NCBI GenBank assembly: GCA_002269645.1
Contig: NIVC01003425.1
Location: 62,001 to 126,000, forward strand
Source: Macrostomum lignano
Lineage: Eukaryota
Reading direction: 5' to 3'
Length of the DNA stretch: 64,000 nucleotides
The notes under the pieces are model-generated. The model made no database searches. It worked only from the letters and a program-made list of their open reading frames with translations, and had not been told where the DNA came from. The position numbers and the translations under genes are program-made. The number at the start of each line of letters is the position of its first letter. Within the stretch, counting starts at the first letter, position 1. Below, piece after piece: positions 1-64,000 of the stretch.

Positions 1-1553
1 GACATGCATAAGCCTGCATAATTCTTTACAGTAGAAACGAGTAATAATTAACACGGCAATCAGGACCCGCTTGCGAGCCTCGGGAAGACAGGCTTAGGGA
101 CATATCATGATTAAAAGTTGAAAATGGAACCACAAATAAACAAAATTATGTAAGTTAGCTGTATTGGTAATTTCATATTCACAGAGTCAATAAGATTTAA
201 AGCCGGAAAACAATAAAACAATGGATGCTGCCGAAGTAAAAAAACACAATTAAAGTCAAGTCTTCTATTAAAGCAGAATTTTACACGTACAAAAAACTGC
301 TGACCAAAAATGAAATTGCAACAAACCCCCGTAAACAGTGTTAATCCGTCATTTTAGTTTATTTTTTTCGATACAAAACTTAAACAGTCTTTGCCACAGA
401 CAATACAATAACTGCTACTTGTTTCTCAGTAGTAAAATTAGCATTTTTTGCCTTTATTAAATTTTCCCAAGATAATTAATTTAAACTTTACCTAAAGCAG
501 TGACATTTTCTACCTAACCTACCCCAATACGACAATGACAATTGGAGCAGTTGCAACATTTTACTCAGACAGCCGGTCTTGACAATTACGAGTAAAACAC
601 TTGACGATCTGTGCAGTAAAGTGAGAAACCACTTCAGCAACCTGATATCTATGCATCAATATCTGTACAGACAAAAGTGAGCAAAAGCGATACGGTATTC
701 AGTAAAGCCAAAAACTGCCGCGTGTACCGAGCGCATAAGTCAGATTTTTGGAAGACACAAAAAGACGCAATAAAACTTCTCTACAATAGAGTTAAGATTC
801 AGTTGGCCACGAAAACACACTACTGTCAGTAGGCCAGCACACTATTCATATTTACAGACGCAGGTCAGTGAATTAATCTGGTAAAGGACAGAAGGCAACG
901 TGTACGGTAATTTTCTGAATAGAAGTCATCAAAGGACTATTTAACAGTTGGAAGGGTTGGGCGCACTACTTACTCGGCAGTAGTATAGCCAATAGCCCAT
1001 CGTTTCAAAAAAGGAGAGAGAAAAGCTCACCCCGGATTGGCAACCAGTACTAAAACCAAAAAAGTCTTATTGACACAATATAAGCCAACTGCGCTACTGT
1101 TCAGTAGGCAGCCTGCGCATTTTACAATCTAAAAAATCAAAACACCAAGGAAAACAAAGAAATTAAGATTTATAAATATGCGTGGAAAAATAATAAAATA
1201 AGGAAATTGGGATTACATGAGATTCAGTAAAACGGGATAACGGTTGATGGGGCAGTGAAAGGTGGTTTACATGCGGGGATGTATATATGAATATATCAAA
1301 TGTATATATTAATATCAAAAACACTTCAATAAAAGGTTGTTAGGCTTTAATGAATATAATTAACCATTTTTGTCAATAACAAGGCAAAATTTGTCCGGAA
1401 GACTTGAAATTTACCAAGTAAATTCAGAAATAATTCCGACAGCAACACGGTGTTGAGAGAACCGATTCATTAGTCATTAATTTTCCTCTCTAGGCAAGCT
1501 TTTCGGCGCAATATGGAACTTTTGTTGTGTTGGAAGTTGTTTGCTCAAAATGG

Positions 1554-1910
1554 GACTTGGCGGCACAGATCAAAGGACTGAGGAAGGGTGGACTTGGCGG
1601 CACAGATCAAAGGACTGAGGAAGGGTGGACTTGGCGGCACAGATCAAAGGACTGAGGAAGGTTAGACTTGCCGGCAAAGATCAAAGGACTGAGGAAGGTT
1701 AGACTTGCCGGCAAAGATCAAAGGACTGAGGAAGGTTAGACTTGCCGGCAAAGATCAAAGGACTAAGGGTAGACTTGGCGGCACAGATCAAAGGACTGAG
1801 GAAGGTTAGACTTGGCGGCACAGATCAAAGGACTAAGGGTGGACTTGGCGGCACAGATCAAAGGACTGAGGAAGGGTGAACTTGGCGGCACAGATCAAAG
1901 GACTGAGGAA
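1554..1910. repeat. 37-bp minisatellite, ~10 copies
   Basis: Unit gacttggcggcacagatcaaaggactgaggaagggtg; starts at 1554 and 1591. Confidence 0.95.
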
Positions 1911-2004
1911 GAAAAACAAAATGACAAACAGAAACTACAGGCCTGCAATCCCAGACTGAGTAGACAATCTGACAGACTACAGTTTCCATCCCATCAGGCT
2001 ACAG

Positions 2005-3031
2005 CTACAATTGTGGCGCACTGGGACCGGCAGTCAACAGCTTGTGCTGCAACCAGATCGCTTTCAATGCGTTAGCAACTTCTGGGCTGAGTGGCGGCGG
2101 TGGCGGTGGCTGCTGCTGCTGCTGCCGATGTTGAGGCTGCTGATGAGCAACCGCTGGCGAATGCAGAGGCGGCGGCGGAGGCGGTGGCGTCAGCTGAATT
2201 GCGGCTAAAATGCGAACGACAAAAATGCATTTGTTTCAGGCCCTGATCGCGCTACTTATAGTAGAAATATAAAGAAGTAGCGGTAGAAACGATGTCTAAA
2301 AATCATACACGCGGTGAAAATACGCAGTTGAGGCGTGCCAGAGTCGCTGTACAATCACCGAGTTGCGTCTAAAGCGCATCTGCTTCAGTCAATGAAACTA
2401 GAATATAGAGTAACTCACGTTGCGCAGTCAGGCCCTGGCCGGCCGCATGAGTGGTGTAGTGCTTCCTGAGATAATCTGCCCTAGCAAAGCCTTTGCCGCA
2501 GAGTTCGCAGCGGTGCGGCTTGCAGCCGGAGTGCACGGTGCGCACGTGCCGGTTCAGGGTGGACCGGTCGAAGAACTCCCGGTCGCAGGCGGTGCAGGCC
2601 AGGCGGGTGGCGGCCGCAGAAGCTCCGCTGGCACCGACAGCGGATGGCGAAGGTCTCAGCGGCTCCGGCTGAGGCGATGCAAACCCTTTTCCCGCGGCGC
2701 CGTCTTTGATTGACAAGTCGAGCGGCGCCAGGGAGCAGCCGCCGCCACCGGCGCCCGTGTCAATGTCGGCCTCATCATCGTCCTCGTCCTCCTGGTCGAT
2801 GTCCTTGAGCTCGTTGTCTCCGCCTCTGAGCAGCAGCAGACTGCTGTGTCTGATATCAAATTTTGCCTCTGTGTCTTTTTTAGCTTCATAATGCCGCGGC
2901 AAAAGACTGATGGATCGGGACGGCGGCTGCTGCTGCTGGTCCTGCGGCTGCTCCTCCAGCGGCGATGGTGGAGACGGCGGCGGCCGCGGCACGGGGCCGC
3001 GCAGCGAGATGACTGGCTTCCGCCGCATGGC
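2005..3031 (-). CDS. C2H2 zinc-finger transcription factor with CtBP-binding PLDLS motif (last two exons: 3031-2419, 2204-2005)
   Basis: Two C2H2 fingers (CTACDREFFDRSTLNRHVRTVH; CELCGKGFARADYLRKHYTTH) and PLDLS. Acceptor ttgcag|3031, donor 2419|gtgagt, acceptor ttttag|2204. Phase-1 join gives an open Pro/Gln-rich exon ending at TAG 2007-2005. In-frame ATG at 3028; a candidate upstream ATG|gtaag exon end at 7468-7466. Confidence 0.85.
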
Positions 3032-3999
3032 CTGCAAGGTACATAAATTTTTAAGGTTTCAAAGTTCAAAGCCTTCAATATACAGTAGCACTGAGAGCTT
3101 TCCGCTCTGTATAGCATGCCAGCTACATAGCCAAATTCAAAACCGTCATCAATCAATCCAATCCAAGTTTAAAATTGGTCTGCAGACACAAAGTATAAAT
3201 TTTATTCAAATTTGAGAATTAATAAGAGTATGAGATGAATACTAATACTTTTAAATAATGCCAACGTGAAGTTGAGATATATGTCAGGACAATTTTAAAA
3301 TGATTTTTATATTAGCTGAAGACCAAGACATGCAGTAAAAATACAAGCTACATTACCTAGGGTAATAATGTACCTTACAATTCTGTAAACTGTCAGCCAA
3401 TAAGGAAATAATTATACAGCAAATAAGCTTAAGCTATGTGAATACATTTGTATGCATTGCTAAGGCCTATAGAAACTAAAATAAAAAACTATTTTCAACA
3501 TATAGGCACAACTGCTATTTGACAAGCCAAACTAACTAGCACTAGCATGATTGTGGTAGATCAGGGTAAGTCACAAAATTTATGACTTTTAGTTTATTTA
3601 TGATTTATCTTGCTAGTGCAAGTGACAATGTTGCAGCAAGTCAATTGGCAAAGTAGGTAATAATATCTTCAACATATATGCATGACTACTAGAAGACTAG
3701 CAAATACAGCTAATATAATTGTAATAGACAAAGAGTAAGTCATAAAAAGATTTATTTTTTTAGGAATTTGACAATAAATTGAAGAATTTTTAGATTGTTT
3801 TGAATAATTTGAAGAACTGAATACAATTCTTAAATCAAAGCCTAGTCACATTTAATTTCAGGGATTATATATAACAATCCAAAATTAGGTAAAAATAGTA
3901 CTAATTCCTTTTTCTTTAAATTCCAATATAATTACTGCTTTGTAAAGTTTTATAACAAGAACCATTTTAACATCTATGCAACAAACCAAAAAACTGTCA

Positions 4000-5000
4000 C
4001 ACCCTTTGCCAAGTGAATGTATTATATATAGAATTTTTACTTTTCTCCCATTCTAGATAGCAGTTAGCTCCACATTAGATCTTAATAGAGAATTAGATAT
4101 AAGCTGGTTCACTGCAGTTAATGAGCAAATTGATGGATCTAAAGTTGAACATTACCAGTGACTAGGAAAAAGAACAGTGATAAGATATGAGAACTATGGC
4201 ATCTTGTTGAAGATAGCACTGATGTCAGGCTAGTACCTGTCTGAGTTCCTCTTGCGTATCAAAAGTTAGACCCAATTTGCAACATCCTAAGATTGTGAAC
4301 AGAAAGAAGAGTAATTGTATCAAGCAGAATGGTCCCAACATATGTGCTGAACTAGGAATACATAGTTGATATGGGAAAACTTATTGGAATTATTTTGCTA
4401 TGTTGGACTTGCAGAGACAGCGCATCTGGATTCTATACTTGTTCCTCTTCATTAGGATATATTGCTTGAACAGCAGTCTTCCTTTGTATAGCATAAGACT
4501 TATTGGTATATAACTGCTTATAAAGCCTATATCTTAGCCAAGGGATCCCCTATCCAGAGCCTCAATGCAATCATCAAGATGCAAATAAGATTAAGCTCTA
4601 CTTGAATCTGTCTCTAAGAAGACAACAAGGCTTAGCAAGAAGTGCACAAGTGAAAAGCTAAACTGTATAGCCAATAGCTAGAGATTTCAAGTCTTGTCTA
4701 GTCTTATTGACCTACCTATGGAATTTTCAGATTCTCACATCAATTGAAGCCAAACAATTGTTTGATGATAGACTGGGCTATCAAAATTTGTCTACAAATG
4801 AAGGTTGTGGCATAGCTTAGCTTTGCCATATTTTTCTTTGCCTAGGCTATCATGTTTTCACAGATAGCTGGTTCACTTCTTATAGACTTGCTATATGGTT
4901 GCTACAATCTTTTTATTTTTCTTATTGTCATGGTATACAAAAACTTGACATTGTTTTACATTGAAGTAAATTATGCTATTTAGCTATGCTATGCTATTTG
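4000..5000 (-). mobile_element. Decayed piggyBac-family transposase (boundaries approximate)
   Basis: Minus strand 4500-4405 reads SLMLYKGRLLFKQYILMKRNKYRIQMRCLCKS, matching the piggyBac DESM.xKGR..xKQYxPxKxxKxGxK region. Upstream remnants RDRFK* (4618-4598) and DPLAKI* (4549-4527). Many stops and frameshifts. Confidence 0.7.
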
Positions 5001-5359
5001 TAATAGAAAAGAAGAGTAGAGAAACAAAATATCAATTATTAGTTTTCAATTTTTTCTATTATAGCATAAGTAGTGCAATTGTGTAATCACTGTATATGCA
5101 ATCAATCTGAACCTATCTTATTACCTAAGCACTTGTACAACTTAGTGGCACTTAATAGGCTTGCAAAAGATAAAGCAAGTATACCTATTGAGGTAGAAGC
5201 CAGCATAATAATTGCAAACTTGCTAAAAGAAATTGACAAAAGGGGATGAGAAATTTGAGAAATACACTCCTAGAGAAGACATTCAAAACTGGCTCATTTT
5301 GCTTGAACCCCTATTAGAGTAAATATAGAAACCCTACTTAATAAATACTTTTCATTGGC

Positions 5360-5545
5360 TGAGACCATGCTTGGGAGCAACCTAAGGATTTACCTGGCTG
5401 TTTCTTTTGGCAATACACATGTAAATTGCTATTGGATGGAATAGTAGTCATGTGACTGCTCTTAGCCAATAGCAACTTATATGTGTATATTGCCAATAGA
5501 AATGACCAAGTGATTCCAATGGTTGCGCATGCATAGCTAAGACTA
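5360..5545. repeat. Imperfect palindrome / MITE-like hairpin
   Basis: tttggcaatacacatgtaaattgctattgg is mirrored by ccaatagcaacttatatgtgtatattgccaata; pairing extends outward with mismatches. Confidence 0.6.
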
Positions 5546-8399
5546 AGGTTGTGTCTTTAGCTTTTGCTAGTTGGAGTGCATTTATTAGTTGGAAGTACAT
5601 TTGAACTAGATTAAAACTTTCAGGGCCAAAATGTATTACTTCATTGCAATAGTATCTACTTTGACTCTAGTTGTGACACTAGAATATTAAAATTATGATG
5701 GATAGTCAGATACCTTTGCCCACTAATCTAATAGGGGATTGAATAGCAATTCAAGAGCAAAAAGCTTAGTGAATTAAAAAAGAATATAAAAAAGAACTAT
5801 TTACTATTGTATTCTTAACAAATGCAAATTCAAATGCTTATTTTATATCTATGGCTTAGCCATGCTCAAATATATAGATAAGTAAGTTGCAGCCCCAAAG
5901 GCTGATTATTTCTTTTCTAGCACAAGAGCTAGCATACCAATAATACAACATTTACAAATTTAAATATTCTAAAAGAGAGTAAGCATAGAATGAACAATAG
6001 AAAAAAGAACTTTTAATATTAATATATTTGACAAAGAAGTATCAAATGAGTACAATGTGAATAAAGCACAGAAACAAAAGATATGAATAAAAGCTTAAAG
6101 TAAATATATTAGTAGACTTAGAGTGCCTAGTCATTTTATCTTTGTTCTGATAATAATCTTTACAAATATAAGCCTAAAGCCTAAAGACCAAGCGAGATTA
6201 GTAAAAGCAAACATTGTAGCTAATGCCAAACCAAATTTAAAAAGACATAGATTCAATAAGTAGGCTTGAACCAAATCTTGGCCATTGTTTCTTCTATAAT
6301 TAACTAGGACCTATGAGACCATAGCCCATAGGTAAGATACTATTACCATTGCCAGATTAGCTTCAGCCTTCAATTGATATACCTAGCAGAGGCAACAGAG
6401 CCTAATATTTTAGGGGGAGGGGCACTGGGTACAGACAGGGCAATGGGGGCACAGGTACCTTTATAAGCTGCTAATAAGGGCCTAAAATCAGAAAAAGCAT
6501 TAAAAATTAACATGTGGTCTGTGGACTCATTTTCTGGGGGAGGGGGCATGAGAATATGCCCCTAGTGCCACAAGCTCTTGCCGCCCATGATTCCCAGCAG
6601 AAGCTCCCATAAGATATCATAAGAAAGTGACTATAAAGTAGGCCTAATATATAAATTTTGATAATAATAGCTTAATAATAGCCTAATTTTAGATATAGCT
6701 AAGCCAATAAAATTTCATATAGGCCTAGGTCTATTTATTTGTAATTAATTAAATGCACATTTAGTCTAATACTAATAGTGTCCCTCAAAATCATGGTCAT
6801 GGTATTGTTTTTTCTAATCTATGGTCGATTAGGCTGTTTTATGTTTTGTTAGGCATATATAGTAATAGTTGTAGGCCTATCCATATTAGCATGTATTGAT
6901 ATAGTAATAAAGTATACTGTAGGTATAAGTAGGCCTATGTATGCTAATCAGCATAATATAGTTGTTGTTATGCTGTATGTGTATATGTATTAAAATGCGT
7001 ATCTAGAGCCTGTCTCTGATTAGCGGTATAGGCCCTAGTTTGCCTGATCGCCCCTAGGGCCTAGTCAATGAGGCCTTGACACTTGAAGGCGGCGTAGGCC
7101 CCTAGAACTAGAACTAACTAGGCCTAACACGAACAGCCTACAATAGTTTAAAAGAATTAAAGACAAAAACAAACGTATAAAAATATGTGTATAGTCATAC
7201 AGATCATAACATATCAAACTCGCCAGACAAGAGTGGTTGAGATGATTAACAGGGTCTAATCAAGCATTTCGTTAATATCTTGACAACAAAAAATGCTATC
7301 TACCGGTTTCTACCGCTGCGTCACAACTTTTCATTGCATGTATTTGTTTATATAAAATGCCATATAAAAAGTTTAAAATGTTTTTTTAACTTTGCTATCA
7401 CCACAAAAACATGCGATTAGCCTAAAGCCGCTTTTAACTCTACGTAGCTTTGTTTAGACGCTTACCATTTTTATGTTTTATATTCAAATTTGAAAAAAGT
7501 AATTTTTTCCATGAACTTCAAAGTATTCTTATTATAAAATAGAGACACACACAGATTGAGGCAGGGCGCTGCATGTTACACATTACACTTAGAGTTGGAC
7601 TAATAATTGTATAATTTATGTTAAGCAATTTTTACAAGTGTCAAGGAACCGACAAACTTTATGCCAGTTCTGAGCCATCATTTTAATTAAAATTCAGTTA
7701 AATCTAGCATTTTGTGATAGTTTTACTTAAAATGAAAAATGAAGTTCTCTGGCCTACCATAACATGATATTTATATGGCTAAGATGAATTTAATTTTCGT
7801 TTTCTTTAAACCAGTAGGTCAATAGGCTACTTAGAATAATGAAATCTAGTCTAATGTGCAATTGCTGCTCTGCTTTTGCCTTTTGTTTTGTTGGGTGTCT
7901 AAATCTTTAGGGCCTATTTATTTAATATTAGAATTGGGGCACTCAATATTCGCATGGTACCACGTAAATCGGGCTTTCATTGAGGTAAGGTGGCACGCTT
8001 TAGAAGGCAAAGAAATATAAAAGTGAAAATCAACATAGATTATATTATAATGCTATTCTTTTGACGTGTTTTGGTCCAACTAGGCTAGGGCCATCTTCAG
8101 GTCTACTATCTTTTTAGTCACATAACAACTTTTATAAGAGATAAGTGAACAAATGTTTACTGTACAGTCCAATGGGCATATCATGGGCAGAATTTCCAAA
8201 GTAAATAAAATCTTATTTACTTTGAAAATAATTTGAGTAGAGATTTAATTTAATTTTAATTTTAATTTTTAACTTTATTAAGCAGCTTTTCAACTGCTTA
8301 GAAAAAAAAACAGCTTAAATAAGTAGAGTGTCAACTGTCAATGAGTCCTGCTACTTACTAGGGCCTAGTACAGTCTATATTAATGCAAAGAATCAGTCA

Positions 8400-10800
8400 A
8401 GTCAGTCATGTTGAAACTTTTTCTGCGCAATAGATGCAAGCAAAGGTGTCATAGCTGCCAGCTCAGCAGTCTTCCTCTTTAAAACTGATTGCATAATTCG
8501 CTCTAACTCTTCTTCATTCCTTTTCCAAATATGATCCTTCGCCTTTTGAAGCTCTTCAAGCTCATTTTCGTGCATCTCTGCTTTCTACGAAGCTTCTTTA
8601 AGCAACAGAAGTGCAACACTATTTTCTTTTTTCCCTAATTTCCATTGCATTTGAAACATCCATTTGCAAAGAGCTGAATTGCTTGCTAGCTTTCTTTTCT
8701 GCCTCCACTTTAGTGAGCACCTCTTTCATTAGCTTTTTATAGCGCTCTCACTCTGCTTCCGCTGCCTTATCCTTCAGTCTCTATCAGTATGCCAAATGAG
8801 CACTTGCGCACATGTTTGGAGAGCTAAGGTGACAGGCAGATTTGTAGCAGTCCATTTCTTTATAGACAAACAGGAACAAGTGACAATTAACTTAAGGCCT
8901 TGATAGTGAAGGGTGCCAAACTCATCTGCTTCTTAGTAACTAAAATGTCCCAAACCATAAACTAGACTCAAGACTCGCTCAAATTCAGCATTCCCATGTG
9001 GGAGAATGAGAAGTGCTTTGACAAATCTGATAGAGGATGATTACTAGCCTTAGATACAGACTCCCAAAGCTCAATAACATTTGACAACTCTAACTCTAGA
9101 ATCTCTGTCTAGTGTAGACATACCTCAACTTCCACATTGCCAATCTCCATATCAGTGAAAGCAAATGACATTTCTGCCGCAAGGGTTGTAACCCACTTAA
9201 CATACAATAAATTACACTGCTCCTTCAGATCCAGCATTTTCAGGCCTTGACAAACTTACTCTTGAAGGGCAAGTAGTCCTTAGTTTTTCAGTTCCAACTC
9301 GGAAGAATTTTTTCATTGCTTGAAGACACACTTGCTAGTCATTAGCACTCATGTAAACAAACAATCGCTTTGCTGGCTCACCCATCCTAATGCTATAGGG
9401 CCCTAGCCAGACAGCTGGATCATCCAAGTTGACTTTCCATGGATGCCACTTGGAAAGCTTGGCCAAATCTACAAATTGCAACAGCTAGCACTTTATCAAG
9501 TCTAGCATTTGAATGTGTAGGATGTGGAGCTAGGAGCTTTCCTACTAGAAAAGAAGCTCAAAATGCTAAATTGGCTGCAAAACCTCGACTAAGAAGCAAA
9601 GAAAGAACTCAGTCTTTGGATCTCTTAGGGCCTTTTTATGGTACCAGTGTGCAGCCTTGAGTCTCTACTCTTGATGTTCAGTTCCAAAAAGAACTTATCA
9701 ATTGGTGCATATAGATAGAGCACTTGTTCAAGGATAGGCAGCACTTGGAGCCACCAGGTGTCCACAGGTCTGAGGAATGCCAGCTTCTTTATCTCACAGA
9801 AGCTGTCAGCTAGAATGTCATCAAAACCATCCAACTGCACTATCTTAAAGAAGGCGTAGATCTTCTTAAGCAAGTGTTCTATTGACACTCCAAGGTCTAA
9901 AGAACCACAGGCATATCTAGCCACGTTAGTGACATGGTGTAAGGAACAGCCTCCTAGATTGATTATGTTAGGAAACCCGTTGGTTTTTAGCCTAACAACT
10001 GTACCACTCTTGACACCACGCATAGCGTTATAACTGTCACTCATAATAGAGAGACAGTTGTTGCTATTGATTCTACACTCCAACATTGACTGATGGATGG
10101 AAGTCGCCATTGCCTCTGCTGTTATAGACTTTAATTTACACAAGTCAATGCAGACCACTTTAACATCAAAAGACAAGCTGGGCAGGAAGTGGGCAACTAC
10201 TCCAAGGTATTTGGATCCTTTATTAGCCTCATTGATTTGGAGCGAGAACCATTTAGCTGTGCGGATCTCTTGCAGCACTACTTCTCTAATGTATAGAAAC
10301 AATGCATCCTAAAAGAGGTAAGCAATCTTGCTTTCATGGAGCTGCATACGGGGAGGAATCTTTGAATCTCGACAAATCGCAGCAATATTCTCAGTGAGAT
10401 ATTCTGATTCGAAGCTGCGTGCCTTGATTACAAGTCTTATAACACTTCGGATCTCAGCTGCCCATGTATCAGCAATTGTACTGCTTGTGTCTAATGTAGT
10501 TGAAGCAACTGTATTGCCTGAGCTGGCTTCAGCAGCGCCTTCAACATCAGTTTGGGTTTGAGTCACCACCGGCAGTGGAGCGCAGTTCTTTCTACTGGAC
10601 AAAATCTTTTTATGTTTGCCAGCCTCTGCGTGGCTTCTAAAGTTGGTCAGGCCACTTTTTATTTCAAAAGTTTTGGCACCAGTTGCAGCGCACTGTGCTA
10701 CTCTCACTGTTGAGCTTCTTTGCCCAGATACCAATCTTTTTGCCATTGTTATCAGTGCACTCCAGCCAGTCTTCATTCCAAGCCACTGGTAACCTCAGGC
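8400..10800 (-). mobile_element. hAT-superfamily transposase pseudogene (BED-like finger, DDE core, dimerization domain)
   Basis: ORFs 10776-10309 and 10302-9625 are separated by a stop. Motifs: WFSLQINEAN (first catalytic D now N), SDSYNAMRG, CSLHH (CxxH), PVDTWWL. Downstream ~9020-8960 reads LLILPHGNAEFERVLS (hAT dimerization motif). Confidence 0.85.
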
Positions 10801-11299
10801 TATTACTTAGGCTCATGGAGACGCTGGATTGAGTTGTTGAATGGCTGAAAGTATCAAAAGATAAACAAAAGGTATAAGCAGACTATGCTTGCTTTTACAA
10901 ATCCATATTTGCATAGATAACACATCTATCTATCTCATGATATTTATTATTAGCCGAATCCTAAAATCTACACATTTAACAAAATAAAATGTTTGATTAA
11001 GACAATAAAAAACATGTTGATAGCTTCATTTTATTCAAGTACTGCACAATAAAGAATAAAGAATAAAGAATTCAATAGTCATAAATTTATTTAATAACCA
11101 TTTGTATGAAGGCCTATTACACAATACAATTCTTTAGAAAAACTTATAAGAAGCATTTTTTTTCACATTCTCCATTGCCTTCAATTTTTGCGATAGGGTG
11201 ATAGAATTCGCATATCCGTGTTATTTTTGCATTTGATGTGAATTTGTGTCATGCCATGGCCACAGCCCATAGAGGTCTATACACTCATAATTTATCAAG

Positions 11300-11606
11300 C
11301 TTAGAGAAGTTCCAAAATTTCAATTTCATTTTCCGAAATTTGAATTTTTTAAGAGCAAATTTTAATTTAAAAAAAATTAAAGTCAAAATTTTGGAAGTGT
11401 CTAAAAAGTCACTAAAAATAAACTAATTTCTGCTACATATACATGTATTTCATTTTGCATAAGCAGTAAATTGAAAGTAAAAAGTGAATGTTGGTCATAC
11501 TAAACTTACTAAACTAAACTTTTTCTGAATTTTTATTTTGGAAAATTTCAATTTCAATTTTGGAAAGTTAGCGAATTTTGATTTCGATGAAATGGAACAT
11601 CTCTAA
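11300..11606. mobile_element. MITE-like element with imperfect terminal inverted repeats
   Basis: ttagagaagttcc... at the left versus ...ggaacatctctaa at the right; AT-rich interior with mirrored aatttcaatttc tracts. Confidence 0.5.
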
Positions 11607-12198
11607 TAATCCTAAAGCACTGTAAAATAGTTTGACTCTTTTCTAAAGTGTGTCTGCGAGTTTTCAACATTTATTCCAATAGGGCTTGACTGAACCAAGG
11701 GTGCAGGGAGTCTGTATTTATAGCCCAAGAATCCCTAGTGCACCTTTGTGCACAAGACCTTCTGACTTTTTCTTTTTTAGAACTGATGTCACTTCCTGCC
11801 AGAGTAAATGCAGGGTCCCCAGGCAAAGTGCACAGGGCTGTGTGACTCAGTGTCTATTTTTAGAAACATGAGTCACCTCTGGCAAGGGCTCTGGGGCACG
11901 TGATTTCCTATCGACACAGACCAGCAAGTGTAGCAAATATGTTTACTGCACTTTAGAACTACAAGAAAACAAGGCTTGTCATATGACTAGGTCATATGAA
12001 AAGGAAAACAGGCCACAATTGTGACCTCAGGAGAGATACCCGTGGCTACAAACAAGAGGGTAGAGAACAGACAGAAAATGAGGGGAGGGCAGCAAACAAG
12101 CAGACAAAAGATAGCAAAAAGCTCTTCTGCAGACAGTCTGGTAGACAGTCTCTGGATGTCTAGCAAAAAAGCATCATAGCATCTATAGTATGTGGTAA

Positions 12199-12315
12199 GA
12201 GGCTGTAGCCTAGTGGTTAGGTGATCAGACTGAAATGAAAGGTTGAGGGGGTTCAATTCTCAACCCATTCGGAAGAAAATTTGTCTCCTTGAGAAGGCAC
12301 CTAACTCTGCACACA
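12199..12315 (+). mobile_element. tRNA-derived SINE, degenerate, with CORE-like body
   Basis: A-box TAGCCTAGTGG, B-box-like GGTTCAATTCT, then gtctccttgagaaggcacctaactctg resembling the CORE consensus. Confidence 0.6.
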
Positions 12316-12524
12316 GTCTGCTTATTTTTTGTTGGGGCTCAGATTTCCTATGAAATGTGATAAGTTTGTGTCCACAAATTGCTACACACTGCTCAAAATA
12401 TCATGAGTTGGGTGAGATGTACACCCGGACCCCCGGACACTGTTCGGACACTTGTGCAATGCAACCTCATTACTTCCAGTCTGCATCAGTGCCAGACGAA
12501 GAAGCAGGTCCAACTTCGTCGTCA

Positions 12525-15500
12525 ATGGAGCCGACGGAGGCGTCGGAGGCGGGCATCAGCCGCGCCAGCAGCGAGGCAATCTCGATGATCAACGCAGACG
12601 TCTGGGCTTCCCTGTCGCCGGAGCAGCAGGCCGGAGTCCGGGCCGCTGTGGACCACCTGAGCGGCGAGTTGGCTCGGGAACGCGAGCGACGCCGCGTGGT
12701 CTGCATCGACAGCGAGCAGCAGGTGTTCGACGCTGAATCGCGCACCTCCGGACTGTCGGCCCGGCTGGCCTCGCTGCAGGCCGAGGCGGAGGCGGCCACG
12801 GCGCGAGCGGCCGAGCTGCAGCAGCAGCTGGCTGGCGCCGAAACCGTGCGGCGCGAAGCTGACGAAGCGCGCTCGGCTTGCAGCGCCGCTGTGCAGCGGG
12901 CGGAGTCGCTGACGGCCGAGCTGGCCGATGTTCAACGCCGACTTGACGATGCCGAGGCGGCGAAGGACGCTGCGGTGGGCAAGCTGGAAGAGCTGGAGAG
13001 AGAGCGGCTGACTCTGGCTCTGCAGCTGGATGAGAAGTCCTCACTGGCTGACTGCCAGACTGGTGAGTGAATGATGACAGAGTGCCATTTTGTGACTGTG
13101 TGCTCAGCATAGAGTGCCATTTTGTTGTGACTGTGTGCTCAGCATAGAGTGCCATTTTGTGACTGTGTGCTCAGCATAGAGTTCCATTTTGTGACTGTGT
13201 GCTCAGCATAGAGCGCCATATTGTTGTGACTGTGTGCTCAGCATAGAGTTCCATTTTGTGACTGTGTGCTCAGCATACAGTGCCATTTTGTTGTGACTGT
13301 GTGCTCAGAATAGAGTTCCATTTTGTGCCTGTGTGCTCAGCATAGAGTGCCATTTTGTTGTGACTGTGTGCTCAGCATAGAGTGCCATTTTGTTGTGACT
13401 GTGTGCTCAGCATAGAGTGCCATTTTGTGACTGTGTGCTCAGCATAGAGTGCCATTTTGTTGTGACTGTGTGCTCAGCATAGAGTGCCATTTTGTTGTGA
13501 CTGTGTGCTCAGCATAGAGTGCCATTTTGTTGTGACTGTGTGCTCAGCATAGAGTGCCATTTTGTGACTTTGTGCTCAGCATAGAGTGCCATTTTGTTGT
13601 GACTGTGTGCTCAGCATAAAGTGCCATTTTGTGCCTGTGTGCTCAGCATAGAGTGCCATTTTGTTGTGACTGTGCTCAGCATAGAGTGCCATTTTGTCGT
13701 GACTGTGTGCTCAGCATAGAGTGCTATTTTGTGACTGTGCTCACCATAGAGTGCCATTTTGTGACTGTGCTCACCATAGAGTGCCATTTTGTGACTGTGC
13801 TCACCATAGAGTGCCATTTTGTGACTGCTCACTATAGAGTGCCATTTTGTGACTGTGTGCTCAGCATAGAGTGCTATTTTGTGACTGTGCTCAGCATAGA
13901 GCGCCATTTTGTGACTGTGTGCTCAGCATAGAGTGCCATTTTGTGACTGTGCTCAGCATAGAGCGCCATTTTGTGACTGTGCTCAGCATAGAGCGCCATT
14001 AAAAATATGTTTTAGAAAAAATGCATGTTTTAAACGTTTGTGGCGGCTGAATTCTTAGGAAAGCACCTATTCAAAATATTTTCACAGAGTCTCAGTTGCC
14101 AGCTGCCCCATTCCCGCCCCAATGATTGCCGCGCCTCTGAAATTGTTATCCATCTGCAGAAAATCTGCGGCAAAGTTGTTGTTTGATCAGCTGGTTTGCA
14201 GGACGTGCTCTTTTCATTCATAATTGCCCTCTATTTTTGCTAATATTTTTCGCCAGGTAGAATTACTTGCCTTAAATATTTGCCTTTACAAAGTGTTTCA
14301 ACTTGGTAAAATCCGCCTACGATGATGCAGCTTCCAGATTCCTAAGATCATCAAATTATCTCAGCTTAGGTCCCCAAGATCCCAATCTGAATGCAGCATC
14401 CATATCCCCTAGAATCCCCACCTGAATACAGCATCCATATCCCCTAGAATCCCCACCTGAATGCAGCATCCATATCCCCTAGAATCCCCACCTGAATGCA
14501 GCATCCATATCCCCTAGAATCCCCACCTGAATGCAGCATCCAAATCCCCTAGAATCCCCACCTGAATGCAGCATCCATATCCCCTAGAATCCCCACCTGA
14601 ATGCAGCATCCGAATCCCCTAGAATCCCCACCTGAATGCAGCATCCATATCCCCTAGAATCCCCACCTGAATGCAGCATCTATATCCCCTAGAATCCCCT
14701 CTGAATGCAGCATCCATATCCCCTAGAATCCCCATCTGAAAGCAGCATCCATATCCCCAGAAAGGCCATCTGTATAGTTTTCAGATCCCCCTATTCCAAT
14801 GCAACTGCGCCATTCAAATCCCTAAAATGTCACCTGCACGCGGCTTTAAGATCTCTAAAATCCCAGTCTGAAAACAGCATTAAGATGCCACCTGCTTGCT
14901 GGTGCACCTGGCCAGGTAGAGCAGCTCAATCAAATCCCCAAATCAGCCAGAATCCCAACTCTGCACTGCCCAATCACAATTATAATTATCCCAGAATCCG
15001 CATCCCCATCCCTGTAGGCCAAATTGAACGCCTAGAAACTGAGCGCCAGCACCTGGAGGAGCGAGTCCACCTGCTCGAATCCCAGCTAGCTGAGCAGGAG
15101 CAGCAGAATCAGCAGCAGCCGGGGGTTGCAGCTTCATCAACAGCAGCCGGCCCAGCAGAATCCGCAGCTGCGACTGCGGCCAACGAAGAGCTGCTGGCCA
15201 GCCTGAGAGCCAAGCTGGACAATGCCGAGTCCAGGGCTGCCGACTTGCAGGCCCGCCTGGACGCGGCTGCCTCCCGCAGCGAGTCGGACAGGGAGGAGCG
15301 CCAGCAGCTGGAGGAGTCCTACCAGCGGCAGCTGCTGGCCGAGAGGGCCGCTGCTGAGCTGTGCAAGACCAGCGCTGAGGAGCAGTCGGCTAGGTGAGTT
15401 GCAGCTTCATTCTGGTTTGCCTCATCCACCTGCTGAAGGGTTATCTTAACTGAACTGCTTCTGCTCTCTGGGGTGTTCATTCTCCCTCTCTCCTCATTCT

Positions 15501-15557
15501 CATTCTCTCCTCTCTCCATGTCATTCTTTCCTCCTCTCTCTCTTTCCCTCCATTTGC

Positions 15558-15603
<46 letters not shown>

Positions 15604-15778
15604 GCGCCTCTCCTTTCCCCTATATGTAATCTTTAACTTCCTGCTATGTGATAGGGTCCGTTCTAAAAACATAATTGCAAGAATTTAATATTTGCAGGCT
15701 CCCCAATTTTAAAGGAATCTTATCTTTAGAAATATCCCCATTTCTATCAAAATCATAGCTTCCCATCCGGACTGATCC

Positions 15779-15810
<32 letters not shown>

Positions 15811-18800
15811 GCGCCTCTCCTTTCCCCTATATGTAATCTCTAACTTCCTGCTATGTGATAGGGTCCGTTCTAAAAACATAATTGCAAGAATTTAATATTT
15901 GCAGGCTCCCCAATTTTAAAGGAATCTTATCTTTAGAAATATCCCCATTTCTATCAAAATCATGGCTTCCCATCCGGACTGATCCCTCCCTCTCTCTGTG
16001 TTTGCACCTGTCAGCCTGTGGCCCATCTGATAATCCTTCCGCGTGGGAATTATTTTTTTCAACTTTTATCCCGTGGCCTGAAAACAGATTCCTTCTTGTC
16101 TCTGAAAATGCAAGTACAAATTTGGAATTTACTAATCGGTGCCTTTTTGCTACGCCTTAAAACCAATTATGGATTCATTTAATTACTTTCGTCCTTTACT
16201 TTTGCTGGCGCTCAACTCAACCCAATCATTGAGGCCGCTAGCGTTTAAACCAGCTGTTTTTAACCTAGCATTTTTTTATAATCACAAGATTAATAAATTG
16301 TACAGCATATCTGCAATAAAATCAACATGTACTGATGTATTCTATTGAACTCTGACCCATAATGACCCAGTAAGGATCCTGACACACAATGACTCTTTAC
16401 ACTAGTACAGTAGGTACTCTCTGACCTACAATGATCCAGTAAGGGCTCTCTGACCCACAATGACTCAGTAGGTACTCTATGACCCACAATGACTCAGTGA
16501 GGTACTCTATGACCCACAATGACTCAGTAGGTACTCTATGACCCACAATGACTCAGTAGGTACTCTATGACCCACAATGATCCAGTAAGGGCTCTCTGAC
16601 CCACAATGACTCAGTAGGTACTCTCTGACCCACAATGACTCAGTAGGTACTCTCTGACCCACAATGACTCAGTAGGTACTCTATGACTCACAATGACTCA
16701 GTAGGTACTCTATGACCCACAATCAACAAGTTGAAAAAGTTGACTCTGACTCGCTTGATCTCGGTTGACTCAGTAGGTACTTTATGACCCGCAATGATCC
16801 AGTAAGGACTCTCTGACCTACAATGACTATAAACGCATCACGCTGAAAACTCTTTGCAGATGCGCGGAGCTGTCCAGCGCAGCCGAAGGAATGCGCGCCC
16901 GACTGTCCGAGTTTGGCCGCGAACGCGAGTCCATCGAGCGCCGATTCTCCGCCCAGCTGTCCGAAGCGGCCAGCCGCCAGTCCGAGCTGGAGGCCACTGT
17001 CAATCAGCTGCGAGCCCAGCTAGACGAAGCGCGCTCCGAAGTTGACCGCCTGCGCGCGGGAATCGGCGCCCTATCCGAGGCCGAGATCGAGCGCCTGGCG
17101 CCAGCGGCCGCCGCCACCAGTCGAATGCTGAAGCGAGGCAAAACTCTCACTCAGATCTACGCCGAGCACGTGGAGGTTCAAGGCCAGCTGTCAGCGGCCC
17201 GGCTAGAGGCCGACAAAGCTAATCTCGCTGTCGCGCACATCCTGGAGGAGGTGCAGGCCAAGGTGCCGGTCATCCGCCGGCGCCAGGAAGAATGTCGGCG
17301 GGTGCGCCTGTCCGCTGTGCAGCTGGCCAAGCGGCTTGACGAGTCCGTAGCTCAGATGTGCGACTTGAAACGGACGAACGAGGAGCTGGAAAGGAAGGCG
17401 GCCTTCTTTGAACGGGAGAATGCGAGGCTGAAGGCTCGGGCTGGGGATCTGGGCGAGCAGGTGAGTATAATCTCGGTTGATCCTCAATTCAGCTCCCTTT
17501 GTCTGATTCTTGATCCCAACCCCAGATATCCATTGATCCAAATTCCAGATTCATTGATCCCAACCCCAGATATCCATTGATCCAAATTCCAGATTCATTG
17601 ATCCCAACCCCAGATATCCATTGATCCGAATTCCAGATTCATTGATCCCAACCCCAGATATCCATTGATCCGAATTCCAGATTCATTGATCCCAACCCCA
17701 GATATCCATTGATCCGAATTCCAGATTCATTGATCCCAACCCCAGATATCCATTGATCCAAATTCCAGATTCATTGATCCCAACCCCAGATATCCATTGA
17801 TCCAAATTCCAGATTCATTGATCCCAACCCCAGATATCCATTGATCCAAATTCCAGATTCATTGATCCCAACCCCAGATATCCATTGATCCAAATTCCAG
17901 ATTCATTGATCCCAACCCCAGATATCCATTGATCCAAATTCCATATTCATTGATCCCAACCCCAGATATCCATTGATCCAAATTCCAGATTCATGGATCC
18001 CAACCCCAGATATCCATTGATCCAAATTCCAGATTCATTGCTCCCAACCCCAGATATCCATTGATCCAAATTCCATATTCATTGATCCCAACCCCAGATA
18101 TCCATTGATCCAAATTCCAGATTCATGGATCCCATCCCCAGATATCCATTGATCCAAATTCCAGATTCATGGATCCAAATTCCAGATTCATTGATCCAAA
18201 TTTCAGATTCATTAATCTCATTTCTATATCCATTGATCCCAGTTCCATATCCATTGATCCCATTTATCTATCCATTGATCCCAGTTCCCTATCCATTGAT
18301 CCCATTTATCTATCCATTGATCCCAGTTCCCTATCCATTGATCCCAGTTCCATATCCATTGATCCCATTTATCTATCCATTGATCCCATTTATCTTTCCA
18401 TTGATCCCATTTATCTATCCATTGATCTCAGTTCCATATCCATTGATCCCATTTATCTATCCATTGATCCCAGTTCCCTATCCATTGATCCCATTTATCT
18501 ATCCATTGATCCCAGTTCCCTATCCATTGATCCCAGTTCCATATCCATTGATCCCATTTATCTATCCATTGATCCCATTTATCTTTCCATTGATCCCATT
18601 TATCTATCCATTGATCTCAGTTCCATATCCATTGATCCCATTTATCTATCCATTGATCCCAGTTCCCTATCCATTGATCCCATTTATCTATCCATTGATC
18701 CCAGTTCCATATCCATTGATCCCATTTATCTATCCATTGATCCCATTTATCTTTCCATTGATCCCATTTATCTATCCATTGATCTCAGTTCCATATCCAT

Positions 18801-21800
18801 TGATCCCAGTTCCATATCCATTGATCCCATTTGTATATCCATTGATCCCAGTTCCATATCCATTGATCCCAGTTCCATATCCATTGATCCCAGTTCCATA
18901 TCCATTGATCCCAGTTCCATATCCATTGATCCCAGTTCCGGATCCATTGATCTTAGTTCCAGGTTCTTTGATCCCAGTTCCCAGATCCATTGATCCCAGT
19001 TCCGAATCCATTGATCTCAGTTCCAAATCAGTGCACTGCATAATATACTCGCTACTCACTGCCAGGTAGCGAGCCTTCTTGCCAAGATTGAATCCAGTGG
19101 AGGCCGTCCGCTTGCCGAGTCGGGCAGCTCAGAGGCGGAGGCCGCTCAGCCGGAGGCGGGCAAGAAGCCAGCTGACAGTCAGCAGCAGGCGGCCCTGGAC
19201 CTGTCCGCCCTGTCAGAGCAGCCGCAGTCAACCCAAGAGGTGATCACCAGCTCCCTGCTGACATTCGCCGACATTCGCCAGCTGCAGCAGCGCAACATCA
19301 GCCTGGTGGAGGCATCCCGGGAGCTGGCTGCCCGCCTGGAAGTGCTGGAACGCGAGCGCAGCGATGCCAGCGAACTGCGAGTCAAACTGGAGAGCGCCAC
19401 CTCGGAGTTGCAGTTGGCCAGATCCGCCGAGAAGCAGCACCGAGACTTGCTGAAGGTGGCCAGTCAGCAGCGCGACATGTACAAGGTGAAATATGGGCGT
19501 TTTTTAGATTTTCTGCATTTTTCCTACTGATAGTAGGCTTATTTGCGTATTTATTCACTTGATTACAGGTTTTAGCGATTTTTCATGTAATTTCTACAAC
19601 CAGATAACAGTCCTAATCTCCGATCGCTGTCTCTCTCCTTAAGCCTCTAATCTCAGTCTTTGTATTCTCAGTTTATTAGAACCAGTAGTCTCTAGTCTCG
19701 CTCTCAGATCCCACATTTCACTTTCAGCTCTCAAGTCTCACTCTCAGATCCCAACCTCACTCTAAGATCCCCAAACTCACCCTCAGTTCCCAAGTCTCAC
19801 TCTTAAATCTCATATTTCACTCTCAGATCTCAAATCTCGCTCTCAGATCCCATATCTCGCTCTGAGATCCCAATTCTCACTTTAAGATCCCAAATCTCGC
19901 TCTGAGATCCCAATTCTCACTTTAAGATCCCAAATCTCGCTCTGAGATCCCAATTCTCACTTTAAGATCCCAAATCTCGCTCTGAGATCCCAAATCTTAC
20001 TAGCTCAGATCCCAAATCTCACTAGCTCAGATCCCAATTCTCACTCTCAGATCCCAGATAAATCCGCTGATGCTAATTTTTCCATCACAAAGCAGAGCAT
20101 CGCTTTCATACCCCCCGTCAGTTGCTGCTCGAGTCGGCCAGGAACTCATCCGCCGATCCAGCCGCCGCAGCCGCTTCCGTTCCCATGGAAACCGACCAAC
20201 AACAACAACAACAGCAGCCGCAGACTACAGCAGCCTCAACCACCCTAGCAACCAGTGGCGTGGCTAGCGACGCCCTGTCATCTGCTCACGCGGAGCTGTC
20301 AAAATTGCGCACCGAACTGTCCAGTCGAGATCGGCAGCGCGCCACGGAGTTAAACAGCGCCCGTGCCCAATTACTGGAGGCTCAGCGCGCGTCGGCGCGT
20401 CTCTCCTCCAAGCTCGAGACGGCGCAGCGTCGCGCCGAGCTTGGCGAAGCCGGCTGCGCCCGCTATCGCCGGGAGATTGACATCCTGCGCGAGATGAACG
20501 AGAAGTACACCGGGATGCTGGCCAAGCACGAGCAGGAGGCCGTCCGCCTGCAGTCGCAGCTCATCGAGCGGGGCCAGTCGGTGACTCGGCTTGAGGCGCA
20601 GCTGGAGCTGGCCAAGCAGCAGGCCAAAGCGTTGCGAGCGTCTGAGAGCCGGCTGACTGTGGAGTGCGAGCAGCTGAGACAGGACCGGCTAAGGCAGGGT
20701 CTGCTCATGACCAGCTTGCAGGCTGTGCAGGTGCGTCACTTTGTTGGCTCTTTGAGTATGTTGCTAGTCTCTGCTTGAGTCTGAGTTGGCTTCTAGTTCA
20801 TCTACGGACTTTGAGTAGTCCCCTGTCTCATCTAGGGTCTGTGAGTAGTCCCCTGTCTCATCTAGGGTCTGTGAGTAGTCCCCTGTCTCATCTAGGGTCT
20901 GTGAGTAGTCCCCTGTCTCATCTAGGGTCTGTGAGTAGTCCCCTGTCTCATCTAGGGTCTGTGAGTAGTCCCCTGTCTCATCTAGGGTCTGTGAGTAGTC
21001 CCCTGTCTCATCTAGGGTCTGTGAGTAGTCCCCTGTCTCATCTATAGTCTGTGAGTAGTCCCCTGTCTCATCTATAGTCTGTGAGTAGTCCCCTGTCTCA
21101 TCTATAGTCTGTGAGTAGTCCCCTGTCTCATCTATAGTCTGTGAGTAGTCCCCTGTCTCATCTATAGTCTGTGAGTAGTCCCCTGTCTCATCTATAGTCT
21201 GTGAGTAGTCCCCTGTCTCATCTATAGTCTGTGAGTAGTCCCCTGTCTCATCTATAGTCTGTGAGTAGTCCCCTATCCCTACCTCACCTAGGGTCTGTGA
21301 GTAGTCCCCTGTCTCATCTATAGTCTGTGAGTAGTCCCCTATTCCTACCTCACCTAGGGTCTGAGTAGGCCCTAAATTTTCTTAGAGTCTGTGAGTAGAC
21401 CCGATCCCTCTGTGTATTTGAGCTGTAATTATTTCGCATCTCCTGTCCTACCGCCTGTCCCAGGTAAACCTGGAGAAACGCGATCAAGAAGTCCGCCAGG
21501 CTGCCGAGGCTCGAATCTCGGCCGCAGCCGAACGGACCACCTCTCTCGAACGCCGCCTCGCCGAGGCCGAGTCCGCCCTGGCCGCCGAGCGCTCCGCCGC
21601 CGAGGCCGCCGCTGCCAGCGCCGCCCGTCAGCTTGCGGAGTCCGCTGAACGCCTGGCGGCCGCCGTCAGCCGCGCCAAAGCCGCCGAGGAACGGGCAGCC
21701 GCTCTGGTCGCTTCGTCATCTGGCCAGCAACAGTCGGCTGTTGAACAGTCCGAAGCTGCCGACAAAGCTGAATCTTCTCAGCCAGAAGACAATGACCAGG

Positions 21801-23086
21801 AGAAATCCTCAGCCATTGCCGCCTACAAAGAGGAGCTGGCGGAGCTGAGAGAGCGGCTGAAAGCGATGGAGCGCGACTGCGAGCTGCTGCGCGGCCAGGC
21901 TGAGAACTACCGCGCCATGGCGGAGGGCGCCGAGGCCAGGCTGACTCAGCAGGCCGAGGAGCATCAAACCGCCGTTGGCGAGTTCGAGGCCAGGCTTCGG
22001 GAGCGGCAGGAATCAATTGACTATTATCGGTGAGATAGGGCTCTTGTCTCCGCTTGACCATGTTGCTGTGGTTAGCGAGCTTTTTGTGATAATAGTTGCC
22101 ACGCTGTTGGCATTGTGTTTCTATGCTGTTGCCATTGTGTTGCTATGCTGTTGTCATGGTGTTGCTATGCCTATGCTGTTGTCATGGTGTTGCTATGCCT
22201 ATGCTGTTGTCATGGTGTTGCTATGCCTATGCTGTTGTCATGGTGTTGCTATGCTGTTGTCATATGGTGTTGCTATGCTGTTGCTATGTTGTTGCTATGA
22301 TGTCGCCATGGTGTTGCTATGCTGTTGTCATGGGGTTGTCATGCTGTTTTTATGCTGTTGCCATGATTTTGCTATGCTGTTGCTATACTACTGTTGCTAC
22401 GTTGTTGCCATGGTGTTGCTATGCTGTTGCTATACTACTGTTGCTACGTTGTTGCCATGGTGTTGCTATGCTGTTGCTATGCAACCAGATCGCCATGACG
22501 TCAACCATTTGCCACCCGTGTCCCCGCCAGCTCCCAGCTGGACAGTCTAGAACGCGAGCGCCAGACCCTGGTAAGCGACCGGTTCAAGCAGACAGAGGAG
22601 GCGCACGCCATGAACGCCGACCTGCGCAAGCAGCTGCACGATCGCCAGCAGGAGCTACAGGCGGCTGTTGAACGTCGCGACGCAGCTGTCAGCGCCGAGG
22701 ACCGCGCCAAAGCCCGGGCGACGGCTGAGGCGGCCAAAGCGGCCGAGGCGGCGGACAAATACCAGCAGGAGCTGCTGCTGCACGCGGCCGATGCCAAGGC
22801 CATGCAGGCCATCCGGGCGCAGCTGGCCGAAGCGGAGAAGACCTGCGCCGAGGCGCGCGAAGAGACGCGCAAATCGCGCGCGGATTACGAGAAGCGAATC
22901 GCCGCCCTGACAGCAGAAGCGCAGCGGCTGAGAGCCAGCAAGACGGAGGCCGAGACGCGGCTCACCCAGCTGGCTGCCGAGTTCTCCGACGTCCGGCGCC
23001 GCCTCCTGGCTGCCGAGGAGGCCGGCGGGGCGCCCGCTGGCAAAACCGGCGGAGATCGACGGGACTCGCTGGCTCTGGAGGTGAGA

Positions 23087-23169
<83 letters not shown>

Positions 23170-23263
23170 GCCTGTCTGTCTGTCTGTCTGTCTGTCTGTC
23201 TGCCTGTCTGTCTGTCTGCCTGTCTGTCTGTCTGTCTGTCTCTGCCTGTCTGTCTGTCTGTCC

Positions 23264-23295
<32 letters not shown>

Positions 23296-26200
23296 GCCTG
23301 TTTGCCTGTCTGTATTTCTTTCTATCTATCCTTCCATCTTCCTCCCCCCAACAGGACCGGGCCCGTCAGGTGGCCGAGTACCAGGCCGAAGCTGCCCGCG
23401 CCGAGGCCTGCCGTCTGTCCCGCCAGCTCGAGTCCACCCGGGCAGCCCTGGACGAGGCCCGCTCCGCCCTGGCCGCCTCGGCCGCGGTGCCGTCCCGCCA
23501 GCTGGCGGACGCTGACGAGCGGGCGGAGCTGGTCCGGGCCCGCGAGCAGATCAACCTGCTCACGGAGAGCAACCGGCTGCTGCGCCAGGATGAGGCCCGC
23601 TGGCGGGCGCGCACGGGCGAGCTGAGCAGTCGGGCTGACGAGCTGGCCGCTCAGCTGGCGCCGCTCCGCGCTCAACTGGCCGCGGCGGCAACTCAGCAAG
23701 CCGAAGCCGAGGAGTCCGCCAGGCTGCTCACCGAGGAGCGGAACCGGTGGCGCGACCGCTGCCAGGAGCTGCTGGAGAAGACGGAACGGATGGACGCCGA
23801 CCAGTACAAGCAGGCCTGCTCTGAGAGGGACGCTTTGCAGGTTTGTTGCTAGGGGTGGAGTTTGGAGCCGACTCTTACAGTTTTTTATCAAATTTCTAAT
23901 ACCTTTTATGTCAGGTTAATCCGCCCGCTGTCTATCCTAATCCAATTCCGTTGTTTCTCTCCTCCGAACTTAATTAATCCACCTCTAGGCTCCTCTGCCG
24001 CTTTAATCCGCTTCTAGACTCACTCTGTCCCCTTAAACCGCTTCTAGACTCACTCTGTCCCCTTAATCCGCCGCTAGACTCACTCTGTCCCCTTAATCCG
24101 CCTCTAGACTCACTCTGTCCCCTTAATCCGCTTCTAGACTCACTCTGTCCCCTTAATCCACCTCTAGACTCACTCTGTCCCTTAATCCGCCTCTTGACTC
24201 ACTCTGTCCCCTTAATCCGCCTCTAGACTCACTCTGTCCCCTTAATCCGTTTCTAGACTCACTCTGTCCCCTTAATCCGCCTCTAGACTCACTCTGTCCG
24301 CTTAATCCGCCTCTAGACTCACTCTGTCCCCTTAATCCGCCTCTAGACTCACTCTGTCCCCTTAATCCGCTTCTAGACTCACTCTGTCCCCTTAATCCGC
24401 CTCTAGACTCACTCTGTCCCCTTAATCCGCCTCTTGACTCACTCTGTCCCCTTAATCCGCCTCTAGACTCACTCTGTCCCCTTAATCCGTTTCTAGACTC
24501 ACTCTGTCCCCTTAATCCGCCTCTAGACTCACTCTGTCCCCTTAATCCGCTTCTAGACTCACTCTGTCCCCTTAATCCGCCTCTAGACTCACTCTGTCCC
24601 CTTAATCCGCCTCTAGACTCACTCTGTCCCCTTAATCCGCCTCTAGACTCACTCTGTCCCCTTAATCCGCCTCTAGACTCACTCTGTCCCCTTAATCCGC
24701 CTCTAGACTCACTCTGTCCCCTTAATCCGCCTCTAGACTCACTCTGTCCCCTTAATCCGCCTCTAGACTCACTCTGTCCCCTTAATCCGCCTCTAGACTC
24801 ACTCCATCTCATTAATCCGCCATCCCCCCAGACCCAAGTGGAAAGCCTCAAAGAAGAGGTGGACGCACTGAACTCTGACATCGCCGACTTGAACAACCAG
24901 CTGGAGGAGACCAGCGAGAAGTACGAGGCGCTGACAGAGGAATCCAAGGCCACCCAGGACCGTCTGGCCTCCGTGACCAGCGAACGGGACGACATTGACC
25001 AGGTGCTGGCGCAGAAGGTCAAGGAGCTCGAGGAGCTCGCGGCCGATCGGGATCGCCTGGCCAGGACGCTTGAGGAGCAGCGGGAGCGGTACAAGCGGGT
25101 GCAGGAGGTGGCCAGGAAGTACAAGCAGGAGGCTGTGGAATTGCGGTCCGGTCGCGATGGCGGAGAGTCTGAGCTGGCCAAGCTGAATCAGAAGGTTTGC
25201 TATTGGCTGCTCTGGGATTGTGGGGTTCCACTGGGTTCCGTGGGTTTCCTGTAGGGAAATGTCGATCTAAATTAATCTACCTGCGAGATATCAATCTGCC
25301 TGAGGGATATCAATCTGCCTGAGGGATATCAATCTGCCTGAGGGATATCAATCTGCCTGAGGGATATCAATCTGAGGGATATCAATGTACCTGCGAGATA
25401 TCAATCTGCCTGAGGGATATCAATCTGCCTGAGGGATATCAATCTGAGGGATATCAATGTACCTGCGAGATATCAATCTGCCTGAGGGATATCAATCTGC
25501 CTGAGGGATATCAATCTGCCTGAGGGATATCAATCTGCCTGAGGGATATCAATCTGCCTGAGGGATATCAATCTGCCTGAGGGATATCAATCTGCCTGAG
25601 GGATATCAATCTGCCTAGGGATATCAATCTGCCTAAAGATATCAATCTGCCTGAGGGATATCAATCTGCCTGAGGGATATCAATCTGCCTGAGATAACAA
25701 TCTCCACCCGCATTCACAACGAGCGGCGCCATCCCCTCCCCGCGGCCGCAGGTGTCCGAGCTCGAGGCCGCCCTGGCCGCCGCCCGCACAGAGTCGCAGG
25801 CCGAAATCGAGCGACTTCGCGAGGAGGCCTCCGAAGCCCGGATGCGCACGGCGGCCATTGAGAACCACTCCAAGAAGCTGCTGGCTGACAATGCCGCATT
25901 GAAGACTCGAGCTGCCGAACTGGAAGCTCTTCTTCAGCAGGAGCAGCAGAAACAGCAGCAGCCTGAGCAGGAGCAGCAGATAAAGCAACAGCCTGAGCAG
26001 GAGCAGCAGAAACAGCAACAGCCTGAGCAGGAGCAGCAGAAACAGCAACAGCCTGAGCAGGAGCAGCAGATAAAGCAACAGCCTGAGCAGGAGCAGCAGA
26101 AACAGCAACAGCCTGAGCAGGAGCAGCAGAAACAGCAACAGCCTGAGCAGGAGCAGCAGAAACAGCAACAGCCTGAGCAGGAGCAGCAGAAACAGCAACA

Positions 26201-27566
26201 GCCTAAGCAGGAGCAGCAGAAGCCCAGTCTGAAGCGCGGGCCCCCGTCAGCTGGTGAGGTCGACAGCTCCGCCACTGCCTCCGGAGATGCCGGAACTGTC
26301 GGGCCGGAAGCCGGCGAGGACGAGGAGGAATCAACCAAGCCGAAGCGGCCCCGCCAAGAAGCTGCCGAAGGAGGCGACGATGCTCCACAGTCTGCGCCGT
26401 CTGAGGCGGAGATGGAGCAGGCAGCAGAGGCAGCCGAGCTGGCCGAAGATGCACAGCTGCAGCCGGAAGCCGAAGTCGACCAACCGGAAGTGGCTGCCGA
26501 ATTGAATTTGGAAGAATTCGTTGGTATGATGTCCGAGGAGGCTGGTGCTGATGAAGCTGAGAGGCTGGGCGAAGAGCTGGCTGACGAGCCCGAAGCCGCA
26601 GCAGAAGATTTCGCCGAAGTGGTTCACGATGAAGATGAGAACGCGGCGATGCGTGCCGAACCGCCGTCTGAGCACGGAGGACAGGATGACGTCATCGTGC
26701 TGGACGACGAGGAGGATGATGTCGATAACGATAAAGAACAGCCGCATGAAGAAGCTCAGGAGGCTGATGATGAAGCAGGTGAAGAAGCTGTCCCCGAGGA
26801 CGAGCCAGCGGGCAGCGCCAACGCAGACGAAACTTCGCAGTGCGACGCCGGAGGCGAAGAATTCGATGGCGCAGGAGACAGCGGAACCGGCGAATATGGC
26901 GGCGGTGCCGAAGATCACGAGGGACGCACCGATAGCGCCTCGGCCGCTCCTGGCGAGTTGACCATCACTTCGTCAGCTTCCAACACCCCCACTAGCGGCG
27001 CGCCGCCCGCCGTCTCCGCCGTCGCTCCGGTCACCGCTGTATCGCAGGCGTCGGTGCCGCCGCAGTCGCAGGCGTCGGTGGCGCCGCAGTCGCAGGCGTC
27101 GGTGCCGCCGCAGTCGCAGGCGTCGGTGGCACCGCAGTCGCAGGCGTCGGTGGCGCCGCAGTCGCAGGCGTCGGTGCTGCCGCAGTCGCAGGCGTCGGTG
27201 GCGCCGCAGTCGCAGGCGTCTGTGTCGCTGCCTCGCCGGCCTCGCATTGAGCCGATCGTCTGGACGCCAAATTCCGCCGAGGCCGAATCGTCGGCGACGT
27301 CTTCAGCGCCGACGCCAGGGACGGCTGGGACTTCGACTGCGCCGGTAGGTGCCGCGGCCGCTGCAGGGTCTGCTCTGCCTGCACCGCGCCGCGGCTGGGG
27401 CCAGCAGATGATGCGGCCGACCATGGCCGGCACTCGAGGAGGCATCGGCAGCGGGGTGGATCGCGGCGGCGCTGTCGGGGGCCGAGGAGGCGGGCAGCAG
27501 CAGCGCGGCTCAGGAGCTGGTCGAAGAGGAAGCCGACTGACGATTCAACGAAAGCGGCTGCCATGA
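12525..27566 (+). CDS. TPR: Nucleoprotein TPR / Megator / Mlp1 homolog, 10 exons, ~2107 aa
   Basis: Exons 12525-13062, 15018-15393, 16860-17460, 19066-19485, 20122-20730, 21464-22029, 22531-23080, 23355-23840, 24832-25194, 25752-27566. All introns are GT-AG with matching phases; total 6324 nt is divisible by 3. TPR-like segments recalled from human TPR: IDSEQQVFDAESR, KTLTQIYAEHVE..EEVQAKVPVIRRRQEE, VITSSLLTFADIRQLQQRN, QQRDMYK, KYQQELLLHAADA, QINLLTESNRLLR, RVQEVARKYK, acidic tail DDVIVLDDEEDD. Start uncertain (acceptor at 12479 upstream). Confidence 0.92.
13078..13999. repeat. ~28-33-bp minisatellite, TPR intron 1
   Basis: Unit gtgactgtgtgctcagcatagagtgccatttt(gtt). Confidence 0.95.
14389..14760. 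repeat. 35-bp minisatellite, TPR intron 1
   Basis: Unit gaatgcagcatccatatcccctagaatccccacct; starts at 14389 and 14424. Confidence 0.95.
15560..15990. repeat. (CT)n microsatellites with a ~207-bp tandem duplication, TPR intron 2
   Basis: ccatttgcgcctctcc...ggactgatccctc occurs at 15598 and 15805. Confidence 0.9.
16350..16830. repeat. 29-bp minisatellite, TPR intron 2
   Basis: Unit tgacccacaatgactcagtaggtactcta. Confidence 0.92.
17505..19025. repeat. Compound minisatellite (44-bp array then 21-bp array sharing the ccattgatcc core), TPR intron 3
   Basis: Period 44 over ~17505-18170; period 21 over ~18210-19020. Confidence 0.95.
19730..20060. repeat. 20/40-bp minisatellite, TPR intron 4
   Basis: gatcccaaatctcgctctga alternates with gatcccaattctcactttaa. 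Confidence 0.9.
20811..21362. repeat. 30-bp minisatellite, TPR intron 5
   Basis: Unit gtgagtagtcccctgtctcatcta(gg/ta)gtct, ~18 copies. Confidence 0.95.
22060..22500. repeat. Degenerate tgttgctatgc-type minisatellite, TPR intron 6
   Basis: Recurrent ctatgctgttg(t/c)catggtgttg units. Confidence 0.9.
23088..23310. repeat. (TCTG)n microsatellite, TPR intron 7
   Basis: Seen directly. Confidence 0.97.
24000..24805. repeat. 30-bp minisatellite, TPR intron 8
   Basis: Unit cttaatccgcctctagactcactctgtccc. Confidence 0.96.
25275..25695. repeat. 19-bp minisatellite, TPR intron 9
   Basis: Unit gagggatatcaatctgcct. Confidence 0.95.
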
Positions 27567-27649
27567 TCTGGCGACTTGTGTTTTTGTTTGTCTTTTTTGC
27601 TGTTGTTGTTTAAACTGCTGGATTGACACTTTGATGTGGTGAGAGTCAG

Positions 27650-28250
27650 TATATGAGACACAAGGTGAGATTTAGATTGATTTGCAGGTTGAGATTCAAA
27701 GTGAAATGTAGGGTGAGAATTAGGCAGATAGTTAGTGAGATTCAATGCAAGAATCAAAATGAGAATGGCCAGATTAATTATAAGATGCAGGGTGAGATTC
27801 GGTATAAGATGCAGAGTGAGATTCCGCATAAGATGCAGGGTGAGATTCCGCACAAGATGCAGGGTAAGACTCAGTATGGGATGCAGGGTGATATTAAGTA
27901 TGAAATTCAGGGTGAGATTCAGTATATTATACAGAGTGAGATTCAGTATGAAATTCAGGGTGAGATTCAGTATATTATGCAGAGTGAGATTCAGTATGAA
28001 ATTCAGGGTGAGATTCAGTATATTATGCAGAGTGAGATTCAGTATGAAATTCAGGGTGAGATTCAGTATATTATACAGAGTTAGATTCAGTATGAAATTC
28101 AGGGTGAGATTCAGTATATTATACAGAGTGAGATTCAGTATGAAATTCAGGGTGAGATTCAGTATATTATGCAGAGTGAGATTCAGTATGCGATACAGGT
28201 GAGAGTCAGTCTAAGATATAAGGTGAGATTACATGGTGAGATGCAGGGTG
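27650..28250. repeat. 24-bp-based minisatellite downstream of the TPR stop
   Basis: Units gagattcagtatgaaattcagggt and gagattcagtatattatgcagagt. Confidence 0.9.
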
Positions 28251-28629
28251 AGATTTCTCTTCAATTTTGAATTCGCAGCAGCAGCAGTAATTTATTAGTT
28301 TTAATTGCGGCAGAATGTGTTCGCCAGCTAATGATTAGCAAATCTTGAATTGCTTGTCTCAGTCTAAAAGCAAATAAAAGATCAGCCTGTAAAATATTTG
28401 TCAAACCCCGTGTGCAGCATTGCAATATCTGAATTTGTTTGCAAGTTTATTTTCTATAAGTATTCATTGTCTGAGTTGCTCCCAGCACCAACTGTTTATT
28501 TTGTTCTCTTTTTAGCTTCATCAGTTTAAGCGCTCCGTCATCAAACTGTGTTGCAGCCAATTTCTAAATGCGTTTGTGGTCTTCTTATTTACATTTTCGC
28601 TTATTACAGCAGTGTTCTAGATCTATAGA

Positions 28630-29360
28630 ATTGGTTGCTATTTAGTGTCAGTGACAGAATATTGTCAGCAGTTAGTGTCAGCAACTAGTGTCAGCAATTA
28701 GTGTCAGCAATTAGTGTCAGCAGCTAGCAGGATAGGATGCTCCTACAAGTGTCAGTAGCTACCGGTAGCAGGATAATTTGTAGTGTCAGTATAGGGATAT
28801 TATAGCAATTTTTGTCAGTGTAGGGATAAGTATCAGCATAGAGACACGTGTCAGCAGTTGGTGTCAGCATAGGGATAAGTAGTGTCAGCAGTCAGTGTCA
28901 GCATAGGGGTAAGTGTCAGCAGTCAGTGTCAGTATAGAGATGCGTGTCAGCAATTAGTGTCAGCATAGAGACAAGTGTCAGCAATCAGTGTCAGCAATCA
29001 GTGTCAGCATAGGGGTAAGTGTCAGCAATCAGTGTCAGCATAGGGATAAGTGTAAGCAGTCAGTGTCAGCATAGGGTCAAGTGTCAGCAATCAGTGTCAG
29101 CAATCAGTGTCAGCATAGAGACAAGTGTCAGCAATCAGTGTCAGCAATCAGTGTCAGCATAGGGATAAGTGTAAGCAGTCAGTGTCAGCATAGGGTCAAG
29201 TGTCAGCAATCAGTGTCAGCAATCAGTGTCAGCATAGGGATAAGTGTAAGCAGTCAGTGTCAGCATAGGGATAAGTGTCAGCAGTCAGTGTCAGCATAGA
29301 GTCAAGTGTCAGCAATCAGTGTCAGTATAGAGTCAAGTGTCGGCAATCAGTGTCAGTGCC
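28630..29360. repeat. agtgtcagca-core minisatellite upstream of the TRAF-like exon
   Basis: Repeated gtgtcagcaatca and gtgtcagcatagggataa units. Confidence 0.9.
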
Positions 29361-29373
29361 CTACAAACCGCAG

Positions 29374-31614
29374 CCACTCCCACGCATTCCCGCAGCTCCC
29401 ATCAGCATCGCCAGCTCCCCCAGCCGCCGTGGCCGTCGCTGGCCTCAGCGCCAGCGAACCCGCAGAGCCTGACGAGCCGGACTTTGTCAGCGCCCTGCCG
29501 GACAGGCTGAAGTGCCCCATCTGCCTCGGACACTTGAAGTCGCCGCTGCAGACCTGCTGCGGTCACCGCTTCTGCCGAGGCTGCTTCTTCTCTGCAGCCG
29601 CGGCCGCCACTGCCTCCACCACCACCTCCGGGGCAGCTTCAACAGTCCAGCAGGCGCCCCAGCTGCACCATCAGCACCTGCACCTTCATCACCACCAGCA
29701 GCATCATCAGTTCCAGCAGCCTCTGCCAGCTTCGGCAGCCGCAGCAGCAGCAGCTGCCGCCGCCGCAAGCCCGGCCTCTGTCGGCGCCCGCCGCGCCTGC
29801 CCGCTGTGCCGCTCGCCGATTCTCGACGTCGGGCCGTCGGCTGCTGGCCGCGGCGGCCTGACCGCTGGCGTGTTCAACGATCTGGCCACGGAGCGCGAGG
29901 TCCAGCAGCTGACGGTCCGATGCCCGCGCACCGGCTGCGGCGCCGCCATGGAGCTGGGCGGCCTGAGATCGCACCTGGCTACTGCCTGCCAGTTCGTGGA
30001 GGAGCTCTGCCCCGAGCAGTGCCAGGTGAGCAACCATAATTTTGCACATGCAAGCACCCAGTGTGAAACAGCACCCAATGTTCACCTGGCATCCAATGTA
30101 CACCCGGCACCCAATGTACATCCGGCACCCAATGTACACCCGGCACCCAATGTACACCCGGCACCCATTGTTCACCTGGCATCCAATGTACACCCGGCAC
30201 CCAATGTAAACCCGGCACCCAATGTACACCCAGCACCAGTGTACACCCAGCACCCAATGTACACCCGGCATCCAATGTACACCCAGCACCCAATGTACAC
30301 CCGGCACCCAATGTACACCCGGCACCCATTGTTCACCTGGCATCCAATGTACACCCGGCACCCAATGTAAACCCGGCACCCAATGTACACCCAGCACCAG
30401 TGTACACCCAGCACCCAATGTACACCCGGCATCCAATGTACACCCAGCACCCAATGTACACCCGGCACCCAATGTACACCCAGCACCCAATGTACACCCG
30501 GCACCCAATGTACACCCGGCACCCAATGTACACCCAGCACCCAATATACACCCGGTACCTAATGTTCACCTGGCATCCAATGTACACTCGGCACCCAATG
30601 TACACCCGGCACCCAATGTACACTCGGCACCCAATGTACACCCGGCACCCAATGTACACCCGGCACCCAATGTACACCCAGCACCCAATATACACCCGGT
30701 ACCTAATGTTCACCTGGCATCCAATGTACACTCGGCACCCAATGTACACCCGGCACCCAATGTACACTCGGCACCCAATGTACACCCGGTACCCAATGTA
30801 CGCCCGGCACCCATTGTTCACCTGGCATCCAATGTACACCCGGCACCCAATGTAAACCCGGCACCCAATGTACACCCAGCACCAGTGTACACCCAGCACC
30901 CAATGTACACCCGGCACCCAATGTACACCCGGCACCCAATGTACACCCAGCACCCAATGTACACCCGGCACCCAATGTACACCCGGCACCCAATGTACAC
31001 CCAGCACCCCGCCGATCATCCCGCAGTCCCGCATCCGCCGCTGCGACCTGGCCGCCCACCGAGCGGCCTGCCGGGAGCGCCAGGTGGCCTGCGTGTTCTG
31101 CTCCGCCTCGGTGCCCTACCGGCAGCTGAACTTTCACTACCTGTTCGGCTGCTCCAATTTCCCCATGCCGTGTCCGCACCGCTGCGGCCGGGTGCTGGCC
31201 GGCCATCAGCGCCTGCACGAGCACGTGGACCGCGCGTGCCCGCTCACCCTGGTGCTCTGCCCCTTCGCCAGCTTCGGCTGTCCGGCTGCCAATCGGCACA
31301 GGCGCGATCTCGGCCGCCACGTGGCCGAGGCTCACAGCTACCATCTGCAGTTGCTATGGCAACAGCAGCAGCATCCTCATCAGCAGCATCAGCAGCAGCA
31401 GCAGCAGCAGAGAGCCACCACAGCTGATCTGAACTGCATGCTGGACAAGCTGGTGGTGAACCTGCAGCAGCCGATGCAGTCACAGCAGCAGCAGATGTAC
31501 GCTGCTCAGCAACAACAGCAGCAAGCGGCTGCTCTGAGGAATCTTCTGCACCAACAACAACAGCAGCAGCAGCAACAGCAGCAGTACCAGCAGTACCAAC
31601 CCGCTTGGCGTTAA
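29374..31614 (+). CDS. TRAF-family-like RING finger plus TRAF-type zinc-finger protein, no MATH domain (exons 29374-30025, 31027-31614; 5' exon not found)
   Basis: RING CPICLGHLKSPLQTCCGHRFCRGC...CPLCR, then ATEREVQQLTVRCPRTGC, CPEQCQ|SRIRRCDLAAHRAAC, CPHRCG, CPFASFGC. Phase-0 intron gtgagc..ccgcag. Poly-Q tail and TAA at 31612-31614. Confidence 0.85.
30065..31005. repeat. 18-bp minisatellite in the TRAF-like intron
   Basis: Unit gcacccaatgtacacccg. Confidence 0.96.
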
Positions 31615-31979
31615 AATAAAGTGTCTCACCAGATCGAGCTAGTTGAGTCGAGGAGCCAATCGGCCAACCAGAACTGGCGCACTTTTATTTTTGGTTTTTT
31701 GTCGGATTTCAAGGAAACGCTTAATCAGTCCCAATAATTATCGTTTCAGTTATTAATTATTAGCTTATTATTAGCCGATATGTAGCCTGCGAGTGTAGAA
31801 TCCGCTTCCTGTCTTCTGGATTTTTCCGTTGCGTCAATCTGTCCTGAGGTTTTTGATTTCGCATCCTGGTTGATTTCTGTTAGAATATGGGAGACAGACC
31901 GCAGAGTGTTTAACCATATTCTCAGGCTGAGCTGCCTTACTGAAGAGCCCTGATGTAGTCCACACCGTTCCAGAAACTT

Positions 31980-32470
31980 AGTTGCTGGGCCAGCCTCCCA
32001 GATCCTCAGTTGCTGGGCCAGCCTCCCAGATCCTCAGTTGCTGGGCCAGCCTCCCAGATCCTCAGTTGCTGGGCCACCAGCCTCCCAGATCCTCATTTGC
32101 TGGGCCACCAGCCTCCCAGATCCTCAGTTGCTGGGCCACCAGCCTCCCAGATCCTCAGTTGCTAGGCCACCAGCCTCCCAGATCCTCAGTTGCTGGGCCA
32201 GCCTCCCAGATCCTCAGTTGCTGGGCCAGCCTCCCAGATCCTCAGTTTCTGGGCCACCAGCCTCCCAGATCCTCAGTTGCTGGGCCAGCCTCCCAGATCC
32301 TCAGTTGCTGGGCCACCAGCCTCCCAGATCCTCAGTTGCCTGGGCCACCAGCCTCCCAGATCCTCAGTTGCTGGGCCACCAGCCTCCCAGATCCTCAGTT
32401 GCTAGGCCACCAGCCTCCCAGATCCTCAGTTGCTGGGCCACCAGCCTCCCAGATCCTCAGTTGCTAGGCC
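31980..32470. repeat. ~27-31-bp minisatellite
   Basis: Unit gttgctgggcca(cca)gcctcccagatcctca. Confidence 0.93.
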
Positions 32471-34001
32471 AGCCTTCCAGAGCCTCAACCACAGCCCCTC
32501 TCTCCGTCTGTCTCTCAGTCTCACCCGCAGTCCTGGGGCAGAGGCGGTTCGCCTTGCTGTACCGGTCGGTCACTGCTTGAAGGTTCCAGCCTCCTGTGAT
32601 GACGTCATACCACTGGAAGCCGCATCTCACTTACGCCGCTTCTCAACTGACCATCCCTCAATCTGCTGCCAGCTCACTGATTCGCATCAAGTATTAATTA
32701 TTAATGCCTTGACTGCTCGCGCTGCGTTCGCGGCTCCTGGTGGGCCGAGCTTAATTTCTGTTAATAATTCTCTCCAATCTGCCGTAGGCTTCTGTTGTGC
32801 GTTTATTTGCTATAATATAAACTTTCTATAATTGCGTTTCTGCGTTTGGTTCTTGTTTTCAAATTGACAACTTGATTAGCTTGGTGTCCGCCTGATCCAG
32901 CTGCTCTGATGGATTTTTATACTATACAAAATCTGTATTGTAAGCGGTCTGTTTTGCACAAGTATCGGTCTGCTGTAATATTTTTACCTCTGTTTAATTG
33001 AGTCTGTTTCACCACTCGCTTATCCAATATGCAGTCTGCTGTTCTGGTGTGTTCTTATCATGTGTCCTGAGCTGCAGTGCTTTTCTTCGGTATTGATTTT
33101 AGGCGGGTGTCTATTCAAAAAATTAAATTTTGGTGTTTTTTATCGTCTAATCAAATTTTAAACACATTTTATTAAGCGTACTACTTTTGGTAGTAGTCTG
33201 TTGTGAATAGCGATTGTTTTTTTAGAAGTATCTCGGGTTTTTTGGTTGATTTCAAACTGACGCGCATCTTTTTAAGCTTTTTATCCGTTCTAAGCTAATT
33301 ATAAAAAATAATGTGTTGCTATTAAATAATTTTATGCTGGTTAATTACCTCTATTTATTAGGTGATTTTAGGATTTTAATTTGGGTCATTAAGCTTAATC
33401 ACGTAGTAAGGCTAAAGCTGTGTTTATTTACTAATCAGCTTGTTTTATATTTACAGGCTTTGTGACCCCACTGACCCCTCATCTGCAGGCTTTGTGACCC
33501 CCCTGACCCCCATTTACAGACTTTGTGACCCTCCCTGACCCCTCTTTTTCAGGTCATTGCTGACGCTCCTTGACCCCTCTGTCAGGTCATTGGTGACCCT
33601 CCTTGAACTAATTCCTAATTCAGTTATTTATAGTTTCATCTGGTTAAAAGTTTATCCTGGGTGTCCCTGAACTGCTCTTGCACTGTAGCCATAGACTGAC
33701 TGCTTTATCGAGTCTGTAGCTCCATGTACCCGCTTAGGCGATTTTTTACAAACCTTCACCAATTGGTCCGTGTGTATTTTTACCTTTTAATAATTTTTAA
33801 TTACATATTCTGTGCTTCTCCTAAAACATCGATATTATTCTGGTTTGTTAATTCAGTTTTAACTAGGTGATACTGGCTACTCACTGTTTAATTCTGAGCT
33901 GATGGAGTTTTAACTGTGCCTTTTTATGAATGCGATTGAATTGACTATTTGCTGAACTGTGCTGTCTGTTCTGATAACAGCCAATACTCGTCTTTATTAT
34001 G

Positions 34002-35659
34002 CAGGTAGAATTGCCCTTAGTCTACAGGTAGAATTGCCTTTAGTCTACAGGTAGAATTGCCCTTGGACTACAGGTAGAATTGCCCTTAGTCTACAGGTAG
34101 AATTGCCCTTGGTCTACAGGTAGAATTGCCCTTAGTCTACAGGTAGAATTGCCCTTAGTCTACAGGTAGAATTGCCCTTAGTCTACAGGTAGAATTGCCC
34201 TTAGTCTACAGGTAGAATTGCCCTTGGTCTACAGGTAGAATTGCCCTTAGTCTACAGGTAGAATTGCCCTTTGTCTACAGGTAGAATTGCCCTTAGTCTA
34301 CAGGTAGAATTGCCCTTTGTCTACAGGTAGAATTGCCCTAAGTCTACAGGTAGAATTGCCCTTAGTCTACAGGTAGAATTGCCCTTAGTCTACAGGTAGA
34401 ATTGCCCTTAGTCTACAGGTAGAATTGCCCTTAGTCTACAGGTAGAATTGCCCTTGGTCTACAGGTAGAATTGCCCTTAGTCTACAGGTAGAATTGCCCT
34501 TAGTCTACAGGTAGAATTGCCCTTAGTCTACAGGTAGAATTGCCCTTAGTCTACAGGTAGAATTGCCCTTAGTCTACAGGTAGAATTGCCCTTAGTCTAC
34601 AGGTAGAATTGCCCTTAGTCTACAGGTAGAATTGCCCTTAGTCTACAGGTAGAATTGCCCTTAGTCTACAGGTAGAATTGCCCTTAGTCTACAGGTAGAA
34701 TTGCCCTTAGTCTACAGGTAGAATTGCCCTTGGTCTACAGGTAGAATTGCCCTTAGTCTACAGGTAGATTTGCCCTTAGTCTACAGGTAGAATTGCCCTT
34801 AGTCTACAGGTAGAATTGCCCTTAGTCTACAGGTAGAATTGCTCTTAGTCTACAGGTAGAATTGCCCTTAGTCTACAGGTAGAATTGCCCTTAGTCTACA
34901 GGTAGAATTGCCCTTGATCTACAGGTAGAATTGCCTTTAGTCTACAGGTAGAATTGCCCTTGGTCTACAGGTAGAATTGCCCTTAGTCTACAGGTAGAAT
35001 TGCCCTTAGTCTACAGGTAGAATTGCCCTTAGTCTACAGGTAGAATTGCCCTTAGTCTACAGGTAGAATTGCCCTTAGTCTACAGGTAGAATTGCTCTTA
35101 GTCTACAGGTAGAATTGCCCTTAGTCTACAGGTAGAATTGCCCTTAGTCTACAGGTAGAATTGCCCTTGATCTACAGGTAGAATTGCCTTTAGTCTACAG
35201 GTAGAATTGCCCTTGGTCTACAGGTAGAATTGCCCTTAGTCTACAGGTAGAATTGCCCTTGATCTACAGGTAGAATTGCCTTTAGTCTACAGGTAGAATT
35301 GCTCTTAGTCTACAGGTAGAATTGCCCTTAGTCTACAGGTAGAATTGCCCTTAGTCTACAGGTAGAATTGCCCTTGATCTACAGGTAGAATTGCCTTTAG
35401 TCTACAGGTAGAATTGCCCTTGGTCTACAGGTAGAATTGCCCTTAGTCTACAGGTAGAATTGCCCTTGATCTACAGGTAGAATTGCCTTTAGTCTACAGG
35501 TAGAATTGCCCTTAGTCTACAGGTAGAATTGCCCTTGATCTACAGGTAGAATTGCCCTTAGTCTACAGTAGAATTGCTCTTAGTCTACAGGTAGAATTGC
35601 CCTTAGTCTACAGGTAGAATTGCTCTTAGTCTACAGGTAGAATTGCTCTTAGTCTACAG
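34002..35659. repeat. 23-bp minisatellite, ~70 copies
   Basis: Unit gtagaattgcccttagtctacag. Confidence 0.97.
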
Positions 35660-36159
35660 AATTATCAGCAAACCAGGCGGCACAGTTAATAAAATTCAAC
35701 CATTAGAAAGCTTAATAACTATTATTTGTTTAGTCTAACCAACTGATAACTGGCTGTTGTTATTCAATAAGGTAGCATAACATTATTATACTTTATTAAT
35801 TACATTAATATAGACTTTCTGGCACGTTCGAATTGATTAAACTAAATTTCAGCATATTAGCACTGTAGCTGTTGGGGCTGATTCCTCGATTCTTGTGTCT
35901 GCGCTTTTCTTACTCTTTAATAAAACTTTTTATTTTCTCTTGATCCATCGTTGGATCCTGTGGGATTTAGTAATTCTTTCTTTATTATTCAACAATAAAT
36001 AAATGTTTATGTATGTAGTGGCTCACCTGCTCTTTGTGTCTCCTATTCGCAGAACTGATTTTACTGTTGCACACAGGACCTTCAATTCTTGACGCGTTTG
36101 GAGTTTGTTTAGTGCAGTTCATTTTTCATCTCTGTTGGCATCATTGACGCGATGGATCA

Positions 36160-36745
36160 GTGATGAGTTGCTGAGATGCCATGGCTCAGTGATGAGTTGC
36201 TGAGATGCCATGGATCAGTGATGAGTTGCTGAGATGCCATGGATCAGTGATGAGTTGCTGGGATGCCATGGATCAGTGATGAGTTGCTGAGATGCCATGG
36301 CTCAGTGATGAGTTGCTGGGATGCCATGGATCAGTGGGGAGTTGCTGAGATGCCATGGATCAGTGGGGAGTTGCTGAGATGCCATGGATCAATGGGGAGT
36401 TGCTGAAATGCCATGGATCATTGGGGAGTTGCTGAAATGCCATGGATCATTGGGGAGTTGCTGAAATGCCATGGATCATTGGGGAGTTGCTGAGATGCCA
36501 TGGCTCAGTGGCGAGTTGGTGAGATGCCATGGATCAGTGGGGAGTTGCTGAGATGCCATGGATCAGTGGGGAGTTGCTGAAATGCCATGGATCATTGGGG
36601 AGTTGCTGAAATGCCATGGATCATTGGGAAGTTGTTGAAATGCCATGGATCAGTGGGGAGTTGCTGAAATGCCATGGATCAGTGGAAGTTGCTGAGATGT
36701 CAATTGGCTCAATGGGGAGTTGCTGAGATGCCATGGCTCAATGGG
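36160..36745. repeat. ~28-30-bp gagttgctgagatgccatgg minisatellite family, copy 1
   Basis: Same family recurs at ~42995-43245 and ~44125-44670. Confidence 0.93.
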
Positions 36746-36749
36746 GAGT

Positions 36750-36930
36750 TGCTGACACTGCTGAGTACACGGGGGTAAATGCCGCGGTCAGAGCCGTGGC
36801 GGAGCAAGCGACCCCGTTGATGCGACCGGCCCAACGTAAGCAGCCGGTCTTTCAGGATGAACCTACGATTCGGCAAATGAGGGCAGAGCTGGAGAGGCTC
36901 CTTCTGAGCAGGCGGCTAACTCGTGAGGGA
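36750..36930 (+). mobile_element. Possible LINE ORF2 linker fragment
   Basis: VNAAVRAVAEQATPLMRPAQRKQPVFQDEPTIRQMRAELE resembles the endonuclease-to-RT linker of non-LTR elements; weak. Confidence 0.3.
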
Positions 36931-37294
36931 ACTCGTGAGACCAGCTGATGAAGTCTTCACTTCATACATAACCATAATAATAATAATAATAGAGGCAGGG
37001 GGGTTGTGTGCACCCTGGCGCACTTTAAGCGACATAGGCACACAACCGGCGAGAGGCATTACTGCCCATTCCGCCGACTCCCCTGAGCAGGCACACAAGC
37101 GCGCGGATACGTACGCAGGCACACACTCACACAGGAGTGTACAGCGGCCCTAACTTTATATTATCGTTAGGCATGTACACTTCACGTCTTCACTGCGCCT
37201 TGGGGGGGGGGGGGGGGGTTGGCTCTCAAGGCCGTTAATTGCACGAGCAGAGCCAAGCCGAGATTCCAATTTAGCCCCAAATTAATGTGACTGC

Positions 37295-37359
37295 ACTTGG
37301 AATCGAGCCTGGGTCGCTGGCACACCAGAGCAGCTGCGCTACCGCTGGGCTACGGCCCC
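37295..37359 (-). mobile_element. tRNA-derived SINE head
   Basis: Minus strand ggggccgTAGCCCAGCGGtagcgcagctgctctggtgtgccagcgacccaGGCTCGATTCC: A box and variant B box. Confidence 0.75.
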
Positions 37360-38941
37360 CCTCATGCATAACCATAAGTAGCAATTGGCAACTCTTTGTC
37401 CGACAGTGATGGCTTATTATTGCAGGAAGGCTGCGGGCACCCTGACAAAGCGCCTTGGACGACTTCCTCTCACAACCAGCGCTGAGGCAATTCTGCACAT
37501 TCCGCGGACTCCTGAACGCATACAGCGCGCCAATACTGTACGCAGACACGCACTCATGCACAGGGGCTGGGTCTGCTCTAACGGCAGTTTTTTCTCATGG
37601 ATCAATATGTTGCACAGTTATTTCTTTCGTTGGTTAGAATACCTTAACTTCACCGAAAGTACCCGTCGTCGCCTTTTCCTCCAATTTTTGTCTTCTGTTA
37701 CGTGAGCAAAATCCAAATCAGCACTTTGAAACCTGATACGAGTATTCTTAATGTTTCTGAGTTCAGAACACTGGTAAAACAGAAATGATCTTTTCAAGCC
37801 TAATCTGTATCGAGACCTGCGGGAATTCACAACAGCTCAGAACCCAAGGAGCGGCGATGCTCAGACTATGAAAGAGGTCAGGAATGGCACTGGCACTGTT
37901 TACACTATCAGTTTTTAAGCCGTAAAAATCTTTCCAATGGAGAGCCTTGACACTAAGCGACCTTATCTACATGTACATGCAGAGTCTCTAGAGCCATTTA
38001 AGGAATGCAGTTAATGGATTTTATCCAGTGCCAAAAATTAATCCAGCTGTGACGGCCCATCTGCCAGCAAGTGGGTCTCATGCAGCTCGATTCGGCTCAC
38101 AAAGGCAGAGAAGCGAAGCGGCTCTCTGTTAGAGTCAATCTAATGGGATTTTCGACCGTGCCAGATTCCGCCTCACTTGGACTGCAGCCTGTAGCCTTAC
38201 GGGCTCCATTTGTAAAAACATTTCAATTCCGCCGATTTTAGTATATTTCTACTAGCAATCTAGTGCCCCCTTTTCAGCAAGGATCCAAATTTATTTATGC
38301 AAATCCATTGAAAGAACGATTTTTTAGAATTTTTGAAAATTTAGCACATTTTCTAAAGCAGCAATTCCTTCTTCGTTTTTTAAATCACCTCGTCTGAGTA
38401 AAATTGTCACGGACAAAGATGTTTGCTATGAGCACTAAGTGCAATCCGAACAAAATTCATCTCTAATCTTCGACGTATGATTTGAACTATATTTACTGAA
38501 CTGAATCAGCACGCAACACCTTATTTTCAAAATGATTTTGGAAACCAGATGGACCAGATGGAATATCCCCAAAGCAATCTGATTTCATATAAAATATCAG
38601 CCATTAAATTAAGCTGTCTATGGTTGGAATGTTCGAGGCTGCATATACATGTACGCTCGTATTGGTCCCGAGGCGAGCGAAGCCCTTAAAGCATTGGGTA
38701 ATATAAAATATACCATTATAATATACTTAATCTTTGATAAGTGAACCAAGCTATTGCAGACTTGCTGCCAATGTCTATGGTCTGAATTAAGGTCAATCAC
38801 AGAATTTTTAAAAAGCGTCTGCTAAGATCGACAGCGACATTATGGTCGTACTTTTTGTCACTTATTTCGCCCCGCGGGATTCGGCTCCTCGATCCGGTGC
38901 AACTTGAACTGCAGCAAAGCTTTCCCATTGCTGCTCTGCGA

Positions 38942-39075
38942 GGGGCCGTAGCCCAGTGGTCTGGCGCGGCGCTCTGATGTACCAGCGGCCCAGGCTCGGT
39001 TCAAAATTCAGTCTCGTGTCTATCTGATGAGATCTTCTGTTTCCTATGGGTCAAAGGCGTGTACAACTGTTAACA
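38942..39075 (+). mobile_element. tRNA-derived SINE, same family as 37.3 kb
   Basis: ggggccgtagcccagtgg...ccagcggcccaggctcggttc. Confidence 0.7.
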
Positions 39076-39837
39076 AAAATAAATTTCACACCAAAATTTT
39101 CAGATTAGCTGCTCCAGAGGACCCTCTTTGGGCCATAGACAGTCCTTAAAGAAGACAGTCTGCTTTGTTAAAGCAACGCACCAGTCTCGGTGCCGACAGT
39201 AGTCAGCAGGCACAGGGAGAAACCAACAGCTAGTAGGAATTGTGACATGATGTCATGACATGACATTCTCGCCATCGTAGGTTCTTTTGTATTTACGTGA
39301 CAAAGTTTCCATGGTTACCTCGGACTGGCGTCAGGGTCTTCTGGTTGGTGTACGAGAGGCCTTCTTGAATTCCTTTCTGCCCCCGCAGTTGGAGCGTCCC
39401 TGTCTCTGCCTCTCCATCTGCTTTTCCCGCATTCTGCCCGGTCTATAATTTTGCACAACTGCGCTAATGGCTTCCCAGGCGTAAACCATGTGGGAATTAT
39501 GCTGGCGCATTCATATCAGCATAGCATGCCATACTGAATATCGTTTTGACGTGCCGGCATTATATTACTAGATCAGTATAAAGAGCCAGCTTAATTCTGG
39601 TTTTATGCCAACGATCGGCTAGCTACCTATGTGCCTGTTTTACTAACATAGTGAGCCAATCACGTACAGAAGCTTTGCGTGATTGTACTTTTACTTTGCA
39701 TACCTCCTATGAATTCCACAAGGCGTGTAGGAAGTGGTAGTGGTTTGTTCTGCATTATGAAGTTTTTAGAGTCAGCTTTTGTAACCAAGCGTCCCTTTAT
39801 GCCATGGCTTAACCCTTACTTACCTCTCCAAAGGTAG

Positions 39838-40801
39838 CAGGGCGACGCCATGGATTTTATGGTGGGGGGACAAAGCCAAGACTTCCACATGTACATGTAC
39901 AGGACTAAATACCTACATGAACATTATTTTCAGAATTGGTGTTTTCAGCGTTCATTTTAGCGCCGCAGGCACCCATTTTAGCGCCGCAGACACTCATTTT
40001 AGCGCCGCAGGCACTCATTCTAGCGCCGCAGGCACTCATTTTAGCGCCTCAGGCACTCATTCTAGCGCCGCAGGCACTCATTTTAGCGCCGCAGGCACTC
40101 ATTCTAGCGCCGCAGGCACTCATTCTAGCGCCTCAGGCACTCATTTTAGCGCCGCAGGCACTCATTTTAGCGCCGCAGGCACTCATTCTAGCGCCGCAGG
40201 CACTCATTCTAGCGCCGCAGGCACTCATTTTAGCGCCGCAGGCACTCATTCTAGCGCCGCAGGCACTCATTCTAGCGCCGCAGGCACTCATTTTAGCGCC
40301 GCAGGCACTCATTCTAGCGCCGCAGGCACTCATTTTAGCGCCTCAGGCACTCATTCTAGCGCCGCAGGCACTCATTTTAGCGCCGCAGGCACTCATTCTA
40401 GCGCCGCAGGCACTCATTCTAGCGCCTCAGGCACTCATTTTAGCGCCGCAGGCACTCATTTTAGCGCCGCAGGCACTCATTCTAGCGCCGCAGGCACTCA
40501 TTTTAGCGCCGCAGGCACTCATTCTAGCGCCGCAGGCACTCATTTTAGCGCCTCAGGCACTCATTCTAGCGCCGCAGGCACTCATTTTAGCGCCGCAGGC
40601 ACTCATTCTAGCGCCGCAGGCACTCATTCTAGCGCCTCAGGCGCTATGTTTAGTCACCATAAAGCAATTTTTTTATTTCAATAACAGGTAAGCAAAGGTT
40701 GGGGTGGGGGGACAAATCATTGGCTTGTCCCCCCGCGTAACTTTTACTGGGGGGGCATGCCCCTCCACCCTGTCCCCACGGTGTCGATGTCGACGCCCCT
40801 G
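39838..40801. mobile_element. Non-autonomous hAT-like element carrying an internal 21-bp minisatellite
   Basis: Ends cagggcgacg... and ...cgacgcccctg. Flanking 8-mers aaaggtag (39830-37) and gaaggtag (40802-09) form a TSD with one mismatch. Internal array agcgccgcaggcactcatt(c/t)t at ~39955-40645. Confidence 0.7.
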
Positions 40802-41654
40802 GAAGGTAGCTCTTCTTGGAGGAAATCCAAGTCTTTTCACCATCTTCGTTGCGACTTCCCAATAATACAGCTTAGTGATAGGTTTTATTGCAGGTAGACT
40901 GAGAAGGCCCTGTAGAATTGCCTTGTAAAGCATTGTTTCTCTAAGCATCTTTAAAGCTTGCAAGGACTCAGCCGTCTCTCACAAACAAGCATGTCACGGT
41001 CAAAGACACTGCTCAAAGTCAATTCGCAGGGCTGTCAGGTGTCACGCATTGGAACTCATGCAGTCCAGCTTTGCAAAGCAGCCCAGAAGGTCCCTGACAC
41101 TTGGAGTGGTGCTGGAGCTAGATTGAAATTATTGTAAATATGAAAAAGTGTATTTGATTTGAAATTATAAATGGAAATGACAGCACTGAAATTTATTACT
41201 GAACAGGGAGTTTAAATATGAAAAATTTTTGAAAAGTGCACCTCGGTGCACTGATAAGACATGACTAATTAGAAATTCAAATGTTTGCTTTTGGAGGCTG
41301 CGAGCCCAGCCCCATCTGCACCTGCCTGCCCTCTCTCGGGTCCCCTGCCGCAGCAGAAGCTCTGAGTCAGTACGCATTTATGGACAGCAGCTTGACAACA
41401 AGGAAAGCAATGGGGTTTGCTGCTCACCTGCTAAAGCTGCTTTCCCCATCCAGCATGCACCCTGCCTGCAGCCTCTGCATTTTCCAGCTCAGATTCCATC
41501 AGCCATCAGCTCAGCTCGGTGCCTGCCGACCGACACTTCAGCATTTGCACAGATTTGTGACCTCGACAGCTCAGCTTCTCTATTCTCCATCAGATGGGAT
41601 GTAGGGTGACGCGGACGGGCAGGGAGAGAGACAGGCTGGGATGTAGATTGGTGA

Positions 41655-42015
41655 CAGCTACAGCACACACAGCTACAGCACACATCAACAGCACACAGCT
41701 ACAGCACACACAGCTACAGCACACAGCTACAGCACACAGCTACAGCACACAGCTACAGCACACACAGCTACAGCACACAGCTACAGCACACAGCTACAGC
41801 ACACAGCTACAGCACACACAGCTACAGCACACAGCTACAGCACACAGCTACAGCACACAGCTACAGCACACAGCTACAGCACACAGCTACAGCACACAGC
41901 TACAGCACACAGCTACAGCACACAGCTACAGCACACAGCTACAGCACACAGCTACAGCACACAGCTACAGCACACAGCTACAGCACACACAGCTACAGCA
42001 CACATCAACAGCACA
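41655..42015. repeat. 13-bp cacagctacagca minisatellite
   Basis: Seen directly. Confidence 0.95.
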
Positions 42016-42760
42016 CAGGTTACAAAGGCTCGTAGAATGATTACAGCAGCTGATGGCAAATAGCAAAAATCTTGAGTACCGTTTGGCATTTGAGCAGCTT
42101 CACTGCTTGAAGGTGGAAAGAGATTAAAACAGTGACGGGAAGAGAAAACAGAGGCGGTAACGACTGCGGTGCAGATAAACAAGTTTAAAAATGAGAAAAG
42201 TTCATTAGTGCATCTGTCACTCAGCGCAGGGGCATTGAAGCAGTCCCAGCCTGTGTGTGCAGCATATTCATAAACAGTTCTGGGATGAATAGTGTGAGAA
42301 TCAAGAGAACTCGAGACACGAAAGTTGCATAAATTTGGTCTGAAATTTGAGCGGGCTGTAAATGTTTTAAAACAATTCCAAATTGTATTCAGATTTGCCA
42401 GAAATTTTCACTGTGCAAGAAATCCTCAGTAATTGATTACAAGGCCTTGAAAATATTTCAACACGGTCTCTGAATGCGACATTTTAGAGATGGGAATTAG
42501 TTCTAAGTAAAATCAGCCAGTCACAGAAAGTTTAATAAAACTTCACCGTGTTATATAACTGCCTAAAGTACAAAACACCAAATTAAAAGTGCATGCGCTG
42601 GTATCAAAACACTCGTTAAAATGGAAGAATCGAAACGCAAACTGAAGCATGCATATCATTATATGTAGGAATGAAATTAGGGAAGATTCAAAAAAAAGAA
42701 TTGTAAGCTAGACTGCCGAAACAATAAATCTTCTGCAACAGTTTGAGAAACCATCTCGTC

Positions 42761-42982
42761 TTAGCGCTGCGAGTCCGACTTTTTCGTCAGGAGCAGCTCC
42801 TGTGCGGATCGTCTCTCCCTGCGGTCTCTGGCGGTGCATCGGCTGTAGAAATACCTCAGCTCCGCGGGCACGCCATCCGGCAGGGCCGTGGCGCCCCTCC
42901 TGTCAAGATGCTGGAACAGCTCACAGTAGCTTCTGGCATTGGCGATTCCGAGCAGCTCTGGCGCCATGATGTTCAGAGTGCC
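42761..42982 (-). pseudogene. Protein kinase C-lobe fragment
   Basis: GTLNIMAPELL (subdomain VIII) and FYSRCTARDRRERRSAQELL (subdomain XI-like). No DxWSxG between them; no N-lobe nearby. Confidence 0.6.
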
Positions 42983-42994
42983 TTTTAGTGCCCT

Positions 42995-43245
42995 TGGGAG
43001 TTACTGAGATGCCAATTAGCTCAATGGGAAGTTGCTGAGATGCCAATTAGCTCAATGGGAAGTTGCTGAGATGCCAATTAGCTCAATGGGAAGTTGCTGA
43101 GATGCCAATTAGCTCAATGGGGAGTCGCTGAGATGCCATGGCTCAATGGGGAGTCGCTGAGATGCCATGGCTCAATGGGGAGTCGCTGAGATGCCATGGC
43201 TCAATGGGGAGTCGCTGAGATGCCATGACTCAATAGGGAGTTACT
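42995..43245. repeat. gagttgctgagatgcc minisatellite family, copy 2
   Basis: Seen directly. Confidence 0.9.
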
Positions 43246-44124
43246 ATAAGGATTCAATTTTATATGCATGTAGGCTTTAGGGACTATCGTAGGAACTATT
43301 AGGAATAGGACTTAGGATTTAAGAAATTAGGGAATTGCATTGTTATCAGAGGGTGGTGGAGTGTAGCAGTTGTGGACAGCTGCACTCTTACAAAAAGCCA
43401 CAAGGGCTTGATGACGGCATTGCAAAGGGCGAGTGCAGGCCGCCCTAAAAGTCTGCTTCCACTTTAGAGGGGTTGTATGCCTTTATGTGGGGAGGGGTTC
43501 AATTACATTTTTAACAGAGACATTTCAGAAATCGCACGAGAAAGGGGAACCGTGAGAATCGGCCGGAATTGCGCGGTGGCTGGAAGACGTGGGAAATGAT
43601 AACGCAGACAGTTTCACAGGGACTTCATCGGGGAAATTTACTATAAATAAGCGAGGGGTTAAATGTCTAAAACTTTACCTTTCTCTCACTCTCTTTTCAC
43701 TCTCTTTTTACACGCCTTGTATTAACTCTTGGATTGCTTAAAAATAGTTTGTAAATCACGACGACCGCTTCTGCAGACACCTGTGACCGGAGGGTAAGAC
43801 TGAGCACTGCCATGACTATAGATTTATGAATAGTAGCGTATCGGTCTCAGACCAAGTAGATAGGCGTAATTTATTTATATATATATAATAATAGATTAAT
43901 AGGAGTATTTGAGTAGCTAAATTATACCGTAGTGTCTCAGACTTATTCTCCCTGCTTGTAGCTCGCTCATTTGCTTATTTACTTATTTATATAAACATTA
44001 AAAATGCAGTAGTAAATATAATTATACGGTTGATCATTAAATAACATCCAAGCATATTCTACCTCGTTTGAGTTTCTATTAATCATACGTAAGGTTCTTA
44101 GTTTGCGGCCAACTAGGAAACTTA

Positions 44125-44670
44125 TAGTTACTGAGATGCCATGGATCAATGGGGGGAGTTGCTGAGATGCCATGGCTCAATGGGGGCAGTTGCTGAGATG
44201 CCATGGCTCAATTGGGGGAGTTGCTGAGATGCCATGGATCAATGGGGGGAGCTGCTGAGATGCCATGGCTCAATGGGGGGAGTTGCTGAGATGCCATGGA
44301 TCAATGGGGGGAGTTGCTGAGATGCCATGGCTCAATGGGGGGAGTTGCTGAGATGCCATGGCTCAATTGGGGGAGTTGCTGAGATGCCATGGATCAATGG
44401 GGGGAGCTGCTGAGATGCCATGGCTCAATGGGGGCAGTTGCTGAGATGCCATGGCTCAATGGGGGCAGTTGCTGAGATGCCATGGCTCAATGGGGGCAGT
44501 TGCTGAGATGCCATGGCTCAATAGGGAGTTGCTGAGATGCCATGGCTCAATGGGGGCAGTTGCTGAGATGCCATGGCTCAATAGGGAGTTGCTGAGATGC
44601 CATGGCTCAATAGGGAGTTGCTGAGATGCCATGCCTTAATAGGGAGTGTCTGAGATGCCATGGCTCAATA
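44125..44670. repeat. gagttgctgagatgcc minisatellite family, copy 3
   Basis: Seen directly. Confidence 0.92.
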
Positions 44671-46408
44671 GGAAGGTCTGAGGTCAGACAGCTCAGAACC
44701 CAATTTAGGACTAGCGATGCTCAGACTATGAAAAAGATCGGATGCTCAGAAATGACACTGGCACTGTCTCTAAAGCACTGTTTTAAGAGCTATGGGAGAG
44801 CTGACAGTATGCGGAGCCTCGCTTTACATGCAGGATTTCTATAGCTGGCAATGGATGCAGCTGATGGGTTTTATTCCAGGCCAATCCAGCTGTGACGGGC
44901 CTTCTGCTCATCTGTCAGCAAATGAGTCTCAGCTCGATCTGGCTCTGGCAGGCAGCGAAGCGAAGCAGCTCTGCTAAAGTCAATCCAATCAGTTTTCCCG
45001 AGCTAGATTCTGCCTGCAGCCTCGCGTCCATTGTAAAAATATTTTTAGTCAGTTGCTTCATTTGAATCTGTTTGAGAATCGAATATTTCTCGTGCGGTAC
45101 TCTCTCACAACTCCCGGGGTTCTTTCAGCACTTGCACCGTTCCTGAAGTGCTCTAGACGCGCCACCAGCAGAGTATCTTCTAGCTGTTAAAATTAGTGTA
45201 TGCCTGTGCCATTTTCCGTAGACCACTGCTTGAAAAACCCATGATCGGCTGGTTTTTGCGGGATGGGCGGCGACGCCTCCCCGCTGCATCCGGGTGCCCG
45301 GAACCACCGGCAGTTGATGAGTTGTTCTCTCGCTTCTGAGCCCACGTAGCTTTGCTCTGTCGTAATTATCGAATTTCTAGAATGCAAGTCTGTACTGAAG
45401 GCCTTCGAGACTCAACGGTGCTTTCGAATTCAATAATGTAGAATGCTTGGCTTGCTCTCAAAGGCCTTCGGATAAGTTGTCTCAAGACCGTCTGATAGTT
45501 ATACGTTGCGCCTGGCGTTCTCCATTGGTTCGTAGCACCTCAACAAGATTTGATGCACCCATTTCTCTAGCTCAGATCTCGGCGCGCTGCCGAGCTGCAT
45601 CCAGATCGATTCCGTTCAAGTGAGCACTTTTCTGCATCCTGGCTGCAAAGACAGCTTCTCAAACAACATCAGCATACAGATAACTGATCAAAGCCCTTGT
45701 GGCGATTTTGCGCCCGAGGCTATAATGAATATATTTGAAATCCATCATCTTAGCAAAAAAGAGCTCAATCCGGAAAACACCAGACGCTGTGTCGGAACAC
45801 AGGTTTCTATGCGCACAGGGCAGCCTTTTGAAACAAACTGGCAGAACAAGCACACAAACAAAAAACTCTCAACAAAAACACAGTAAAGTCAATTGGTCAT
45901 GCGGTCTGGGTCCGTTAGATGATGCGCTGCAGTGCAAGCGAGCAGACAAAGTCCGTCTCGCCAGCAATCTCACCGCAGGCAGTCAGCGTATCGAGTTTGC
46001 ACGTTACAGGTTCCCGCCTAAATGAAGTCTGAAAGACGATCAGATTAGAAGATAATCAGGACATCCTCTAGAGACTGGGGGACAGTAGCTCTCGGCCCAG
46101 ATTACGAGTCTGACTTTTTCTACAAAAATAAGTAAAATACAGAGAGTAGAACAAAAATAAGGTATAATGAGCGACAACACTTACTAAAAATTGCACTGGG
46201 TACATTTCAGAAACAACTGTGTGGCATACAGTTCAGACTCTGTTCATTAAATAAGTTGAAGAGTAAAAAGGAGAATCAGGGCTTCCGTTGAAACTCGTAG
46301 GTTATTAAGTTCACTTATACAAAATCGCCACAATAATTGTCATCAAGTTAAACCAATAAACACAAGCCATTAGCATATTATTATCTCTTTTCTCCACTTC
46401 ATTCGCAC

Positions 46409-47209
46409 TCAGCGGCGGACAAAGAAGTCGCCGCTGCTGGCGCTGCTGAGCGCGGCCGGGACTGCAGCGAACTCCAGCAGGTGGCACAGGCGCTGCTGCT
46501 GGCTGAAGATCACCGCCTGGCAACCGGAGCGGCACCGGTACAGGCACTCGGGCAGCCCGGCACACTGCAATGTTCTGAAGGCGGGCGCATCCGGGACGCT
46601 CAGCTCAACGAAGGTCCGGTTGCCGGGGACGAACACGTTCCGGTCTGCAGATGTAGAATGGGGCCAGTTGCATTAATGTCAAGCCTTTCTACATCATAGA
46701 AAGCAAGCCTCTCTACGGCTCGTAGAGAGAAATTTGTACTTTAACCTACTTGTGCAAGCGGCTTCCGCACTGCCCGTGTAGCTCAGCCGCAGCACCCGGT
46801 TTTGGTAGCTGCCTCCGCAGTTCTGGCTCAGATTTCCACTGCAAGCATGGGTGCAGTCCGAGTCTGAAGCAGCGCCCTGCGACCCGTACGAGTTGCCGCA
46901 GAAGCACCAGTATCCGGCCTGCAGAGCCGCGAACTCAAAACTGCCCAGAGCGCAGACGCTGCCGCACAGCTCGTGAGTCATCATCCAGTAGCTGCCGACA
47001 TATGCGCCACTGCCATCGTTTATCGACATCAAACTGGAGCTGCCAATTTGTGTGAGGCCGAGGTGCTTCATTTCACCGACGTCTCTCGCGCCATTCGCGC
47101 CGTCAACGAAGCAGCCGAGGTCCGAGATCTGGAACTGACGGCAGAGAGCGGCGCAGATCAGGCAGCTCATGATCGGAGCGCAGAAGCAGATCCTGTACAG
47201 AGCCGGCAT
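46409..47209 (-). CDS. Secreted WSC-domain plus PAN/apple-like protein, 231 aa (exons 47209-46750, 46644-46409)
   Basis: Hydrophobic N-terminus MPALYRICFCAPIMSCLICAALC. WSC pattern LGCFVD...MTHELCGSVC...AALQAGYWCFCGN...CTHACSGNLSQNCGG. Phase-1 intron gtaggt..ctgcag. Second exon CAGLPECLYRCRSGCQAVIFSQQQRLCHLL. Confidence 0.88.
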
Positions 47210-48483
47210 GGTAGGCTGATTTCCAGTGCGATTTTCAGAGAAAATTGGACTCTTAGAGTAGAGAATGGATTCATCAAAGCTATTTAAAGCGGCATTATAA
47301 TTGCTAACACAGAGACAATGGGCTTTCAATACAGAACCCGCGACGTGTTTGCACAGCTGCGCTGATTGGAATCCGTGGGCTGCTGCCATTGCGTCAAATC
47401 GCATAGCCCCATCGCATAGCCCCGGAAGCACTGAATTCCTAGGCTTTTCGAATACAGCTGCACGCGCTCAAGGCCACAACGTTCGCTCCGTTGCCCTGCC
47501 GCTGTTGGCCACTGCAGCAGTGACGCGGATCTGCACCGTCTTGGCCACTTGGACGTCGCAGCATTCACTTGCACAAGGTGCAATTATTTTAATTGCGCTA
47601 AAACAGCTAACAATGTCAAATTCATCACTTACTTGTCCTCAGTTGTGTTTAGTGAGCCCTGCAGATTCATGTAGGATCTGGCTGGTCCCCTTCGGGATGG
47701 CATCGAAGGCACCCAACTTGTTGCTGACTTAAATATGGCGGCATTTTCGCACCTGCTGCTCAAACAGCTGTCGGTTATTGCTGGCTGAGGGAGGGGTAGC
47801 TCTGCAATTCCGCTGTTGCTGCAACTGTGTCCGGCATGTCAGGTCGGGTGAGGCGGAAGCAGTAACGGATGCCATTCAGCAGCAATTCAGGGTCATGGAT
47901 CGTCAGTCATCAGTTGTCAGACGGGCCTGCTGCGCTGTAGTTTGAGTACCCCAGCCGGGACGCAATTTAGTTTAATGACGTGCTGATTTAGCGCTGGTGC
48001 GCTCGTAGCAGGAGAAGCAGACATACCGGAACCTGCGGTCGCGCTAAATGCAGCCGTTGTGGTTGTTGGACTTCACGCCCCCAGCTGTCCCCCTTCCGTA
48101 TCGTCGGCCCAATCTGAGCTTTGAGTTGGTCCACTGCAGGTTGCTGATTGCAGGTTTGCGTCGCTGATTAACTTGGACTTGGATTTTTTTATCATCAGTT
48201 GGTTAGTACAGTATTACACTCGTAATGCGCCGATAGCAATATTCGCTCGTAAATCCAATGGGATCAAGAGATTTACATCAGTGGACAGAATTTGATGGGT
48301 TTGTAACCTGGGTTTTGGCTTTAAAAGCATTTGCTATTCCTCTACATGTAAGAGTATTGATAATTGATTTCACCTGCCCTAATAGACAGATGTGCAACCG
48401 ACAGCTCAGCCGCAGCTATTGTGCGGTGCATCTGAAGGCCGCGTACGGCTGTTCGGGGTTGCCACACACACCCTCAATTACTT

Positions 48484-48800
48484 CAGGTAGAGTTTAGATT
48501 CCTCAGGTAGGGTTCAGATTCCTCAGGTAGGGTTCAGATTCCTCAGGTAGGGTTCAGATTCCTCAGGTAGGGTTCAGATTCCTCAGGTAGGGTTCAGATT
48601 CCTCAGGTAGGGTTCAGATTCCTCAGGTAGGGTTCAGATTCCTCAGGTAGGGTTCAGATTCCTCAGGTAGGGTTCAGATTCCTCGGGTAGGGTTCAGATT
48701 CCTCAGGTAGGGTTCAGATTCTTCAGGTAGGGTTCAGATTCCTCAAGTAGGGTTCAGATTCTTCAGGTAGGGTTTGGATTCTTCAGGTAGGGTTCAGATT
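48484..48800. repeat. 20-bp minisatellite
   Basis: Unit caggtagggttcagattcct. Confidence 0.95.
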
Positions 48801-49386
48801 GTATGAAATTCCATGGCTCAATGTTCATTTGTGACTGCTAAATGCTCGTTAAATGCATTGCAGGCCCTGCAGCTTCAGACCTAATAGCTTGGAATGCATT
48901 TTATTACCAAATATGTATATGGGATTTCATGCTCGCTTCTTTGTTGCATCAGCTGCTTCCCTTTCTTACAGTCTCTCTTCCTATCTCCCTTTCTCTCTCC
49001 CTCCTCTCCCTCTCTCCCTCCTCTCCCTCCTCTCCCTCCTCTCCCTCTCTCCCTCCTCTCCCTATAGCACAGGCAATTACATAAAGCGGACAAGACTACA
49101 TGGCAACGGGAGCAAAACTGGGAGCAGCGACTACATGGAGCGGACAAAATTACATGGTGATAAAAATTGAAAATTTAATATTTAATCGAAAGATCTCGGC
49201 TAGAAAAAAATTATAAAATATTTTTTAAGAAAAATGATCTAAAATTAATCTAATAAATGAACTTTTTGCATTGTTTGTAGCACTACTTTTTATAGAACAG
49301 GCCTACTAACTTTTTTAGTAGTGAAGACGTACAGAATCGGACAGAATTACCTTGACTTTGCTCCCAATTAGGACAGAATTACCTTG

Positions 49387-50559
49387 TGTGATAAATAGGC
49401 AATTAGATAATAGCATGCACGGTAAGCAATTATTTAGGCCCTAGACAAACCTACTTGGAGCGTTTGGAGATTTTAAAGCTATTAATCCTAATCGCCTATC
49501 GCCGGTCGGCGAGTCCTACCAGTCTTTCTCCAATAGCCGCAGGTACAGTACAAGAAAATAAAGAACACGAGGGAACGCGAACCGAAAGATTTAGAGAGTG
49601 ATAATCCTATAAGAATAGCTAATAAACCATTGACTTGACGGTTTAATTTGATTATTCAAGTTACAAGATTCAAACAAATTCGCGGCGCAGATAATTAGAC
49701 TGATGATAACGAATAATAACGATTAATAATAATGATTTAATTACGCACTGGCAAGCGGACCTCAGCTGAAGAAGAAGAAGGAGGAGGCACCGAACACAGG
49801 ACCACGGAGAAAGACTCCTAACCCCTGGCCTAAGCCAGAACCTACACTCAAACGAGAGCCCTGCCGAATCGACCGTTCAACGGAGTACCGACTAAATTCT
49901 ATCGGCACTGCCCTTCAGTGTAACACTGAGGCCCTCGGGGTCGAGGCCGCGTACTTGATCAGATCCGACAGTCTCTACCTAAACCGCGCTTGATAGCGAC
50001 GACTTCAGACAGGAATTTGCCGTAGGCGTTACGCCACAAGACTACTGCGGTTGGGCGGGGACAAAGATACGGACCGGGGTGACGAATCAAAACGCCTCAA
50101 AGCGCGAACCAAAGGGAACAGGCCACCGGCCGGGAAGCTGGACAAGACAAAACCGGGGAAAGAGAGAGAAAAGTGAGATCCGATTGCCAAATACACTTTC
50201 ATATATAGTCAGAGTCACAACCCCTCAAAACCCCCTCAAGCCGGGTGGTGGTCGTCTGGCCGGCCGCTTGCTAAGCCGACTTGCACTGTGCCCGCGGCGC
50301 CGGGTAGAATTGAAACTTGCCGCGTGCCAGGGTCCAGGCCGGTTCTGATTGGCTGGCCGCGCAAAGCTGGGGTTCGCAGACAAAACTCAACCCTCCGCTG
50401 AGTCACAAATAGCGTCTAACTCTAACCTGTTTACACAAAATTGATTCCAACTATCAAGGAAAAAGTACACCAAAAACGTATGACTAAACTAAAGCAAAAT
50501 AACAATTCAATAACAATAATGCAAAACCTAACTAATAGAATACGCAAAAGATGCTCACA
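49387..50559 (-). mobile_element. Candidate solo LTR inserted into a ggacagaattacc satellite
   Basis: Termini TGTGA...TCACA. On the minus strand a CCAAT (~50350) precedes a TATA-like tatatatgaa (~50200). The same satellite flanks both sides. No clean TSD found. Confidence 0.4.
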
Positions 50560-50839
50560 CTACACTTGACTTTGCTCCCAATTAGGGACAGAATTACCTT
50601 GATTTTGCTCCCAACTATATAGATAGACTGTAAAAAATTAACCCGCAGTGACACGCATTAATCCAACGAAAACCATCACTGACCTAATCCAAGTAAGTAA
50701 TCAGTGACCCGCTTAATGGCAAGTGATCTTCACTGACCCGAACTAATCCAAGTGGCCTTCAGTAACAGGCATTAATCCAAGTGGCCGTTAGTGAACCGCA
50801 CTAATCCAATTGACCATCAGTGACCCGAACTAATCCAAG

Positions 50840-51045
50840 TGACCACTACACAGATCTGGAGGCCGGACAGAATTACCTGAAATTTGCTCCCCACTACACA
50901 GATCTGGAGGCCGGACAGAATTACCTGAAATTTGCTCCCCACTACACAGATCTGGAGGCCGGACAGAATTACCTGAAATTTGCTCCCCACTACACAGATC
51001 TGGAGGCCGGACAGAATTACCTGAAATTTGCTCCCCACTACAGAA
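50840..51045. repeat. 48-bp tandem repeat, ~4 copies
   Basis: Unit cactacacagatctggaggccggacagaattacctgaaatttgctccc. Confidence 0.93.
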
Positions 51046-51059
51046 ATAGACAAAAGAAA

Positions 51060-51490
51060 AGTATTCCATGTGACCTTCAGTGACTCGCACTAATCCAAGT
51101 GACCATCAGTGACCCGCATTAATCCAAGTGACCTTCAGTGACCCGTACTAATCCAAGTGGCCTTCAGTGACCCGCACTAATCCAAGTGAACATTAGTGAC
51201 CAGCACTAATGCAAGTGACCATCAGTGAGCCGCACTAATCCAAGTGACTATCACTGACCCGCACTAATCCAAGTGACTATCACTGACCCGCACTAATCCA
51301 AGTGACTATCACTGACCCGCGCTAATCCAAGTGACTATCACTGACCCGCACTAATCCAAGTGACTATCACTGACCCGCACTAATCCAAGTGACTATCACT
51401 GACCCGCACTAATCCAAGTGACTATCACTGACCCGCACTAATCCAAGTGACTATCACTGACCCGCACTAATTCAAGTGGCCTTCAGTGAG
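51060..51490. repeat. 29-bp minisatellite
   Basis: Unit gacccgcactaatccaagtgactatcact. Confidence 0.93.
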
Positions 51491-51907
51491 CCGCCATTCC
51501 TTCCCCGATACAGTTACATGAAGTACCGTTTTTTAGGTATCCAAACCATAAAGTTTGTTTTAAGCATTACGAGTAGAACTTATATACGAATACAAAAAAT
51601 GCTATAAGAACTATAGATGCCTAGCTAGGCCAGGCTGTCCTCACCGGCCTCTGTATATCTTAGCAGCCTTGGCTGTCCTATACTTAAAACAAAGAGCCAG
51701 GCCCAACTCAGCATTTTCCCTCAAACACACAGAGCTCTTGGAACCGTTATAATCTTCATCTAACTGACTCACCGGCCTCTGTAAATCTCGGCAGCTTAGA
51801 CCTCCTATACTTAGAACGAAGTAGGCTCTAAGTCTGCTTTTTCACTCAAACATAAAGGGAAAGTCTTGGGGCCGCTAAAACCTCTTCATCTAAGAGACTC
51901 ACCCGCC

Positions 51908-52088
51908 TCAGTCAGTCAGTCAGTTGCAGTCAGTCAGTCAGTCAGTCAATCAGTCAGTCAGTCAGTCAGTCAGTCAGTCAGTCAGTCAGTCAGTCAGTCA
52001 GTCAGTCAGTCAGTCAGTCAGTCAGTCAGTCAGTCAGTCATTCAGTCAGTCAGTCAGTCAGTCAGTCAGTCAGTCAGTCAGTCAGTCA
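51908..52088. repeat. (AGTC)n microsatellite
   Basis: Seen directly. Confidence 0.97.
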
Positions 52089-52089
52089 G

Positions 52090-52700
52090 AAAGAAGCGGA
52101 GAGAAGCTGGGATATCAAAAAGAAGGGGAGAGAAGTGGAAAAAAGCTGGGATATCAGAGAGAAGCGGAGAGAAGCTAGGATATCAGAGGGATGATGGCGC
52201 CAAGCTGGGAAGCTGAGAAATTGATGCACATAAAATACGTTAGAAGGCAAAGGTGCGAAAGAACGATTGGGCGCAAGGCCGTAGCCAGCGTATTTTTATC
52301 AAACACAGAATTGATGCAATATCAGATATCAGAAAGAAGCGGAGAGAAACTGTTATTATCAGAGAGAAGCGGAAAGAAGCTGGGATTATCAGAAAGAAGC
52401 GGAGAAAAGCTGGGATTATCAGAGGGAAGTTGAGAGAAGCTGAGATTATCAGAAAGAAGCGGAGAGAAGCTGGGATTATCAGAGAGAAGCGGAGAGAAGC
52501 TGGGATTATCAGAGAGAAGCGGAGAAAAGCTGGGATTATCAGAGAGAAGCGGAGAAAAGCTGGGATTATCAGAAAGAAGCGGAGAAAAGCTGGGATTATC
52601 AGAAAGAAGCGGAGAAAAGCTGAGATTATCAGAAAGAAGCGGAGAGAAGCTGGGATTATCACAGAGAAGCGGAGAGAAGCTGGGAAGTTGAGAAATTAAT
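52090..52700. repeat. 30-bp purine-rich minisatellite
   Basis: Unit agagaagctgggattatcagaaagaagcgg. Confidence 0.92.
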
Positions 52701-54542
52701 GCATACAAAATACGTTAGAAGATTATAAGTTATATATTCTTACAACCTGTTAAAACCCACGGATTTTGAACCCTGTGGCGGCCAGGCTGTACGCGACCGG
52801 CAGCACCAGTGCAGCCATACTGGAAACCCCCCAACCTCTGTCTAGCTGAGGTGGGGTGGGTGCGCACCAAGCTAGCCGGCTCGCTAAGCCGGGGGGGGGG
52901 GGGTTGGCGTAGCCTATCACACGCCACGCCACCTTTTCGCACCTCCCTACTAGGCCCCTCAATCTCGCGCTGTTTGTAAATATTAATATACGCGCAAAGC
53001 AGCACAAAATATTCGCTGCCAAATAAATATTATTGAATTAATTAAGGCCCTCCGCCTCATTGGTGCCCATGCAGCTTGACGCCCATGCAGCGTGGAATGC
53101 TGGGCCTACGTGGTCGGCCCTGTGCGGTCCTGGCAGCCAACCGCCTTGGCCGACTTGGCAGCCCAGCAGCACCGCAGCCCAGCAACCACAGCAGTAGCAG
53201 CAACAATCAGCCCAGTCAGCCCGCCCCCTGGTAGCTCCGGGGTCTCGCCTTTCGGGCCCCGTTTGGACCAACCACCGCCACACGCTGCAGCTCATTCTAG
53301 GTTAGCACCGCTGCTGCTTGCCTAACATCCCCAGCCTCTGTGCAGGAGCCTCGACCCGGCTTACGACCGGCAACTGACTGTCGCGATTGCCTCTGGTGTG
53401 GTCCGCCCTACTCTCTTATCATGGATAAATCATCTATGATCCATGATCCATTGATAAATCCTGCATGTTCATGGTATTTTCATCCATGGATTTTTAAAAC
53501 TTTCCATGGTAAAATCATCCATGTCAGGGAGTTCATACGGGAAAATAAATAACTAAGCTTATAAAAAATTTCAGGCTATTTTATGTATATCTAATAAAGT
53601 TTTAAATATATTTAATAAAAGCGAAATTGTAAATACAAAAAATAGTTTAATAAATTTGTTAAAATCTTCACCTACAAATTGCTTTGAATATATTACCAGC
53701 AATTTTGTTGGCCATTTTGTTTCGGTTTAGTTAATTACGGACTTAACTTCCCATAAACATAAATTACTAGGCCTATTTTTCCTTTCTAAGAGGACTCTGT
53801 CACTCTTGCATGTTGTCATCATTTCATTATGTGTCACTATGTGCTATGTTTATGTTTATGTTTTTTCTTAGCTATATACTTCCAGTTCCACTTTTGGTAG
53901 CTAGTTTTAAAATTCGGTGGCTTGTAAGGTTTTTTGACATGCTAATTTTGATCTTCACTCCTTCAGTGAAAATTGTATTTGTAGATATATTAGAAAATAG
54001 AAACCCTATTATATATTATATTTGGGATGCAAAGATAACCTATAGGGGTTAGATGTATATTTTTGAATGATATTTTGCTGCATTTTTATAATGATAGGTT
54101 GGCCTAACCAAAGCCAAAGGCCTAGTCTAAAGTGGCATCCTAGACCTAGGCCATAGCCTAATGATAAAAATCACATGGTAGGCTGACAGTTTCAAAATAA
54201 TAAAAAATAATAGTATATTATGGTAATTGGTACTTAATTTCGAGACCTTTCATGTCCTTTGTATCTAATATACAGTCTATAATCAAAACTAGACTAGACT
54301 AGGCCCAATTAGGCCTAATATTGTCTACTTTGTATCAGAAAATCCACAATGGCACAACTTTATAATTATAGGCCTATATATAGGGCCTAGGCCTTATATT
54401 ATAATTTTTATTTAAAATCATAGGGGCCTAGGGTCCCTACATTAAATTTTTTTTATATACAATTCTAATTGGTTTGTCATTGGCCTCTTGATTGATTCTT
54501 CAAACCTTATCTCCTTGTGAAACTTTTTCAGAACAAATTGTT

Positions 54543-55386
54543 ATGGATGATATTGGATTAAGTGCATCTAATTCTAGGCCTCTTCGAAAGCAGACAAAAA
54601 GTACTTCTAAATTTGGAAATGACAATTCAGCATTGTTTTTCTGCTTTATTCTTCACAATGTTGGCCATGATGAGCAATATGTGACCATTGCATTTGGGTC
54701 TCCCTATTGGCCAAGTACAATAACTAATGATGAAAAGTTGGAACTTGCACAAGTAAGATTTTAAGTTGGATTTATATGCATAATATTTTGTTATTGAGTA
54801 CATGGTTTCTAAAACAAATTATTCCAACTACAAATGTAATATTACTTTATTAAATTATATTTTAGGGGACTAAAGTCTTTTTACGCATGTATGGCAAACT
54901 ATTTTCTGCTACACTTGTGGCAAAAGGTAGTGAAAGGCAAATGGCTTCAACTATGAACCAACTTTCCAACTTGGTTAGTGAGGCTGAAAATACTGATTCA
55001 TTGATTAGCCAAGCTATTGAGCTTTTTGCAATGAAAGATCCCCAAGCTGGCATTGCAAATGTAAGGACAATAAGGTCATCTAGTTCAAAGCAGGTTGCTT
55101 CAAGTTCTAGTTGTCATCAGCATGGACTACTTGACGAGCTTTATGAAGTGGATAGTGAAAGTGGCGAACCAAATTTGGCGATACCAGCTACTCAATCAAT
55201 GGGTAAAACTGCAATATATATGAACTATTAATTGTTTGCAATTTGTTTTTTTTGTTGTATTATTTGATTAATTATTATTTTTTAGAAAAAGCCATTTCTG
55301 CATTTGAGAGAGAGGCATCTTTGGTTGAAAATGAGCAAGCTCGTGCCACAGGCCTCTTGACTACTAAGCAACGGCAGATGGCTTGA
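54543..55386 (+). CDS. AT-rich 3-exon orphan gene, 215 aa (exons 54543-54752, 54866-55202, 55286-55386)
   Basis: Junctions CAA|gtaaga..tttag|GGG (phase 0) and ATG G|gtaaaa..tttag|AA (phase 1) join without stops to TGA 55384-86; 648 nt total. No recognised domain. An upstream acceptor at 54531 may indicate a further exon. Confidence 0.6.
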
Positions 55387-55530
55387 TTTTGGAGGTGAGG
55401 TGGGTGTCAACCCTCCTCGCCTCTCATTGGCTGGCGCCCCGATCACTAGGTGATCGATACCCGTATCGATATCGGCGCTCGGCGCGCGCGCGCCGCAGGC
55501 GCGTGGCGCCAAGCGCCGTCCAGCCGCAGG

Positions 55531-55993
55531 CGACCCTCCCCAGCCACCGGCGACCCTCCCCAGCCGCAGGCGCACCTACCGATATGTATGCCCACCCTAC
55601 CGATATGTACCCCGATATGTACACCCTCCCGAGCCGCAGGCGCACCCTCCCGAGCCGTAGGCGCCCATGCCGCAGACGCCCATGCCGCAGGCACCCCGAG
55701 TGTACACTCTACCGAGCCGCAGGCACCCCGAGTGTACACTCTACCGATATGTACACTCTACCACTCTCCCGATATGTAGTCAACGATATTAGGCTAGTGA
55801 AAACTACTTATAGTAGGTGAAATTGAGTATATTTACATAAAAATGTAGATAAAACATATTGGTAGGTGAATAATGACGCATAATACATATTGGAGCATAT
55901 GAGCAGCAAAAACACACAATGTAGGTGTATGGGCAGAAATAGACAAAGCAGGTACTGTAGGCGCTACATAGGTGGAAATACACACACAGCAGG
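55531..55993 (+). repeat. Left terminal inverted repeat (portion matched within the window)
   Basis: Matches 64000-63525 except a ~14-bp indel, a CA unit and rare substitutions. Contains repeated gccgcaggc and accgatatgta modules. Confidence 0.95.
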
Positions 55994-56923
55994 TGCATAC
56001 ATACACACAATGTAGGTGCAAATTGAGTATAATACAGGAAAATTACATAGCATATAATGTAGGCGCATTTTAAACAATACATTTTGCATATTAACCCGCA
56101 GGCACAAATTTCAGTGCATAGGATAAAATACACACACTGGAAGTTAAGTATAATACAACATATGTATGCAAAATTAAGCATATAATGTAGGTGCAAAGTA
56201 AAATATCCAGCCCAGGATATTCGAGACACGCCCCCAGAGTCAGGGCCGGGGGATCCCAATGTACAGTGCGGGCGGAGTAACAGAGAAATTCCTCCCCAGG
56301 GCCGGGGGATCCCAAGTACAGTGCGGTCAGAGAGGAGTAACATAGAGAAATTCCTCCCCAGGGCCGGGGGATCCCAAGTACAGTTCAGGCAGAGAGCATT
56401 CCAATCCTCCCCAAATGGGGGGGTTATCAAAGACCCCTCACATTGCACAGGGCGGGCAGAATAACAGACCGCATACAAATAGGGGTTTTAGCGGATCCCA
56501 AGTACAGTGCGCTCCATGGTGTTAAATGAGGAAGGATCCCGCCCCAATGTACATTGGAGGTAGAGTAACAGACCGCATACAAAGAGAATTCCAGTCAAAC
56601 TTTACCGCAGCTCCCACCCCAAATGAGGGTTTTAGTGGATCCCCAGAGGGTAGCTCTCCAAGTTGAGGGATCCCCCCAGTGTGTTGCGAGGCCCAAGTAC
56701 AGTGCATGCAGAGAGTAACAGAGTACAAAGAGAAATTCCCTTATCAGTCAAACTCGAGCGCGATCTTCAGCCAGGGCAGTCTCCTCCTCATCAGCGCTCT
56801 CGAAACATCTGTCAAAGTAAAAATATTCAATGTAGACAGATTATATGTAATTTATATACGATTTATATGAAATTAAGCTTACCAAAAATCGGGTTCGCGC
56901 TGTACGGATACGGCACGCCTCAA

Positions 56924-57421
56924 TTAGCAACCCTCGTCAAACAGATTTCCCCAAGGGTAGGGTTTGATGCTGTCAAGGCAGTCCTGCAGATTGTCCTCTG
57001 TCTTGACTCGCTTGGCTGGAGGGGGTGCCTCAGGTGCCGGCTTGAAGAGCTTGTCCAAACGGGCGGCAAACATCCGGCGCCACAGTTCAGGCGTGAATTC
57101 GATCGTGTAGCGCCAATTAAACTTTGGGTCCTGATTGAGCCAATTGCGCAGCAAACGGATCCTCCCTCGCGAAGCTTCAACTGCCTTGAAATTGCCCAAC
57201 AGGACCCGCTTGTTCACGTGAAGGCGGGCAGCAGCCTCCAGGTCAGGGCGCGCAGCTTCGAGCTTCTTCCACTCTGGCTCGGCCAAGTAGATTGCAGGGA
57301 AGCCGTCCTTCCACACTCCGGCCTCGTTGGTGTAGAGACGCCGAATTTCAATCAAGTTGTGTTCAGTTTCAAATGTGGGCTTCCGCGCCACAAAGTTTTC
57401 GTATAGAGAGATAGAAGACAT
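56924..57421 (-). CDS. PC4-like ssDNA-binding protein with two tandem PC4-like repeats and a basic NLS-like motif, 165 aa
   Basis: IEIRRLYTNEAGVWKDGFPAIYLAEPEWKKL aligns to the PC4 core recalled as [31 protein letters not shown]. A second, weaker repeat IRLLRNWLNQDPKFNWRYTIEFTPELWRRM. PPPAKRVK near the C-terminus. Intact ATG-to-TAA ORF. Confidence 0.75.
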   Translation of the reverse strand: MSSISLYENFVARKPTFETEHNLIEIRRLYTNEAGVWKDGFPAIYLAEPEWKKLEAARPDLEAAARLHVNKRVLLGNFKAVEASRGRIRLLRNWLNQDPKFNWRYTIEFTPELWRRMFAARLDKLFKPAPEAPPPAKRVKTEDNLQDCLDSIKPYPWGNLFDEGC

Positions 57422-57439
57422 GATTTAGCAGCAGCAGCA

Positions 57440-57640
57440 GCAGAGAGCTCTCTGACAGCCGTGCAGCGCCTTATATACCCCCGGGTGGAGGGTGGGGTGG
57501 GTGATGATTTTGGGGTGATTTTTGATGATTTTGGTTGGTTTTTGGCGATTTATCCAATAACAGGCGAGCTGAGCAGATTTTTTAGTATATATACAGACCC
57601 CCAGAGCCAGGGTAGAGAGATAAATCCTTCTCTCTCCGCT
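57440..57640. promoter_or_regulatory. Divergent promoter between the PC4-like and pPolB genes
   Basis: Minus-strand TATATAA at 57477-57471, ~50 nt above the PC4 ATG. Plus-strand TATATATA at ~57585-57592, ~75 nt above the pol ATG at 57664. Confidence 0.6.
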
Positions 57641-57663
57641 CTCTCACGCTCTCTGTTTGCAAA

Positions 57664-60600
57664 ATGGCTAAACGCAGCGCCGCAGCAACTGCTTTTCTGG
57701 CTGACAAGAGGCAACGTCTTTATGGTAAGTTTTAATTAATTTCTGTCTAGACTGTAGTTGCTAGGGTGGGGGTAGGGGCTGAGCAGCAGCAGCAGCTGCA
57801 GGGTCTGTGGGACCGCAGAGTAAACAACAAAGACTGCTGCGACAGCTGCAGGGGTCTAGACTGGAGTTGCTAGGGTGGGGTGCTGCGGCAGGGTCTGTAA
57901 CAGAGAGTTGCAGGGGAGGGCTAGACAAGTTTCAGCCGGGTGTGTGCTGATAAGAAATTGCTGCTAGGGGGGTGTTGTCCAGACAGGCTGCAGCTGGGGT
58001 GCAAATTGCTGCGACAGAGAGTTGCAGGGGTGAGTAAACAAAGACTGGGGTGGGGGTTGTCTAGACAGGGAGGGGTGTGCTGATAAGAAATTGCTGCAAA
58101 AACAGACAGTTGCTAGGGTGCTGCGGCAGATAAGAAATTGCTGCAGAATCGTTGGGGCAGGCTAGACAAGTTACAGCCAGGTGGGGGCAGAGAGTTGCTG
58201 GGACTGTGTAGCGCGGGGACAGACTGATAAGAAATTGGCAGGGGCGCTACCCAGACAGGCTGCAGCTAGGTGCAAATTGCTGCGACAGAGAGTTGCAGGG
58301 GTGAGTAAACAAAGACTGCTGCGACAGGCTGCAGCGGGGGTGCAGATAAGAAATTGCAGAGAGTTGCTGCGGGGACAGCAGAGTAAACTCTGTTAAGAAA
58401 TTGCTGGGGCTAGGGCGGGGAAACACGCTGGGGCCAGGAAAATGACAGATTCTTCTGGTTTTTTATCTCCTTGTGTTTTTTCAGACGCGTTTGTCCCGCC
58501 AACACAGCCGGAATCTGTTACCGGACCGGGTGAGTTATCCAGCCCCCCCATTTCCCACACAGACCCTAGCTGACTCACACTCCCCCATTCCCCCATGCAG
58601 GTTTTACGGCTCGGCTGGATAATCAGCGTGACCTGCCCAAGTTTAGGGCAAAGGGTGTCGAGTATGTGGTGCATATTACCAACACCGAAGATTTGCGGGA
58701 GGTGTTTGCTGACATGCTCGAAGTTTTCAAGCAAGATTTGGCTGGTGATGACTTTATGGCCGCGAAATTCGAGAGCGACAATATGCTCAAAGCGGCCCAC
58801 ACTCCCCCGGTGCGTGCATCCCGCATGACGGCTGAATTGTTGTTTAAGCACATCAACAAGATTGTACAGTCGGATGCCACTGTCCTGACGGGCAACTTTT
58901 CTATCCGGTTGCTAAAGGCCTGGGTGCCTCGAGGTGGATGTGCTCTCGAGAACAAGCATCTAGAAGAGCGGCACGCCTTCTCCAAGCACTATGTCCGCAT
59001 CACCAACTCGGACAAGAGATGCCTGCTGCGCGCTCTGGTCGTGGCCTGCGCCTACCTGCAATTCGTGGCCAAGTCCATCACCAAGCAGGTGTGGCACACA
59101 ATCAAGGCCAATTCGCCCACGCAGACTAAGCTGGTGGCTGAGCTACAAATCGAAGCTGGCCTCTACACGGTAAGTTTCTAGTATTTTTCCGATAAGAATT
59201 TTTACACAGTATCGTGGAATACTAAAAGATATATTTTCTGATAAGAATTTTTACACAGTATCGGGAATACTAAAATTTTCTGATAAGATTTTTTACACAG
59301 TATCAGGGAATACTAAAAGAAATATTTTACCCTCCACACAGACTCTTCAAACCGTCTCGCAGGCTGGTCCTTTCGGGTTGGATGCACTGCCCGAAGCGAT
59401 CCGTGCCCTGAACCGGCTGCATCCGGGGCGCGATTTTGGTGTACGAGTGTACAGGGCAGAGGAGGCCAACAGGTGCATCTTCAACCTGCCTGGCACCGAG
59501 ATTCTGCACCTGCACCTGGTCGAGCAGCACTTTAATGTGGTCACCAAGCTGCCTGCGTTTTTCGGCTCTGATCACTACTGCGCCAAGTGCGAGATGGCCT
59601 ACGACTGCGCCAACGCCGAGCACAAGTGCGCTGACGCCTGCAGTACATGCAAGACTCCGGGCTCCAACTGTAAGGCAAACCGCGCATATGTAAGATGCCA
59701 GGATTGCGGGCTAAATTGCTATAATGCTCAGTGCCTAGAAAATCACAAGCGCAAGAATAAGGCGGGCAGATCGCGCTGTGATTCGGTCCACGTTTGCGGC
59801 ACGTGTGGCTATCTAGAAGAACTAAAAGTAGGCCAGCCCCCTGAGCATCAGTGTGGTTATGCCAAGTGCCCAGTCTGCAAGCAGTACGACGAAACTGCCA
59901 CCCACGAGTGCTTTGTCACCCCGCCCAAAGCCAAAGAGTCTAGCGCCCCGTATGTTTACTATGATTTCGAGACGTACGTGGACTCTGGCAAGCAGCACCG
60001 GGTACACTTGGTTACGGCTGCCACCTCCTGCGAGGCGTGTCCCAAACTCTTCCCCAGGCCCCGCTGCAGCGTGTGCGGGGGACTACACAGCTCAGCCAAT
60101 TGCATTGCGGGACGCGATTTGGCACTCGATTTCACGAGCTGTGCTCGCACAATGACTGTGCCTGTGGGATGCGAGAGTTTGTATCTGTCGGGCCGCACTC
60201 TATCGATGCATTTTACTGCTGGCTGACTAGTGTGTTCAAGCAGGGGGCAATTGCTATTGCGCACAATGGCTCTGCGTATGACGCATTCCTCCTGCTCGGC
60301 GCCCTACTCAACGGACTGGCCAAGAAGAAGCCGCAAGTGATCTTCCAGAACAGCCGCCTAATGTACATGAAGTGCGACAAGATCACCTTCAAGGACAGCC
60401 TCAATTTCATCCCTATTGGTCTGGCGCAATTCCCAAAGGCGCTTGGTTTGGGCACCCAACTGACCAAAGGAGATTTCCCGCACGTGTTTAACCAGCCTCA
60501 AAATTGGGGGTACGTCGGTCCCTACTGCTCAATTGATATGTACGGAGGAAAGAAAAACAAGCAGCATGACTCCATCGCTGACTGGCTGGCCAAGCAGGAG

Positions 60601-62702
60601 GGACAGGTGTTTAATTTCAATAAGGAGTACCTGGACTACTGCCTGCAGGACACGTTAATTTTGCGGGAAGGCTGTCTGAAATATACCCGCCTGATTAAGG
60701 ACATTTGCGGACTGGACGCATTTGTCCAATCCAACACCATTGCGGGCTTGGCTATGGCTGTTTTCACCACCAAGTTTATGGAGCCCAACACTCTTGGGGT
60801 GATTTCCCGCCGGTCCGATGTACAGTCGCACAAGGCGCGGTGCTGGCTGGCACATTTAAATGCAACCGAGTTTGGCGGCCGGTTGCGGACAGCGGACTCG
60901 GGCGGCGAGGCTTTCGCCATGGGCCGTAAGGTCGACGGCTTCGACCCAGAGACCAGGACAGTGCTGCAGTTTCATGGCTGCTTCTTCCATGGCTGTCCCA
61001 AGTGCTTCCCCAACGGCGACGTGCTGCACCCGCTCAAGAACCAGCCAATGCGGGCGATTTATGAGGAGACTGAGCGCTTCACCCGGTTGCTCTCCACTGC
61101 ATACAATGTGCGTGTTCTGTGGGAGCACGATTATCAGGACGAGGGAGCGCCAGTCCAGCAGCCTATTCGCCTGGAGGATGCCCTGTTTGGCGGCCGTACC
61201 GAGGCTTTTGTCCCGCATGCCGAGGCCACCGAGACTGTAGAGCTGCGCTATCGGGATGTGGTAAGTTTGTACACTTGTACACACAGTTGACATGCGTTTG
61301 AGTTTATCTTATCCTTATCCCCTAGGTGTCGCTCTACCCGACTGTCAACAAGTTTGACAAGTACCCTGTCGGGCACCCGGTTCACCACCCCGAGCCTCAT
61401 CTACTGGATGAGCTGCAGCTGGCCCGGTATTTTGGCATCGCCGAGGTGTCGATTCTGCCGCCAACCAATCTCCACATCCCGCTACTGCCCTCCAAGATTA
61501 ACAAGAAGCTGGTTTTCGGCCTCTGCCGCGTCTGCATGGAGACCCAGTGCAGCAGCGAGTGTACACACACTGACGCTGAGAGAATGCTCCGCGGCACGTG
61601 GTCGACCCCAGAGCTCCACAAAGCCCTGCAGTTGGGTTACAAGCTGCAGTCAGTTCATGCCCTGGCCTATTGGACCGAGACTCGCACGGGCCTGTTTGCA
61701 GATTATGTAAACACCTTTTTGAAGCTCAAAGCCGAGTCTAGCGGTTCGCCGGGATGGCTGAGGACGCCAAGGCTGCCTACATGGCCAGCTTTTTCGAGCG
61801 CGAAGGCGTCCGGCTGGAAAAGGTGGAGGAGAATCCTGGCCTGCGCTTTGTTGCCAAGATTTTTCTAAACTCGTAAGTTTTTCTACTTGCAGTGGGGGCC
61901 ATGTTTTTCTACTTACATAAAATTTATTTTTCCCCTGCAGGCTCTGGGGCAAGTTCTGCCAGCGCGACGACCTGACCTCCACAGAGATTGTGGACAGCTA
62001 CGAGGCGTGGCTGCAGCGCCTGACAGACCCCTCGATCAAGGTCAAGTCGTGCGAGCCAATTGGGGAGAGCTTCATGATGCTCGAGTACAAGCCCCGATTT
62101 GGCGGTGCTGGCGAGCGGGCGTTCAAGTACGCCAATGTACCTATTGGCGTTTTCACCACCTCCCACGCCCGGCTGCGACTCTACGAGGCTCTGGAGGGTC
62201 TAGGAACCCGCGTCATTTACGCCGATACCGATTCGTAAGTAATTTTTTCAACTGTCTCTGTCTCTCTTTCTCCCCTTAACACTTTTTATCCTTCTCCTCC
62301 TCCTCCCAGGGTCGTATACCGCTGCTCCCGGGCGAGTACGAGCCTCCGGGCGGTTCGAGTTTGGGGCAGTGGACTGACGAGGTACCTGCTGGCTGCCGCA
62401 TGGTACAGTTCACCACGGGAGGCCCCAAGCTCTACCGGTACGTGGTGGAGAAGCCCGACAGGTCGCTGTACTCGGTGCTCAAGTGCAAGGGCATCAGAGT
62501 CACGCCCGAGATTTCCGAGCGCGAGGACGAGCTGCAGGAAATTCTGCGCCACGGGGGCTCTGTCCGCCTGCCCCAGGCCCAGTTCAGGCGCGATAAGGCC
62601 AGCTGTACAATCCGGACCCTGGAGATGGACAAGACTTTCCAGCGCGTAATGACTAAGAGGGTGTATGGGGCCGCTAGCCGCCCGTATGGCTTTCGTGAGT
62701 GA
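57664..62702 (+). CDS. Protein-primed family-B DNA polymerase (Polinton type), 7 exons, ~1269 aa after correcting three single-base frameshifts
   Basis: Exons 57664-57724, 58485-58529, 58601-59169, 59363-61260, 61326-61872, 61941-62234, 62310-62702; all GT-AG with consistent phases. ExoI YYDFETY, ExoII AHNGSAYD, ExoIII YCLQD; Pol A DV|VSLYP, Pol B KIFLNS|LWGKF, Pol C YADTDS|VVY; GGPKLY, KCKGI. N-terminal NSDKRCLLRAL...HF, Cys-rich region, and internal FHGCFFHGC. -1 frameshifts near 60080, 61750 and 62327. Confidence 0.92.
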
Positions 62703-62864
62703 GTGAAAGATAAGGATCTGTCTTTACACGCCTGGGATTCCCCTATGTGCCCACTTGGGATCCCTTGACTCTTGGGGTTGAAAAATGGTTTTACGCCCGC
62801 ACTGTACTTAGGGGTCCTTACTCATTTGACACCTCCTGTACATTAAGCGGGATTCCTTCAAGTG

Positions 62865-63110
62865 TTAAAACTCCCATTTGACACCTATTCCCTCGGGGCG
62901 GTTTGTGGCCCAGCGGTCCGCCTCTTGGAGTAGAACTCCTGACATGAACTTGCTGCGCTGATTAGCGTACTGATAGCGCAATCGAAATACGTCCATTTTT
63001 CTAGCCCACTTGTGGGTACATTTACGTTGAAAGATGTTGATGCGTTCAATAACGTTGTAATAATAATAAGTCTCCACATCTTAGGGCGGCGAAACCTCCC
63101 TTTTGCTCAT
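62865..63110 (-). CDS. Candidate small element-encoded ORF; reading frame ambiguous
   Basis: Frame 1: ATG 63110 MSKREVSPP*DVETYYYY...KWEF with one internal TAA. Frame 2: ATG 63079 MWRLIIITTLLNASTS..., 64 aa, signal-peptide-like. Confidence 0.3.
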
Positions 63111-63135
63111 CTATTTTAGACAATAATGAGACTCT

Positions 63136-63227
63136 GACCCCGGGAGGTTAATGGCCGAGCGGGTAACCCTGGCGGTATAAAACAGGGTGACCCAGGCTCG
63201 ATTCCTGGCTGGGGGCTGTAGACTTTT
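63136..63227 (+). ncRNA. tRNA-like Pol III unit inside the element (non-canonical cloverleaf)
   Basis: A box TGGCCGAGCGG (63152-62); T-arm ccagg-CTCGATT-cctgg (63192-208); arm accctg/cagggt; closing stem ccccgg/ctgggg; TTTT at 63224-27. Confidence 0.6.
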
Positions 63228-63524
63228 CCGGCCCCTGCGTCCCTATTGGGTTTAATTGTGTTGAAAGTATATCGGGTCATTAGGCCGTGAACCCCCCCTT
63301 TTGGGATTTCCCCGAACCGCTTTTGTTTAATATTTATGCACCTGCGGGTTAGACAATATTTACTCTTTAGTCGGTGCGACATTATTTACGCGTCTGTTGC
63401 ACCTGGGCGTTTGCCTATAATCTGATTATACATGCGTGCCTGTATTATACAACTACACCTTATGCATGCCTTGTAAACCTGCTTTATACATTAATCCGAT
63501 ATGTATCGAAAGTACACTTTGTAA

Positions 63525-64000
63525 ACCTGCTGTGTGTATTTCCACCTATGTAGCGTCTACAGTACCTGCTTTGTCTATTTCTGCCCATACACCTACATTG
63601 TGTGTTTTTGCTGCTCATATGCTCCAATATGTACATTTTAATATGCAATATGCGTCATTATTCACCTACCAATATGTTTTATCTACATTTTTATGTAAAT
63701 ATACTCAATTTCACCTACTATAAGTAGTTTTCACTAGCCTAATATCGTTGACTACATATCGGGAGAGTGGTAGAGTGTACATATCGGTAGAGTGTACACT
63801 CGGGGTGCCTGCGGCTCGGTAGAGTGTACACTCGGGGTGCCTGCGGCATGGGCGTCTGCGGCATGGGCGCCTACGGCTCGGGAGGGTGCGCCTGCGGCTC
63901 GGGAGGGTGTACATATCGGGGTACATATCGGTAGGGTGGGCATACATATCGGTAGGTGCGCCTGCGGCTGGGGAGGGTCGCCGGTGGCTGGGGAGGGTCG
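63525..64000 (-). repeat. Right terminal inverted repeat, truncated by the window end
   Basis: Reverse complement of 55531-55993. Confidence 0.95.

What the first reader, a model, noticed from the sequence alone, without database searches (positions are those of the whole stretch)
55440..64000. Minimal Polinton-like replicon: long TIRs plus pPolB plus PC4-like SSB, with no integrase, ATPase or capsid genes
Seen: inverted repeats of at least 460 bp, nearly identical (suggesting a young copy), enclose only ~7.5 kb. That space is filled by a divergent pair (pPolB and PC4-like SSB), a tiny ORF and a tRNA-like unit; there is no room for a retroviral-type integrase, A32-like packaging ATPase, jelly-roll capsids or adenain protease. 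Established: canonical Polintons/Mavericks are roughly 15-20 kb and carry those genes. Inference: this is a replication-only module. It could be a nuclear linear-plasmid-like element, one segment of a multipartite polinton-like virus, or a satellite mobilised in trans. A polymerase plus SSB with their own divergent promoter is a self-contained replicase, which argues against random deletion.
Basis: partly seen in the sequence, partly recalled or inferred. Interest (0 to 1): 0.92.

Follow-up and report, generated by a model that had tools for sequence, protein, structure and literature searches.

The report
Polymerase-only mini-Polinton with palindromic satellites
This is one copy of a flatworm mobile-DNA family that kept the self-priming DNA polymerase of virus-like Polinton transposons but lost their integration and capsid genes; it probably copies itself and borrows an integrase from complete Polintons, and it appears to be parasitised in turn by gene-less palindromic elements that carry the same ends.

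Summary
The element is 8,812 bp (window 55360 to 171 bp past the window end), ends 5'-ACTACT…AGTAGT-3' and has a 6-bp target-site duplication. It encodes a six-intron pPolB and a PC4-fold protein, with no integrase, ATPase, protease or capsid. It is not a one-off deletion: about 65 places in the assembly match its polymerase, 19 of 20 measured polymerase-bearing TIR pairs span 8.7–10.5 kb, and none spans 12–20 kb. The polymerase is under purifying selection (pN/pS 0.13), and RNA-like runs from three studies show its introns spliced. A sister family B (61–76% identical in the catalytic exons, five shared introns) has the same reduced plan. About 50 apparently non-coding 8–9 kb palindromes share the ends. 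The one integrase/capsid family I opened is a complete ~17 kb Polinton with its own polymerase and AGTAGT ends, so it is not a partner segment. Best reading (0.70): a self-replicating but helper-integrated mini-Polinton with snap-back satellites. The integrase donor is not identified. The 'tRNA-like unit' is accessory (3 of 16 copies). I found no description of this system in 10 literature searches.

The parts
55354..55359 (.). left copy of the 6-bp target-site duplication CTCTTG (right copy lies just past the element end, 172-177 bp beyond the window)
55360..55994 (+). left terminal inverted repeat; starts ACTACT; nt 8-26 vary between copies but match between the two ends of a copy; short palindromes and GCCGCAGGCG/CCGATATGTA repeats follow
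55995..56808 (.). spacer with CCAAGTACAGTG repeats and the short acidic last exon of the PC4-side transcript; most other copies carry a longer version with a 336-codon acidic ORF here
56809..56882 (-). intron of the PC4-side transcript (CT..AC joint on the + strand in three RNA-like runs, not in the fourth run)
56924..57421 (-). PC4-fold protein, probable single-stranded-DNA-binding protein; homologous to the PC4 of the complete Polinton family V
57422..57663 (.). 242-bp divergent intergenic region with TATA-like motifs (promoter function inferred)
   Evidence: sequence
57664..62702 (+). [quoted passage not shown]
   Evidence: domain names from PMC11161782 and 10.1101/2023.08.22.554363 passages
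63012..63247 (+). accessory 234-bp insert with a Pol III-type A box (63152-63162), B box (63195-63205) and TTTT (63224-63227); not a tRNA; in 3 of 16 copies
63525..64000 (-). right terminal inverted repeat; runs on 171 bp past the window and ends AGTAGT

Best explanation
A semi-autonomous mini-Polinton (family A). Shown: it carries a spliced, selected pPolB and a PC4-fold protein between long TIRs, and it inserts with exact 6-bp duplications while encoding no integrase. Inferred steps: (1) a free linear copy is replicated from both ACTACT ends by its own terminal-protein-primed, strand-displacing pPolB, with the vOTU domain freeing the terminal protein and PC4 coating the displaced strand; (2) the displaced strand's TIRs anneal into a panhandle, which explains why both ends of a copy match where copies differ; (3) a Polinton-type integrase made by complete Polintons in the same nucleus inserts the product. 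The element therefore has a nuclear, mainly vertical life, long enough to gain six spliceosomal introns before families A and B split. About 50 apparently non-coding 8-9 kb palindromes (family P) carry the same ends. They are best read as snap-back satellites: their displaced strand folds into a full-length hairpin with a ready duplex origin, so they would use A's polymerase and the helper's integrase. The result is a three-tier chain of helper Polinton, polymerase-only element and gene-less palindrome.
For: Family, not a single deletion: 250 matches to a subterminal 32-mer and 0 to the reversed control; 74 of 102 polymerase-exon matches at 72-100%, about 65 places, from 95 of 209 candidates scored. 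Among the first 100 listed TIR matches there are 37 pairs: 20 with polymerase (19 at 8.7-10.5 kb, one nested at 40 kb), 14 palindromes (13 at 7.5-9.4 kb, one at 21 kb with an integrase hit inside), 3 unclassified, and 0 at 12-20 kb. Integrase-type insertion: 6-bp TSD in 18 of 18 paired copies (13 A, 5 P; two A loci are probably the same insertion). A complete Polinton here also has a 6-bp TSD, and 115 Polinton-type integrase matches exist elsewhere in the genome. Polymerase in use: 337 distinct variant codons across 16 copies give 258 synonymous and 115 non-synonymous changes, pN/pS 0.13; A versus B dS 2.4, dN 0.31. vOTU Cys and His are invariant in an alignment that includes A and B gene models. 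Six GT..AG joints appear in runs guessed to be RNA (three studies), none in the fourth run. End correction: 14 variants of the first 30 nt among 18 copies, yet left equals right in 17 of 18, and one variant is shared by an A copy and a P copy. Age: A and B form a clade with SH-aLRT 100 on a 0.93 stem (quick tree) and share 5 of 6 intron positions. P: 5 of 5 loci picked for lacking a polymerase hit were palindromes with arms 99.4-99.9% alike; 50 matches to the centre motif; no Pfam hit in 9 ORFs.
Against: The integrase donor is not identified. The only integrase family opened (V) ends AGTAGT…ACTACT, the reverse complement of A's ends, and uses an unrelated polymerase type, so end recognition in trans is assumed, not shown. 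No free linear DNA, terminal protein or polymerase activity was tested. 150 of the 250 TIR matches were not listed, so a full-length or integrase-bearing element with A ends could be among them. The runs are guessed to be RNA, not on record as RNA. Only 4 of 17 fetched A copies have all five large exons open in the assembly. The PC4 gene has too few variants to show selection (5 codons, pN/pS 0.6), and the one B copy examined has no PC4, so PC4 is not essential to the plan. The narrow size range (A 8.7-10.5 kb, P 7.5-9.4 kb) is not explained by this model unless packaging is added.
Confidence: 0.7

Rival explanations
1. A is the replicase segment of a multipartite Polinton virus. A separate, polymerase-less segment with matching ends supplies integrase and capsids, and all segments are packaged at about 9 kb.
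For: A, B and P have unrelated interiors but converge on about 8-10 kb, roughly half the 16.5-17.9 kb of family V. A's PC4 is homologous to V's. Several further integrase families were not opened, and 150 TIR matches were not listed.
Against: V has eight TIR pairs at 16.5-17.9 kb, a polymerase-coding stretch inside one copy and AGTAGT ends. Other integrase hits lie 7-9 kb from long intronless pPolB frames at six contigs. 34 of 37 A-type TIR pairs are accounted for as A or P. Six introns suit a nuclear transposon.
Confidence: 0.12
2. A nuclear linear plasmid that lives mainly outside chromosomes; the integrated copies are side products of occasional capture by a Polinton integrase.
For: Self-contained replicase under selection; end correction and shuffled terminal variants imply repeated free replication and recombination; most integrated copies are broken.
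Against: Dozens of clean integrations with exact TSDs suggest integration is routine. No partition or maintenance gene is seen. No evidence of a free form was obtained.
Confidence: 0.08
3. The element integrates by itself, using the VSR-type nuclease inside its pPolB plus host repair, with no integrase.
For: The nuclease motifs are intact, and no helper with matching ends was found.
Against: The same nuclease insert occurs in the polymerases of integrase-bearing Polintons (loci; 10.1101/2023.08.22.554363 passages). An exact 6-bp TSD with no end loss in 18 of 18 copies equals the Polinton value.
Confidence: 0.05
4. An ordinary internally deleted Polinton carried passively by its autonomous parent, with a polymerase gene that is a neutral relic.
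For: Deleted copies of V exist (5.5, 7.8 and 8.4 kb). C. elegans has 10 loci with pPolB and TIR but no integrase (10.1101/2024.01.15.575659 passage).
Against: pN/pS 0.13 among copies; spliced joints; no 12-20 kb parent among 37 pairs; the same plan in family B at near-saturated synonymous distance.
Confidence: 0.05

Closest known systems
Polintons/Mavericks, pPolB2 group with a VSR nuclease insert (Jeong et al., 10.1101/2023.08.22.554363)
   Same: pPolB with terminal-protein, vOTU, exonuclease, VSR-type insert and polymerase motifs; long TIRs; 6-bp TSD; nearest non-flatworm proteins 33-37% identical, some named from corals and a bivalve
   Different: About 9 kb instead of 13-25 kb; no INT, ATPase, PRO, MCP or mCP; six introns (intact vertebrate Mavericks are intronless, PMC8097293); ends ACTACT rather than (AG)3 or (AGT)2
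Polinton_1-CB remnants with pPolB and TIR but no integrase in C. elegans (10.1101/2024.01.15.575659)
   Same: pPolB next to a TIR without an integrase
   Different: Described as partial remnants at 10 loci; here a full two-TIR family with its own TSDs, selection, splicing and a sister family
Cytoplasmic linear plasmids of yeasts (pGKL1/pGKL2 type)
   Same: About 9 kb, TIRs, pPolB with TP and vOTU, dependence on a helper (PMC11161782 passages; PMC13348850 abstract start)
   Different: Those are cytosolic and rely on a helper plasmid; this element is nuclear, spliced and integrated with TSDs
Transpovirons
   Same: Small capsid-less linear DNAs with TP and vOTU that depend on a larger virus (PMC11161782 passages; size and dependence recalled)
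   Different: They encode a palm-SF1 helicase fusion without exonuclease; this has a complete pPolB and integrates into an animal genome
Snap-back defective-interfering genomes and MITE/Foldback-type non-autonomous transposons (recalled, no call), for family P
   Same: No genes, both ends from the helper, nearly the whole element one inverted repeat
   Different: P's 4-kb arm is mostly unrelated to A beyond the first 0.1-0.6 kb, so it is not a simple copy-back of A; it is far larger than a MITE

Membership tests
Polinton/Maverick | [quoted passage not shown] | tested here: met
Polinton/Maverick | terminal inverted repeats of 100-1500 bp | tested here: met
   635-650 bp here, about 0.9 kb in most copies
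Polinton/Maverick | 5-8 bp (usually 6 bp) target-site duplication | tested here: met
   18 of 18 paired copies
Polinton/Maverick | retroviral-like integrase encoded in the element | tested here: not met
   0 profile hits at E<=0.5 in 3 A, 1 B, 2 P copies; tblastn also blank
Polinton/Maverick | packaging ATPase, adenain protease, major and minor capsid proteins | tested here: not met
Polinton/Maverick | length 13-25 kb | tested here: not met
   8,812 bp; 0 of 37 pairs at 12-20 kb
Polinton/Maverick | (AG)3 or (AGT)2 end motifs and intronless genes (as reported for vertebrate elements, PMC8097293) | tested here: not met
   ACTACT ends; six introns
Polinton/Maverick | protein-primed replication of a free linear form | not testable with these tools
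   indirect only: end correction, selection
Multipartite Polinton segment | a polymerase-less partner with the same ends that encodes integrase and capsids | tested here: inconclusive
   not met for family V or P; other integrase families and 150 TIR matches not examined
Yeast-type cytoplasmic linear plasmid | cytosolic, unintegrated, transcribed by helper-plasmid enzymes | tested here: not met
   spliceosomal introns and chromosomal TSDs
Transpoviron | TP-vOTU-palm-SF1 helicase fusion lacking the exonuclease | tested here: not met
   exonuclease and polymerase motifs present; no helicase hit
tRNA gene (for 63012-63247) | cloverleaf recognised by ARAGORN or Rfam | tested here: not met

The most novel reading that the evidence does not exclude
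A modular, partly split Polinton community in an animal genome: polymerase-only replicons (A, B) and gene-less palindromes (P) are all sized near 9 kb, about half a complete Polinton, because they are packaged in helper capsids and travel as satellites or segments. This would be a satellite hierarchy for Polintons like that of phage P4 or virophages, and a living model of the step from Polinton to capsid-less linear plasmid.
Probability: 0.25. Interest if true: 0.88.

Novelty: new variant of a known kind. Interest (0 to 1): 0.7.

Why it matters
Polintons are normally found by asking for polymerase and integrase together (for example within 20 kb, 10.1101/2024.01.15.575659; at least five Polinton proteins, 10.1101/2023.08.22.554363), so an element like this is filtered out by design. 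If the reading holds, it shows that replication and integration can be split between elements, that the capsid-less half can persist long enough to gain introns and diversify, and that it can host parasites of its own. Polinton replication is known mostly from sequence. Many near-identical copies with corrected ends, a spliced polymerase and palindromic satellites in a flatworm (near-identical proteins are named Macrostomum lignano; a laboratory model, from my own knowledge) make the panhandle and strand-displacement model open to direct observation.

Tried and rejected
My segmented-virus idea with family V as partner: raised by a PC4-INT-mCP-MCP-PRO-ATPase cassette directly behind a TIR and one 8.4-kb copy. 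Rejected when eight V pairs measured 16.5-17.9 kb and a 601-bp sample from one copy's other half read as an open polymerase frame of another type; a first 741-bp sample was non-coding. Pfam Pox_A32 found 0 matches in the genome (150 of 375 candidates scored) although an ATPase is present in V, so that blank is a sensitivity failure. tblastn missed the 31% PC4 homology, so absence claims rest. No RNA holder on record was listed; the runs used are guessed to be RNA. Single-sequence fold of the small protein was unusable (pLDDT 38). The 336-codon ORF gave no useful Pfam or Atlas hit. Similar short elements elsewhere: the single-protein scan of viral contigs found nothing; 22 of 80 metagenome loci were 7 kb or longer and none showed long inverted repeats in the part held, which is uninformative because most are fragments. 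The tree is the quick version, 73 of 76 rows kept, without this genome's complete-Polinton polymerases, and leaves A+B unplaced. Literature: 10 searches gave no description; Repbase and most subscription papers are not covered, Kapitonov and Jurka 2006 was not held, and no supplements were read (bioRxiv supplements are closed), so an entry there could be missed. Earlier scan notes held nothing on this.
Full report
Observation. The inverted repeat is real: arms 55531-55891/63640-64000 and 55884-55986/63531-63633 are 99% complementary. The window lies in contig C3425 of a 764-Mb assembly. With the contig extended, the element runs from window 55360 to 171 bp past the window end. It is 8,812 bp, begins ACTACT, ends AGTAGT and is flanked by CTCTTG on both sides. 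Near-identical polymerase proteins are named Macrostomum lignano by UniRef, so the host is that flatworm or a very close relative.

Genes. The + strand carries a pPolB (Pfam DNA_pol_B_2) in seven exons from 57664 to 62702. Six GT..AG joints at the predicted places appear in contigs of runs guessed to be RNA, from three studies, and none in the fourth run laid; not every joint is in every run. The motifs DKRCLLRAL and QHFNVV match the vOTU Cys and His, invariant in a 23-sequence alignment, followed by exonuclease motifs, a KVDG…HGCFFHGC nuclease insert and polymerase motifs. The domain names come from passages of PMC11161782 and 10.1101/2023.08.22.554363. The window copy is broken at three places (near 60143, 61750, 62326), where all 16 other fetched copies differ by one base; mutation or assembly error is undecided. 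The divergent gene at 56924-57421 has a PC4 fold: 31% identity over 116 aa to a Polinton PC4, a profile hit to human PC4 at 1.4e-8, and a pLDDT 88.7 model whose top Foldseek hit is PC4, though at E 0.007. DNA binding is inferred from the fold. Profiles for integrase, ATPase, protease, MCP and mCP found nothing at E<=0.5 in three A copies, one B copy and two palindromes. The tRNA-like unit is an A-box/B-box motif, not a tRNA, in a 234-bp insert present in 3 of 16 copies. Thirteen of 17 A copies carry an acidic ORF (336 codons in 10 of them) that the window copy lacks; it may be a third gene or a long exon of the PC4 gene.

It is a family. A subterminal 32-mer matches 250 times. The largest polymerase frame gives 102 matches from 95 of 209 candidates: 74 at 72-100% (about 65 places, family A) and 28 at 54-66% (family B). 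The assembly repeats some loci (L020 and L029 share a TSD), so independent insertions are fewer. In the first 100 listed TIR matches there are 37 pairs: 20 with polymerase (19 at 8.7-10.5 kb, one at 40 kb around a nested insertion), 14 palindromes, 3 unclassified, none at 12-20 kb. All 18 paired copies checked have an exact 6-bp TSD. Across 16 copies and about 1,035 codons, variant codons give pN/pS 0.13. Only 4 of 17 copies have all five large exons open in the assembly. One B copy was read: about 9.5 kb, TIRs, ends ACTACG…CGTAGT in a TAC tract, polymerase only, no PC4. It shares five of six intron positions with A, at dS 2.4 and dN 0.31. Six B-type TIR pairs span 3.4-9.7 kb. A and B form one long-stemmed clade of uncertain position (quick tree).

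Satellites. Five of five paired-end loci chosen for lacking a polymerase hit were 8.1-9.2 kb palindromes: arms of 3.7-4.5 kb at 99.4-99.9%, A-type ends, 6-bp TSDs and an interior mostly unrelated to A. Their asymmetric centre motif matches 50 times. Nine ORFs tested had no Pfam hit, and ORF lengths vary between copies. The first 30 nt show 14 variants among 18 A and P copies, yet the two ends of a copy agree in 17 of 18, and one variant occurs in both an A and a P copy. This is what panhandle-templated replication and exchange of ends between co-replicating elements would give; that step is inference.

Where the integrase could come from. A Polinton integrase from a viral contig finds 115 matches in the genome (115 of 2,640 candidates scored), and a capsid profile finds 124 at E<=0.1. 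Long intronless pPolB frames lie 7-9 kb from integrase hits on six contigs. I opened one family, V: PC4, integrase with chromodomain, mCP, basic protein, MCP, protease, ATPase. I first took it for a partner segment. Eight of its TIR pairs span 16.5-17.9 kb, with others shorter or longer. One copy has AGTAGT…ACTACT ends and a 6-bp TSD, and a 601-bp sample of its other half is an open polymerase frame with no BLAST match to the five A/B gene models checked; calling it the pPolB1 type rests on recalled motifs. So V is a complete Polinton. It is a possible helper, since it gives the same TSD length and has a homologous PC4, but its ends differ from A's, and the donor remains unidentified.

Mechanism and odds. 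Best reading (0.70): A replicates itself by protein priming and strand displacement, borrows a Polinton integrase, and supports P as snap-back satellites. Shown: gene content, TSDs, selection, splice joints, end matching. Inferred: free linear form, role of PC4, trans-acting integrase, dependence of P on A. Rivals: segment with an unseen partner (0.12), mainly free plasmid (0.08), integration by its own nuclease (0.05), passive deletion (0.05). The convergence of A, B and P on 8-10 kb is unexplained and is the main hint of packaging.

Comparison and novelty. It works like the replication half of a Polinton but fails membership on integrase, virion genes, size, end motif and introns (passages of PMC8097293; 10.1101/2023.08.22.554363). 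Non-autonomous elements are a general idea (PMC6431247 passages), and pPolB-plus-TIR remnants were noted in C. elegans (10.1101/2024.01.15.575659 passages). Passages of 10.1101/2025.04.19.649669 mention flatworm Polinton-like insertions but not Macrostomum. For all papers I saw search listings, abstract starts and keyword passages only. Ten searches found no selected, spliced, polymerase-only family with palindromic satellites; Repbase and supplements were not visible. Verdict: new variant of a known kind, interest 0.70.

Noticed in passing
L023:2052 and L025 (G000 C2368, C3431): One element with A-type ends is inserted inside another A copy, in the PC4-side intron region, apparently with its own 6-bp duplication.
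   Followed up: partly
G000 C3189:43158-54373 and C2301:57881-69107: Family V integrase genes occur as inverted pairs 11.2 kb apart with a V TIR outside each, a possible near-palindromic derivative of V; the centre was not read.
   Followed up: partly
G000 C1190, C1580:19353-25745, C2863, C462: B-type TIR pairs of 3.4-7.9 kb with no polymerase hit; possible B satellites or deletions.
   Followed up: no
L031:6070-6330 and L032:5815-5910: The B copy read sits in a long (TAC)n tract that resembles its own ACTAC end; possible target preference.
   Followed up: no
L074:5327-6024: The ATPase of the V copy read is split over two frames.
   Followed up: no
L039:1-13142 (IMGVR_UViG_3300001352_000227): A 13.1-kb contig with perfect 101-bp terminal inverted repeats, pPolB, MCP, mCP, ATPase, protease and a PLA2-like ORF but no integrase hit; looks like a complete non-integrating Polinton-like virus.
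   Followed up: partly
window 54490-55359 and L011:9273-9901: The element interrupts an exon-like stretch of an AT-rich, intron-containing gene with no Pfam match in the two ORFs tested.
   Followed up: partly
window 12354-27566: Long multi-exon coiled-coil gene that resembles nucleoporin Tpr/Mlp (recalled likeness, not tested), with many minisatellites in its introns.
   Followed up: no
window 29300-31614, 2369-3058, 9625-10794, 46694-47467: By eye: a RING/TRAF-type zinc-finger gene, a C2H2 zinc-finger exon, hAT-like transposase fragments and a WSC-like domain exon; none tested.
   Followed up: no

Follow-up and report, generated by a model that had tools for sequence, protein, structure and literature searches.

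The window analysed here is a stretch of 64,000 nucleotides of the Macrostomum lignano contig NIVC01003425.1. It contains a gene for a DNA polymerase of family B that is protein-primed (pPolB), divided into seven exons and lying in an element bounded by terminal inverted repeats (TIRs), here termed P (Table 1). In profile searches PF03175, the protein-primed family B polymerase profile, matches P with E 3e-18 and 3e-12. The domain names in exon 3, putative terminal protein and vOTU, follow the layout outlined in excerpts of PMC11161782; the vOTU-like Cys is conserved in all 17 homologues that aligned there, out of 24 examined, and the vOTU-like His of exon 4 is present in 24 of 24. The gene is under purifying selection, as codon differences in exon 6 among 19 copies comprise 89 synonymous versus 8 non-synonymous changes. 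The window copy itself has three frame breaks, near 60140-60210 (exon 4), 61750-61780 (exon 5) and 62320-62330 (exon 7). These, like a seventh intron on the minus strand, were absent from the preliminary description of the locus.

Table 1. Features of the P element in the window (a slash marks the intron position within a motif)
Feature	Positions	Strand	Remarks
Left 6-bp target-site duplication	55354..55359	.	Same hexamer after right end, window-equivalent 64172-64177 (L013)
Left TIR of P element	55360..55990	+	Starts ACTACTA; positions 8-27 vary in blocks among copies
GT-AG intron, 74 nt	56809..56882	-	Joint in X1 and X3
Small PC4-like ORF, candidate single-strand DNA-binding protein	56924..57421	-	Atlas 0.86-0.88
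pPolB exon 1	57664..57724	+	ATG at 57664
pPolB intron 1	57725..58484	+	760 nt; 487-1188 nt in 18 located copies of 21
pPolB exon 2	58485..58529	+	45 nt
pPolB intron 2	58530..58600	+	71 nt
pPolB exon 3	58601..59169	+	Putative terminal-protein region and first half of vOTU-like domain
pPolB intron 3	59170..59341	+	172 nt; family A 138-320 nt, family B ~60 nt
pPolB exon 4	59342..61260	+	vOTU-like His, Cys-rich region, exonuclease motifs, to motif A Asp
pPolB intron 4	61261..61325	+	65 nt, phase 0, within motif A (DV/VSLYP)
pPolB exon 5	61326..61872	+	Motif A to motif B
pPolB intron 5	61873..61940	+	68 nt, phase 2, splits motif B Ser codon (LNS/LWGK)
pPolB exon 6	61941..62234	+	Motif B to motif C
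pPolB intron 6	62235..62309	+	75 nt, phase 2, splits motif C Ser codon (DTDS/VVY)
pPolB exon 7 to stop	62310..62702	+	
Right TIR of P element	63531..64000	-	Runs beyond window to window-equivalent 64171

All six pPolB introns start with GT(A/G)AGT, end with YAG and have 60-95% pyrimidines ahead of the acceptor; GT..AG ends with a pyrimidine tract are found in 7/7 window introns, the minus-strand one included. In family A, to which the window copy belongs, GT is present in every located intron and AG in all except one mis-anchored intron 3. Splice joints were read from contigs of four sequencing runs (X1, X3, X8 and X19) out of 24 listed. None of the runs is recorded as RNA, so that their RNA nature is a guess, and the putative RNA runs come from three studies. 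Contigs were accepted at ≥90% likeness and the joints therefore describe the family rather than the window copy itself. Joints were obtained for all six introns: intron 1 is exactly skipped in X3 contigs, and intron 2 as well as introns 4-6 in contigs of X1, X3 and X8, with a single X8 contig skipping introns 4, 5 and 6 together. The intron 3 joint in X1 skips 174 letters and holds two other letters in between. X19, not among the putative RNA runs, contributed no intron-skipping joint among the joints listed. The putative RNA runs also cover intron sequence, which could represent retention, pre-mRNA or DNA. Furthermore, the GenBank protein ALD16274.1 (967 aa), which matches the window piecewise at 92-100%, is continuous over motifs A, B and C, where introns 4-6 lie.

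Comparison of copies agrees with these joints. Among 21 copies, intron lengths vary freely and span all three classes modulo 3, the splice sites hold, and indels per 100 nt amount to 2.6-3.6 in introns versus 0.03-0.24 in exons. Four introns lie at the same codons in a diverged sister family (family B), which is ~65% alike to family A in DNA. The preliminary description had named coding insertions or intein-like elements as one finding that would overturn its reading; these are ruled out, as there is no in-frame, stop-free insertion and each of the six introns, intron 1 included, has an in-frame stop within 15 codons. In family B, intron 4 is often 81 nt long and open (82 and 88 nt in other copies), and the 867-aa open frames of this family, considered as cases of intron loss, were rejected as such, being read-through of the 81-nt intron. 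No Rfam match to group I or II self-splicing introns reached the gathering score between 55300 and 64000, and an introner test of the 15 pairs among the six short introns (intron 1 left out) gave no likeness beyond shuffles (lowest 0.055). The six pPolB introns, and the placement of the last three inside motifs A, B and C, are thus as first described: they are confirmed as true U2-type spliceosomal introns, removed exactly from RNA at the family level, and they are old. The accompanying claim that plain ORF scans would miss the family is overstated, since two of the exon ORFs on their own exceed the PF03175 cut-off and many gene models exist; such scans would, however, mislabel the intron-split pPolB as broken.

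The preliminary description did not take in the element surrounding the gene, nor its missing half. The P element of the window measures 8812 bp (8.8-10.4 kb for P elements in general) and holds only pPolB and a small ORF. The latter is a lead towards a PC4-like, probable single-strand DNA-binding protein, its Atlas value falling below the Atlas line of 0.9, with no Pfam or PHROGs match and hence no PF02229; the minus-strand intron lies downstream of its stop in the window copy, and a search with this ORF matched few family-B loci. Close copies of P occur at no fewer than 48 places with 82-100% identity, and exact, mutually different 6-bp duplications flank 7/7 family-A and 2/2 family-B sites with both ends. 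The gene therefore lies in a mobile, multi-copy Polinton-type element and is not a domesticated gene, as had been proposed. Two candidate P insertions were seen in the capsid gene of another Polinton. In 40 P-side loci, neither an integrase nor any match to the capsid, penton, ATPase and protease ORFs described below was found.

The missing genes are found on a second element with the same ends, here termed C (9.6-10.6 kb), which carries an integrase (PF00665, E 1.4e-9) and capsid-, penton-, ATPase- and protease-like ORFs that look continuous in the genomic reading. The identity of the major capsid protein is well supported by similarity (0.98 in Atlas against clusters bearing PF21738, and 32% against an F54H12.2-like protein), and the protease, ATPase and penton labels are putative, based on motifs and weak similarity. 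PDB sequence searches, PHROGs (except for a dUTPase) and a phage search gave no name for the capsid, protease and ATPase ORFs, and genome searches with PF00770 and PF04665 gave no match although C elements with such ORFs exist, and are hence uninformative. No polymerase was found in 12 C regions with eight pieces of the window pPolB and nine other pPolBs as queries; as a control, seven of these nine match 36/40 P loci. Full-length C copies comprise 20 of type C1 at 98-100% and 23 of type C2 at 83-85%, so that P and C are both multi-copy and young. Exact 6-bp target duplications flank 8/10 C copies with both ends. The two are inserted apart: 91 pPolB places and 61 C-capsid places have only three contigs in common, the nearest 47 kb apart. 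P and C thus represent complementary gene sets on separate elements with common termini, the arrangement of a multipartite genome.

The stretch common to P and C ends covers the terminal ~31 nt; the ends start with ACTACTA or ACTACGTA and read ACTAC..GTAGT. Each of the two polymerase families is matched to one of two capsid families through the terminal 27 nt: mean identity over the first 27 nt is 0.63 for P-A with C1 (0.63 among P-A copies) and 0.67 for P-B with C2, versus 0.40-0.43 for cross pairs, and some terminal 27-mers are identical between P-A and C1 copies. Inside the ~31 nt the TIRs are segment-specific, with the inner TIR of C2 resembling that of P-A and not that of P-B. Longer end patterns had no control matches. 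The short end pattern was not enriched over the control (104/124 versus 93/123), leaving only inverted pairs informative, and two such pairs (C330 and C588) are unrelated sequence. A third class with the same ends consists of gene-less palindromes of 7-9 kb. The end motifs (AGT)2//(ACT)2, (AG)3//(CT)3 and (AC)3A//T(GT)3, given for Polintons in a portion of PMC8097293, do not occur at P and C ends.

It is likely that pPolB serves as replicase in a bipartite Polinton of which P forms one half, P and C each probably depending on the other half, a complementation suggested by their sequences. P would be transcribed by the host in the nucleus and its pre-mRNA spliced by the host spliceosome, as at the family level, to yield a putative terminal protein-vOTU-exonuclease-polymerase polyprotein and the PC4-like helper. 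C would supply the integrase and the capsid-, penton-, protease- and packaging-ATPase-like proteins. Because the terminal ~31 nt are common to P and C, polymerase and integrase could act on both: the former may begin protein-primed copying at the ends of either element, and the latter may insert either with a 6-bp target duplication. Copying from DNA to DNA would leave P with its introns. The two pairs would have diverged side by side, and the gene-less palindromes would parasitise the same ends. Counting against the bipartite reading are the resemblance of the inner TIRs of C2 and P-A, the shortness of the common stretch, the foreign cargo of one element with these ends (C106), and the complete Polintons of the genome, which could supply integrase or polymerase.

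Alternatively, P and C could each have arisen independently, by deletion, from a full-length Polinton that has been lost or is missing from the assembly, and be mobilised by their parent or by unrelated complete Polintons, their ends reflecting ancestry only. Other Polinton clades are represented by abundant complete elements (PF21738 gave at least 73 matches in a genome search that led to these and not to C), and a degraded element (C234) has an intron-free pPolB 35-38% like that of the window with a capsid gene 16 kb away. In C106, of 21 kb, the ends common to P and C enclose genes from a different Polinton clade, so that these ends are not exclusive to the P/C pair. Locus searches scored the best 150 of 173 and the best 148 of 330 candidates, and a joined parent could therefore be missed. 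However, the complete Polinton whose ends were seen (16.4 kb) has different termini (AGTAG..CTACT), each of two separate pairs shows exact complementarity of its gene sets, terminal haplotypes are common to young copies of P and C, and purifying selection on pPolB is unexpected for a mere passenger. Independent deletion is thus considered unlikely. Scans of viral and metagenome contigs revealed no relative, and a quick tree (108 rows by 146 columns, rows without both anchor motifs left out) left 57/105 branches open.

P could also be a replicon that is autonomous, resembles linear plasmids and was integrated through host repair or some other transposase; C would then be a virus in its own right that lacks a polymerase and relies on host enzymes for copying. 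Linear plasmids with pPolB only have the same TP-vOTU-EXO-PALM layout (PMC11161782, in part), and many polinton-like viruses are without pPolB according to a section of PMC5499653, but the clean 6-bp duplications on P match those of the integrase-bearing C and the ends are common to both and pair-specific, rendering this highly improbable. A domesticated host gene, or introns serving as a tissue-specific switch, would fit the conserved exons, the spliced transcripts and the intron coverage in the putative RNA runs, but can practically be dismissed in view of the dispersed copies, numbering dozens, that have TIRs and differ in their target duplications, and of intron 1, which alone would suffice as a switch. 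Some splicing control on top of the bipartite arrangement, with which it is compatible, may exist, with rather low probability.

A switch likewise fails as the reason for the placement of introns in motifs A, B and C, which the preliminary description had suggested, since retention of any one of the six stop-containing introns already kills the protein. Under a uniform model this placement is non-random and unlikely by chance (probability 2e-5 to 2e-4, calculated post hoc). Survivor bias is tentatively favored: without reverse transcription, introns would be lost mostly by imprecise deletion, which would be tolerated in variable loops and lethal in a catalytic motif. Chance combined with selection of a striking case is a less probable explanation, shielding against homing endonucleases or polymerase swapping that targets conserved motifs ranks slightly lower, and relics of motif-homing elements come last.

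Comparison with known systems is based on partial texts of the sources cited. Like animal Polinton/Maverick elements (PMC8097293; 10.1101/2022.07.12.499685; PMC8502044), P and C have a PF03175 pPolB, an rve integrase, capsid-like genes, TIRs and 6-bp duplications, and their total of ~19 kb falls inside the range of 12.7-24.6 kb given for intact vertebrate elements (PMC8097293). In contrast, the genes are distributed over two TIR-bounded elements, the ends read ACTAC..GTAGT instead of AGTAGT..ACTACT, the ATPase remains with the capsid genes, unlike in the two modules described in vertebrates, and pPolB has six spliced introns, whereas the core genes of Polintons have been described as lacking introns (PMC8097293; 10.1101/2022.07.12.499685), in line with the preliminary description. 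Bidnaviridae (Bombyx mori bidensovirus; PMC4061559, PMC8502044) are likewise bipartite, with a polinton-derived pPolB and matching termini on both segments, but are ssDNA viruses with a parvovirus-type capsid and with pPolB and capsid both on segment VD1, and an integrase is not among the features described in those excerpts; in P and C, polymerase and capsid occupy different elements, both of which integrate. Cytoplasmic linear plasmids and transpovirons (PMC11161782) are also capsid-less replicons built on a TP-vOTU-pPolB polyprotein, whereas P resides in the nucleus (spliced), is flanked by target duplications as an integrated element and is accompanied by a capsid/integrase partner with matching ends. 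Spliceosomal introns also occur in dinoflagellate maverick-polinton-like proviruses (10.1101/2025.03.18.643946), but as recent multi-copy introner insertions, while those of P are mutually unlike, old and at the same codons in families 65% alike in DNA. PolB inteins (pol-c allele, YGD/TDS; PMC549080) similarly interrupt the motif C region; here, 65-75-nt GT-AG introns are removed from RNA, and intron 6 follows DTDS rather than lying between D and T. In the parts of the literature on Polinton introns, non-autonomous or segmented Polintons and Macrostomum Polintons that were covered, no description of a split Polinton or of P/C elements was found; Repbase and Dfam, outside this scope, may hold such families.

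Polintons are defined by pPolB and integrase in one element and treated as intronless, and screens on that definition would take P for a broken fragment and C for a remnant lacking its polymerase. The presence of two end-matched pairs in the same genome suggests that this virus lineage has undergone genome segmentation. More speculatively, and with somewhat less than even chances, P and C could represent an animal DNA virus of the double-jelly-roll kind with a multipartite genome. Its replication segment, spliced and nuclear, and its capsid/integrase segment would integrate separately, each be packaged at ~9-10 kb, swap a 20-nt tip code that varies in blocks, and have fold-back defective genomes of the same size as parasites. 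No fewer than two of these viruses would reside side by side in the genome, with the introns in motifs A, B and C protecting the replicase from rivals that target these motifs. The size of 7-10 kb, almost constant whether members are coding or non-coding, hints indirectly at packaging and bears on the question of whether animal Polintons form particles. P and C would offer a natural example of multipartite viruses originating, as has been proposed, from defective genomes that complement each other, and this in an animal kept in the laboratory, where copies are expressed. As the introns demonstrate, the replicase of a mobile Polinton can stay spliceosome-dependent over long times.

The six introns located in the pPolB gene by the preliminary description are removed at the same positions, as exact skips in contigs of three sequencing runs demonstrate (X1, X3 and X8, from three studies and putatively RNA). 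Splice joints were sought in contigs of four of the 24 listed runs. Introns 2, 4, 5 and 6 are skipped exactly in contigs of X1, X3 and X8, intron 1 in X3 and intron 3 in X1, and a single X8 contig skips introns 4, 5 and 6 jointly; among the joints listed for X19, a run whose kind is not known, which leave out 7 further ones, there is no intron-skipping joint. All six introns combine a GT(A/G)AGT start with a pyrimidine-rich tail and a YAG end, each holds an in-frame stop within 15 codons, and no Rfam family matches the element region. Two pPolB exon ORFs pass the PF03175 cut-off, and motifs A, B and C are uninterrupted in the deposited protein ALD16274.1, whether or not it stems from cDNA. Three frame breaks interrupt the gene in the window copy (near 60140-60210, 61750-61780 and 62320-62330); read contigs and other copies disagree with it there, so that the breaks are private mutations or assembly errors. 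Splicing is established at the level of the family.

Introns and host-gene exons in the window
Feature	Position	Strand	Remark
pPolB intron 1	57725-58484		
pPolB intron 2	58530-58600		
pPolB intron 3	59170-59341		
pPolB intron 4	61261-61325		
pPolB intron 5	61873-61940		
pPolB intron 6	62235-62309		
Seventh spliced intron	56809-56882	minus	skipped in X1 and X3 contigs
C2H2 zinc-finger exon, host gene	2372-3058	-	
WSC-domain exon, host gene	46697-47467	-	

The gene lies on a polymerase-type element (P) of 8812 bp that starts at 55360 and reaches window-equivalent 64171; its two ends are TIRs of some 630 bp, flanked by a 6-bp target duplication. Its sole other ORF is PC4-like, as a lead, and no integrase or capsid gene is found in it. 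The 764 Mb genome holds P in at least 48 places at 82-100% identity and in a second tier near 70%, both lower bounds; homologues at 97-100% identity carry the label Macrostomum lignano. As the chromosomes of Macrostomum lignano are duplicated, copy counts may be inflated. The 6-bp duplications are exact and mutually different in all copies with both ends in hand (7/7 of family A, to which the window copy belongs, and 2/2 of the diverged sister family B). The suggestion of a domesticated host gene is thereby refuted: pPolB-bearing P is a mobile element. In one family-B element (L035:970-4121), a PC4-like ORF is accompanied by a dUTPase (PHROGs E 1.7e-32), and the left arm differs from that of the remaining family-B copies. 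Two P copies seem to end directly next to truncated capsid ORFs from a different Polinton family (contigs C2932 near 66000-69000 and C4072 near 13500-17000) and are possibly insertions into these. A 121-aa ORF without a Pfam match (54866-55353) directly precedes the window P element; elsewhere, a multi-exon coiled-coil gene (12000-32800) has a TPR/MLP1 match at 22499-23512, with a RING finger ORF at 29300-30367; close by lie tandem arrays with units of 18, 21, 23 and 30 nt.

Introns 1-6 were located in 18, 18, 19, 21, 21 and 21 of 21 family-A loci, with GT kept in all and AG in all save one mis-anchored case, and their lengths represent every class modulo 3. Per 100 nt, introns have 2.6-3.6 indels and exons 0.03-0.24, yet substitutions are about as frequent in introns (2.6-4.2) as in exons (1.9-4.4). 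pPolB is under selection, exon 6 showing 89 synonymous versus 8 non-synonymous differences across 19 copies. A comparison of homologous pPolB genes places introns 3-6 at the same codons in family B (14 loci, about 65% DNA identity to family A), with unrelated sequence; they were located in 11, 12, 13 and 13 loci, and donors are decayed in 3/13 (intron 5) and 1/13 (intron 6). In family B, intron 4 often measures 81 nt and contains no stop (L037:6417-6497 and sister loci), so unspliced RNA would add 27 residues inside motif A. The ends of P0091 and P0092, unnamed proteins from other datasets (60-64% identity), coincide exactly with the exon 5 borders, which would mean that they share the two introns flanking this exon. 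Of 150 more distant representatives, 124 are uninterrupted at motif A, 93 at motif B and 95 at motif C, and P0092 only has both exon 5 borders, judged by pattern. In a quick tree, P-A, P-B, P0091 and P0092 cluster (support 91), with the uninterrupted P0107 as sister (support 95). The same genome also holds a degraded intron-free relative. On these comparisons, the introns are gains within this clade. The degraded relative belongs to a Polinton-like region on contig C234 (L052, L075, L076), where the intron-free pPolB, 35-38% like that of the window, is accompanied by capsid-module ORFs resembling another family; a polymerase swap is possible there.

Survivor bias is the favoured conjecture for why introns fall in motifs A, B and C. 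Introns at motifs possibly protect from motif-targeting endonucleases. They may also be remnants of homing elements; the intein site pol-c, as far as the accessible text of PMC549080 goes, is close by but not identical to the intron site. Chance is a further possibility. If six introns are spread uniformly across 1275 codons, they strike all three motifs with a probability between 2e-5 and 2e-4 for the window sizes considered, which overstates the surprise because the motif windows are post hoc and the case was picked from very many. The pPolB exonuclease motifs are uninterrupted. The proposed splicing switch fails as a reason, since positions in motifs give it no gain.

An end-motif search of the genome returned inverted pairs distant from pPolB, two of which bracket a second element type (C). 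Besides an integrase (PF00665, E 1.4e-9), it has a Fic ORF as well as ORFs resembling capsid, penton, protease and ATPase genes. The Fic-domain ORF of family C1 (PF02661, E 1e-13, L090:1490-2032) has no match in five regions of family C2. Full-length capsid ORF matches number 20 at 98-100% (C1) and 23 at 83-85% (C2). The gene contents of P and C are complementary: eight window pieces and nine other pPolBs have no match in 12 C regions, seven of these nine matching 36 of 40 P-side loci, and nine C ORFs have none in the 40 P-side loci. Nine of ten C copies with both ends measure 9.6-10.6 kb and one, carrying an insertion, 14 kb; eight of the ten have exact 6-bp duplications, as P does. Only three pairs among 91 pPolB and 61 C-capsid places share a contig, at least 47 kb apart.

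The ends are shared pairwise, C1 having ACTACTA as P-A and C2 ACTACGTA as P-B. Over the first 27 nt (from 26, 12, 11 and 10 ends), PA-C1 identity equals that of PA-PA (0.63), PB-C2 reaches 0.67 versus 0.77 for PB-PB and 0.79 for C2-C2, and cross pairs give 0.40-0.43; past about 31 nt, TIRs are segment-specific. Genome-wide, 57 C1-type and 222 PA-type ends were counted (control, 0). End positions 8-27 (window 55367-55386) consist of discrete variable blocks that recur in P, in C and in elements lacking genes; apart from these blocks, members of a class are 95-99% alike. In some copies the left end differs from the right one. The pattern suggests tip exchange in co-replication. Twelve further PA-ended elements of 6.7-9.4 kb are near-perfect palindromes over their whole length, with clean target duplications in 11 and no match to the P or C gene set. 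The size of gene-less palindromes (L112-L123, L085, L087) fits that of coding segments. A 21-kb element with shared ends and 2.5-kb arms (C106:353964-375023; L082-L084) carries PC4-, integrase- and capsid-like ORFs and a pPolB-like ORF of another clade.

That Polinton genes are usually described as intronless agrees with the accessible parts of PMC8097293 and 10.1101/2022.07.12.499685, where intact Maverick core genes are intronless. Introners are known from dinoflagellate proviruses (10.1101/2025.03.18.643946, in part). The accessible parts of PMC10748475, PMC12220804, PMC8502044, PMC6431247, PMC11131425 and 10.64898/2026.10.13.758929 mention neither a spliceosomal pPolB intron nor a split Polinton, and a literature search, with the founding papers and Repbase outside its reach, found no description of one like P/C. 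The closest bipartite parallel with a pPolB is that of the Bidnaviruses, which differ from P/C in strandedness, capsid and gene split.

P and C are probably mutually dependent, although other complete Polintons are plentiful (at least 73 matches), one of them (16.4 kb) with ends that differ from those of P/C, and although in the C106 element the shared ends enclose genes that belong to another clade. The P polyprotein, with a putative TP-vOTU-EXO-PALM layout modelled on PMC11161782 (as partly available) and a candidate vOTU Cys and His kept in 17/17 aligned homologues and in 24/24 homologues, respectively, would prime at the ends that P and C share with the palindromes. The C integrase would insert all three, and the C capsid may serve to package units of some 9-10 kb; a particle-forming multipartite virus is conceivable, if somewhat doubtful. 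By definition, neither P nor C alone is a Polinton; together, they would work like one.
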